DNA from: Octopus bimaculoides
Lineage: Eukaryota
Direction of reading: 5' to 3'
DNA length: 64,000 nt
Assembly: GCF_001194135.2 (NCBI RefSeq)
Contig: NC_068983.1
Coordinates: forward strand, 79,926,204 to 79,990,203
The notes beneath the pieces are model-generated. The model searched no databases, was not told the DNA's origin, and saw only the letters and a program-made list of their open reading frames with translations. Shown one piece after another: positions 1 through 64,000 of this stretch. Both the position numbers and the translations under genes were made by a program. How positions within the stretch are numbered: position 1 is the stretch's first letter; every line of letters begins with the position of its first letter.

Positions 1-160
1 TGCAGTTTTCTGTAATGAGTACAGAATGCTGGGAGTTGAATGTCTGCAGAATCTAGTATTTCAACTTCGAAGAAAGTTTGAGCGCTATAAACATTTCTAA
101 CGTTGATTCAAGGTTACAAATGTGTGTAGTTGATTAAATTGTCCTAAGAATGTTACTGGT

Positions 161-395
161 GGAGGTGAATGACTTAGTGGTTAGGGTGTTGGACTCATGA
201 TCATATAATTATGGTTTCAATTCTTTGATCAGGCAATGCATTATGTTCTTGAGCAAAACACTTCATTTTACATTGCTCCAGTTCACTCAGCTAGCAAAAA
301 TGAGTAATTCTATGATGGACTTGAATCCCAGCCAGGGTAGACTATATACATCAGCTAAACCAGGAAGTCAGTGTTATGAATCTATATGACTTGGG
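161..395 (+). mobile_element. tRNA-derived SINE (family C here; CORE-like centre)
   Basis: A box tgacttagtgg, B box ggtttcaattc, then ttgagcaaaacacttcattt...aaaatgagta. Confidence 0.85.
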
Positions 396-3300
396 AAGGT
401 GCTTTATCTTTTATTACATTTTACTGGTACATTTTTTAAGCCCAGAAGCTAGTCATCCCTAACAGGATTTGTGTGTCAAACAGATATGTCTGATACTGTT
501 TCTAATACACTACCATTTACATGTATAAATACATGCCTACATATAAGCATGCATACATATATACATATATGCTTGATGGAATGTACTACAAATACAGGTG
601 AAAGTTAATGATATTTAAGGAAAAGTAGATAGTCAGGTTTGACCTGAAAATATTGGTTCTCAAAGGTGACACAGGATCATAATGTGCCAAAAAATTGTAG
701 ATTTCCTAACAGATCCAACACATACCTGTATGAAAAAAAGCAGCATGATGTCATACATTTGTAAATTACTCAAGACATGCGGGACAGTTTTGAGATGCGC
801 CATTGTACTGAAATATATAATGAAAGAATGACTACCATACAGAAACAAAATTGTGTTCAGTTTTTTTTTGTATTTTTTCTGAGTTGTTTTTCATGCTGTC
901 ACAACACCTCCCAGTTTGAAAGACAGCAACAAAAGTTTTATTATCCTATTTCTCTTGAAAAGTTTTCATCTGGTTTCTATGTTATCAGTCAATGTTGAAG
1001 ATATTTTAGCCTCTCCTACTCCTCAATGCCTTCATGCATCATGTTAGTTTGAAATGTTTTATAACCTTCTCTTCTCTGCTTCTGGATATCAAAATCTGTG
1101 TCAGATAAAACTGCATTGCTGTTTCATAATTCCTTTTAAATTTCTTTGTGCATTTGTAGATCTTTTTTGAGAACATTTTATTCTGATGGTATTGCAAATG
1201 ACATTGTCAACTCTGATTGAAGAGATTTTCTTTTTGCTTTTAGGTTTCATATTTTTCAAGATGTTGTCAGCTAATCTAAATGAAAAGGGTTATATGAATA
1301 CAAACATTCCTAGTTTGAATGACTAATGTAGGGAAACCTGAAAAACTCAAGTTTTTTTTTATTAATGTATTATATTTGTTAAAAATGAAAGGGATGCTAC
1401 TTCCATAATTTTAGCATACTGTGTCCTAAAACATTTTCTTTGTTATCGCCAGCCATAAAAAGTTTCAATTATATGATTATGTTTAAAGAAGGAAAGCTAT
1501 AGACTTCAAAAATCAGCTCAGTATTTTGATATACTACACATTTTTTTATTATTTTTCTCTTTTTATCAATTACATATTGAACTATCAATTCCCAAATGTT
1601 AAAATATAAAATCATTGTATCAGCTGAACTTTTAAAGTATAGCAGCTAATGACATTGATCACATGACCACTCCTAGGAACTTTCACTATAAATCTTTCAG
1701 ACAGCTTTAAAAAAATGAAGAACTCAATCTCTTTATTTGTACTCACTATCAATTCTGTTTTGAATTGGAAGTGCAGTTCTTACTTTATAATGCAATTTAC
1801 TTTGCAAGAACTTTACAAGCACATCTTACCTTGATTGTTATAACCTAAACATTGTACTTAATGTCCTTTAAATAAAATAGTTTATCCTATCAACTCAACA
1901 TTGCAGATTTTCATGAATCCAACTATTTCCAATATTAAATCTAGAGTTTCCAGGATATGTAATATAATTTTAAATACTTGTGTGCAAGTAATATGTGAGA
2001 AAATAATTTCAGAGTTAATTGTCACTTTTAAAGCAATTATTTAATTTCTTGAATGTCTGTTAGATTGCACATTGAGCAAAGACTGCACACTTGATTCTTT
2101 TAGTTATTAATCATAATAAATCAGAATTTAATGAAAAATAGTTAATGTAATTAGTTGTTACTTTTTAATCTGGGCAGAAGGGAAGTACAATGAACATTAA
2201 ATGTCTCCAGACTGGTCAGATTGTTGCTATTTATGTTCAGCCTGAATTGTTTTCAAGTTGATTACTGTGATGGGGAACAAAAGGAAAGAGATAGTTTGTA
2301 GTGAAGAAAATGTGTCGGGAAATGTGTTTGGTGTGTAATTTTACAAGGCAGACACAGTCTTGTAAGACTACACACAATTAGGAGAATATCTGGAGGATAT
2401 TGAAATGCAGATAATTTTTTTACTACATTTCTGGATAAATATTTCTCAATCAGACAACAGACATTTCCCTCATTCCTCCCTTATATATGGTCTAGAATAT
2501 TGAATGTATAACAGATTCTCTGTCTTAACATTGTGCCATGTTTAAAGTCATGAACTGCTCAAAAGTAAAGTAGTTCCTGACAATCTTTAAAGAGAAGGTC
2601 TTGTAGGGTTTGTGACTTTTAGTGAGTCTGTGGGCTTTAGCTGAGTGTTCATGACTAGTATTGAGATTTTTTCCATGCTATGATTGTATTCTGATGCTGC
2701 TAGAGAAGATCAAGTTCTTATGTTCTTCTGGCTCAACATGTTTAAGTTGTCTATTCTTGGAAACATAGAATTGAGAAGTGAAGGGTAATATCATGTGTAT
2801 TATTATGTGCTTAACTAGAAATAGCAGTAAGTCACTGTGTGAGGGATTGAAGAGTGTTGGAAACCTGAGCCTGGGTATTAGCAGGCATTATGGAAATTAT
2901 GATGGCCATCATTTAGGGAGACAAAAACTAAAAATGATGGAGGAGGTGGTGACTTACACCTGCTTCCATCATCTTTGAGATATTGGAAGTCAGAGTAATA
3001 GATTATTAGGTGACTGAAAAAGAGAGATGTTCTTTCAGGAATAAGACATATTAATGCATGTTTCTTAAATTGTGATAGATACCTATAAAGAGAGAAAGAT
3101 TACCAGGTTTACTGAGGAAAGAAGCCAATTTAGAACTCATTATTTGCAAATATTGGAGTGAATGGAGCAAAGCTGATAGAAAAAAATACCTTCTACTTGG
3201 TGATTATGTTTGTGTGTATGAGAGAGAGAGAGGGGGAGTATGGTGGGAGTGTGAAAGCGATCAGTTCAGAAGTTGTTTCTGCCATATTTCTTGCTATTAA

Positions 3301-4689
3301 GGATGCCAGAAACTAACTTTGCATACTTAAGACCAAAGGTTACCATTTTCAGAGTTAATTTTAATCCCATGTCTTAATACTGTAAAAATCAAAGAAAAAA
3401 ATGACAAAACGACAAATGCAGACTTTAAAAGATCATGTGAAAATTTTGAGACTTTGTATTGCATTTTTCTTTTAAAACTTTTCAAGTCAAAATTAAGGTT
3501 TCTTCTTTGAGATTGAAGTATCCTCATTGTCAGGAAATATACTAATTTATTCATATGACATTACATTAGCTTTACATACAATATGATAGGTTTGTGATTT
3601 CATTATTAAAACTTTGAAGACGACAGTAAACAGGCAGGATTGTAAGCATGTTTAGGTCTTTATACTCTCAGCTCAAATGCTATCAAGATCAACTTTGCCT
3701 CTTGTTCTTTTGAGCACTTAGATCTATGTTATTGGCTTCCCTCTCTTCTCAAAAGATTGCTGGCCTTGTGCCAACATTAGAATTATTAAAACTTTGATAG
3801 TTTAAGTTAAAATCATCTCTATTTGCTCCATATCAGAATCATTCTTTAATAGTACCATTATAATTCTTTCCTGTTACATTCTAAGATTTACTTTCAAGTA
3901 CTTCATTAACATACAGTGAACAAATGTTTGCAAATAGGTTTGACTTTTATGCAATTACTCTCTGTTTTATTTGTATTATGTATTAGAGGAATATTTGTAT
4001 CAACATTAAACTAACACCACCCTAATTTTTTTATGTTTATCCCAGTTGTTAACATTTCAAATTACTCATTCACACCATATGCTTTGCTGACCTTAATTAT
4101 TGCATAAATGCACTAAGTGTATGTATCAATTGTTTATCAGTGTCTCATTCCTTTTCCAGTTAAATACCACAGATACTTATAATTGCTGCTTACAACAATG
4201 TACCAAACTACTATTTAAAGTTATTTAGTCATACTTTCTTGATATAACTAAAAAACAACTGGGTTTTGTTATTTTGTTTGTTTTTTCAAATCTTGGCAGA
4301 AAGTTAGGAATTCAAATAAACTTTATGTTTAATCAACAAGTTTTGAATAAAAGTCATAAAAGATACAAGGAAAGCATAAATTTGGGCTGGTTTTCTTGAA
4401 GCTTGTTTTATCCATGGTTATTTCCATTATAAAATCTTACTCTTGTGTAACAAATAAAATTACTTTGATTTAACTTCCTTTGTGTCCTTCAGTTAATATC
4501 CAGTGTGTGAACATAGCTTTCATTATCTTGGTGAAATTTTTAAACCTTTAGACGTTCATAATTCTGAGATGAGTGAATTGTCTAGTATGCTACAATCAAA
4601 CTTTTAATCTCTTATTGTAGTTTGTTTTTTAAAGCTCTGCTTTGATCACTGTGATCTTCAAATGTTTCAGATACAATATTTAACATATA

Positions 4690-5883
4690 CAGGGGTTGGA
4701 CAAAATAATGGAAACACCTAGCATCATAGCATCATAATTTTGAAATATCTACAAAACTGTCAAAAGCTTGATTATTTCTATATTTTTGATTTATTATTAG
4801 TGTTGCCTAATATGTTTTGCTAAAATTCCTGTTTCTTTTCAAATATCATAAAAAAAAGGTAATTATAATTCATTAAAATGACAGATCTATCAGACTTTCA
4901 AAGAGGTCAAATCGTTGGTGCTTGCATGGAAGGCACTAGCATAACAAAAACAGCCGGAATGTTTGATGTATCAGGAAGTACTATACTGAAAGTAATAACA
5001 GCCTTTGTGAAAGAGGGAAAAACCTCCTCGTTGAAACAAACCTCCAGAAGAAAACCAAAACTTTCAGATAAGGACTGTCGGACTCTTATGCGAATTGTTA
5101 GAAAGGATCACAAAAGTACAGCTCCCAAAATTACTGCAGAACCCAGTTTCCACAAAAACTGTTCACTGGGAACTGCACAAAGCTGGATTTCACAAACTTT
5201 GTAAAGTGTTTAGAGTGGAGTAAAAACCTACAGAATTGGTCCCTAGAGCAGTGAAAGAATGTTATTTTCTCGGACAAGTCATCCTTTGCCTTATTTCTGA
5301 CCACTGGCTGAGTATACATGTGGAGACAGCCAAAAGAAGCATTTGACCCAAACTGCCTTCTTCCAACTGGTAAACATCTGTGATGATCTGGTGAGGGGCT
5401 ATATCTTGGAAATCCACCAAGCCCAATGGTTTCCCTTCATGGCAGAATTAATAGTCAAGACTGTTTAAGCATTTTATCTGATCAAATTCATCCTATGGTT
5501 GCAGAACTGTTTCCAGAGGGAAACACAATCTTTCAGAATGATAATGCACCAATTCACACAGCTAAAGTTGTTATTGAATGGCATAAGGAACCTTCTAGTG
5601 AAGTTGAACATCTTATCTGGCCACCACAGTCCCCAGATCTCAATATTGATGAACATTTATGGTGCATTTTAGAAAAACAAGTAAGGAGTCAATATCCTCC
5701 ACCATCATCACTACAAGAACTGGAGATTGTTTTAGCTGAGGAATGGGCAAAACTTCCTTTGGAAACAATTCAAACTTTGTATGAGAATTCAAGCTGTAAT
5801 TACTGCTAAGGGTGGTCCTACCCCATATTAAAATTAATTTGTTTGAAATTTTAAGGTGTTTCCATTATTTTGTCCAACCCCTG
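4690..5883 (+). mobile_element. Full-length Tc1/mariner DNA transposon (1194 bp), DD36E-type, inactivated
   Basis: Perfect 30-bp TIRs (caggggttggacaaaataatggaaacacct at 4690-4719; reverse complement at 5854-5883) flanked by TA on both sides (4688-4689, 5884-5885), enclosing a transposase pseudogene. Confidence 0.97.
4878..5831 (+). pseudogene. Tc1 transposase pseudogene with frameshifts, small deletions and stops
   Basis: N-terminal HTH (MTDLSDFQRGQIVGA), GRKPKL-like RRKPKLS, FSD(K)SSF, FQNDNAPIHT, WPPQSPDLNIDEHLW and terminal KGGPTPY*. ORF pieces 4878-5204 and 5426-5809. Confidence 0.95.
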
Positions 5884-6339
5884 TATTCATTAATTCTTTG
5901 CTAGGTTTAAAAAGCTCAAAGACATAAGTTTTAAACTTTTATTCCAACATATCTATTCAGAGACAAAGACAGTTATACACATTGAAACTTTTAAGAAATG
6001 TTCAAACTTGGAATCCCATCTTTAGTGAAGTTGTAGTTGCCAAAAAAAAAAAAAAAAGGGGAGGAAGAGCAAAATGAAATGGTGTCTGAAAAGAAAATGC
6101 TATCTGAATGTCATTATTACTCAAATTCATTTATTTTTAACATGAATAAGAAAGTGGACTTCATCTTGATAATTTTGATAATTTCTTGCTTTGAGTTTCT
6201 CATCAATCTTGTCTCATCATGATACCTTATATTATTTGAACTGGATGTTACTTTCATCTGTGTGAGTGATGCTTTATCCCATTTTTTTTTTTAATATTAT
6301 TATTGTTGTTATTGTTATCAAAGTGATGGATTAGTAGAA

Positions 6340-6720
6340 TATTTAGAGCTTGGGTCAAACTTTTTTGCAGTATTTTCTCTGGTTCATTACATTCTGAATT
6401 CAAATGCTGTTGAGAACAACCTTGTCTTTCATCTCCCCAGGCTTGGTAGAATAAAGTACCAGTCAAGTACTGAGGTTGATTTAATCAAGTAATTCTATTC
6501 CACAAATTTCTGGCCTTGTGCCTACATTACAAACAATTAAGGACAGTGGAGTGACTGAATTGTTAGCACATCAGATAAGATACCTTGCAGTATTTTTCTC
6601 TTGTCTTTACATTCCGGGTTTTGTTAAAATAAAATACTACTCTAATACTGGGTTCAGTTTGATTGATTGACTTCTTCCCTCAAAATTGCTGGCCTTGTGC
6701 CTAAATTAGCAACAATTACT
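6340..6720 (+). mobile_element. Two tandem decayed family A SINEs
   Basis: Two repeats of the ...aagtaccag...ggccttgtgcct tail. Confidence 0.7.
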
Positions 6721-6829
6721 ACTATCAGTCTTATTTCACAAAAAATATTTATTTTATTTAAACATTTTTTGAGGTCTTGAATTTGCAAAAATTGTTTTTA
6801 TCTAAATAGAAATAAAAAAAATATAATTT

Positions 6830-6888
6830 GAAATATAAATATGAACATGCATTGGAAATATAAATATGAACATGCATTGGAAATATAA
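6830..6888. repeat. 25-bp tandem duplication (about 2.3 copies)
   Basis: aaatataaatatgaacatgcattgg twice plus aaatataa. Confidence 0.95.
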
Positions 6889-8049
6889 GGCATCTTCTTG
6901 TCTTATCCACCTAATCTCATCTACTGTTAGGGAGGTGCATATATATATATAAATATATTGGTGAGAATTGGTGTTATCTTCTGCATAAAAGAAAACAAAG
7001 ACAAAGCCAAAATCCTGCTAAGACCATATCGTCAACTGTTCTGGTGATAATCTATGTACGCCTTCTTTATGGCAGAATTGGTCTTTAGTGATAGTGCTGT
7101 ATGTACAAGTTCTTTTCTCTGTACATAAGGTAAAGAAACAAACATGTTACCTACTTAGGACATTTATAACCAGGGACTTAGCTATCTTGAGGAGAAATTT
7201 AACACCATACATGATGTCAGCTGCTATCTTATAGATTTTGTAAAGTGTTCCCTCATTTTATTTTGTTTTCTGTATCTTGCTTCTCTTTTTATCCTCTGCT
7301 TTTTTTTTCTTCGTTTTTCTTTGTCTTCTTCATCAACAAGAATTGTAAGATATAATACAAGCTCAGAACCCAGAACTTCACACCTATGATGAAAATTTCA
7401 AAGTTCTTATCAGCAAACCTATAAAACAAGAATTCAAGTTTATTTCCATCTGTCATAAAATCAATAGCAGAAACAAGAGAATGGGTGAACATGTTTACCT
7501 TGGTTTAAATGCCTACTGTTTTTACAATCGATAAACAAATGTAAAAAGTTGTGTCATTTTATGGAGAATTCTCGAGAAAGAAGCTCCTGCTACTCTGGTG
7601 TTTAGCGAGCACAAAACAAAACATTCTCAACATAACATCATGAAATATATAAACTATGCACAAAGTTAAGCCAGTGAGAAAATTTATAAGTGGTCACTCG
7701 ATCTACTAAAAATAGCAACCAAATTTCCTTTAAATCACATCCTACTATCTTCAAAAAGGAAAGCATAGAGTAGATAATGTAGATCTAAATACCTTGGAAA
7801 ATACAGAATGTTTATGGTTGAAATGTCTTTGATCACAGGTTTGACTGATCACGGGTCACCTGTGGCTAAACACCTTCAACTGTACACAAAACTATTACAT
7901 ATTGGCATTAACTGAAGCTATCACATAGCATTAATTGAAAGTTCAATGTATAAAAAGGCAGTACCTCAGCATGGCCACAGCTCAATGACTGAAATAATTT
8001 AAACGGAATATTGTAACTTCTGTGGTCAATCAAAGACAGTTTTTTTTTC

Positions 8050-8240
8050 TTTCTTTTTATCATAGGCACAAGGACTGACAAATGTGAGCAGGCAGATATT
8101 GTAAATTAAATCAGCTCAGTACTTAATTTGTATTTATTTCATCAACCTCTGGAATGACAAAGAGTAAGGCTGACCCCAGTCAGATTTGAACTCAGAATCT
8201 AAAAGGACGTAACTAAATATCACAAAGCATTTTGTCAGAT
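8050..8240 (-). mobile_element. Decayed family A SINE
   Basis: ggcacaagg...atttgaactcagaat is the reverse complement of family A. Confidence 0.7.
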
Positions 8241-9849
8241 GTTACTCTACTGATTTTTGCCAATTTAAAGCAAAATTACAACCCTCACATCAGTGTTAAT
8301 AAACAACAATGTAGATACTGCTTTCATCTTAAAAATTTGACTGACTTTAAAGAAAAAATGGTTCTACTGCATCTCTCAGTAACTTTCAGATCACATCAAT
8401 CATTTCTTTCAGAAGATCACTCAAGGGAATGGTGCTGCAATAATTCTAAGAAGTAACTTTCTAACAAGACTGATACCCCTAAAATGTTCATATCTCTTTG
8501 AATGTGTTAACTGCACTATCAAATTTTCTACTGAAAAATTCTGTGTAACATTTTGTATACACAGAACTTTCATAATTTCCATGAGGAATTTCAGCAAGTG
8601 TTTTAACTTTGGTCTTTAATATTGTTATCTGAAGTAACATCAGCATTTACTTGAAGAGCAACTATAATGTTCTCAAAATTTTTAGCAACTTGAAACAACT
8701 GTCCATGTTCCAAGCCAATGACAAAGCCATCCACAAGGCTGGCAACATTGTATATTTATCATCATTGTTGTTAATTAGACCAATGTCATTTCTGATTGAG
8801 CAGACATGTTATTCAAAGGCATTCAAACTCTGACCATCCCCTTTTTTTAAATTTTTATTTTTGCTTTTTATTTTCTGGTATTATGTACCCATGACTATTT
8901 TATCTAATGTGTTCTTTCTTAAGATAGTAGAAATATGGCTGCTATTTCTTGCATATTTCTGGACTTCAACAAAGAAAATTTCAATTTCTGTTATAAAGAT
9001 GCAAGCAAGCAAAATACTCTTCCATCTTTCATGAATATATCCACACACATACACACCAACAGTTTTAATTCTTTCTTCAACAAAATACATTTTAAACATT
9101 TCTATTCTTTAATTTCTCTTCTCCTAATTACCTACCTGAAGAAATCATTTTGATCTCCTTAGTACTTTGATATTTTTCTCAGTACCCCAAATTCACAAGA
9201 GTCTAGGATTATATCTCCATAGCTAATATATAATCAGCTGCTTAGAATTTATTTTTAATCTTTTTTAAAATATTCTCATCCTTGTAAGAATTTTCAACTC
9301 ATTTTTAAAAACTGGCTTGATGGAGGGTCTGAAACTGTCTCTACTATCCTAAAATGCCCAAGAGCCAGATTCTAGTTTTTTGTTGTTGTTTTTTTCATTA
9401 TCCAGTAACAGTGCCTTTCATTAAGAAGCTCATTGGAAAGTCTGTATGTTGTTGCTTTGATCATCTCACACACAATAGCCCATATCCTCTAGCATAATTT
9501 GCATACAAGATTTTTTTGTACAAACAATAATTATGTTATAAGCTTACCTTGAACTTAGTAGTCTTTTCTGTTCAGGTTTGATCACAATAATATCTAAAGA
9601 TATGTTTTTTCATCTGTATTTTATCTACAATATTTGATAGAACAGGTTATAGCATTCATTTGGATATCTGAAATGTGTTTATAGTGATTTGCATCTTCTT
9701 ATATAACAAGACATACACAAAGAATAGTAATTAGTCAAATAAAACCAGAAACTTTATATGTAATACAAGGTGTAGCTTAGGGCTGAAGCATTGATTCTAT
9801 TCTATTTAAAATGAACATTTATCTCATAACCTTTTTGCTGAAACCATTG

Positions 9850-10325
9850 GCAATATGCTGTGCTTGAGAAGACCTGTCAAGCCAAGTGAAATCATAGGTG
9901 CGGCTGATGCTGGTATCACATAACTGACACCCATGTTGGTGGCACATAAAAAGTACCTTTCAAGCATTGGGCCTTACTGAGGTAAAGTGGCCAATGCCAG
10001 TGGCACATGAAAAGCTCCTTTAGAGTGTTGGGTCTCATGGAGGCTATGATGAATGGCCAAGACCTTTGACATTATGTCATGCTTGAGAAGAAGACCCATC
10101 AAGCCAAGTAAAGTTGCAGTCATGACAGATACTGGTGTCACACAAACTGCACTCATGCCTGTGTCATGTAAAAACATCCATTACACTCTCAGAGTCATTG
10201 GCATTAGGAAGAGCATCCAGCCAAATCAGACTGGAGTTTGGTGCAGCCTTCCAGCTTGTCAGCCTTAGTCAAACTGTCCAACTCATGCCAGCATGGACAA
10301 TGAACGTTAAATGTTGATGATGATG
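9850..10325 (+). mobile_element. RTE 3'-UTR-only copy (5'-truncated LINE or partner SINE)
   Basis: Same modules as 58500-59218; ends gttaaatgttgatgatgatga. Confidence 0.85.
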
Positions 10326-10391
10326 AATTATACTACACAGTTTTATACAGATAGATGACCATTGAGCTATCAATATTTTTTACAACCCTAA

Positions 10392-10603
10392 GGCAGCGAG
10401 CTGGCAGAAACGTTAGCATGCCGGACGAGATACTTAGTGGTATTTCATCTGTCTTTACATTCTGAGTTCAAATTCCACCACGGTTTTGCCTTTCATCCTT
10501 TTGGGATCAATAAATTAAGTACCAGCAACATACTGGGTCGATCTAATCGCCTGGCACTCTCCCCAAAAATTTCGGGCCTTGTGCTTAGAGTAAAAAAGAA
10601 TAT
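10392..10603 (+). mobile_element. tRNA-derived SINE (family A here; Meta-domain-like centre), well preserved
   Basis: ggcagcgagctggcagaaacgttagc; B box gagttcaaattcc; gcctttcatccttttgggatcaataaattaagtaccag; A/T tail. Confidence 0.9.
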
Positions 10604-11329
10604 TTTTTACAACTCTCTCAGAATAGATCCACCAGACATTATTAACAATATTAACAAAGGGTTGAATAATTTCTATGACACACTAAATACCACAATGTCA
10701 GAAATCATAGTCTTTCCTTTCTAACAATTATAGCAAATTCCTTTTTGAAACCATCCATCATAATGTCACAAATATATCTATTTCTCAAGAGACAAAATAA
10801 CTTTTGTTGTTATATTAGACTAATGCATGACTGTGTACTGAGTTATTGTTATTACTTTATGTAACTTAAAAGACAAAATCAGTGAATTCCAGGCTAAAGT
10901 TTTCATTAACGTCACAAAGAGAAACATTGCCCTCAAAGCAGTTTTCTCTTAGTTTATGTAATATACATACATATATTATCTTTTTTTTCTTTTCTTTTTT
11001 TTTTCTTTATACATATAGAGAGCTACATTGTCCAGTGTAACCATCCCTAATTCTCAAAGAAAATATTTTTTAATTAATAAAATATGGAAAGGAAAAAAAA
11101 TAAAGTGAAATAACATAGCAAAATAGTGCATACCTGAAACTACTTTGATGTTTTCTCCTGGTAGTATGTAAATAATATTTTCTTTATTTCTTTAAAATTA
11201 TAATTGCTAAAACAACAACAAAAAAAAAGAGTAAGTTATTCTGGTGGCTGTAAAAAGGGTAAATACCTCCTTTGTTCATGAATGACCATGGCATTGCACC
11301 TGGAAAGTTACCCTCTGAGGCACAAGTCC

Positions 11330-11597
11330 AGGCAAGGTTGTTTGTGGAAGACCAGCAGTTGCCCATGCATACCAGCCTCCCTTCTCCATGCCACTGATGT
11401 TATCCAAGGGAAAGGCAAAGGCCGACACAGTTTGGCACCAATCACATCGCAACCCATTTCTACAGCTGAGTGTAGTGGTGCAATGTGAAATAAATTGTCT
11501 TGCTCAAAAACACAACACACAGCCCAGTTCAAGAATCGAACTCATTATCTCATGATTGTGAGCCCAAAACTCTAACCAGTGAGCCATGTGTCTTCAC
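11330..11597 (-). mobile_element. tRNA-derived SINE (family C)
   Basis: Reverse complement of the 161-395 head and centre. Confidence 0.8.
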
Positions 11598-11636
11598 CTT
11601 CTGATGACTGTATGTGATAAGTAAATGTTAGTTTAA

Positions 11637-11833
11637 CCCTTTAGCATTTAAACCGGCCATAACCTGCCAAAATATTCTACCCATTTTAAGTTCAGACCTA
11701 CTCTACAATATCATTCTAAAATAAACAATCACATCATTTGAAATATTGAAGCTACAAGATAATGTATGATAAATTCAAAACAATCTAAGTAAATAAGCAT
11801 AACATTTGATAGAGTAATCTGAATACTAAAGGG
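11637..11833. mobile_element. piggyBac-like MITE
   Basis: TTAA on both sides (11633-11636, 11834-11837); TIRs ccctttagcatt / aatactaaaggg match at 11 of 12 positions. Confidence 0.85.
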
Positions 11834-12129
11834 TTAAAGTTGGGAACAGGCTGGAAAAGAGGAGGTAATTGCGGTGAATGGAAGCTGTAGAGAATGAGCA
11901 AAGATGGTATTCAAGATAGATAATGAAAGCAACAGTTTAATTAAATGTACTATAAATGAACTTTGAAGATTTAACTATAATTTTAGACCAAGCCTAGATG
12001 TTGTTTAGAAACATATATAGATATACTTACATTATAATCATTATAATATTGATTGTGGTCTCAAAAGTTGTCTATTTTAATATGCAACTATAAAGCATCT
12101 ACTATATGTTTCAAAGAACATCTAGATCA

Positions 12130-12410
12130 TTATCATTATCATTTTGCATCTGCTTTCCATGACGGTAACTGGTAAGCCAGAGAGCTGTACTAAGTTCCAG
12201 TCTGATCTAACATGGTTTCTACAGCTGGATGCCCTTCCTAATGTCAACCACTCCAAGAGTGTAATAAGTGCTTTTTATGTACCACCAGCATGGGTGTTTT
12301 TGTGTGTCTCTGGCATGGGTGCTTTTACATGCCACCAGCATTGGCCATGACTAAAATTTCACTCAGTTTGATGAATCTTCTCAAGCACAGCATACTGCCA
12401 ATATATATAT
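12130..12410 (-). mobile_element. RTE 3'-UTR-only copy
   Basis: Reverse complement of the family tail (ctggatgcccttccta...accactcc), with a (CAT)n-like tail at the left. Confidence 0.8.
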
Positions 12411-12874
12411 GTGTGTATATGTGTATATAGATGTGTATATTCATGAACAAATCACAATTATAATGGAGAGGGTTTCAGAAACCCTTTCATGTCTAGAAAT
12501 AACAGTCAAAACTGCTATAAAGCCACTATAACCACTCATATTTTATTTCTTCACAATAAAGCTGTTAGCAGGTGACATGACATAAAATTCAAACTTAAAT
12601 AAAAGGTTAACTTTCTATTGCAATTTCGAAGTTAGGAACCAAAAACGGTTCCACTCTTCTCTTCAGGAGAATATTCCTGTAGATAGAAATTAACACAAAA
12701 AACATACCTTGGGGCTTACATGTTTCCTGACCAGAAAGAATAATGTGTCAGCCTCTATCTTTATGAAAGCTTTTGATTGCATGTTTGCCCATTGATATAT
12801 TCGTAAATAATGTAAATAATTATGAATTGTTTATGATATATCCTTCATAATGTATTTTTACATTCCTCTTTAAT

Positions 12875-12934
<60 letters not shown>

Positions 12935-13022
12935 TGTGTGTGTGTATGTGTGTATATATATTTATATATATGTGTGTGTGTATATATATGTATATATATA
13001 TGTGTGTGTACACACACACACT
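12875..13022. repeat. Compound (TA)n/(TG)n microsatellite
   Basis: Direct inspection. Similar tracts at about 15165-15205, 17185-17350, 18505-18545, 33025-33130, 35120-35166 and 47355-47477. Confidence 0.95.
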
Positions 13023-13304
13023 GGGATATTCTTATATCCTTTCTGATGTCTCTTATGCTTAGTTTATTTCTCAACACATTTGCACTTTGTTCTACATGCA
13101 TACTGATGTTGCTAAAGTATTCAAAAACTGTTGAGATTTTCTTTTATGGTTTGCTTTGACTGATGTACACTCTCCACATGGATGATGAAGTATTGTTTGT
13201 TAATAAAAATGTGTGTATTCTTACAAAAGTGTTAACTTATTAACCTCTCATATCCTCCTCTCTACTTCTACTAGCTTCTAGCTTTATGAACCAAGAAGTG
13301 CTAT

Positions 13305-13600
13305 GTGGTGTCTTGAATTGCTAGAAATAACAGCCAAACCTCCTACAAATCACATCCTACTGTCTTATTATAATATGGTATTTGATAATATAACCCTAGC
13401 TTGATATGTATCTGAAAAGAAATGAAATAGTCATGACTAGAATGTCTTTGATCAGAAGTATTCTTGATCAGGGATGACTTCAACTAAAGAACAACAAAAA
13501 CAACAGCAAGGGAGCCTGTATATGATCATTTAGTTTGCTGAAAATAACTGCTAAATCCCTCAAATCAAATCCTACTCTCTTAAAAAAGAGGCTTCATTAT
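13305..13600 (+). mobile_element. Interspersed repeat (family D here; retroposon 3'-end-like, ending in (CAA)n)
   Basis: gctagaaataacagccaaa...aaatcacatcctac...gaatgtctttgatca recurs at about 7690-7880, 22190-22385 and 16050-16110 (-). Confidence 0.7.
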
Positions 13601-13973
13601 ATAATGGTGACAAATAATCTGAAATCCTAAGATTCCTTAGAATTTTTGCAGAACAAGGGATAGCAATTATTTTGCAAGCTCCCAATACAAATCTCCATTC
13701 CAATATTCTTCAGACTCTAGGTGTTTAGATTTTGTGAAGAATGCACTGATTATTACAGGAACAATTTTCACTTTTTGTGTTTCATAAGCTCTTATCTCTC
13801 TGGCTTTGTCCTGATATTTTTCAATATTTTAAGTTTCCTCAATATCCCACTTTTCTATCATAGAGAACTGCAAAATCTGTATTCTTACAATGTTTGTTCT
13901 TTCTGTCATCCAGGATTATATCTGATATCTTTGCCTTATTATTATTATTATTATTAATAATATTATATCTCTC

Positions 13974-14385
13974 GGCAGCGAGCTGGAAGAATCCTTAACA
14001 TGCCAGGCAAAATGCTTAGTGGCATTTCATCCATCTTTACGTTCTGAGTTAAAATTCTGCTGAGGTCAACTTTGCCTTTCATCCTTTCAGGATTGGTGAA
14101 ATAAGCACCAGATATACACTGAGGTCGATGTAATTGACTAACCCCCCCCTCCCCCAAAATTTCAGGCCTTGTGCCTATAGTAGAAAGGATTATTATTATT
14201 ATTATTATTATTATTAATAATAATAATAATATCACGGTCAGCTTTGCCTTTCACCCTTTTGGGGCTAATAAAATAAAGTATGGGCCAAGTAATGGAGTTG
14301 ATGTAATCGACTTGCACCCTCCCATCAAAATTGCTGGCCTTGTGCTAAAATTAAAAAGAATTTTTATCATTATCATCATAATTAT
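13974..14385 (+). mobile_element. Family A SINE plus (ATT)n plus a partial second copy
   Basis: Matches 10392-10603; tandem partial copy from about 14235. Confidence 0.85.
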
Positions 14386-14895
14386 CATCTTCAGCAGATG
14401 CAGATTTTGTTGTTATTGATTTCTGTGTGGTATACATGCTTAGTTGCAAAAAAGATTGCACTTACACTACACTATTAGATTGTATCACCATCACCAATTT
14501 GCACATTGTGTTTCTAAGAAAGACCCTTAAAGCCTCATATCTAACAAAGAAATTATTAGCTTAATCCTAGTGACATGAATGTGATAGCTCAAATAATAGA
14601 CTGCTTCTCACAGATTGTAAATCCTGATAACTTTACAATGCATACAGCCTTTGAGCTGCTAGCTGAGGAAATATGACTAGGCAGTAACAGTACCATTGTT
14701 GTGAAAATAATTTATCTAAACCTCAAAATAGCAAAATGTTGGCTTTCCATGTGTGACTGACTGTATGACACTCTCTGCCTTCTTTGCTTTTGGCATGTTA
14801 ATGTGGATTAAATGAAACTGCAAATTTGCAAGTGTTCAAACGGTTTTATGGTTGCTTGCCATTTCCAGCAGAAACTATTCAATTTATAAAGTAGG

Positions 14896-14953
14896 CTAAT
14901 TTCTTCATTTTCATTTTTTTTTTCTCTCTTCCCCAGCTTCATAAGCTGTGAGG
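14896..14953 (+). other. Strong 3' splice site with candidate 11-nt microexon (14937-14947)
   Basis: CTAAT branch motif, ~34-nt almost pure pyrimidine tract, ccccag, then cttcataagct and gtgagg. Confidence 0.3.
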
Positions 14954-15163
14954 CAAACACCTCAACCTTTAAGCAATGTTGCTTTTTTCAATCATTGCAC
15001 ATCACTAATGCTTCCTTCTCATCCCCAAAAGTTTTTGTTTCCAAAGATATAAATTAAATTAAGTCCTACTCTTTTGCACATCATATTTAAGTTTTCTTGC
15101 CAACTTTCTCCAAACATTCACTCATTGAAATCTCTCCTTCTTCTTTCCATATTTCTCTATATG

Positions 15164-15209
<46 letters not shown>

Positions 15210-15704
15210 TGTATGTATACATGTATGTACTTAGATCAGTCTATCTTTTCTCCTTATTTCTCTATCTTTCCATTCCTCTTTCTTACTTTTCTCCCTTCTC
15301 ACTCCTCTTTCATCCCCTTTCTCTTTTATTTCCCCTTCACATTTCTTGTCTTTTTCCTTATCCCCACTCTCTTTCCTCCTTCCTCTCCATTCTCTCTCTC
15401 TCTCACTCTAGTTCTGTGCATATAACTATTACACAAGAATAAACTTGAATTAGTCCTTTGATGTGCTTTCAAGCAGTCACATTAAATTTTGTTTTTCATT
15501 ATCATGATTGTTTCAAGCTTGTCTTTCATTTATTCTAAACAAAACTGAAAGCAGCCTGATGGAGCAAATAGATATTGTTTATGCAAGCCTAAGTGGGCTG
15601 TATACTATACTATGAAGATATGTTTACTGACAAACTTTTCCTGATATAGAGAACATATTTATTATTATTAAAAGAAAACATCATCATCATCATTATTATT
15701 TTTT

Positions 15705-15930
15705 AGAGTGGTGGATTTGCAGAATCATTAGAGCATTATAGCAGTGCAGTATTTCTTCTGACTCTTTATACATTCTGAGTTCAAAACCCACTGAGGTCAC
15801 TTTGCCTTTCATCCTTCTGTGGTCGATAAAATAATATATCACTCAGTTACTGGGATCAATAGTATCAACTGGCTCTCTCTCCCCTCAAAGGTGCTTGTCT
15901 TGTACCTAAATTAGAAACAGTAGTTATTTC
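15705..15930 (+). mobile_element. Family A SINE
   Basis: gagttcaaaacccactgaggtcactttgcctttcatcc. Confidence 0.8.
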
Positions 15931-17231
15931 TATTAGACAAGTACTTTATTGATTGTTATTTAGGTGAAAGAAACATAAATGTTATTAATCTTTCCCGGAC
16001 AATGCACCCAAGGCCACATCATTTTGTTTTCATTTTTTAAATAGAAGAGCACAAGATAAGGGACATTTGGTTACTGTCTCTAGCAGGCTGAATGACCACA
16101 CAGAGGTGCCCATTGTGGCTAAATCACTAATTGTTTTCTTAATAAGGAGAAATTATTTATCTTGGCCAAATAATCACAAGATAACCTGAAATTTTGCCAA
16201 ACATTACTTCCTGCCACTATAACATTGCCAGATTTTACCTTTTTATAATAATATTCACAGATTGATGGGCTTATTGTTTTGCATATTTGTTCATATTTAC
16301 TGAGTAGAAAAATAAACATTTAGGTATGTTCTGTGTAAGTAATGTAAGTGATATATATCAAATTTGTGTGTGTGTGAGATGAAATTACCATTGTTATTTA
16401 TATAAAATAATTTTGCTTCTTACTTTCAATTTTCAATCTTTACAGACAGTAGTTTATATAGTCAAGTTCAATTTGTGATTTGTTCCATTTGTTCTATTTA
16501 TTTTTCTATTACAAAATGGTGTGATAATAGATGAAATAGCTTCTGGTTTTCAATAATTGAAAATTTGAACATTTGATAAATTTATTCTAAATAGTGCCTT
16601 CAATTGGTCGACTTTAATATACTTATGTGAACCAAACAAAACTTCTTATTCTTTGCAGAAATTGAGAGAGAGAGAGAGCAAAAGAGAGAGAAATGTTCAA
16701 ATGATTTGAAATTAGATAGATTGTATTCACTGACAATTTATATTTTTGTTCTTATTTCTATTCAAGTAAACAGTAAATGTTTTGATTTTACTTATTTATT
16801 TTGATAACTTTTATAAAAGACTTCCATTTTCTTTCACAGTGATTGAACCAATATAGGAGACTCTATGTGGCCATTCAACCTTTTACGAATGCTATTATTA
16901 TTGTTTTACATCACTTATTTCTAATTTAGTTGTAATATCTGAACAGTGTCATCTTACATGAATTTTACTGATCTTCATATTTCTTTTAATGTATTAAAAT
17001 GTTGAACAATTTGTTGCTTTTATCAGCTCTAGGGTGGGCACAGTGTGGCATTAGTTTGGTATCTTGTCTTGTTGTTACATATTTCATTTGATGATGAAAT
17101 TTTGTATTGTTTCCTATATTATTGGATAGTTTGCAATATGTCTGCAGGTTACAAACCTATTCTACATTAGTAACAACTTGTTAAGTTTTATATATATATA
17201 TACATATGTACACACACACACACACACACAC

Positions 17232-17271
<40 letters not shown>

Positions 17272-17313
17272 CACACACATATATATATACATGCATGCAC
17301 ACACACACACACG

Positions 17314-17352
<39 letters not shown>

Positions 17353-18497
17353 TTCCTATTGTAAATTATAGAATGTTATACTCTACAATGAAAAACAAAA
17401 CATTTCTGTTTCAGTTTTACTCCAAAAGTTCATTCAATTTACAGATGATTATCTATTTGAAACAAACTTTTATTGAAATAAACAAGTATGCCATTTTCTA
17501 TTTGAATAATTTGTCTCACCTTCATCCCATAGATAGCATTGTTACAAAGAACAATCAGCTAGTGATATACATAGTGTGGCTAATGCAACCACTCTGTCAC
17601 ATGGTTCCCCGCCCCCCAAGCATTATAACTATATTGAAATTTGATGAAGGAGAGTGGCAGCATTAAAATGAATCAGTCCATAAATGACTTCTATTTAGTC
17701 ATCTATCATCTTCTGCTCCTCTCTGCTGCAGATCTGTGGCCAAGATGTCAAGGGTGGTACTACCCTATATGTGGCATTCCAGTAGAATGTCTTGAATTTT
17801 CTGATCTCAAAAATTTGTATATTTTGCTTGCTTCTGTGTGTTTCAGCTTTTGCTAATTATATATTTTAGATTATATGCTAGTGCAGACTTTTGTAACACA
17901 ATTCTATTGACATCTATTTAACTTGTTAGAAAATAGATTTTAGTTTCTAATCTTCTTAATGCTAAAGAAATATCAGCTAAGTACTATCTCTCTGAGCTCT
18001 ACTGGTTTCTGAATTGACTTCTTGGAATACATTATTTTCTGTAAAAGAGTCTCACAAATTGAAAAAAAAAAAACTATCCTTAAACATTATTTATCATCAA
18101 ATTATTACAGATATTTATTTTCGTTTCACGTCTGTTTTCAACGCTACCATACGTTGCACTTATTTTCTACTTGAGACGTTTTTATAAATTTTATAAGTAC
18201 TTTTTTTTAATGGAACTGTTTTCTAAATACAAACCACTATCTTACAAAGTTCCCACACTATATAAAGACACTGTATTATAATTTTTCTTGTGTTGATCAA
18301 AGTATAAAAATAATCTTGGACATTTAATAATAATTATTAAATAAAATATCTCTCAATCTTCTAGTCAAGTCTCCTACAAGAAAGACATCTCTGCAAGTTG
18401 ACATTTATAATAAATAAAAAAGAAAAGGAAAAGAAATACCACATGCACACATGAATTTCCAGTTCTTTGGGTTTTTTTTATTCATCACATCTCTTCA

Positions 18498-18535
<38 letters not shown>

Positions 18536-20826
18536 TAGATAGATATAGTTAATAGTATTCTAAGAGAACAGTTCTCAGTCGCTCTAACAATGTAATGGGT
18601 GCATTAAATGCATAGTAGTTTATAGGTAACTAATAATAGATTACACTATTTGAATATATCTTTAGATGTACCCTATATTATTACATAGATATGCTGAAGG
18701 TAAAGCTAAGGATCAAATATTTTTTTATGATAAATTTTTATTTGTTTTTCTTTTAATTATAGATTTTTTTAAAAGTACTTTACTTCTTAACGTCAATGTG
18801 CTCTTCTTTTATTAAAAGAATAAGAAGTGAAATGTGTCCTTGCAACAACCTGTTTTTACTTAAAACCAAAGCTCAGACCTATTATAACTAATTAATTGCT
18901 TCATATTTTTATAATGAAAATTTCTAGCAAAATCAAAGTGGTTCCATCTTGTTTAATAAACAATAACATTTCTTATGTTATTGTTGACATCACAAAAGCA
19001 TTCAATCATATCTAGTGAGGGAACCTCCAGCGTAAATTGTCCACTTATAAGGTTTAAATGTATTGCAATGTGTTATAATAGGAGTTATCATCAATCCACT
19101 CTTTTAACTCTCATGTAACCCAAGGATTATTATATCGCCCACATACTGCAAATAATAAAGTCTTAACTCCTCCTTTTCTGACTAGCTAATAACAGTGTGT
19201 GTGTTCTTGTATGCATGCATGCATGTGTAAAATTGATGATTCACTCTCCAGCTACTCAAGGTTTCATGTGATATGTCCGTTCAACCTTTATCTATATAAA
19301 TATCAATAAACCTGAATGAGGGCATCATGCGAAACACCAACTAACTAGGCAATGAATCATTGACTTTATACATGTAACTCCAAATAAATTTATTGAGTGC
19401 TATTTGTTTTCATTTGCAGTACTAAGCACACATGCATATCCACACACACACACACACACATACTTTCCAATATGAACTGAGTTGTGTATGTGTATGCATT
19501 TTGTATTAGAGACTACTTAAGCTTATTCCTTGCATTTCAAATTCTCATTACTATAATGTATGGTATAAATGTGAACAAGACTAAACCATTTTTCATATAA
19601 ATATCTAATAATTTTATTTGCTTTTTGAAATCTCAATTGTTTGCCTCTGATAATTATATTTTCAACTAAAAACATTGAAACTACTGGATTTGATTATAAA
19701 TTCATCACAAGATAATTTCTATTTACTGTATTCCCTGTTTCATCATTATGAACAGTGGTTTACTATTTGCCATATAATGAGTTACATGGCATCACCTTTT
19801 CAACTCTGTCAGTTCTCTCTTGAGCTACAAGTTTTTATATCATTCTATACTCCTTTGACCTACCTCTTCTGCTGTTGCATCAAATATCAATTTATAGCAT
19901 TTCCATACTTAAATCTGTCTCAGTTACTCATCTATCATTTTGTTTCATTTCAGAGTGTGTTCTGTTCATTCTGAGTTTAATTGTATTTGTATTATGTCTT
20001 TGTATTTGTGCTTTTTGAAAACTAAAAAGAAAGATTCAGGATCATTATATAAAAAGTAAAGAAACAATTGATTAATAACGATGCTTTCTATGGTTTTATT
20101 GTTAGTTAGTTATCAGAAAAAAAAAGTTTCATATAAGCAAGTTTCCAATCCTCTTCTAAATGACAAACATTTACATAGGCTTATATAAAATTAAAGGAAA
20201 GACTGTATCATACAAATATGCACCTAAGTAGTTGAACAACTAACAAAGAGTTAGATCTTGGTGCATTTACAGGGTGATAGGTTAGGTTATTGATTGTAGT
20301 AAACTATGTACTTCAGTGTCAATGACTACAGAATTAGAAGAATGTACTGGCTAGAATGTTTGTATATTGTACAGACAGGATAGTAAGTTCTTAATTTGGG
20401 TCATATGATAATAGCTAGGATGGGAAGTAATAGTTAAATTATTTCAAAATACTTCATAAATATTGAAAACAAAGACTTCATTTTCTTGCTTTTCCCATTG
20501 ATAAAACGCCAATACTTTTAAACACTTGAGTTATTTTGATTGGAGAGAAATTGTAGCTGAATTGAATGTAAAATTTAGGTAAGAACACTATCTCTTGATA
20601 TTGATATCTAGACTGAAATAATCAATGTTTACCTATTGTTACAACTAGTTTTTATTGCTCATTTTTATGACCAGTATGTATTTTAAAACAACTAATATAA
20701 TTAAAACTCTGCTAATAAAAGTTTTTGGGATTTACTTCTGTGACTGCAGAATGACTTATAGGAAAAGTATTATTTGAATAAAATATTTTATTCTTATCAA
20801 TATCATATTTTAGAATTCGTTACCTA

Positions 20827-20863
<37 letters not shown>

Positions 20864-21510
20864 TTTCTGTATTTTAAAACAGACATGCATTTTTATTGAA
20901 AACCATACAGTGTTGTCATAGTTATTTTGTATCATTACTTGTGTAGCTTTTGTAATATGTATCATTAAAATTATATCCACACCATGACTATATAAATTCA
21001 TGTTCAACAAAACAGATTGCAAAGAATTTTTTTTTTGCCTCTAGTGTATCTTGTTATTTGATTGATCACATCTGCATCATATTTTTATATCACACTATCT
21101 ATTTATTGGAAGGTCTATCCAGCTTACATTAAGATAGATCCACAGGAATAATCAGATACCTAAGATAGAGAGAGGAGTAGGTTGGGGAGAGAGACAAAAT
21201 CCTTGCACACGGTGATGGTATACCTCAGTATTTTCTAGAAAAATGAAGCATCTGTCTTGTCAGTCCGTGTCAAACTTAATCATTTAATTGTAGGCATACC
21301 ATCACATGGTTTCCATTTTTAAGATTACAGAATTTTAGATATATTTAGTTGCTACATTAATAGAACCATAACAAAAGATCTTTCAGTGGCTCAAGAATCT
21401 TCTTCATTGGCATAGTATTTTATTTTCATTGTAATTCAACAAATCTTGAAAATATTTCTTCATATTAGTATTAAATTTTGTGCATGAACATATATATATT
21501 TATTTTAAAA

Positions 21511-21610
21511 TATCCTGTTAATTCTAAATGTTTTTTTCTATTCCAGGTAAGTATAATACTTGAAGTCGAGTGATTTATATTTCTAAATCAAGTTTGTGCT
21601 ATTTGTGAGT
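21511..21610 (+). other. Candidate recursive splice site (ratchet point) with RS-exon
   Basis: Branch-like gttaat/ctaaat, tract tttttttctattccag, then immediately GTAAGT (21547). AG-free for 76 nt upstream. Downstream donor GTGAGT at 21605. Confidence 0.6.
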
Positions 21611-22904
21611 ATAACAATATTATATTAAATTTAATTTCTATTAAAGAATTAGTGAGTAGTTGTATGTTATCTGTTTCATATCTTTTCATTAGAAGAACTC
21701 ATTTTTCTTACCATTTTTTTTTAATGTAGATAGCATAAAATAATGCAATTAATAAAACATTCAAATGAAAGTAACCAAAAAACATTGTTTTTATCCAATA
21801 CTTTAAAAATATAATTTGTAGTGTATCTGTATTTCAGTGAAATATATTTGTGATATTTTAATATCAAATAAATAGTGCTGTTCATAAATAGACTATTGCA
21901 TTTCAAAATTATGAATATGCATTCATCATCATACTCATCATCATCATCAGTATTATAGCATCCACTTTCCAGCTAGGATGGGTCTCATTGTCTTATCTGA
22001 AAGACTCAATATTTTAAAATTTGACCTCACCACTTCTTTCCATGTTATCTTCCTTAACCACAAATTAGTGCTCTCATGAAAAGGAGATAGCAATTTTCAC
22101 TCTGCACCCATCATCCATTTGCATTTTCTACCATGCAAATGTAGTCAACCCTCTTGCTTATATCATCTGATATGAGCCAACAAAGGAGATGCTACTTGGT
22201 GATTCAAGCTCTTGAAAATAGCAGCCAAAATTCCTTCAAATTACACCTTGTCAAAGAGAAAGAAGTCATTGAATAAGGCAGTCCTGGGTACACCATGTGT
22301 GAAAAGAAAATGGAATGGTTATGACTTGAATGTCTTTAATTAATTGTCTGCTGGATAAATCTGACCATGGGCTACACAGCAATATCAGTTAATGTCATTA
22401 ATACCCATAAACTTCCTTAGCTTGCTTGTGTTCCACCTTTCATGCAGATCAACATTGTACATTCGATAAATTATACTTCCTTAAAAACTTCCACAAAATT
22501 CCAAGCTTCATACGTTTTATGAATGCCTCATACTTCTAAATTACATCATTTTAATTTTCTAAGATTTATTTCTTTATTATTATTATTATTTTGGCTTAAC
22601 ATTGCTTAACATTGCTTTAGATTTTTATGATATATCTCAGTTTTTGTGTCCCTTTTTTATCCGTGTGATTCAATCTTGTAATGCTTCTTTGATCAACCTC
22701 CACTTTAAGAAACAACTGTTATCTCCTCAATATGAGAATAGAATAGAACTAGTTGACAAATGTGGGGAAACTGAAAGGTCCAGTCCTCAGTTCCTTTCTA
22801 TTCATCCATAGTCCAGAGAAGTTTAAGACCAGATGCCTGTCAAAACTGATATATATATATATAGTAAATAAATTTTAAAAAATGAAGAACAAACACAAGA
22901 AAAA

Positions 22905-23160
22905 AAAAACAACATGAGGACGTGGTACATGCAAAGTATTAGCAGACACTAAAGGAAGGAAAGGAAGGTGGTTTTACGCTTCAAGCAAAACTCTTCATCA
23001 GAAACAAGAGATGGTGGAAAGTCTAAGAGAAAAGGAAAACGGAGGAAAAAGAATTACCAACGATTCATGTGTATTTTGGAGTACCTAATTTGTGGAATTC
23101 TTTCTACCATCAGATTACATTACCTTGTTCATTTGATATACACCATTTCTGCACCTTGAT
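22905..23160 (-). mobile_element. Penelope-like terminal-repeat fragment carrying a degenerate hammerhead motif
   Basis: Minus-strand GTTT-CTGATGA-A-GAGT-TTT-GCTT-GAAG-C-GTA-AAAC at 22971-23005. Confidence 0.5.
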
Positions 23161-23194
23161 TGTGAATATATATATATATATGACTACATTCTTA

Positions 23195-24100
23195 TTGTAG
23201 AATCTGTAGAAGAATGGGAAAATAAATTCCAGGTGAAGAAGTAAAACCTGAAATCAAAGATCCTCAGAGTTAACTTAGAAAAGACCAAACTTTCTGAAAG
23301 TAAGAACATTGAGAATTTTATTTCCAACAGGAAAATAGCCTTGCTCAATATATTGCAAAGAGTAACATTGCACTGGGTATGTATACTGTATCCAGTGTAA
23401 GCAATGGACACACAAGAGACACTGTGAAATCACAGGCAGGATAACAGAGAAAGTAGACTTTATACACTGTAAATGTGCAAGAGCAGTAAACGCTAAAAAA
23501 ACATGAGAAATAGATTTTCTAAAATGCCTGGAACAATCCCTAGAGGTAATAGATAGCTTCTTTTAACTAAGCGATCTAATTAGCATTGGTGGAAGTTCTG
23601 AAAGTATAGTAATTGGAGTAAAATTACACTGAAGCAAATTCAGAGAGGTATTAGCTTTGTTGGTAACAAAAGGTATATCATTTAGAGCAAATCACAGGCT
23701 GTGTGATGCTTGTGTGTGAACTGCAATAGTACATGATAGTGAGACATGCATCCTGAATTCAGAGGACTTGCAAAGATTTGAAAGAAATGAAGTGTGCATG
23801 CTTTGCAGAATGTGTAATGTTCGAATGCATAAACAATGAAGTACGAACGGTGAAAGTAAAAGTGGCCATGAGAGAAATCAGATGTAGTGTGCAAGAGAGG
23901 AAACTGTATCAGTATGAGCATATAATACATATGGATGATGGCAGCTGTATATAAAGTGCCAATTACTTAATGTAGATGAAACCTGTAAAAGAGAGAGATT
24001 CAGAAAGACATGGTAGAAAATAATGGAAACTGATCTCACAGAGATGAGAAAAGGCTGAGATGACTGGCAATATGCAGTTCGCTTAAGAAAACCCTCATAT
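23195..24100 (+). mobile_element. Older, decayed copy of the PHD-containing RTE LINE
   Basis: Degenerate translation LRVNLEKTKL...PCSIYC...CIQCKQWTHKR...; nucleotide similarity to 36640-37380. Confidence 0.8.
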
Positions 24101-24518
24101 TACAATGAAACTGAGGTACTAGAAGCAAAATGCATATGCACACAACTGGTTCCCTCACCCAATTTGTGCCTTTCCTCTCTCATCTTCCTATAATTCATCC
24201 CTCCAACATTCTCCTAACTGCTACATTATTCTACAGATGTTATTAAATGAGAACAGATCTACATTTTTCATCCCATTTTTGTGTTACCAGCTATCTCTCT
24301 CACTTCTCAGAACCCTTCCTTTTGACATTCATCCATCATTCTTAGCACCTTCTCATATATACCATTGACTACCTTCACCTTTTTTCCCAGTTACTACATT
24401 CACTACTATGTACTTCTGAATTCCTACCATAATACCTCTCTCATTCCCCCATACACTCTCACAACCTTTACCCACCCACTCAGGCATCACCCTATGTCTG
24501 AGCCTTCCACTGTTTACT

Positions 24519-24552
<34 letters not shown>

Positions 24553-25525
24553 CATCATTATATGGAAACTCACAGCTTATTGTTCTGGGTGTGATGGAAC
24601 GTGTCAGCTGTTCACAGACTGCAGACAAAGGTGACACTTATTTACTAGTCATGCTTCAAGAACCCTGCAAAAGACTCTTGCAGTTCCAAGCAGTGATGAT
24701 TTTTCTAGGTGTTCTACCTTCACATTTGCACCGATCCTTTTCAGCCATGTTGCTAGTTGAGTACTGATACTCCTAAGTGCACCAATTACTACTGGTATTG
24801 CATTTACTCTTTTCATTGGCCACAATCTTCGTATTTCCCACTTCAAATCATCGTAGTTGTTTTATTTTTTCTTCTTCTTTCACATTGATCCTGTTGTTAC
24901 CGGGGCATGTTATGTCGATTATCATATATGGTCTTTCTTCTTTATTCACCTCAACAATGTCTGGTGATCACACTGGATCATTGCATCCCACAGGATTTTG
25001 CAATTCTCATTTTCGGTGACTCCTTCTGAAGTTTTCTCATACCATGTCCTTGCTCTTTGTAGGCTGTGATTTCCACAGATCTCCTAATGGATCATTCTTG
25101 CCACATTGTCAGGACATCTTTTGTATTTGCATTGTGCCAATTTCAGGCATTCACTAACAATGTGCCATACCATTTCACCCCTCTCACCACACATTCTGCA
25201 TTTGTCACTATCAGTAGTGTTGTCTATTCCACACTTCATATAATTAGTCCTTAATGCTTGTTCCTGAACTGCGCATATGAATGCTTCTCTCTCTATCTTC
25301 AGGTCACTCTTTATCCATAGGCACCAGTCCTCTGTATCTGTCTTGACGTTCACATCTCTTGCAAACTGACTGTACATTTCCTCTTCTTTCCATGCTTTTT
25401 CTTTTTTATTTGGTTCTTGTTTGAATTTTTCTTTATTTATGCAATTTTCAGTTTTGATGACACTGGCCTACTTTGTGTGTTTCAACAGTAGCTCCACAGC
25501 ATTTTTTATATACCACCCTTGACTG
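24519..25525 (-). mobile_element. R4/Dong-type non-LTR retrotransposon 3' part (CCHC zinc finger plus restriction-like endonuclease)
   Basis: CRMCGERGEMVWHIVSEC (C-x2-C-x8-H-x4-C), KILWD, PDIVEVNKEERPYMIIDITCPG (PD...D), KWEIRRLW...IPVVIGAL...LGTARV. The 3' end runs into (TAA)n. Confidence 0.9.
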
Positions 25526-25559
25526 TTTTCTTCTACTTCGATATAGTCATGACAACTTA

Positions 25560-25772
25560 TCAAAGCCATCAGAATCATTAGCATGCTGGGCAAAATGCTT
25601 AGTGGTATTTCATCCATCTTTACATTCTGAGTTCAAATTCTGTTGAGGTCGACTTTGGAATTTCATCTCTTTGGGATGTCAATAAAATAAATACCAGTAT
25701 AGTACTGGGGTTGATGTAATCAACTGTCTCCCTTCCCTACAAATTTTAGGCCTTGTGCCTTTAGTAGAAAGG

Positions 25773-25828
<56 letters not shown>

Positions 25829-25830
25829 GC
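25560..25830 (+). mobile_element. Family A SINE with long (ATT)n tail
   Basis: gagttcaaattctgttgaggtcgactttg...ggccttgtgcct. Confidence 0.85.
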
Positions 25831-26016
25831 CACTCTTCATCCTCTCTCTACTGCAAGTCATCACTTCCTGTCCCCTGAACCACTTCTATTTGGGTCTATC
25901 TTTCTTTCTCATCGTTTTTCTCTTCCAGGTCATATTTGCCATCAACTTTTGTTCAACATGCACTACATTCATCCCTATCACATCTTTAAACATCATCCAC
26001 TCTCTTTTATGCCCAT

Positions 26017-26189
26017 AGGTGTAGGCATGGCTGTAGAAGCAAGTGTGGCTGTATGATCAACAAGTTTGCTTCACAACCACCTAGTTTTGAGTTCAGTCCC
26101 ACTGTGTGGCACCTTGGTCAGATATCTCCTGTTATAGCTCAGGTAAACCAAAACCTTGAGTGAATTTTGTTGATGGAAACTGAAAGTAG

Positions 26190-26251
<62 letters not shown>

Positions 26252-26445
26252 TCTGTGTCTACTTGTCTTGACATCACATGATAACTGCAAATGAATGTAA
26301 CTTTCATACAAGCAGTGCCATTCGTTTCCGTATTTCTCTGAAAGTATGTCTGGCCAAGGGAAAATAATATCTTGCTTGGAAGCAGGTGTGGGTTGGTGAC
26401 AGAAAGAGCATGCTTCAATAAATGTGAGCATGGAAAAGTTGACAT
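26017..26445 (+). mobile_element. tRNA-derived CORE-like SINE (family B here) with internal (GT)n
   Basis: ggtgtaggcatggctgt...gagttcagtcccactgtgtggcaccttgg...ggaaactgaaag, (GT)n, then tail. Confidence 0.85.
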
Positions 26446-26653
26446 TAAAACAATGATAATGATGATGACAGTGATGCAAACTGAAGTTACTTATTTGTTT
26501 CAAAAATGATTTTATTTCTTGAGTTTTGGATATACAACCAAATCTTTTAATATTTCAATAATCACAATGTGACCATTTGAAATACTTGGAATCTGTGTAG
26601 GATGTCTATTCACTTTATAACATTATACTACTTCTAAACTTGTAGGTTTATAG

Positions 26654-26740
26654 CAGTGGTTCCCAACCAGGGATCTGTAGTCCCTTGGTGGTCCGCAAAA
26701 GTAGTACTGGGGGTCCGTGAACTAAATTTAGAATTTTATA

Positions 26741-26791
<51 letters not shown>

Positions 26792-26857
26792 GAGGATAAG
26801 CATATTAAAAGGGGGCTATAGGAAATCTAATTTGAATAAAACAGTTGGGAACAACTG
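26654..26857. mobile_element. hAT-type MITE with an internal (TG)n(TA)n tract
   Basis: TIRs cagtggttcccaacc / agttgggaacaactg match at 13 of 15; 8-bp TSD gtttatag / gtttacag matches at 7 of 8. Confidence 0.85.
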
Positions 26858-26984
26858 GTTTACAGGAATGCAGAATTTATGTAGAAATTATTTTCCTTCT
26901 GATATTTATTTGAATGTATTAGTTAATTACTTACCCAATATAAAAATTAATTTTAATTAAAGTATAATCAAGTAAAACTATCAC

Positions 26985-28678
26985 CTCTGACACCGGACTC
27001 TATAACTCCTATGAAATTTACACTAGCAATGCTACAATGCCACCTTAAGAATATACATAACTATACCTCTCCTGGTCTTGATGGTGTTACATAATTACTT
27101 CTCAAACGTGGTGGGTACTTTCTTCTGAACCAACTTTCACTGTTCTTTCAATTCTGACTTGACAATGGTGTTACTCCAGAGCTGTGGAAAGCTGCCAATG
27201 TTATCCCTCTGTTCAAAAAAGGTGACCGCACATCGCCTGTCAACTATCGCCCCGTCAGTCTTACTAGCTGCATCGTCAAACTGATGGAATCCTGTGTCAG
27301 AGAAACTCTCTGGAACTTCTGGAAGTCTTGCAGCCTCATCCAGCCATCACAATTTGGATTTATTCCTAACTCCAGCTGCTGTAATCAACTCATTGAGTTT
27401 CTTGAGGACATTACCCAAATCATTGATGGCGGCTCCCGGGTGGACGTTGTTTACCTGAACTTTGCCAAGGCTTTTAATTCTGTGCCAGACAAAAGACTTA
27501 TGGTGAAACTCTCTGCAATGGGATGATCTTTATAACTGGTTGGAGTCCTTCATTATCGGCCCAAAAGAAGTTGTCACAGTTCTAGGACAGCACTCTTCAC
27601 CCTATGAGATGACATCTGGTGTACCACGGGGAACTGTTCTTGGCCCCCTTTTATTTGTCGCATATATTAATGATATAGATGCCAATTTAAAGAATGCTAC
27701 AGTGCTGAAATATGCAGATGACATCAAGCTGTACCTCAAAATAAAGAGAACAGATCCTGTACACTTTAGATCTTTATTACAATCAGACCTGGAAACAATG
27801 CAGCAATGGATCATGGATTGGTAACTCAAGCTGGCTGTGGACAAATGTACCACCATGCATTATGGGAGGAAAAACCCAGCGTCTACTTACTCCTGCCACA
27901 ACACTAGTCTCAAAAATTCTTCTTGTGAACATGACCTGGGCATTATTGTCGACAGCGATTTGCATTGGACAAAACACATTGCTAAAATTGCCAAGAAGAC
28001 TGAGGATGTCTTGGCATCACTTACCAAGTCCTTTATGAGCCGCTCTCCGGCTATCTATCTGAGGCTTTATATAGCCATGGTGCGGCCTCACCTGGAATTT
28101 GCATCACCGGCCTGAAACCCCTATCTTGCCCAGGATATTAATCGTCTGGAAGCCGTTCAGCAATGTGCAACCAGGAGAATACCCGCCATCAGGCATTTGC
28201 CATACTCTGAACGCCTTACTTCCCTGGGCATGGATACATTGAAACTCTGACATCTGGCAACTGACTTGGTAGACATCCATCAAATTATTAACCATCTTAC
28301 TAACAATGACTGTGAGCACCTTTTCAAATTCCACCTGTCTAACATCCGTGGACATGTTTACAAAGTCAGAAAACAGCACAGCTCCCATGACTTTCAGAAA
28401 CATTTTCTTACACTAAGAGTTGCTGAAGTATGGAACAAACTCCTGGCATCAGTTGTTAGTTGTCGGAGCACTGCATCCTTCAAAACTTCCACGCTTCCTG
28501 AGATTTGCCAACACTACACCTGATTTTCTCCCCTCCATACACACTCAAGCACGTATCTGACTCATATACTTTTCACTTTCGAGGTATTTGTACATTACTG
28601 TATATGCTTTATACGCACTTTTGACAAGTTGTAGTGCACCTGAGCACTGTATACAATAATTTCATTATTATTATTATA
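26985..28678 (+). mobile_element. CR1-clade LINE, 5'-truncated, with (ATT)n tail
   Basis: SPGLDG, NYRPVSLTS, QPSQFGF, VDVVYLNFAKAFNSV, GVPRGTVLGPLLFVAYIND, KYADDIKLY, EHDLGIIVDSDLHW, YIAMVRPHLEFASP. 3' stem-loop agtgc-acctga-gcact before the tail. Confidence 0.95.
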
Positions 28679-29430
28679 GACTAACATTTTTTCTTATTGT
28701 AATCTCTGGGTATTTAAATTTTTGAATAAATATTACTATTTTCCTGTTGCTGTTTTCTTCCTAAGAAGTTTCATATGTTGTTTTCTGTCAGACTATAAAA
28801 GTAAAACATATTTATGTAACTTTCAAGTAACGGTGTGTTATGTTAAAGTTGTTTCCAAACAAATTTCAGACATTTGCATAATGTTTGGTACAATTATTTT
28901 TTTCTTTTAATTACATTCATATTTTTATTGATAGGCTTTCAGCTGTAAAATCGTTTCCTATTTTTTACTTTTTAATATAAAGACACTGAGGCAAATAGTT
29001 TTATGTTTTGCCAAGGAGGAAACTAGAATTATTATCAAATTATTAAGTAACTTGCATTTTATTCTTTTGACCTCCCTTTTTATTGACGAAAATTAGAACA
29101 TACAAAATTTATTTAGCATTAGGCCTATTTATTTTTCATAGCAGTATGCATTGATGCATTAAATAATCGGTATGAGGAGCAAAAAACTGAAGCCTGAAGA
29201 AACTAGTGATGTTTTATTGCAGCAAAGAGAGAGAGAGAGAGAAGTTGATAAGATTTGTAAAATAATATGTTATTAAAGAGTGTAGGTTTATGTTCTGTGA
29301 GGTGAGGTGACCTCTGTCGGAGGCCCTTTTTGAAAAGAACCAGTGGAAAATTGCAATAAACTATATGCTTGAAGGAAGAGAGATCATTTTACTTCATATG
29401 TTTTATGACTGTTTTTTTTTTCCATACTAG

Positions 29431-29503
29431 TGTGGGTTAGATGAATATGCTATAGAAGCATTGCTTTACTGCTGCTGGATGCCATTTCTTACCTGTTTGT
29501 CAA
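29431..29503 (+). other. Candidate 73-nt internal exon
   Basis: tgac...tttttttttccatactag acceptor and caa|gtaagg donor; single open frame CGLDEYAIEALLYCCWMPFLTCLS. No homolog recognised. Confidence 0.3.
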
Positions 29504-32500
29504 GTAAGGAATCTCTTATTCTACATTGCATCAAAGACACAGAATGGGCCAATAAGCTATTGACAGAAGTGCCAACAGCACAACTCAAATATTGTTAATT
29601 TTGAAAAAAGTGAACATAGATGTAAACACATATACATGCATAAACACACATTTGCATATACTTACATATGTATGCACTCATATACACACTTGCGCATACA
29701 CATACATGCATTGTGTTACATTATATTGTATACATTCATGTGACAAGCTTCTTTTCAACTTCTGTTAACCAAATTTATTCACATAGTTTTAGTCAAGCTA
29801 GGGTTATATGAGAAGACACTTGCCTGTGGTGCCATGAAATGGGACTGAACTCAAAACCACAAAGATGGGAAGCAAATTTCTTAAACCACATGGCCATGTC
29901 TTACATTCATATGGGGGACAAATTTTCAATTTTGTTATGATAAGATAGAAAGATGTTTCTATATTATTGAATATAAGTATGCATAAGCAGTGAATTATGT
30001 TTGACATGTCATTAAATAGCTTACATTGAAATAATATTATGCTATTTTTGTGGTATGTAACTGGAACTTAAAAACTGCATTAAACTAAGAAAATGCTCAG
30101 CTTTTGGCAACATTGATTCTGAATGTAAATGAGAAGAGATGGAACAATATAACAATGTGTAATGATTTAAAACTTATGAAATATGCTGAAAGATAGCCAT
30201 ATTACAATAAAGACAAGCAAAATATTCCTCGAGGGTATATTTATGGATATATTTAAAGTAAAAGCCTAAAAATTATTTCCTAAGGCTTCTGCATATTGTT
30301 CACTTAAAAGGAACCTAAATTCTTGACAGTTTAGCAATTTCTCTAATCTGATGCCATTAAAGAAAGATTTGAGGACTTCGTTATAAGCTTATTTCATTTT
30401 TACATATGCAGTCATTAAAAAGAAATAAACATTTGCTTAAGTAAATACATTAGCCAACCATTTTCATCAGGAAAACAAAAACAAAATGTTCATCTGTTGG
30501 TAACAATTTATGCTTGTCACCTGGTAGCTCTTTCATAATGTTTTCCATTTTTGTTAATCATTCTGAATTGTGTATTATTTGATTAATGAAGCTGAATTAT
30601 CTAGAACTGTAAAACTCATTGCCCATTATTATGAATTTAATAATCTTTTCATAAATCTATCATGTACTTCAATTATTTATGCAGCTGAATATGGTTAATG
30701 AATGATTTATTAAATCTCTTTTTTTTAAAAGTAGATAATGCTTGCACATATTTCATTTGCATTCAGAACATATTCTTTATTCTTGTTCTTATTAGTGTGA
30801 TAGATAATGAAATATCACCACTTTGTCATTATGTTCGTCTCATTTAGTAGATTTTCATCATAAATTCTTTCAATATAGCTTTAAAAAAATCTATATTTTT
30901 TGAATAACTTACATTGCTTACTGTATATTTTTGTGAAGAAGCCATTGTACTAACATTCTATACTCATAATATACAAGACTATTCCTGTAAACCTTCTGCT
31001 CAGATTTACTTTTTCTCATACATAATCTATTCTGAGAATCAACCCCCTCTAGCATTTTCATTGTAACTAGCATCCAATTTTTCAAGCTTCATGTTAACTT
31101 GTGTAATCTAAAATATACAATCTTTCTCAACTTAACTGAGAAAAGCCTGTGAGCTATAGCCACCCACTTAAACATAACAATTAAAAACATTATCCATGTC
31201 TAATTAACACTCATGCCATGTTACATCAGGAATTTTGCAAGTTGGACATAATGAGAATTCTTTCTCATTTCAATTAAAGCTAAACAGATAAACCACATTT
31301 TTCTTTTTTTTGGTGGAGGGGTTGTTTAGTGATTTACCAGATTATATGATTATGTAATAGCATCTTAGTCATATAATTATTAATATAACTGTATATATTT
31401 TACTACTAAGACAGTGATCAAGGACTAAATATCCTTATTTAATATATGTTTGATACAGTTTTTGGACTATATCAAGCAAATTATCAAATTAGTAGAGGGT
31501 ATACTTAGCTCATTTAAAGAATTCCCAAATGTGAGATGTTGAGTGCACTTCTTTGCACTTAAATTCACACTTTAATATATCACTGTTTCCTTTTCCTTAA
31601 TTAAGAAACTTTAATTCTAATTTGCCTTCAAAGTCATTTCTGCTAAATTAGTAAATTATTCTGTATATTTAATTAAAGTTACTATTTTTACCAACAGATG
31701 GCCACATTTATTGCACATGAAAATGTTGCTGGTTTAAGCAGAAAGTGATTCATAGTTCCCAGTCTTTAATAAAACTCATGAAAGTGAGGCTTTGTGTCTG
31801 CTTGAAAGAAAAACCGTTATGGCATATTTTTTCTCATTTTTTAAGTTTCATTTTATCTTTTAATATAAAGAAATTTCATGTAATAATATGATAGATGTAT
31901 GGTCATCAAGTAGGATTCAATAGATTGGCCAAAAAATAAAAAGTTTTTGTTCTAAGCACACAAGAAGCAAAAGAAAGACATGGCCATATCCTTGGATACT
32001 AGTTGCTCTATGTTTGAATCCTAAGGATGTAAAAAACATTGCAGTGTAAAAGATGTGTGTTTTATATAGAATGCTTATGAACATTTTTACGTATACGTAA
32101 ACCACTACTCTCTGCAGAATTGTTTCCACTATTTGTATACCAATATAGAATATACAAAGCATCCCAAAGCTATCATTTATGATTTTGTAGGACTTGTTCA
32201 TATAAAGAGTATGACTGCATGTTGTGTATGTTATGTTTACAATGAGTAGTGATGTGTTTTTGAAAAAAAAATGTGTATCTTGCTATTGTTCACCATAACT
32301 ATATTGTCTACATTTCATGTTTATATATTTTAAATATCTCCTCTTATAAAGGATTTACTCACCAAATGACTAGTATCAATGGTGTCTAATGTATGGAAAG
32401 TGCAATAAACAAACTGCGTGATATTGCAGCTGCATCAGTGTTGTAGTTTGATTGGTCACTTTGTAATAAAAAAATTCTGTTTACATTGTCTTAAAATTCT

Positions 32501-33025
32501 TCACTTGTGATTATGATAATTATTTTTCACATAAAAATCATCATCTTTGGGTCAAGCTTGCTCAGAATTGCATGAACCTGATCCTCATCCCATCTCTATC
32601 TTCCATTGCATGTGATAGATCCTCTAGATTACATCATTTGTTTATAGACAGACATGTTTTTTATGAGCCATCATTGTGATTTCAAAGTGTTACTAATCAG
32701 TTCCTCCTTAGCAGTACCCGGCAAAGTGGACTTTTTTTTCTCTAATGGTGTCTGTATTTTAGGAAGCTTTTTGTATATTATTTCTGTTTGGAAGCTCAAT
32801 AAAACCAGTAAATCCTATGACATACTATGGAGTCAACATAGAGAGACAAATATTAAGCTATGTATCAGCAACATGTGGACAGTAATTAAATGTCTCAATG
32901 TAATTATAGAATTCAAAGCTCTCAGTGAAATCAAGAAAGGAACATCTTCCATGCAGTGTTTAAATCTGTTACTTTGAGACTCTTACATTTGGGCCATATA
33001 AAAAATACCTATAGCTATGCTGGAT

Positions 33026-33056
<31 letters not shown>

Positions 33057-33073
33057 GCACACACATTCACTCA

Positions 33074-33111
<38 letters not shown>

Positions 33112-34179
33112 CACACACACATGCACACATACATTTTCGGTGTTATGAAGTAATGTCTTACCAATTTTTCTAAAACTCTTGTGCAGGAATTTAAAACTCC
33201 TGAAGCTTCATAGAGTGAACCCTTCCATAAATATAGATCTAATGAAATACACTGTCCTTGTGTTTTAAATTAATTTTAAGATAATTAAGGATTTGAAGAC
33301 CTTTAGTAAATAGCTTACTGTTGTTATTATCAACTTAATGTGGTTTGGCAGAATAATAAGATTCATCAGGCAAAATACCATGAAGGAAGTCTCCCATCCT
33401 TACAGAGTCGAAAAAATAAAGTGCCAATCAAGTACTAGAATTGATTTAAATTAACTGCTGATTTTGCATAGTACTGCAGGATCAAGTTCTCACTCAAATG
33501 TGGGACTGTAACAGGTTAAGTGGCATATCATTTAAATTACGCAGCTACCACATCAATATTATTGATCTAGAGTATGTTATATTGCTGCTAACACAAAACA
33601 TGCATATATACACATACATGCTACCATTCATTCAAACACTCTATAAAAAACAAAGTGGACTCCTTTTTTTTTTAATACAAAAGAAATAATTAAGTTAGTG
33701 CTCGAAACATAACTTTACAAAATGGTCTTAGACAAAATTATGATGGGAGGCTTTTAATTTAAATATGAACACTTTAAATCAAGAGGATTTGTATCATAGA
33801 ACAAGAGGTGGTCTTAGGCAGGTTGCTATCAAAAGTTGAGGAGTTTAAATGTCTTTATTCTTTTAATTAGTGGTTTTTCCATATCTTTCAGTTATTTGCC
33901 ACATTTTTTCTGTTCATTTAAAAAATTTCTCTTCTTTTTTAAATTTTCACAACTTGAAAATAAAACAATGTATCAGTAAAATATACAAATATAAAATTTT
34001 GAAATACCTTATTAGTGTGAGTGGTTGACCGTTAATTTCAATGGAAGCTGTCAGAGTACATTGTTAAATCCTTCACTCAAAATCTTAATTCCTTTAAGCC
34101 AAAGTTATCCACCATTGCCAGACTTTCAAGAAATTACATTCTTCCTTATTTATACTGGTTTCACTCATTAGACTATCAC

Positions 34180-34400
34180 AAATCTGGGACACAGTCTTCT
34201 AGGATACAGTTGATTAAATGGACCACAGTATGGATTTTATCAACTAGTACTTATTTTATCCAGTAACCTTATTTTATCAATTAGTATTTATTTTATCAAC
34301 TCAGAAAAATCAAAGGCAAAGTGGATCTGCATGGGATTCGAACTCAGAACATAAAGGATGGTACCAAATACTACAAAACACTTATCTGACCATCTACCAT
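34180..34400 (-). mobile_element. Decayed family A SINE with a local triplication of cttattttatc
   Basis: aaaggcaaagtggatc...attcgaactcagaac. Confidence 0.7.
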
Positions 34401-35120
34401 TTCACATCTAGGGCATTAAGTGTGTACATTTTATATATCATTACTACAAAATGCTTAAAATCTGCTAATTTTCCAGGGGAGTACTGATGACTATAATGCT
34501 TTCTCATTATATTGAATATCGTCTATAATATCCTGTAATTTTTTTTTTTTAATCGAAATCAATTAGATTTTGCTTTCAACCTGCCTGAAGTATTGATTTA
34601 GTTGATGATTTTTCATGTTTCTGAAGCAATTTACACATGGGTTTATGTATTTTCCAATAAACTAGTATGATAAATAGTGCACTTTATTAAGGTTGACTAC
34701 ATTAGACAATATCGATAGATTTATTGTGATGAAAGAAGTCATACTTGTATCTTTAAGCATTTATTGATGTAACAGTTTATATCTGGGAGTTTCTATTGGA
34801 GTATCTTCATCAGTAGTCATGACGACCGTAAGTATTCCGCTTGATGAAACTTGTAGTTAGTTGAGCTGTAATGAACTCAGCGTTTTTTTTTAGTGGATAC
34901 ACTACTGGCAAAACTTTTATTCTGTAATGAAGCTGTAAATGTCAGCAATTTTCTTTCCCATAGATTATTGAGTAAAACCTTAGTAATCTGGTGTTTGACT
35001 GAAGAGACATCAACTCACCTGATATCGGTATGTTTTATATAATGTGCTTTAATATGTACTTCTAACGTTTAGTTATATAATATGTTTATATTAGTAAAAC
35101 AATTTATTTTCTCTCTTTTA

Positions 35121-35166
<46 letters not shown>

Positions 35167-35229
35167 NNNNNNNNNNNNNNNNNNNNNNNNNNNNNNNNNN
35201 NNNNNNNNNNNNNNNNNNNNNNNNNNNNN
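35167..35229. other. Assembly gap
   Basis: N run. Other gaps at 45749-45944, 47428-47437 and 49933-50061, all at or next to microsatellites. Confidence 1.
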
Positions 35230-35749
35230 ATATATCAATAAACTTATTCTCTGATTTTGTGATTTTTCTAGTTATTCTGAAATGTTGTTTATTCTCTGTG
35301 TCTTATTTTTATCAGTAAATATATTTTGTTTAACAGAGTAGCTAAGGTTATATAGACTAATAATTCCTTACCTTTCTTTCATCTTATATGCACACACACA
35401 CACACACATGTATTTCTTAAGGTGAACAAAAGTTCAGGAATTCAACCCCATTTTGAATAATTATATAACAGGGACCAAAACATAAATAATGACAAAACTC
35501 AGAATTAGTTGCTTGTTTAATATAACCTTGACTATATCTACTCTTAATTTGAAGGGTTTTAATGTACTAGTATGTTAGTGCTCTTCATTTCTCTGATATG
35601 ATGTTTAAAAGAAAATTAATTTTCAAGAAGAATTTTTGAAATAGTCAATGCTTAATTTTCGTGTGGTGAAAGTTCCTTGTAAAATAGTATTTTTCTCACA
35701 CATAGTATGTATTATTTCGTTATTTTTGTTAGCCACTAATAACCTATCA

Positions 35750-37570
35750 ATCAGGTGACTCTGCTAGCCAGATTGATTTCATTTTCACCAAACAGTGGGA
35801 TGCATGGTTGCTCTTAAATACAAAGGCCCTCCCTGGTGAAGAATGTATCCCCCAACATAGACTAGTTATTAATGACTTTAGACTCAAGGCTAGAAGGATG
35901 CCCAAAACCAGACCAATCTGGAAAAGAAGGACTTGGGAGCTTAGGAAACCTTCACATGTTCAGAGATTTGGGGGTATCCTTACCGAGAAATTTGATAGTA
36001 GAGTGGAGGAGCTTCATTCATGTGGCATAGAAGGCAGCTGGAAATTCCTGCGAGACAGTTTGCTGAGTACCACAGATGAAATCTGCAGCTGGTGCAAAGT
36101 TCCTTCCAGACCTAGGGTAACATGGTGGTGGCGCAATACTGTAGACAGGGCCATTAGAGCAAAGAAACAGACTTGGAATTCCTGGAAGAGTTGGGGTAGT
36201 AGGAGAATTATCAGATAGCCAAAAGGGAAGCTAAGAGACAGGTATATATAGCCAAGAGAGTAGCAGAAAAGAAAAAGTTTGCCAATGTTCACTGACTTGA
36301 GGACCAAAGAACTGAAGTATTTCGGATTACAAGACAGTGTGTGAGAAAAAACCGTGATATCATAGGTTAGTAAGAGTTGTACAAGCCCTGTACAGGGATT
36401 CTGTCAGTAAGGTGAAGGTTGGCAACAAGTATAGTGAAGTATTCTGGGTAGAAGTAGAAGTTCACCAAGGATCAGTCCTCATCCCACTCTTATTCATTAT
36501 AGTCCTCCAATCAATAACAGAGGGATTCAAGACAGACTGCCCTTGGCAGCTCCTCTATGCTGATGACCTTGCTCTAATAGCCAAGTCACTGCCAGAACTG
36601 GAGACAAAGTTTAGGGTGTGGAAGCAAGATATAGAATCGAAGGGCCTTAGGGTTAACCTAACAAAAACCGAAGTCTTAGTAAGTAGGAAGGCTGTCAATC
36701 ACAACCCCCTTCAGATAGATGGCCCTGCTTGATCTGTAGAAAAGGCGTGGGTAGAAACTCCATATGATGTAGCCTGTGTAAGCTATGGACACATAAAAGG
36801 CGCAGCAATATCAAAGGAAGGTTAATTGGGAAAATAGTTTTTGTGTGTGGTAGTTGCACTGGAGCAATAAACACTGAAGATGTACAGAAAACAGATTCTA
36901 TCACATGCCAGGAGGAGAAACTAGAAGTAGTTAATAGCTTCTGCTATGTTGGCAACCAAGTCTGTAGTGGGGGCAGTTGCTCTGAGAGTGTAGCGACTAG
37001 AGTAAGAATAACCGGGGCAAAGTTCAGGGAGCTCCTACCTCTGCTGGCAACTAAGGGCCTCTCGCTCAGGATGAAAGGTAGACTATGATTCATGTGTGTG
37101 AACTTCCATGCTACACAGCAGTGAAACATGGGCCATGAATGCTGAGGACATGCATAGATTTGAAAGAAATCAAGCTAGTATGATCCGCTGGATGTGTAAT
37201 GTCAGTGTGCACACACGACAGAGTGTAAGCACCCTGAGAGAAAAGTTAGGCATAAGAAGCTTCAAATGTGGTGTGCAAGAGAGGTGACTGCACTAGTATG
37301 ACCATGTGTTACGTATGATTGAAGACAGTTGTATGAGGAAGTGCCACTCCCTAACTGTAGATGGATCGTGTGGAAGAGGTAGACCCGGTGGCATGTAAAA
37401 AGCACCCACTACACTCTCAGAGTGGTTGGCATTAGGAAGAGCATCCTGCTGTAGAAGCATTGCCAGACCAGTTTGGAGCCTGGTGTAGCTGCTGGCCCTA
37501 CAGACCACAGTCAAACCGTCCAGCCCATGCCAACATGGAAGACTGACATTAAATGATGATGATGATGATA
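35750..37570 (+). mobile_element. RTE-clade LINE, 5'-truncated and internally deleted, with (GAT)n tail
   Basis: APE C-terminus (SQIDFI...PQHRLVI), RT motifs VHQGSVLIPLLF and LLYADDL, a PHD-like insert, F(C)YVG, the RTE C-terminus (GRGRP), and a 3' UTR ending in gatgatgat. Confidence 0.95.
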
Positions 37571-37610
37571 TTTAGGTGGACGTTATGAATTTGTAGAAAT
37601 CAATAATAAA

Positions 37611-39080
37611 GGGTTTCTTCCAGAAAATATGTCATGATCAAAATTCAATTTCAACATCAACGTTAAATTTATCATCAGCCTCATTTTCATTACCTTCTGT
37701 CTCAATTACATTATTGTCTGTTTCAGTTTTATCATCATCAAGTTTAATTCCATCATTGTTAACTTAAGTGTCGTCACTGTAAGATGTAGCGGTTTTGTTT
37801 GTTATTTTTTTTTTTCTAATGAGCAAACATTGATATTAGTAATTACTTGTCACAAAATTGTGAAAGAATGTTAACATTAAAATGCTTTTGTTAAGATTAC
37901 AATTTTTGTATAATAAAGATTGTTGTACCATATACATTACCATCAATGCACATACATTTATCTTAGATGTAAAACTACATACTATATTATATGCATGTAT
38001 AACATGACAATTTCTAGCACAATTATCTTTGGTAATCAGAGCCAACTCAGTATCATCAATATATTTAGCTTAACAATATTCTTTACTTCACAAGTCCTCA
38101 GGTAATTCTCTCATTTACTAAGCATATTTTCAATGGAAGTGAACTGGAGTGTTTATGGACATAAGAATCATACTTCAGAGTATTTTGAAGTAATTAACTC
38201 TAAAACATCTCTGTTTTTATGAAAAAGAATGTTGTCCAAATCAGTGTACACTTCTAGCATTTTTCTTTGATCCTATTAAGAAACATCAATAAAATCATAA
38301 AAGTTAAAGTAGTTGAAGGCATGATTTCTCTGTTTATTGTATATTTCCCCATTTTTGTTCAGTATATATTTTGGAAATGCACTCAGAAGATTGTCCAGTT
38401 TTTGCTCTATCATATTTAGATCTTGTGCAAATGTTGAACCCAGCTTCATCGTTAAGAAAAAAAACTTTCCTCTCAGATTTCCTATCAAAAGAACTTGAAA
38501 ATCTTTGGCATAACTTATTCTCTACTTCACACTTCTTGAATGTGTAATGGAGACTTTTAACACATTATCAACAATTATTTTTGACAACTTTACATTAAAT
38601 TGCTCAAAATTTATTGGACAACATTTTAAAATATATATGGAATTTTTCATTGACTGAGATTTGTAGAAAATTTTAAATTTCTTCCAAAATTTTAGTGTTT
38701 CAAAAAAAACCTCCTTGATTCTTTTGGTTGAAACAACCTTTCTGTTTGTATATTTGAATAGTAGTTTCAACACTTGTCTGAGGATCTAGTACAGAGGTAA
38801 TTTCAGTTACAGTACAACCTTTATCATAATTAGGCACAATTATTCTTCTAACTTCATTTGAAATTCTATTCCTCTGGTTGACCATGATGAGTGATGAACA
38901 ATACCACTAATAAACATTAAATTTAAGTTGATATTAATGAAATTAAAGTTAATGTTGAAATCAAGGTTGATGATAACTAAATTGAGATAGATGACAACAT
39001 AATTAAGACTGAAGATAACAGAATTGAGGCTAATGATGATGAATTTGAGGTTGGTAGTGACGAATTTGAGTGGGAAACCC
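37611..39080 (-). mobile_element. Decayed Tc1/IS630-like transposon with inverted 21-bp minisatellite arms
   Basis: Minus ORF 38700-38885 (RNRISNEVRRIIV...YDKG...SVETTIQIYKQKG...QGG) looks like a transposase HTH. Inverted arrays of ~21-bp units at about 37642-37768 and 38915-39070; outer gggtttc / gaaaccc. Confidence 0.5.
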
Positions 39081-39916
39081 CATGAGTTACAGAAACTAAA
39101 GAGAAATTCTCAGGTTTTACATTTCCATCTGAATTTTATGATTATAATATTTCATATTGATGGTTACATGGTTATATGATTAACTGAGACCTTATACATT
39201 ATTACATCTAATATAAATTTGTCTGATTATAAGACATGATATGATACTAACCTAGTGAATTAATTTTTATATCCATTTGTCATCGCTTATAAACCCTCTG
39301 AATAATATCTGTTATAATTATCTTTAGGAGTTTCTGGAAAAATTATGAATATATTACAATAAGTTGTTTGAATATTGTTATAGAGATAATTGAATTTTCA
39401 TGCATATGATAATTTACAAGATCTTATGTTAGTCATTATTATCAGGAAGATAAAATTCATTGCTACTGGTATTACATTACAATGAATGACTCAATAACCA
39501 GAATAGAATATCACAAATTTAAAGTGATACTTAATGTTTGAAAAGTTTCATCCTTTGGTATGTAAACAGAATCCTAAAAGAAAGTATTTTTAGAAATTTA
39601 AAAAAAGATTATTACCATTAACTAACAAGTATGATTCTAATCATTCATACATAGAACCACATATTCTTTTGTTAACATTATGTTAAGCTTTTTGATATTC
39701 TTCGTATGATAAGTAATTCAAAGAAACTGCTTTTCAATTAATTTTGCTTGTATAGAGAATTCCTTGTTGATTTCAGCTACCCAAATTGTGTAACAAAGAA
39801 AAAGAACATTGTTAAAATTTTAGATATACCATGTCTTAAGATTAGTATGGAGGATTCATTAATCAGCAAAAAGACTTTGTAGTAGTGAATGTTATAGAGG
39901 TATTTTTCATATATAT

Positions 39917-40097
39917 TTTGGGGAGGAGGCCAGTCAATTAGATCAACTCCAGTATGAAACTGGTACTTAATTTATCGACCTCGAAAGGATGAAAGGCAAA
40001 GTTGACCTCGGTGGAATTTGAACTCAGAACATAAAGATAGACAATATACTGCTAAGTATTTCGCCTGGTGTGCTAATATTTCTGCTAGCTCACTGCC
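39917..40097 (-). mobile_element. Family A SINE
   Basis: aaggatgaaaggcaaagttgacctcggtggaatttgaactcagaac...gctcactgcc. Confidence 0.9.
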
Positions 40098-40799
40098 TTA
40101 ATTTCCAAACCATATATCAAAATATCAAAATACACCTCATATTTCAATCCAAGCAATAGATGAGAGCAGACAGCATTGAGAAATTATGCTACTGCAAAAT
40201 ATTAGTTCCATAAGTGTACAAAATGCATATACTTATAGAAAATAGAATGAAACAAGTCAAAGTTGAGGTTTAACTCTGCTTCTGCTCTGTTCTCTATTTC
40301 TTGTGTCTGCTTCAAGGTGATTCAGCCAAGAAATTTAGTATAGCAAAAGAGTGAAGCTTCAAATGAATAAACAAATCTGTTATATATGAATTGAATTTTT
40401 TTTTATCTCTTATTTGTACATCCAAATACATATATTGAAATTCATCAATATATACATTCGTTTACTTTGAGCCTGCTAAAATGCATACATGTTTACAGTT
40501 ATATAAGCTGTAAGCATTTACTTTAAATCCAAAATAAAGAAAAGAATTGCTTTCTTGGAGTTAAAACAATTTTCAATGCAATCCTTAGATCAAAGCCTTT
40601 TAGCCTTAACATATTGTGAAAAAAATTAAGATCCTAAAGTTTTATTTAGAAGGAAAATATTATTCCTAAAGCTTTTTTTCTTTTTCTCCCCCATAAATAT
40701 TATCTACATTTGCCTGCTTTAGATTTACTGAAATATGTTTCGTATTTGACCTAACATTTTCATCATATGTATGTATATATATATATATATATGGGATGA

Positions 40800-41452
40800 G
40801 GTGGTGAAGCATGACCTTTGAACATTGGGCCTCACAGAGGCAATGACAGGAGACTGAGACCTTTGGGGATATGCTGTGATTGAGAAGACCTGGCAACTAA
40901 AGTAAGATCACAACCATGGCCAATGCCAATGTTGCATGTCCAGCTATTTAAAAGTACCCTTGAGGCATCGGGTGATATGATATACTTGAGAAGACCTATT
41001 GAGTCAAGTAAAACCAAAATTGTAGCTGTGGCCTGTTCCCCCAGACTTCCTCCCATGCCGGTGGCATGTCAAATGCACCATCTAAAAGTGGTCGATACCA
41101 GTGCTGCCTGACTGACTCCTGTGCCAGTGGCACGTAAAAAGCACCATCCAAACATGGCTGATGCCAGTACCCACTGACTGGCTCCTGTGCCGGTGGCACA
41201 TAAAAAGCACTATCTGAATGTGACCGATACCAGGTCCACCTGACTGGCTCCTGTGCTGGTGGCATGTAAAAAACACCTACTATACTCTCAGAGTGGTTGG
41301 CATTAGGAAGGGCATCCATCTGTAGAAACATTGCCAGATCAGATTGGAGCCTGGTGCAGCCACTGGCTTTTCAGACTTCAGTCAAACCGTCCAACCCATG
41401 CCAGCATGGGAAACGGATGTTTAACAATGATGATGATGATGATGATGATGAT
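40800..41452 (+). mobile_element. RTE 3'-UTR-only copy with internal tandem modules
   Basis: ctgactggctcctgtgccggtggcac...aaaaagcac repeated about four times; (GAT)n tail. Confidence 0.9.
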
Positions 41453-42159
41453 ATATATAATATATTGTTCTCACTGCATCACATTTCTCCCAGGCATTGA
41501 TTTAACTTTTCTTAATGGTTCATAAAATTGTATGAAAAAAAAAACAATGTATATTACCTTGTCTTTCTTTTATCTGTCTCTTTTCTCTTTATGCACATTT
41601 TTCAAGAATGAATTTCAGCTATGAAAAATACCTCTATAACATTCACTATTACAAAGTCTTTTTGATGATTAATGAATCTCCCATACTAATCTTAAGACAA
41701 GGTATATCTAAAATTTTAGCAATGTTCGTTTTTGCTACACAATTTGGGTTGCTGAAATCAACAAGGAATTCTCTATACAACAATTCAGTCTTCTAGAAAT
41801 AGCAACCAAATAAGATTGTTTGAAAACACTTGCCCAAAGTATCCACAAGGTAGGATTAAACCTGGAACATTGTGACTCTGAAGCAGATGTGTGTGTTACA
41901 CAGTTCAGCATGTTAAGATTGGCGGAATATTGTACTCTTTCCCCCACTTCTCTCTCCTACTTCTTTTTGTCTAGAAAAAATTATGGTAGCACCAGGAAAA
42001 GAATGAAAAGGATAGGTTCCACCAGATTTCAAATGTCCAGGACAGGCAACATGTCATGGGCATGCTTCTACAACTCCATTAGTTATTTAGGGATCAAGGC
42101 AGTAAGATTACACATATGCATATATGAGTGTGTGTGTGTAAATAGATAGACAGATAGAT

Positions 42160-42560
42160 ATGGCTGTATGGTTAAGAAGTTCACTTCCCAACCAAGTGGT
42201 TTCAGGTTCAATCCCACCCTGCTGCACTCTGTGATAGTGTCCTCTACTTTAGTCTCAAGCTAACCAACACCTTGTGAGTGATAGGTGGAAACTTTTGTAG
42301 GCCTTATTATATGTGTTTGTGTGTGAGAGAGAGAGATAGGGAGAAGGAGTGGGAGGGAGAAAGAGAAAAAGCATGTTTGTACATTTGTACAAGAATGAAT
42401 GTATATCAGTGTTTTTATATTCCACACTTGTCACCAAAGAGTCAAACAGGGATTTTGGCATTCCTTGTTGGTAATATATGACTGTCTAATAAAGATAACT
42501 CTTACTTGAAAAACGGGTAAGGGCTCAGAACTGGAAGAGCATCCAGTTGTAAAATCCTAG
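42160..42560 (+). mobile_element. Family B SINE
   Basis: tggctgtatggttaagaag...caggttcaatccc. Other copies near 29755-29900 (-), 41815-41905 (-) and 55243-55500 (+). Confidence 0.8.
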
Positions 42561-43058
42561 ACCTATGTTAGCATACAAAAACAGATATTAAAGGTAGAAA
42601 CTGAATGAACTTACAAATGCACATGCACACACACACACACAAACATACACACACATGCAATGGCAGTTTCCCCCTTGCAAATTTTACTCACATGGTACTC
42701 TTGTAGATGCCCAGCTTCAAACCTGAAATAATGTACAAAGCAAACTTTTCAACCACATTGTTGAGTGTTATAGCATATTTAAGGACACTTTCGTTGGTTT
42801 AACACACAAGTGTTTTTCTTAATTCTATATGCTTTAATGCTTTCCTGGTTACAAAAAGTTATCAACAAATATTCTCTGAAGCATCCTAAATTCTTTCAGA
42901 GAAGCCATCAATATTTTCTTACAAAAATGGTTAAAAGACTTCTCCATTGCATTAGTTTTGGGTTGTATTTTTGCTTAATCACAGCTACATTAAATTATCC
43001 AGTGTGTGTTCCTTCATTCTGATAGATTCCTTATGTAATTCTCTCTTGTACCCCTTAA

Positions 43059-43277
43059 GGCAGTGAGCTGGCAGAATCATTAGCGTGTCAGATAAAAATG
43101 CTTAGCAGCTTTTCTTCCAGCTTTTCATTCTGATTCCATATCCAGCTGAGGTTGATATTTGCCTTTCATCCTTTCAAAGTTGATGAAATAAGCACCAGTT
43201 GAGCAATGGAGTTCAATGTAATCGACTAGTTCTCTCCCCCAAAATTCCATGCCTGTTCCTACAATAGAAAGGATTAT
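43059..43277 (+). mobile_element. Family A SINE with a degenerate TSD
   Basis: Flanked by tctcttgtacccctta and tctcttgtatcctta. Confidence 0.85.
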
Positions 43278-45429
43278 CTCTTGTATCCTTATTTCATTTG
43301 TAATTAATTCGTTAAGGTTATAACTTCATGCTCCTTGCTTCAACAAACTCACACTCTATGTATAAGAAATGAATATCTCCCTCTCAGTTCCCACTTCCAT
43401 CATTAAATATATTCTTTTATGTCTTCAATTTGAAAGCTAACAATGTAATAAATACATGAACATGTTAGTTGTTATTTATCTCCTTTGAGTCATCTATATC
43501 TAAATTATCTCACTTCACCTGCCTCTTGTTTTTTTATATCGTTTTCTCTCCTCAAACCCAATTCTATGTCCCTTACACATATTTCTTCCTATCTAAAAAG
43601 GAGTCTCTTTAATTTCTTTTCTCTTCATGTTATCCAGCCAGTTAATAATCTCCAGTAATATGGGAAAAAATAGAATTGAGTGTCTCATAGACAAAGCTAC
43701 TATGATGAATACATTAGGGCGTACTGTTTTGGTGCATTATGATCTATAAATTATAAAATGCTATTCAACTGTTGTAAAATTTTGTTCTGGTATGTCGCCC
43801 ACCCTATTGCTTCAAGCCTTACATTGACAGCTTTGCATTTTTTTTTTCCCCACTACAAACACATTCCTTGAACTATTTCCACCCTGCTGTATATACCATT
43901 TAACCAGGGAGGGCGTTAAATATGTCTAGTCTCAGTTGAAGAATAAATACAAAGCAATAAAGTTGCTTTAATATCTATCATTGCTTCTGATGTAATTGTT
44001 TCAGTACACCAGAAATTATTTTTCTATGTTCTTGCTCCTTAAAATCAGTTATATTTTTATATACTTCACTCTTAAATCAAAGAAATTATCTTCTATTGAG
44101 TGGTATTTAGTTACATCCCCTTAGGTCCTAGGTCCAAATCCTGTTATGGTTGACTTCATTTTTCATCCTTCAATCAGGTAAATACTGGGGTCTATACAAT
44201 CAACTGTTCCCCACAAAATTGTTATTTGTACATAATTTAGAAATTATATTTCATCTAATTAATTTGTATGTATAAAGATGAAAAACATTTTATATCTGTT
44301 GAGGAAATTACATTGTTTATAATCAAATTCACTTTATTCAAACAGCATCATGAACATGATGACCTGTATACATGCAACAAGCTTGATCAAAGAGATTTTC
44401 CTTACAAAATATTCACTTTACATAAATAATAAAAACTGCTGCTTTCCCTGATGAAAATAATGTGACTGTAGCAACATGTCCTTTCTGCCATACAAGGTTA
44501 ATGGAACAAACTATTATTTAGCTTTGGTAACTGAGACTCTCATAGGGAAAAGAAAAGTCAATCTAATTAATGTTGGAATCTAATTGCGTGATAGAAAATA
44601 ACTTTAATTTAAGTATTCAAAAGTTTAGTGTGATGGTTAAGTTAAATGCAACATTTCTCATATTAATACGCATACATTTTTTCAATACTTAAACTAACAC
44701 TAGAAAATATATTTGTTAATATTTCTCAATAACAATGCATGTAATTTGTTTACTAAATGTATTTGTGTATTTAAATGCATGAAATGATTTTAGTAATTAT
44801 TAACTTTGCAGTATAATTTATTGTGCTATTGAAAATTGAGTTTCACAATCACTTGAGCTGTAGTTTTGGCATTAATAATAAGTTATAATAGTAAGTTACC
44901 ATCAGTTCTTTAAAATCGGTTCAGCACAAACCAAGTTAAAAACTATTCTCTTTCTACTATTAAAATATGTTAAAGGCACTTTTCGTCTCTCCAGAGTTAA
45001 TAAAATTAAGACTAGTTATATAAGGGAGTCAATTCAATTAATTACACTTTTCATCTATAAACATTTGTTGCCCGTTTAGTGCAGCAGATAAAATACCTTG
45101 CAGTGTTCAATTACATTGATTTAAATTCTGAGTTCAAATCCTGTTAAAGTCAGCTTTACCATTCACCTCTTCAGGCTTCAATGCAAGTGTTGATTTGATT
45201 GACTGTAATCTTCCTGCAAAATTTGTGGCTTTAGTAATTGAAAATTTTTATAACTGCTAATGCTTTTGAAAAAAAAAACACTTTTTGAGAGTGAGCTTAA
45301 TCATAAATAAATAAATAACCTAACTGAAATTTCATAAATTCCTTAATTTAAATTTATTAGTATCTAGTTCTATAACTGATTTTGTTGCATAGTACATTTA
45401 TATAGATATATTTATATATATTTATATAC

Positions 45430-45562
45430 ACACACGTACACCTATCCATTTATACATATATATATATATATACACACACATACACATATATATATATATA
45501 TTGCATACATATATATATGCATATATATATACATATATGTATATATATATACACATACACAA

Positions 45563-45595
<33 letters not shown>

Positions 45596-45614
45596 CATAC
45601 ATTATCATCATCAT

Positions 45615-45651
<37 letters not shown>

Positions 45652-45944
45652 CATCATCATCATCATATATATATATATATATATATACATCACCATCATC
45701 ATCATATATATATATATATATATATACATCACCATCATCATCATATATNNNNNNNNNNNNNNNNNNNNNNNNNNNNNNNNNNNNNNNNNNNNNNNNNNNN
45801 NNNNNNNNNNNNNNNNNNNNNNNNNNNNNNNNNNNNNNNNNNNNNNNNNNNNNNNNNNNNNNNNNNNNNNNNNNNNNNNNNNNNNNNNNNNNNNNNNNNN
45901 NNNNNNNNNNNNNNNNNNNNNNNNNNNNNNNNNNNNNNNNNNNN

Positions 45945-45991
<47 letters not shown>

Positions 45992-46010
45992 CACACACAC
46001 ATACATATAT
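45430..46010. repeat. Compound (TA)n/(CAT)n higher-order repeat spanning an assembly gap
   Basis: A block of (TA)n-cat-(CAT)n is repeated four times before the N run. Confidence 0.9.
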
Positions 46011-46014
46011 ACTT

Positions 46015-46205
46015 ACTGGCTCCTGTGCCGGTGACATGTAAAAAGCTTCCACTACACTCTCTGAGTTGTTGGCATTAGGAAGAGCATCCAGCTGTAGAAA
46101 CTCTGCCAGACCAGATTGGAACCTGGTGTAGCTGCTGGCTCTCCAGAGTCAAACCGTCCAACCCATGCCACCATGGAAAACGGCCGTTAATTGATGATGA
46201 TGATG
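46015..46205 (+). mobile_element. RTE 3'-UTR-only copy
   Basis: ctggctcctgtgccggtgacatgtaaaa...gatgatgatg. Confidence 0.85.
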
Positions 46206-47385
46206 TACTGGTGAATGGGAAGAATCACTGGAGTAGCAGAACACAATTGTTCAATTGTATTTGTTCCAGCACTTTACATTCTAATTTCAAATCCCACCAG
46301 GGTCCACTTTACCTTTCATTTTTCTAGGTTTGGTAAAATATTACCATTTAAATTCTGGGGCCAATGGTATTGACTAACTCCTCCCACCAAAATTGCTGAC
46401 CTTTTTCCCAAATCAGAAACCATTATTATTAAGTTAGTATAGTGTAGATAATTAACAGCTGGAGCAGAGAATTTAACATTTAGTTAAGTAAAATATAATT
46501 TTTAAGTACTCATCCTTCTAGGACATACTTTTGCTTTAATCTTTCTAGACTGAATAAAGATTAGTAGCAGTAAGAGACTGATAATGATATTGATTCCGTT
46601 CACTATATTCCAGCTTCTTACAAAACTGATTTGTACCTAATGAAAAAATAATTCTTAAGGTTAAGGAACATTTATGTTAAAAGCATTAACTTCAGTTCTG
46701 GCAGAAATCATATTTACATTATCTTTCTCTACTTGGGACCATTCATTTAACTGTTTTCACTGGGGGGGGGGGATCACTTGCTACTCTTAAGTAATATAAC
46801 TGACACAAGTGTCATTTATATGCAATGTAGAGACCTCACACTGGACATGAACTCTCCAGTTAAAGCATAACAAACTAGTCTCATCCAACATCACTATAAA
46901 AAAAAAAAAAATCATGAAAACTTGTGGAGAAATACACCTTCAACACTACACTTTACTCACAAACAACCTTCAGAAACTCAGCAAATATTAGTCTTGACAG
47001 TCTCTGATGATCTTTCATGGTTACCATGCATCTTTAGCATTGACAGAATAACTGCACCTCAAAGGCTAGAATTTCCTGAGAGATGCATAAGTTACATCAT
47101 TTCCAAACACTTACTGATCCTTAATAAGTATGACTCAGATTAGGATATTACTCAAATGCCTGTAATGAATCAGAAACTACTTACACAAACATTTTTGATC
47201 CTAACTAAAAGTTTAAAAAATCTGATTGGCAGGCCTTCACACCTTGCTGCCTACATCCACTAGATCACAAATATGTAATTCTCTTATTACACTTTTGTTT
47301 GTTTCCCTAACTTACGCTTTTATTAGTGTTTTCTGTCAAGATGCATCACTCCCACCTCTCTCTCTCTCTCTCTCACGCATGCACA

Positions 47386-47427
<42 letters not shown>

Positions 47428-47437
47428 NNNNNNNNNN

Positions 47438-47477
<40 letters not shown>

Positions 47478-47719
47478 TACTAAAAAAATAATTAATAGCA
47501 GTACTTGTGCCTGGATAGACTTCAAGATTCTATATATCACTGACAGGGGAATTTGACTGCTGTGTCTAGCTCTGAATGTCTGCCATTTAAAAAGCACAAG
47601 GAAAGCAAAATTATGCGATCTGGCAGTTCTAGTGGTGACAGTGAATGATTATCACCTATCAGCAATATAAACACACGTGCTTATATGCACCACACATCCA
47701 TACGAGAGATTCCTTCATG

Positions 47720-47985
47720 ATAAATAACATAGTATTCTATGTTCTAGCACAACATCCACTTTTAGCGTAAAGTAGATATAACTTTTTGGTATTAATAGTG
47801 CTTCTGTTAGTATTACATATTTTGTCATAAGCCCACTGGCTATTTGGTACACCAATCCATATGAGAGGTTCTGTTGTGGTAAATAGAACAACATTCTGTG
47901 TTTTAGCACAACATCCAATTTTAGTGGGAGGTAAATATTACCTTTTGGTATTAATTCTGCTTCTGTTGTTATTAATTATATATCA
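47720..47985. repeat. Diverged 159-bp tandem duplication
   Basis: tagcacaacatcca at 47745 and 47904, with shared downstream ttttggtattaat...tgcttctgtt. Confidence 0.85.
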
Positions 47986-47999
47986 CCAGTAGCAGCGAC

Positions 48000-48445
48000 C
48001 ACATCATCATCATTTAACATCTGTTTTCCATACTGGCATGGGCTGCACGGTTTGACAGGAACTGGCCAGACTCCAATTGTTTGTTGTGGTGTGGTTTCTA
48101 TTGCTGGATGCCCTTCCTATTGCCAACCATTATACAGAATGTGCTGGATGCTTTTTACATGCAACTGGCATGGGTGCATTTACACAGCACCAGCACATGT
48201 GCATTCTAAGTAGCACTGGAACTTGTAGGGGTCAAGCCTGTATGTAGGGATGATGATGGTTTTACTTAGCTTGACATTTTTTCTCAAGTACAGCAAATTG
48301 CCACAACTCCTGGTCCCTTGTCTTTTCCTCAGTGAGGCCCAGCATCTGAAGATCCTTTCTCAACACTTCATCCCATGTCTTCCTGGGTCTACCCCTTCCA
48401 CAATTAGAGGTTCCCTCCACAATTAGGGCTTGGCACCTGTTTATG
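48000..48445 (-). mobile_element. 5'-truncated RTE LINE (C-terminus plus 3' UTR)
   Basis: CGRGRPRKTWDEVLRKDLQMLGLTEEKTRDQELWQFAVLEK followed by the family 3' UTR and gatgatgat tail. Confidence 0.9.
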
Positions 48446-48448
48446 CAT

Positions 48449-48690
48449 GGAGGCACATGGCTTAGTGGATAGGGTGTTGAACTCATGATCATAAGATTGT
48501 TTCAATTCCCAGACCAGGTGATGCATTGTGTTCTTGAGCAAAATACATCATTTCACATTGCTCCAGTTCACTTGGCTGGCAAAAATAAATAATCCTGCTA
48601 TGAACTGGTGTCCGATCCACATGGAGAATTTTATACGTCATAGAAACTGAGACACCAGCCCTTATGAGTCAACATAATTCAAGAAGGCAA
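48449..48690 (+). mobile_element. tRNA-derived SINE (family C)
   Basis: ggaggcacatggcttagtggatagggtgttgaactcatgatc... Confidence 0.85.
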
Positions 48691-49689
48691 CTTTACCTTT
48701 TTTTTTACTTCTTTATGCAGCTATATATATATATATTCACACACATGTCTTTGGCTGTGCTTAGATTTACTGGAGTACACATGAATGTATCCCTTTATGT
48801 GACAGTGTAAATAATCAGTTTGATAAAGAGACTATTAATAAAGTAAGTACCAAACAAAAATATATACTACAGTCAATATGATTGACACAAACCCTTGAAG
48901 ACGATATCCTTATATGGTTACAGTGCAATGAGAGAAACCTGCAAATGAATAAAAGAAAATATCATGTCATTATTATTCTTGAGTTGATCTCTTCTTCGAA
49001 TAGTAATAAGTTCATTTCTATATTATTAGCATAAGTACAATCCTCAACAATATGTCTCTTTAGGTATTCTTTAAAGGAATTATCCACTGAAATGTTCATA
49101 ATAAGCAGAAAGTCTAAGTTTAGCTCAATAGAATTAGTTGTTTGTATTGCCTGATATATTCAGTACTTGTTTAATCTTCTGGGTCATGTATATGTTTAAG
49201 GATGAGTTAGGTCATTGTTTAGAATGAATGCTGCTTTATTCACTAGATTCTTCTTTACCATGTGTGTATATGTGTGTGTGTGTGTGTGTAGGTAGGTAGG
49301 TATATGTACCATTATTATCATCATCTTAACACCCACTATTCCATGCTTACATAGGTTGGATGCAGTTTTTTGAGGTAAATTTTCTCTAGGCAATAATTTT
49401 TCTTGTTACTAAATCTCACCTGTTTCCAATCAAGGCAATATGTCACCAACACCAGGTATGTTTTTACAGAATATAGGTAATAAATGGCATTGCTTGTATG
49501 ACAGTGATTCTCATTTACAAGTATCAGATAATGTTAAGACAAACATATAATTACTCACACTCACATATATATGTGTGTGTATATAGATGGATAGATAGAT
49601 AGATCATCATCATTGTCATTTAATGTCTGCCTTTCATGCTGGCAGGGGTTGGACAGTTTGACTGAGAACTGGCATTTCGGGAGGTGCCC

Positions 49690-49932
49690 TTTTAAAGCAT
49701 AGCCAGGCTCATGGGCCCGCTTTCCCGGTTTCTATGGCATGTGTTCTCCCCAGCTGGACAGGATGCCAGTCCATCACAGCTTTTACTCAAGAAACAGGAA
49801 GAAAGAGTGAGAGAAAGTTGGGGCAAAAGAGTACAACAGGGGTCGCCACCACCTCCTGCTGGAACTTCGTGGAGCTTTAGGTGTTTTTGCTCAATAAACA
49901 TACACAATGCCTGGTCTGGGAATTGAAACCAC
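49690..49932 (-). mobile_element. tRNA-derived SINE, family C variant with a different central block; head runs into the gap
   Basis: Shares the B-box region and the gagtaa...gatggactggc tail with family C but has a distinct ~110-bp centre. Confidence 0.75.
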
Positions 49933-50063
49933 NNNNNNNNNNNNNNNNNNNNNNNNNNNNNNNNNNNNNNNNNNNNNNNNNNNNNNNNNNNNNNNNNNNN
50001 NNNNNNNNNNNNNNNNNNNNNNNNNNNNNNNNNNNNNNNNNNNNNNNNNNNNNNNNNNNNNCA

Positions 50064-50095
<32 letters not shown>

Positions 50096-50399
50096 TACAC
50101 ATAATCCATGACAAAGCTAATAAACATCCTTGTCATACAAAGAATAAAAGTTATGATTTGAGGATTCCTATTCAGCAATTCAAAATATTTACGAACATTG
50201 AATGAGATTTTTTTTTTCAAATCTACTTTATTGATTTTGCTTACATTTGACAATTATTCTTCCTTACAGAAGTATTCTGTTATTCAGCCCTGATCTTTCA
50301 AGCATACAGTCTAAATCAGGAACCTCTCCATAACACCCAATATTAATCCGCATCATCATTATCATTTCTGTGTCTACTTTTTCATGCTTGTGTTGAGTG

Positions 50400-51800
50400 A
50401 GACTTCTCCAGAATGGGGCATTGCCATTTGTTGTAATCTTTGATTGTCACCATATAATTTCAGCCTCTTGAGATCAGCTTTCACTACTTCTCACTCTTTT
50501 TTTTCTGCAAGTTCCTTCAAACAGAATTTCTTTGGACTTCTTTTTCCAACTGTCATCACTCATACATATTACATGTCCATACCAATATAGTTTTCTCTCT
50601 TCCTCACTACATCTAATACTCTTCATAACCAGTTTTTTTCTCCATCTGTTTAAGCTGTTGTTCATGTACACTAACAGTACATATTCAAAGTAGCATACTA
50701 GCTTCATTAATTAGATTACTTAGGTAGAAGCTATTAACTACAGTAAGCTTTGCAAACAATTGAAAGAATTTTATTTCACGAGGGCATTTAATGTGAACTA
50801 CTCTTCTGTCTCTTCTATAAAACAAGGTTTTCTTCCTTGTGAGTCCATCTGTGATCCTTCTGCATATTCTGTGCACCCATAGTTTATATTTAGTACATAT
50901 TACAGAGTTCCTACTTCTGGTTCAGCATATAGAACATGCCCATCTTTTTTATGACAGTAGAGTCCTGTCTTCTTTTCCTGCACTGTAAAAGTTTTGCATT
51001 TGCTAGGTTTACCTTCAATTCCCTTGATTCAAGTTTTACATGCTTAGAACTTTACAACTAATCGTTTGGTGGATTAGCTAAGAAAACTAGATCATCAGGA
51101 TACATGTATCCCATAGACAGCAAACTCTCAAAGTAATATTTCCATGCTTCTTTCTTATCAGCATACCTTTCTTCTGAGAACAAATGCTCTACTAATGTTC
51201 TTCATACACTTTTCTCCAACGATGTCTTCATTCACAGTGACCTACTGCTTTGCAATTCACAACACTTCATAGCTCTCATTTTCTTGTCACAGAACATTGC
51301 AAAACCTCTTACCTTCAGTTGCTCTCCCTTCTACTGATACCTGACATCTAGCATTTCTTATAGCTACTTAATACTGTATCCTCTTCCTCCTCACTTTTTC
51401 AATCTTTCTAGGCTTTTTAATTTTATTATAGTTCTATTTTACCATTTCATGACCATGTTCGGGTCTTGCTTCATCCATACATCTGATCTGTGGCTCATAG
51501 CAAGTTGATTCATAGGAACTGCCATTTGTTCTCTACGTTATAAGTCTCTCCCTACTCCTCTTTCTTGTCACATATATCACATTATACTTCATTTTTTTTC
51601 TTTTAATCTATGTCTGGTCTAAGTATCTTCCAGTTTTCATACCTTTCGTCTCTTAGCTGTTTATCTTTGAATCCATCTAGTTTTTATCTCTAGGTTGATG
51701 GTCACTAGTCTATGTTGAGTAATACAATCTTCACAAAGGAAAGACTTAGTGTTCACAACCAGTTGCTATCTTGTTTGCTAGTGAGTATGTATCTATTTAG
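50400..51800 (-). mobile_element. Older, decayed RTE LINE (minus strand)
   Basis: Minus-strand WACSIC...KLWVHRIC and WYGHVICMSDDSW...EGTCRK match the other RTE copies. The upstream part resembles the APE end of 35750-36360. Confidence 0.75.
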
Positions 51801-52984
51801 TTTGTGTATTCACCTGACTGATAGGCTGGTCAGTTACCTATCAGTCAGTTAGTGTTGCAAATCAGTTGCAGAATTCCAAGAACCTTGATCCTTCATTATT
51901 CTATGTAACATACACTTAGCCTCAAAATACATCATTTCAGCTGCCATTGTGTTGGCCAACTTAGCCATGATAATCATAACCATGATAATAAGTAGCTGTC
52001 ATTTGTTGTAGAGGTTGTCTGTAAAAGGTAGTCATAGAAACAGTCATTTTATTCATCTAGCAAGATCTGAATGTGATACCAATGAAAAGTTAACTGTTGC
52101 TGTCATGTATCCCGTGACTATTCTAAGTTTAATTCTTCTGTCACATTACTCTGGCTACCTTACTTTATCTCTCCTTTCTCTGCCAACAATATGTCTCCAT
52201 CAGTGCTGTTACATTGAAAAATTCATACTTGAGTTATGGATAAGGAATCTGGATGAGGATTCTTTCCATCTTACTACTTGCACACACATAGCACCTTTAC
52301 TTGCTTCTGCTCAAGCATTTCTATAAACAATCCCTCCAGATCTACCTTTCATTGCACTAACATAGCATTGGTGGTGGAAGCCTTAAAGTTTTATACTTGA
52401 CAGGAAGACAGGAGTTTCCAGTGGTGGATGGGTTATTTGATGTCTATTTTCTGACTCTGAAAAGAAGAGTTTTGGTGATGTGTTTGTTTGATGGTGGTTA
52501 AGGTGTTCTCATACCTGGTCTGGTATTTCTATCTGATCACTCCACTATAGTATGCAATTCTGTCTAATATGGTGTTAGTCTTGTATATGCAACAAGGGAT
52601 TTTCATTGTACTTGTGACTGCCATGATTTCAGCACAGTTATTGGTTAGTTGCTTTTCATCTCACAAACCACTAGCTTGCTTCACAGTAAACCTCAGAATG
52701 AGAACATAATATGAGAAAGGAAGCAAGAGATGTGCTTGCCAGAGTTAGAAAGTTTTTCGGCAATAACAGATACTAAAAAACATGACATTAATAAACATGA
52801 TGCTTGTAATTAGGCTAATAATTTTTTTAATTTTGGCACAAGGCTGGCATTTTTAGTAGGAAGGGTTTAGTCAATTACATTGCCCCCAGCACTTGCCTGG
52901 CACTTTATTTTACTGACCTTAGAAGAATGGAAGGTAAACTTGACCTCACTAATATTTGAACTCAGACTGTAAAGATTTGGAACA

Positions 52985-53250
52985 AACATTAAGAAAATCA
53001 TCATCATCATTTAACATTCATTTTCCATGTTGGCATGGGTTGGACAGTTTGACAGGAGCTGGCAAGCCAGAAGACTGCACCAAGCTCCACTGTCTGTATT
53101 GGTACGATTTTTACAGTTGCATACCCTTCCTAGTGTCAACCACTTAACAGAATGGACTGGCTGTTTTTACATAGCACCAGCACTGGCAAGGTCTATTTGG
53201 CATAATTTTTAGCTGGATCTCTTCCTAATGCCAACCACTTTACTGCGCAA
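52985..53250 (-). mobile_element. RTE 3'-UTR-only copy
   Basis: catcatcatcatttaac...catgggttggacagtttgac is the reverse complement of the family tail. Confidence 0.8.
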
Positions 53251-56200
53251 ACTAGGCACTTCAGTTTCCATGCATAAATAACTGCCATTAATGTAATATC
53301 TACAATAAAAATATGTAGTGATGTCTCAGCTATACTTTCTCTGAAGCAGAATTTGCATGAGTGCATTGTCTCAACTTTGGATATTACAAATCCTTCAAAA
53401 TATTAATTTGAAGCATACATATGTATGTGTGCGTGTGTGTCTGTCTGTCTCTGTGTGTACACACATCATTTAGCATTCAGTTTTCCATGCTGGTATGGGT
53501 TAAACAGATCATAGTGTCTCATCCTCTAAATTTAACACTGCTTTAACCATTTTCTACACAAACAGCTCTTGATAAACAGTTACATGTGGTTTATCATTCC
53601 CCACTTCATTACAAAAAAATAGAACCCTGTGAACTGTCTCCTATAGCTCAAGTTCAAGAACAAAATTACCACAAATATATTCATAGATTACACTTAGCTA
53701 TAAGGAATATCCACCTACCATTCACATTTTTCATGGTTTATATATCCCTGTTAATATATTTCCTCTAGCACTGTGAAAGTTGGTATTTACAGAGGTACCG
53801 TTCAACTTTGATCTTTTTAAAATATTTCCTGTCTCATTTCCTTATCAAAACTGACTATTAGATAAACTAGTTGAATGGCTGACTTTCTGAAGTTTGTGCT
53901 TCAGAAAATAAAACTTTTTTGTCACATTAATATTTTAGTTGTTTTGCATACTACTGGGTTATCTGCACATACATGTTGCCAACCTTCACATGGATACATT
54001 AAGATAAATATTCTATAACAGACCTAAGTTGTATTTTCTGTATACCCTATTTCTTTTTTTTTTTCTTTCTTTTCATATTACTAATTTAGAAGATTGATAA
54101 CTTATCTCATCAGTGTATCTCTGTGAGTCATTTCTGAATAAAATCAACATGTCTCCATTACTAATCTTCCTTCCATTGTTTCTGCATAACACATGGTATT
54201 AATCATGTTAGATGAGATGAAGAAGAAAATGTTGAGGTCAATCAGTATACTTGTAGCCCTTTCACTTAATTTTTTGTTATCATATCTATTCAGATATACT
54301 CTGCTTTTGTTTCAAATAATTTTTTAAATAATTACGAATTTAGTAAAGTAACTTAGTTGTTACTAAGCTGGTATTTGGAGCTTAAATTAACATAAAATTT
54401 TCATGAAAGGTTTAAATTTAGCCCACTTACAAGTCTGTATCATAGACGCAAGGATGATCCCAGATGGGTTAGTATCAAAAAGGTTAAAATGTAGTATTGA
54501 AATATCAACCTAATTCACTAATTTGTGTCATGTAGAAACTACTGAGAAATTCTCAACATAGTCATTTGACCTACAATAAATAGAAGACAAATCTTCTTTA
54601 TATCACACTTTACAGTCTTAAATATTGGAAACGACATATTTTATAATATAGTCCATTTTACACCTAAAACAACTACATAGCCATAGATGACCTGAGGTTA
54701 AACAGCAGCAACTAAATAAGAGCATGTGGATGTTTGTTAATTTGCATTTAAATGTGGTTAGGATTTTATTGTTGCATGCTGTTTCTGATAAAAGTTACTG
54801 ATGAAGCTCACTTGGTGGTAGTGTGGATTTTGTTCTGTCTAGATATGACTGAAAAAGATTGTCTTTATCATGATTTAAGGATCCAAATTCTTCATTTAAT
54901 AAAATAAAATAAAATAAAACAAAGTCTCAAAATTAATGAATAAATAAACAGGAGGAAAAAATGAAACAACAGGAATGATTAAAAAGTGATGACCAGAAAC
55001 AGAAGTTGTGATTTGTGGAACCACATGAATTTTTGAAAGGGTAATCATTGAGATAATATATAAATCTATGAAATTCACCTTTTAAGTTTTGTGCCAAAAT
55101 GTTATAGTTATCAATCAGCTCAACCATTTATATATACAGACTCATATACACTAATTAAGCTATCTTTTAAATGTATTCATTTTCACTATGATTAAACATG
55201 TTATGGGGCTTTGGGACTTAAAATGTATATATACTGTAAGCTTTCTATGGTTAATAAGCTTAATTGACAACCAGAGGGTCTCAGGTTCAATCCCTTTGCA
55301 TGGTATCTTGGGCAAATGTCCTTTTCTACAGCCTTGAGTTAACCTATACTTTGTGAGTGAAACTGGGATGATAAAAATTGTATAGGAGCTTGTCAGATGG
55401 ATTGTACCTGTAATTCAAAAAGGTACAGTCTTGTCACTTACTGTGTCATGCTGATTCTGTCTGAGAATTATATTAAGACTACACATATCTGTGCCACTAA
55501 CTCAAGATCAAGGAATTTATTTAATCAAGCAACTGAATCCTCATCAATTGACTGTCAGAGATCTACCACTACCAATGACTGGAAGGTGCTAGTGGGTTTG
55601 AATGAAAATTCACTCATGTTTCCAAGCCGTATTGCAAAAATAAATTTAACAAAAGTCCTTAAAGCTGAGTAAATGATACGTTGAAAGCAATATGAAGTGA
55701 AGCACATGAAAAGAAGAAGCTAAAATATGAAAAACTAAGGGAATTGTGTGAGGTGCAAGAAAGATTGTGGTCAATTCTTCCAGCTGAGATGTTTTAGGTT
55801 TGTTTCTATCTCCATTATGTCCCACCAAATGGTCAATGGATTTAAGAAAGACAGAAAATGATTCATGAACTAAGTGGAAAACAGAAAATGCATCATCATG
55901 ATGTATTTGTAAAAAAAAAAAAGCTGAGGGTAAAAGACAAATATTCAGTTTATAGTAAAGGAAAAAAATAGTTGCTACAGTTGGTGTGATTGCAGCAGTA
56001 CCCAGTTCAGGGTGGTGGCTGCATGGATGACAGAGGGGAAAAAGACATGCTACAGTCTGGGCCAAAAGAACTGAACATTCTTTGACAGCATTAATGCTGC
56101 TCAGTACTGCCAGAACAAGTAATATGGAAAGAAGGTGCTGAAATTGTTGTAATTCCCAATTGACAGCTGAAGAAAGGAGTCCATCAATGCAAGCTGTACA

Positions 56201-56369
56201 GAAAATACTGAATGTTTACATTGTAATATGTTAAGTATTAAAAGCTATTTATTTGTCTGCCTTAGGAGGAACACTCATTTGGGACTAATGCAGATAATGG
56301 CTTCATGTTCTGTTGGCTAGTATTTGGTTGGATTACACCGAGCTTGTCTTAAAGTTATTTTCATAATAT

Positions 56370-56581
56370 TGGTTTCAAATTTTGGCTCAAGGCCAGCAAG
56401 TTCAGGAGAGGGGTAAGTCCATTACATCAACCCAAGTATTCAACTGGTACTTATTTTATCGCCCCCAAAAGGATGAAAGGCAAAGTTGACCTCAGTGGAA
56501 TTTGAACTCAGAACATGAAGATAGATAAAGTGCCACCAAGCATTTCGCCCAGCATACTAACAATTCTGCCAGCTCACCACC
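56370..56581 (-). mobile_element. Family A SINE
   Basis: Near-complete reverse complement of 10392-10603. Weaker family A relics lie near 3640-3790, 33330-33480, 44080-44240, 45060-45240, 46205-46420 and 52830-52980. Confidence 0.9.
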
Positions 56582-57327
56582 ATAGATATACATAACAATA
56601 TTGATATGGTCTTATATGTTGCAATCTGCAATATTTAACAAATTTGGTTTACAGAATTTCCTACAGACAGATGTCAAAATAACTCTCTGCTCTCTTAAGA
56701 AAATCACATTTGATGAGTAAATTTCTCAAAATCATATTCTTTAACAATTTTCAATGTTAACACACATGCATGCACACACACACACATGCGTGCACACACA
56801 CACACACACATGCTCATATATAATATAATTTTGGAAATTAATCTTTACCAGCATAGTTTAAAGACCTCTGTCAGACATTTGTAGCTTCATTTGAAAGATA
56901 GACTCAGCTGATCAAACATCACTGAGACATCATTCACATGGAAGCAATAATTAAGTTAGTGTTAACATATTTAATGTAATGAACATCAAAAATCTAGTTA
57001 GAAATACTTATGTGGTGAGGGGAGACACTATTACCTTACTGATAAATACCATTCTAATAATTTTTGACAAGTACAGGAGAGAACTACAGATATCTTTAGA
57101 TTTGAATAGGCCTTCCCAGTAAAGCATAGACTTCACTATACTTGCTGAAGTAAAATAATGAGAAAATCACAAAGTAGGAAAAAAACTAAGGACAAAACTG
57201 GAAAATTAGCATATTTGAAAAAATAACAAACCAGAGATTTATTTCACAGAAAAGCTATCTGCTTGAAAAACAAGTTAAGTTAATGTAATGTCTGGACGTT
57301 TTTTCTATTTTTTCTTTATTTAATCAG

Positions 57328-57456
57328 TTAGTCAGAATTGGAAGGGCAGTGCCCATGATTATTTTCAGAGTCTCTAAGACCAATAAGAATGGACATTATC
57401 AGCTGAGTAGAAATCTGGTTTGGCTCAAATGCTTACAACAGAGTGGTCTTCACTCA
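57328..57456 (+). other. Candidate 129-nt symmetric (phase 0-0) exon
   Basis: ttttctattttttctttatttaatcag acceptor and tca|gtaagc donor; open frame LVRIGRAVPMIIFRVSKTNKNGHYQLSRNLVWLKCLQQSGLHS. No homolog recognised. Confidence 0.3.
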
Positions 57457-57764
57457 GTAAGCTCAGTATCAGCTGATGATGCTAAATATGGAATGACAAA
57501 TGAATCCTATCAACCAAGAAGAGGACTATCCCCAACCCCTAACAGACTTTCACACAATTTCTACCTATCAAATTTTGCTCACAATGTTTTGGTGCACTTG
57601 AAACTTTGGTTGGAGACACTTCAATTTAGATATTGAATCAAACTTGAAAGCAAGTAATTGCAAAGTGTATATTTTAACCATACACCTATCCTTGCACTTA
57701 CTTTACTAAACAAAATGGTTAAAATATTATTAGTCAAGTAGGAAAGCAAACAAATCATAAATCT

Positions 57765-59218
57765 CCTCTGATAGGTGGCCCTGCTTGATCTGTAAGAAAG
57801 GCATAGGTAGAAATTCCATGAGATGTACCTGGTGCAAGCTATGGACACAAAAGAGGTGTAGCAATATCAGAGGAAGGTTAACTGGGAAAATAGGTTTTGT
57901 GTGTGAAAGGTGCACAGGTACAATAAACACTAAAAATGTACAGAAAATAGACTCCATCAAATGCCAGTGGGGTACACCAGAGATAGTTGATAGCTTCTGT
58001 TATCTAGGTGACCAAGTCAGTTGCAGAAGCAGATACTCCGAGAGCATAGCTGTAAGAATAAGATTAGGCTGGGCAAAGTTCAGAGAGCTCCTACCTTAGA
58101 GTGAAAGGCAGATTGTATGATACCTGTGTGCAAACAGCTGTGCTACATGGTAGTGGAACATGGGCTGTGACCACTGATGACATGTGTAAGCTTGAAAGAA
58201 ATTAAGCTAGCATGCTTCGCTGGATGTGCAATGTCAGTGTGCATGTATGACAGAGTAAGTATCTTGAGAGAAAAGTTGGGCATAAGTGGCATCAGATGTG
58301 GTGTGCAAGAGAGACGACTGTACTGGAATAGTCATGTGAAGCATATGGATGAAGACAGCTGTGTAAAAAAATGCCAATCTCTAACTGTGGAAGGAACCTG
58401 TGGAAGAGGTAGACCCACGAAGACATCAGACAAGGTTGTGAAGCATGATCTTCGAATGTTGAGCCTCGCAGAGGCAATGACTAGTGACCAAGACCTTTGG
58501 TGATATGCCATGCTTGAGAAGACCCATCAAGCCAACTGAAATCATAGTCGTGGCCGATGCTGGTGTCACATAACTGGCACGTAAAAAGCACCACTCAAGC
58601 ACAGGGCCTCACAGAGGCAATGTGGCCAATGCCAGTATCATGTTACTGGCACCCATGCTGGTATCACATACCTAGCATTTAAAAAGCACCTGTTGAGCTG
58701 GGCCTCACAAAGGCAATGTGGCTAATACCAGTGTTGCATAACTGGCACTTGTGCTTGTGACATGTAAAAAGCACCTATCAAGCATTGGGCCACACGGAAG
58801 CATCTTGTACCCATGCCGGCGGCACATAAAAATCAGCTGTCAAGTGTTGGGTCTCACAGAGGCAATGTGCCTGTTGCCAGTGTCATGTATCTGGTACCTG
58901 TACTGGTGGTATGTAAAAAGCATCTTTCGAGCATTGGGCCTCACAGAGGTAATGACAAATGACGGAGAACTTTGGCAATGTGCTGTGCTTGAGAAGAAGA
59001 TCCATCAAGCGAAGTGAAATTATAGTCGTGGCAGATATTGATGGCACATAAAAGCACCCATCACACTCCCAGAAAGGTTGGCATTATGAAGGGCATCCAG
59101 CCTTAGAAACCATGCCAAATCAGACTAGAGTCTGGTGCAGCCCCTCAGTTTACTAGCCTTGGTCAAACCATCCAACCCAAGCCAGCATGGACAACGGATG
59201 CTAAATGATGATGATGAT
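57765..59218 (+). mobile_element. RTE-clade LINE 3' part (same family) with complete C-terminus and long modular 3' UTR
   Basis: WPCLICKKGIGRNS..., FCYLGDQV, GRGRPTKTSDKVVKHDLRML, then tandem 3'-UTR modules and a (GAT)n tail. Confidence 0.95.
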
Positions 59219-59522
59219 TGAGCTTTTCCTCTCTGCTAAATATTTTTAATTAGGTTTTGGGTTTTCTTTTTTTTTTTTTTGCTTAGTACACGAAATTTGT
59301 TCACACTATCTCAGCTAATTAACTTTATATACAACTTAGACAATTTTATGCAAACTAAAATGAGAAAAACTTTGTGTCTTCATTACTCTTTAAATAAACT
59401 ACCTAAAATATATATGATTTTAATAAAACTGAAAAAATAAATTTGAAGAAACATAAGCCATAGCAATAAAAGAAACATTCATTACATGAAAGTAAACTTA
59501 CATGTAACAAAGTTGCTTGCTA

Positions 59523-59560
59523 CTTTCATGGAAACTTGTCAGTACAAGTTTCCATGAAAG
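59523..59560. repeat. Perfect 17-bp inverted repeat with 4-nt loop
   Basis: ctttcatggaaacttgt-cagt-acaagtttccatgaaag. Confidence 0.95.
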
Positions 59561-60704
59561 GAAATTTCTATTGAAATTAAGAAACCTCAAGATTGCATAT
59601 ATATTGAAAACAAGTATTGACTTATATTCCCTCTACCCTTTATCACACCTCTCCTTTATTTTTTATTCTAGAGTTTCCTTTTAGAAAGTAAACATTATTT
59701 ATGTAAACTTTTCAAATTGCAAATATATAAGTTTGAATGATTAAAACTTCTAATTTAGTAACTTTGGGTTGCTAGTCTAGTAATAGGAAGGAAAAATTGG
59801 AAATTATCTTAGATAAATTCTGATATGGTGATTAAGGCTAGCTGCATTTCACTTATAGCTTTCATATGACTCAGTATATCTGAAGTATCCTGTTACATTG
59901 CATTCATTGGCAAGGTAGCTTGTACACTAAGGCAGTGTCCTTTTCATCTTATAGTAAATAGATGACCCATTGTTTGGTTTATGTGGGCTGAAAACGGAAG
60001 TCTAACTGAAAATAGGTAATTTAACTTTGTCTACCAACTAGCTATGACTAAACAGTTGAATTCTGAATGCTTTAGTTGATAGGTGTGTCTCAAACAGAAT
60101 CTAAATTCTCATGACTACTTTTTACAAATTTTATTGCCTAGTCTCTTATCAATAAACTGACGTAGTTTTTATATTTCTACTGAATTACATATTTGTTTCT
60201 TAGATTTCAATCATATTTGGATAAGGAGTTTGTTATGTGCTAATTTTATTTCCTTTTTTGAATACATGAAGTTATATCAAAGCTTAATATTTAAATATCT
60301 TTTACTTTTATTCATTTCTTTTTATATATTAAACTTCTCAGCTAAAGTAATTTACCTAATATCTCTAATATCAATTTAACTATTTTGAAAACTGTAAAGT
60401 TAACTGTAACCCATATCTTGAAATAACTGCTCTAAAAAAAAAAAGAATTCTATTGCTTAGTCAGATAAGGTCAAATAGTATCCATGACCTCTTTGCAGAA
60501 CCACTCAGACTGATGGGTTGGGAAGAAAGTGGGAAAGAAACCATGAATCATGGGTTGTTGCAGTAGGAAGCAGCACATCAAGATATCCTGTTATACTCAG
60601 ACTACAGATCTGGTTTGAATGTGGTAGCCAGGTGGTAGTCTTAAACTATGTGATGGTTTAAATCTACCAGCTAGCAACAGGTGCACTTTATACAAACATC
60701 TTTC

Positions 60705-60840
60705 TCACTGTTTTTGTGTACCCAGTTTCAGTCACAATCACATCAATAAAATCTCAAAGCTATGATATAATATGTGATTAATTTAAAAGGATGTGGATAA
60801 ATAAGCATTACCTTGACAGAGTAATCCGAATGCTAAAGGG
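60705..60840. mobile_element. Partial second copy of the piggyBac-like MITE (right end)
   Basis: ...agagtaatccgaatgctaaaggg followed by TTAA; matches about 11720-11837. Confidence 0.8.
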
Positions 60841-61999
60841 TTAAACTCCATTTTCTTATGTATTTTTTAGTGTTGATAAAATAAATGTTAATTTTTAATC
60901 TATCCATTGTATATAGTCTTAGTTTCATACTTGTATGTGAGCCACTGTCAACATCACTTCATGTAACCATCCATCACTTAGGTTTTATTTTCAATATTTC
61001 TCTTCTGTAGCTTAGATGATTAGTAAACATTTTGTATTATTTTTTTTTTGTGTGTGTGTATGTGTGTGTATCAATTGCTCTTACATTGTCATTTAATATT
61101 TTGACTGCATCATAATAAAAAAGAAATTATATTTGTTCACTTCAAATTAAATGTAATTGTTTCTCAGCTTCTGCATTTAAATATGTGCCAACTGGTACAC
61201 GACAAATTTTGAACAGATATTAATATTTCATTTCAAGATCAATTACTTGCTGAATGACATGCTATTATATTCATAGGGGTTTAACAAGGTGTTGAGTTCA
61301 AGTATTGCAAGTATCATAGAATGCAAGCAATCATTTATTGATGAGCAATTTCCTTTTGGGCATATCTCATACAGGTTTCCTCATATTACAGAAGAGCTAT
61401 GGTCATAAAATCTTGCTCTAATGTGGAGTTACATAATGCAAAACATATTTTCCCATTGTCTTCCATTTTCATTAACCTCTATGTTACAGTGAAATCAGTG
61501 GAAAAATAGGTTTCGTGTTATGCAACTCTATTTGTATAACATGAAATATTTTCAGAAGCACAACACTTCTGTAAAAACAGGCATAACTGTACTAAATTAT
61601 AATACTGTGTAACTCAACATTTCAATTAAGATGTAACTCAATGTTTGTAAAAAGTTCATCTTTTAGGAACTAGACACTTCTATTTGCAACTGTGCTCTAT
61701 CAACTCATTTGCTAATTATTTTTGAAAATAACTAAATTATAGAAAGTTCTTTATCTAACTACAAGTTTACTGAAATCCTTTTTCTTTTCCATTTCTTTGA
61801 ATGGTTGCTATCTAGAAAATACAAACTTAGATACCAACCATTTCACAAAGTGGGACTATTACCCACAAAACTTGATTCTGTTATAACATTTCTACATAAA
61901 TGTATTGATAGTTTTATTGAACTAAATTGAAGAAATATCAAACAGAGTTATTATTTGATTAATGTTCATTTTTGTAAAGGTTATTTATAAATATATATC

Positions 62000-62190
62000 A
62001 TCATTTATTATCCTTCTTCCATGCTGGTATAAGTTGCACTGTTTGGTAGGAGTTAGCAAGTCCAAGGATTGTACCAAGTTCTGTTGTCTCTCCTAGCACA
62101 GTTCCTAACACCAACCATTTAACAGATTGTATTGGGAGTGTATTGGTTGATTTTTCTGTGGTACTAGCAGCAGTGAGGTTGCCAGGTGAT
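62000..62190 (-). mobile_element. Decayed RTE 3'-UTR copy
   Basis: Degenerate reverse complement of the family tail. Confidence 0.6.
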
Positions 62191-63586
62191 GAGAAGTTAG
62201 AGCATGAATAGAGGGACAGTAGATAGATGGCTACCTCAGTTGGAGAGAGAGAGATGAGAAAGATAAGATGTGATGGGGATGGCATACATTCAAGTTACAG
62301 GGTGATGTATATAGTGAAATGTGTGTGTATGTGTGTATACTTACATGCTTATGTATACATACACATGTATATATAAAGATGTAACCATTTTTACTTTCTT
62401 TACAAGGTTAGTTTTATAACTTACACCCTGTTTTATTTGATGTTCTCTTTAATTTTCCATCATCTAGGTTTAACAAATATTTCATTAATGATAACCTATT
62501 TTCTTTAGATGTTAACAGTTTGGTATATTTGTTGTTGGCAGGAACATATTTTTCTTTACATTTTGTACATTACTAACCAAACATATCAAATTCAGTGTTA
62601 AGTTAACTCATAATATCACGCTTTACTTGTAACCGGATAAAGTGTCCTTAATTGATTCATGTTCGGAACTGAAACATAAGCAATAGTAAACATTTTGGAA
62701 TGTATTACACATTTCCCTTGAGACAAGAATATGACTCAAATGATTTTTATTTAAAAATAAATAAAATGTGCATTTTGTAGAAATTGAACAAAAGTTAATT
62801 TCATATTTTTTTTTAATTTTCATTTACTGAATATTAAATTTTTTTTTTCTTATATTAGAATGGATTTACCTATTTATGATGGATTTCTGAGAATTCATCA
62901 AATTCGACTTCATTTTAAAGTCTATTTTTCCTTGTTGATATAAATTGAGCAGCCAGTAAAATGACTTGTTTCCATGAATCTTAATCTTATGTCATCTCAT
63001 ATGTGTGACATAGAATTATCATTTACATACAATCTGGCCACTTAGTACAAAATCTTTGGTGTGCAGCTATCATTTTTACTTTCCATCACTTTTTAACCCA
63101 GCTTATGTTGGCCGTATGCTATATACCTAAAATGGTAATATTCTGATAGGGTTGGATGCAGACCCAAAAGGCCCTAAGCACTCAAAAGATTTTTATGCCC
63201 CTGTATATATGCAATTCTAAATATAAGCAATAATAAACCATAAAATAAATTTTTGCTTTTCAAAATGACACAAAACTAGCAGTAAGATGGCAAATAATGT
63301 TTGTATACTTCCACTTTATTTATATTTGAAAAGTTTTCTCCCATATTTTTTAATCACAAAATCTTTGATCAGATCCTTAAAATTCATCTTACATAACTAA
63401 TCAGCTTCTATACTTAAAGATGAGGCATCCTGAATATTATTTTAGCAAGTTTAAAGTGATTTCTTATGTGCTAGAAACCATTTGCCATTTCTGTGGTGCC
63501 TCCACTTCCCTTGATGCCCTAAGCGCATGCTTATTTTGCTTAATGGTTAATCTAACACTGTACTCTGACAATCTTCCAGAGATCTC

Positions 63587-63874
63587 TGTGGTATGACGTC
63601 AGTGTCTGGGGAGGCTGACCGGAAGGGCGAGTTGACCGGAAGGGGAAAAAGGGCAGAGGGAGCCTCGATCGGGATTCGTGCCCTTTTCGAATGGGGTTGT
63701 GGTCAGGACAAGACGTGTTAAGTGACGGCCTAAGTTTGGGAGAAGCAGCTGCTATTCCTGGTGTACTTTGGGTCGGGGCAAGCTTCAAGGATTGGATACC
63801 GCAAGACAGACTCGCAGTCGAGGAAAGGAAAACCGAGGTAAGGCGATTACATCTACTCGTACGCACACACCACA
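63587..63874 (+). mobile_element. 5' LTR (288 bp) of a young LTR retrotransposon
   Basis: Abrupt switch to GC- and CpG-rich sequence. TGTGGT...ACCACA terminal inverted repeats, followed by a short leader and a gag-like ORF. The 3' LTR lies outside the window. Confidence 0.8.
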
Positions 63875-63909
63875 AGCTATTTCGGCCCCACGTGCAGAAA
63901 TTCGCCGCG

Positions 63910-64000
63910 ATGGCAGCCACCAAGATTAGGATCGCCAGCGATGTGATCAGGCCTTTTAATGGCGAAGGAGATGTGATGGCTTGGATACAAAAAATTAGGC
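63910..64000 (+). CDS. gag: Gag-like ORF N-terminus of an LTR retrotransposon (probably Ty3/Gypsy), cut by the window end
   Basis: gccgcgATGG start context. MAATKIRIASDVIRPFNGEGDVMAWIQKIR resembles the F-x-G-x-G-D-V-x-x-W opening of invertebrate Gypsy Gags (family recall, not a search result). Confidence 0.7.
   Translation, partial: MAATKIRIASDVIRPFNGEGDVMAWIQKIR

What the first reader, a model, noticed from the sequence alone, without database searches (positions are those of the whole stretch)
21469..21610. Ratchet-point-like recursive splice site with a poison RS-exon in a probable cephalopod long intron
Seen: a strong acceptor (branch-like gttaat/ctaaat, tttttttctattccag, no other AG for 76 nt) abuts a perfect donor GTAAGT with zero nucleotides between them (21546|21547). 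A second donor, GTGAGT, follows 58 nt downstream (21605). Those 58 nt are frameshifting and contain a stop in all three frames. Established: this is the architecture of recursive-splicing sites and their cryptic RS-exons in Drosophila and in long vertebrate neuronal genes. Inference: the window is inside a very long + strand intron that is removed stepwise. I know of no description of recursive splicing in octopus, but have not been able to check. It is the only strong YnCAG|GTRAGT that I found on either strand by eye.
Basis: partly seen in the sequence, partly recalled or inferred. Interest (0 to 1): 0.78.

Follow-up and report, generated by a model that had tools for sequence, protein, structure and literature searches.

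The report
Candidate recursive splice site, unvalidated
A near-perfect back-to-back "end of intron / start of intron" signal with a short stop-filled pseudo-exen behind it really is in the sequence and is rarer than chance in one window, but with no host gene, RNA or cross-species evidence it is only a credible candidate for stepwise (recursive) intron removal, a mechanism already known in flies and vertebrates.

Summary
The motif is exactly as described. There is a 76-nt AG-free zone, a TTAAT branch-like site at -25, and a 13/14 pyrimidine tract with TT at -6/-5. CAG|GTAAGT sits at 21546|21547, GTGAGT follows 58 nt downstream, a third GTGAGT follows at 105 nt, and all frames carry stops.

It is the best of 398 AG|GT sites in the window. 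Chance expectation per window depends on stringency:
- about 0.4 with a crude PWM (both strands);
- 0.03 on the + strand for tract + AG|GTRAGT;
- 0.006 when the AG-free zone is added;
- a further x0.04 for the downstream donor.

Non-repeat sequence gave no exon, Pfam domain, ncRNA or protein match. "Inside a + strand intron" and "cephalopod" are therefore unproven.

Unique sequence does show about 5% T>A and C>G on the + strand across the window. This is the invertebrate pattern for the sense strand of introns, and gives modest support for + strand transcription.

Published sense/antisense enrichment of such motifs in large introns is 4-22x in invertebrates and about 1x in vertebrates. On that basis a genuine recursive site (about 45%) is roughly as likely as coincidence (about 40%). 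The mechanism is known, nothing here validates use, and interest is modest.

The parts
21469..21544 (+). 76-nt AG-free zone upstream of the acceptor (AG exclusion zone)
   Evidence: The previous AG ends at 21468. Only 58 of 3502 AG-free runs on this strand are >=76 nt.
21518..21522 (+). Branch-point-like TTAAT (yTnAy), candidate branch A at 21521, 25 nt upstream of the acceptor G
   Evidence: It lies within the -36..-21 range of mapped fly ratchet-point branch points (10.1101/006163). This is a motif match only; such pentamers are common in AT-rich DNA.
21531..21546 (+). Polypyrimidine tract TTTTTTTCTATTCC (13/14 Y, TT at -6/-5, C at -3) plus the acceptor AG
21547..21552 (+). Consensus donor GTAAGT abutting the acceptor with zero nt between them (candidate ratchet-point 5' splice site; genomic context CAG|GTAAGTAT)
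   Evidence: It is the top-ranked of 398 AGGT sites in the window.
21547..21604 (+). 58-nt candidate cryptic RS-exon (length 3n+1, stops in all three frames)
   Evidence: The size agrees with the fly cryptic RS-exons of about 50 nt (PMC8605326).
21605..21610 (+). Second donor ttt|GTGAGTAT (candidate RS-exon 5' splice site)
   Evidence: The chance of a GTRAGT 25-150 nt downstream is 0.042.
21652..21657 (+). Third donor tta|GTGAGTAG, giving an alternative 105-nt unit (3n, but with stops in all frames)
   Evidence: It shares an 11-nt repeat with donor 2: ATTTGTGAGTA / ATTAGTGAGTA.

Best explanation
Working explanation, held at a little under even odds: this is a genuine recursive splice site of the fly "ratchet point plus cryptic RS-exon" type, on the + strand of a long intron of a host gene not yet identified.

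Proposed mechanism; every step is inferred from the sequence and from what is established in Drosophila and vertebrates:
1. The strong acceptor (branch A near 21521, U-rich tract, CAG) and the GTGAGT donor 58 nt downstream (or the one at 105 nt) are recognised together by exon definition.
2. The upstream host exon is spliced to 21547. This removes the 5' part of the intron as a lariat and regenerates a 5' splice site, exon|GTAAGT.
3. That regenerated donor outcompetes the downstream GTGAGT. The 58 nt and the rest of the intron are removed in the next step, and no trace is left in the mRNA.
4. If the downstream donor is used instead, a 58-nt frameshifting, stop-containing exon is included and the transcript would be an NMD target.

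Shown here: the motif architecture, its rarity in the window, and a strand asymmetry compatible with + strand transcription.
Not shown: transcription, intron membership, use of the site, conservation.
For: 1. All sequence elements are present and near consensus. These include TT at -5/-6, which 99.5% of fly ratchet points carry, and a branch-like A in the -36..-21 range (10.1101/006163).
2. A second strong donor lies 58 nt downstream. Fly cryptic RS-exons are about 50 nt, generally out of frame, and flanked by a downstream donor (PMC8605326).
3. The site is rare by chance. On the + strand, 0.03 per 64 kb are expected for tract + AG|GTRAGT and 0.006 with the AG-free zone, with a further x0.04 for the downstream donor. 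It ranks first of 398 AG|GT sites.
4. It is not part of a recognisable repeat or TE. There is no self-similarity inside the window, no LINE protein similarity nearer than 24.6 kb, and no local tandem duplication.
5. After masking TEs, repeats and microsatellites, the + strand has S_TA = +4.9% and S_CG = +4.8%, with T>A in 14 of 15 4-kb blocks. T>A with C>G on the coding strand is the invertebrate intron pattern (PMC5786239 citing Touchon 2004).
6. In all five invertebrates tested by Shepard et al., ratchet-point motifs are 4-22 times more frequent in large introns than on the complementary strand. The background is about 0.1 per 100 kb (PMC2773006). In such genomes most sense-strand motif hits are not chance.
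Against: - No host exon, protein match, Pfam domain or ncRNA was found anywhere in the non-repeat part of the window. The region may be intergenic.
- The taxon is unresolved, so whether the invertebrate rules for skew and motif enrichment apply is an assumption.
- Vertebrates, whose SINE/LINE-rich genomes this window resembles, show no sense enrichment: ratio 0.9-1.5.
- A generic PWM gives 0.4 equal-or-better sites per window, and a comparable site sits on the - strand at 725.
- The strict criteria were chosen after seeing the site.
- AATAAA is not depleted on the + strand.
- No RNA, lariat or conservation evidence is available. Collection scans for the site found nothing.
Confidence: 0.45

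Rival explanations
1. The site is a coincidence: a fortuitous juxtaposition of a T-rich tract, an AG and GTAAGT in 27% GC non-coding DNA (intergenic, antisense, or intronic but ignored by the spliceosome). It has no programmed role, and the downstream GTGAGTs are equally accidental.
For: - Bare AG|GTRAGT occurs at the chance rate: 2 observed against 3-4 expected.
- A generic PWM expects 0.4 equal-or-better sites per window, and the runner-up is on the opposite strand.
- At the published background of about 0.1 motif per 100 kb per strand, a Gb-sized genome holds thousands of chance sites.
- No gene, exon or transcript evidence exists in the window.
- The T-rich + strand (32 T-runs >=8 against 16 A-runs) inflates acceptor-like sites on this strand: 91 against 73.
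- Stops in all frames and a 3n+1 length are what non-coding AT-rich DNA gives anyway.
- The thresholds that make the site look rare were set post hoc.
Against: - The full combination is rare. Tract, 76-nt AG-free zone and perfect CAG|GTAAGT are expected 0.006 times per window on the + strand, and the added downstream GTRAGT brings this to about 2-3 x 10^-4.
- Three GTRAGT within 105 nt has p of about 0.04.
- The window-wide T>A and C>G asymmetry argues that the + strand is transcribed. In invertebrate large introns, sense-strand motif hits are mostly in excess of chance.
Confidence: 0.4
2. The acceptor at 21546 and a downstream donor (21605 or 21652) bound an ordinary short exon. This would be a cryptic, poison or non-coding (UTR or lncRNA) cassette of 58 or 105 nt that appears in some mature transcripts. 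The GTAAGT at its 5' end would be incidental, not used for re-splicing.
For: - A strong acceptor and strong donors lie at exon-like spacing.
- Hundreds of annotated mammalian exons begin with a GT-type 5' splice site motif whose re-splicing is repressed (RS-exons repressed by the EJC; PMC6224609 abstract; PMC8605326).
- Strand asymmetry is compatible with + strand transcription.
Against: - Both units have stops in all three frames, so neither can be coding.
- No similarity to any protein or Pfam family was found.
- A perfect 9/9 U1-complementary CAG|GTAAGT at the exon start would be expected to compete effectively with ttt|GTGAGT.
- No transcript data are available.
Confidence: 0.1

Closest known systems
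Drosophila intronic ratchet points with cryptic RS-exons (Hatton 1998; Burnette 2005; Duff 2015; Joseph 2018/2021)
   Same: [quoted passage not shown]
- A prominent U-tract with TT at -5/-6.
- GTAAGT as the regenerated donor.
- A branch-like A near -25.
- A short (about 50 nt), out-of-frame, stop-containing unit closed by a second donor. That donor is no stronger than the ratchet-point donor (GTGAGT preceded by ttt, against CAG|GTAAGT).
   Different: - The host gene, intron length and strand are unknown.
- No junction reads, saw-tooth coverage or lariats are available.
- Conservation was not examined; fly ratchet points are ultraconserved.
- The taxon is not an insect and is unresolved.
- The tract is interrupted (G at -17, A at -7), whereas fly logos show a longer uninterrupted U-run.
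Vertebrate RS-sites with RS-exons acting as a binary switch or poison exon (Sibley 2015; Blazquez 2018)
   Same: - YAG|GT site.
- The RS-exon is defined with a downstream 5' splice site.
- The two donors compete.
- Inclusion would introduce premature stop codons.
   Different: - Only about nine fully suppressed intronic sites are regarded as definite in mammals (PMC8605326).
- The motif is not enriched on the sense strand of large vertebrate introns (PMC2773006).
- Those sites lie in identified long neuronal genes and are conserved. None of this is known here.
Intronic pseudoexons and decoy splice-site pairs
   Same: Consensus-like acceptor and donor motifs at exon-like spacing in non-coding sequence, with no coding capacity.
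   Different: - Pseudoexons are by definition unused or used only after mutation.
- They do not usually begin with a perfect donor abutting the acceptor.
- Here the composite is considerably rarer than generic pseudoexon signals.

Membership tests
Zero-nucleotide recursive splice site (ratchet point), Drosophila type | [quoted passage not shown] | tested here: met
   CAG|GTAAGT at 21546|21547. It is the best of 398 AGGT sites in the window.
Zero-nucleotide recursive splice site (ratchet point), Drosophila type | Prominent polypyrimidine tract with TT at -5/-6 (196 of 197 fly sites) | tested here: met
   TTTTTTTCTATTCC has 13/14 pyrimidines, T at -6 and -5, and C at -3. The criterion is from 10.1101/006163.
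Zero-nucleotide recursive splice site (ratchet point), Drosophila type | Downstream 5' splice site bounding a short cryptic RS-exon (about 50 nt, usually out of frame, poorly conserved) | tested here: met
   GTGAGT at 21605 (58 nt, 3n+1, stops in all frames) and at 21652 (105 nt). The criterion is from PMC8605326. This is met at sequence level only.
Zero-nucleotide recursive splice site (ratchet point), Drosophila type | Located in the sense strand of a long intron (>11 kb in flies) | tested here: inconclusive
   No exon or host gene was detected: 89 ORFs gave no protein hit, Pfam found nothing on 302 non-TE ORFs, and Rfam and tRNA scans were empty. The + strand T>A and C>G skew of about 5% fits the invertebrate sense-strand pattern, but this is indirect.
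Zero-nucleotide recursive splice site (ratchet point), Drosophila type | Splicing intermediates: upstream-exon-to-site junction reads, saw-tooth read density, lariats from and to the site | not testable with these tools
Zero-nucleotide recursive splice site (ratchet point), Drosophila type | Evolutionary conservation of the AG|GT core relative to control AGGT sites | not testable with these tools
   No related genome is reachable. The exact-pattern scan of metagenome contigs for the site found 0 and the scan for the window's SINE found 0. The protein collection holds no close relative of the window's TEs.
Vertebrate RS-site / RS-exon (Sibley type) | YAG|GT site whose RS-exon carries a premature stop when included | tested here: met
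   Stops occur in all three frames of both the 58-nt and the 105-nt units. This is weakly informative, because AT-rich non-coding DNA almost always has them.
Vertebrate RS-site / RS-exon (Sibley type) | Resides in a very long, typically neuronal, gene and is conserved across species | not testable with these tools
   The host gene is unidentified and no orthologous sequence is available.
   The TE ORFs match only unnamed ENA contigs and a Pinctada (bivalve) protein, at 30-54% identity. An ENA contig carrying the best 1125-aa relative shares only about 66% DNA identity over a few hundred bases. The SINE consensus was not found in the literature text.

The most novel reading that the evidence does not exclude
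This animal (a mollusc, possibly a cephalopod) removes its giant introns stepwise with Drosophila-style zero-length ratchet points guarded by cryptic poison RS-exons, and 21547 is the first such site seen outside arthropods and vertebrates. This would imply that the ratchet-point/RS-exon design is an ancestral bilaterian solution to long introns, not a dipteran speciality.
Probability: 0.4. Interest if true: 0.5.

Novelty: new member of a known kind. Interest (0 to 1): 0.33.

Why it matters
If validated, this would extend recursive splicing with cryptic RS-exons to lophotrochozoans. Their intron-rich, repeat-rich genomes resemble vertebrate genomes in size, but their splicing signals may follow the invertebrate pattern.

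That would bear on an open question: is stepwise intron removal a general bilaterian answer to very long introns? Sense-strand motif enrichment in insects and sea urchin suggests it is; its absence in vertebrates suggests otherwise.

A single motif-level candidate cannot settle this. Its main value is as a concrete test locus, and as a prompt for a cheap genome-wide sense/antisense motif census in mollusc assemblies.

Tried and rejected
1. Host-gene search.
- 89 non-repeat ORFs (>=38 aa, GC >=0.36, both strands, 4948 aa concatenated) gave no hit in the 5.8-billion-protein collection.
- Pfam on all 302 non-TE ORFs >=38 aa gave only one sub-threshold hit.
- I ran no further search on the shorter ORFs prepared. 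One search showed that the collection holds no close relative of this genome's TEs, so success looked unlikely.

2. Exact look-ups of two window ORFs in the contig collection found nothing on record.

3. Taxon identification.
- TE ORFs matched only unnamed ENA contigs and a bivalve protein.
- The best ENA contig is not the same or a close species.
- The SINE consensus was not found in paper texts.

4. Orthologue and copy search by exact pattern in metagenome contigs found nothing, either for the site or for the SINE.

5. I tested whether the site is part of a repeat or TE, and rejected it. There is no self-similarity in the window, no LINE protein similarity nearer than 24.6 kb, and the LINE fragment at 23.4 kb is 5'-truncated.

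6. I tested whether the donor cluster is a tandem duplication, and rejected it. The adjacent 58-mers align no better than background (p = 0.11); only an 11-nt repeat links donors 2 and 3.

7. I considered a coding exon ending at CAG|GTAAGT and rejected it. By my own reading of 21469-21546, all three frames have stops.

8. RNA structure around the site is unremarkable (z = -0.34). Rfam and tRNA scans of the window were empty.

9. Poly(A)-signal depletion as a strand indicator was not seen: AATAAA occurs 83 times on + and 88 on -. GTAAG and AGGTA are about 2-fold rarer on + than on - (23 against 53, and 22 against 47). That would fit avoidance of cryptic donors on a sense strand, but it is weak and GTGAG does not share it.

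Full report
**What is in the sequence**

The + strand at 21527-21554 reads AATGTTTTTTTCTATTCCAG|GTAAGTAT. The acceptor AG ends at 21546 and the donor GT starts at 21547.
- The previous AG ends at 21468, leaving 76 AG-free nucleotides. Only 58 of 3502 AG-free runs on this strand are that long.
- The tract 21531-21544 has 13 of 14 pyrimidines, with T at -6 and -5 and C at -3.
- TTAAT (yTnAy) places a candidate branch A at 21521, 25 nt upstream.
- GTGAGT follows at 21605, 58 nt after the first donor. The 58 nt have length 3n+1 and carry stops in all three frames.
It gives an alternative 105-nt unit, also closed in all frames.

**Is it more than chance?**

The answer depends on how the question is posed.
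- Bare AG|GTRAGT is at the chance level: 2 in the window against 3-4 expected.
- Requiring >=13/16 pyrimidines gives 0.07-0.1 expected per 64 kb on both strands. Adding a 50-nt AG-free zone gives 0.01-0.02 under Markov nulls of order 1, 3 and 5.
- An empirical estimate uses the window's own heterogeneity. It has 30 acceptor-like sites, and the probability that GTRAGT follows an AG is 4 x 10^-4, giving 0.012.
- For the + strand alone the figures are 0.030 (tract only) and 0.0057 (tract plus AG-free zone). A GTRAGT 25-150 nt downstream has probability 0.042.
- Three GTRAGT within 105 nt somewhere in the window has p of about 0.04.
- Against this, a threshold-free ranking with a crude generic splice-site PWM puts the site first of 398 AGGT sites but expects 0.4 equal-or-better sites per window. 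The runner-up (TTTTTTTCATACAG|GTATGTGT, 725) is on the opposite strand.

The strict criteria were shaped by the site itself, so the truth lies between these figures. The site is unusual for one window, but a Gb-sized genome would hold hundreds to thousands of comparable sites by accident.

**What the site is not**
- It is not part of a repeat visible in the window.
- It is not covered by similarity to the LINE proteins fetched. The nearest such intervals are 13.7 kb and 24.6 kb.
- The donor cluster is not a tandem duplication: adjacent 58-mers align no better than background (p = 0.11). Donors 2 and 3 share an 11-nt repeat.
- The 78 nt upstream (21469-21546) are closed in all frames, by my own reading of the sequence. 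CAG|GTAAGT therefore does not end a coding exon.
- The RNA has no unusual structure (z = -0.34).

**Surroundings**

The window is AT-rich (GC 0.23-0.41 per 2 kb), repeat-laden eukaryotic DNA with four runs of N. It contains:
- a Tc1/mariner-type remnant with HTH and DDE_3 domains at 4869-5806;
- LINE reverse-transcriptase fragments at about 24.6-28.6 kb and 35.7-37.1 kb (RVT_1), and a related fragment at 57.7-58.5 kb;
- at least eight copies of a SINE-like element of about 180 nt ending in (ATG)n, and a second short dispersed family;
- many microsatellites.

I found no host gene.
- 89 non-repeat ORFs gave no hit among 5.8 billion proteins.
- Pfam found nothing in 302 non-TE ORFs from both strands.
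- Rfam and tRNA scans were empty.

The window's TE ORFs match only unnamed ENA contigs and one bivalve (Pinctada) protein, at 30-54% identity. The best such contig is not a close relative at the DNA level. The source genome's proteome is therefore probably not in the collection. The absence of exon hits is weaker evidence than it looks, and "cephalopod" remains unverified.

**Indirect evidence on transcription**

I masked TEs, self-repeats and microsatellites and measured base skew in the remaining 44-46 kb.
- The + strand has T>A (S_TA = +4.9%, block-bootstrap 95% CI 3.2-6.7%) and C>G (S_CG = +4.8 to +5.3%, CI 1.8-8.9%).
- T>A holds in 14 of 15 4-kb blocks.
- According to Bergman et al. (PMC5786239, citing Touchon 2004), T exceeds A on the coding strand of introns generally. 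G exceeds C there in vertebrates, and C exceeds G in invertebrates.
- The window therefore shows, in both components and at a magnitude like that of highly expressed fly genes, the invertebrate signature of a + strand transcription unit.

This is an inference. It has not been validated for molluscs. Residual unrecognised repeats could contribute. The poly(A) signal AATAAA is not depleted on the + strand. GTAAG and AGGTA are about two-fold rarer on + than on -, which would fit avoidance of cryptic donors on a sense strand, but the signal is weak.

**Comparison with what is known**

Fly ratchet points are juxtaposed 3'/5' splice sites with an unusually strong tract.
- TT occurs at -5/-6 in 196 of 197 sites, and mapped branch points lie at -36..-21.
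- They sit in introns of 11-133 kb.
- Only 6% of long introns have one (10.1101/006163).
- They come with a cryptic RS-exon of about 50 nt, out of frame and poorly conserved, closed by a downstream donor that normally loses to the regenerated one.
- The SA|SD core is ultraconserved (PMC8605326).

The present site meets every criterion that can be read from one sequence. Those that need annotation, RNA or other genomes could not be tested.

Shepard et al. (PMC2773006) provide the most useful calibration. Such motifs occur at about 0.1 per 100 kb on the complementary strand of large introns in all animals. On the sense strand they occur at 0.5-2.2 per 100 kb in sea urchin, fly, mosquito, bee and beetle (ratios 4 to >20). 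In eight vertebrates the sense-strand figure is only 0.08-0.14 (ratios 0.9-1.5). No mollusc was examined. I found no paper on recursive splicing in octopus, cephalopods, squid or molluscs.

**Weighing**

The following is my inference.
- A random site lies in a sense-strand intron perhaps 15% of the time. The skew raises this to roughly 40-50%.
- If this taxon behaves like the invertebrates tested, most sense-strand motif hits in long introns exceed chance. If it behaves like vertebrates, few do. I weight the two cases about equally.
- The above-threshold quality of the site and the strong downstream donor add a likelihood ratio of perhaps 3-5.
- The post hoc choice of criteria, the unknown taxon and the missing host gene pull the other way.

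I end at about 45% for a genuine recursive site, about 40% for coincidence and about 10% for an ordinary non-coding or poison cassette exon. The remainder is unassigned.

**Verdict**

The mechanism, if real, is a known one in a new taxon (new member of a known kind). A single motif-only candidate is of modest interest. Its value is as a defined locus for junction-read, saw-tooth, lariat and conservation tests, and as a prompt for a genome-wide sense/antisense motif census in mollusc genomes.

Noticed in passing
window 1-64000 (unique sequence after masking): There is a window-wide strand asymmetry. The + strand has T>A by 4.9% and C>G by about 5%, in 14 of 15 and about 11 of 15 4-kb blocks respectively. 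T-runs >=8 outnumber A-runs 32 to 16. This fits the invertebrate intron coding-strand pattern and suggests one + strand transcription unit spanning the window.
   Followed up: partly
window 725 (- strand): The second-best AG|GT site in the window is TGCTGCTTTTTTTCATACAG|GTATGTGT. It lies on the opposite strand, and its generic PWM score almost equals that of the reported site.
   Followed up: no
window 4869-5806 (+): A Tc1/mariner-type DNA transposon remnant. It has an HTH (HTH_23/HTH_28) plus DDE_3 transposase split over two frames, and is therefore degenerate.
   Followed up: partly
window 24650-28580, 35730-37090, 57760-58500: LINE fragments with reverse-transcriptase (RVT_1) ORFs broken by frameshifts, in both orientations. 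Their best relatives are unnamed ENA contigs and a Pinctada imbricata protein, at only 30-54% identity.
   Followed up: partly
window 10156-10326, 37385-37568, 41259-41439, 46026-46205, 59050-59218 (+); 12160-12290, 48002-48170, 52997-53186 (-): A SINE-like family of about 180 nt, 73% mean column identity over 8 copies. It has a conserved GGCATTAGGAAGGGCATCCAGCTGTAGAAA core and an (ATG)n tail. ARAGORN finds no tRNA-like head. The related 66-nt and 98-nt tandem arrays at 41056-41277 and 58557-58748 repeat its 5' part.
   Followed up: partly
window 10392-10607, 13974-14197, 25570-25781, 43059-43277 (+); 39916-40100, 52816-52976, 56363-56606 (-): A second short dispersed repeat family of about 200 nt, 70-83% identical between copies. 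It often abuts (ATT)n or (TAT)n microsatellites.
   Followed up: no
window 35167-35229, 45749-45944, 47428-47437, 49933-50061: Four runs of N (assembly gaps), three of them inside or beside microsatellites such as (TA)n and (CACG)n. The source is a draft scaffold, so local distances across these points are not reliable.
   Followed up: no
window 63550-64000: An abrupt GC-rich stretch (0.52-0.58) with an open frame running off the window end: ...MAATKIRIASDVIRPFNGEGDVMAWIQKIR. By my own recollection it looks like the start of a retroelement gag-like ORF. It gave no Pfam hit.
   Followed up: partly
window 39748-39911 vs 41620-41780: A 164-nt inverted pair at 93% identity, about 1.7 kb apart. It is the most similar repeat pair in the window and flanks one SINE copy and the 66-nt tandem array. 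It may be a recent inverted duplication or a foldback element.
   Followed up: no
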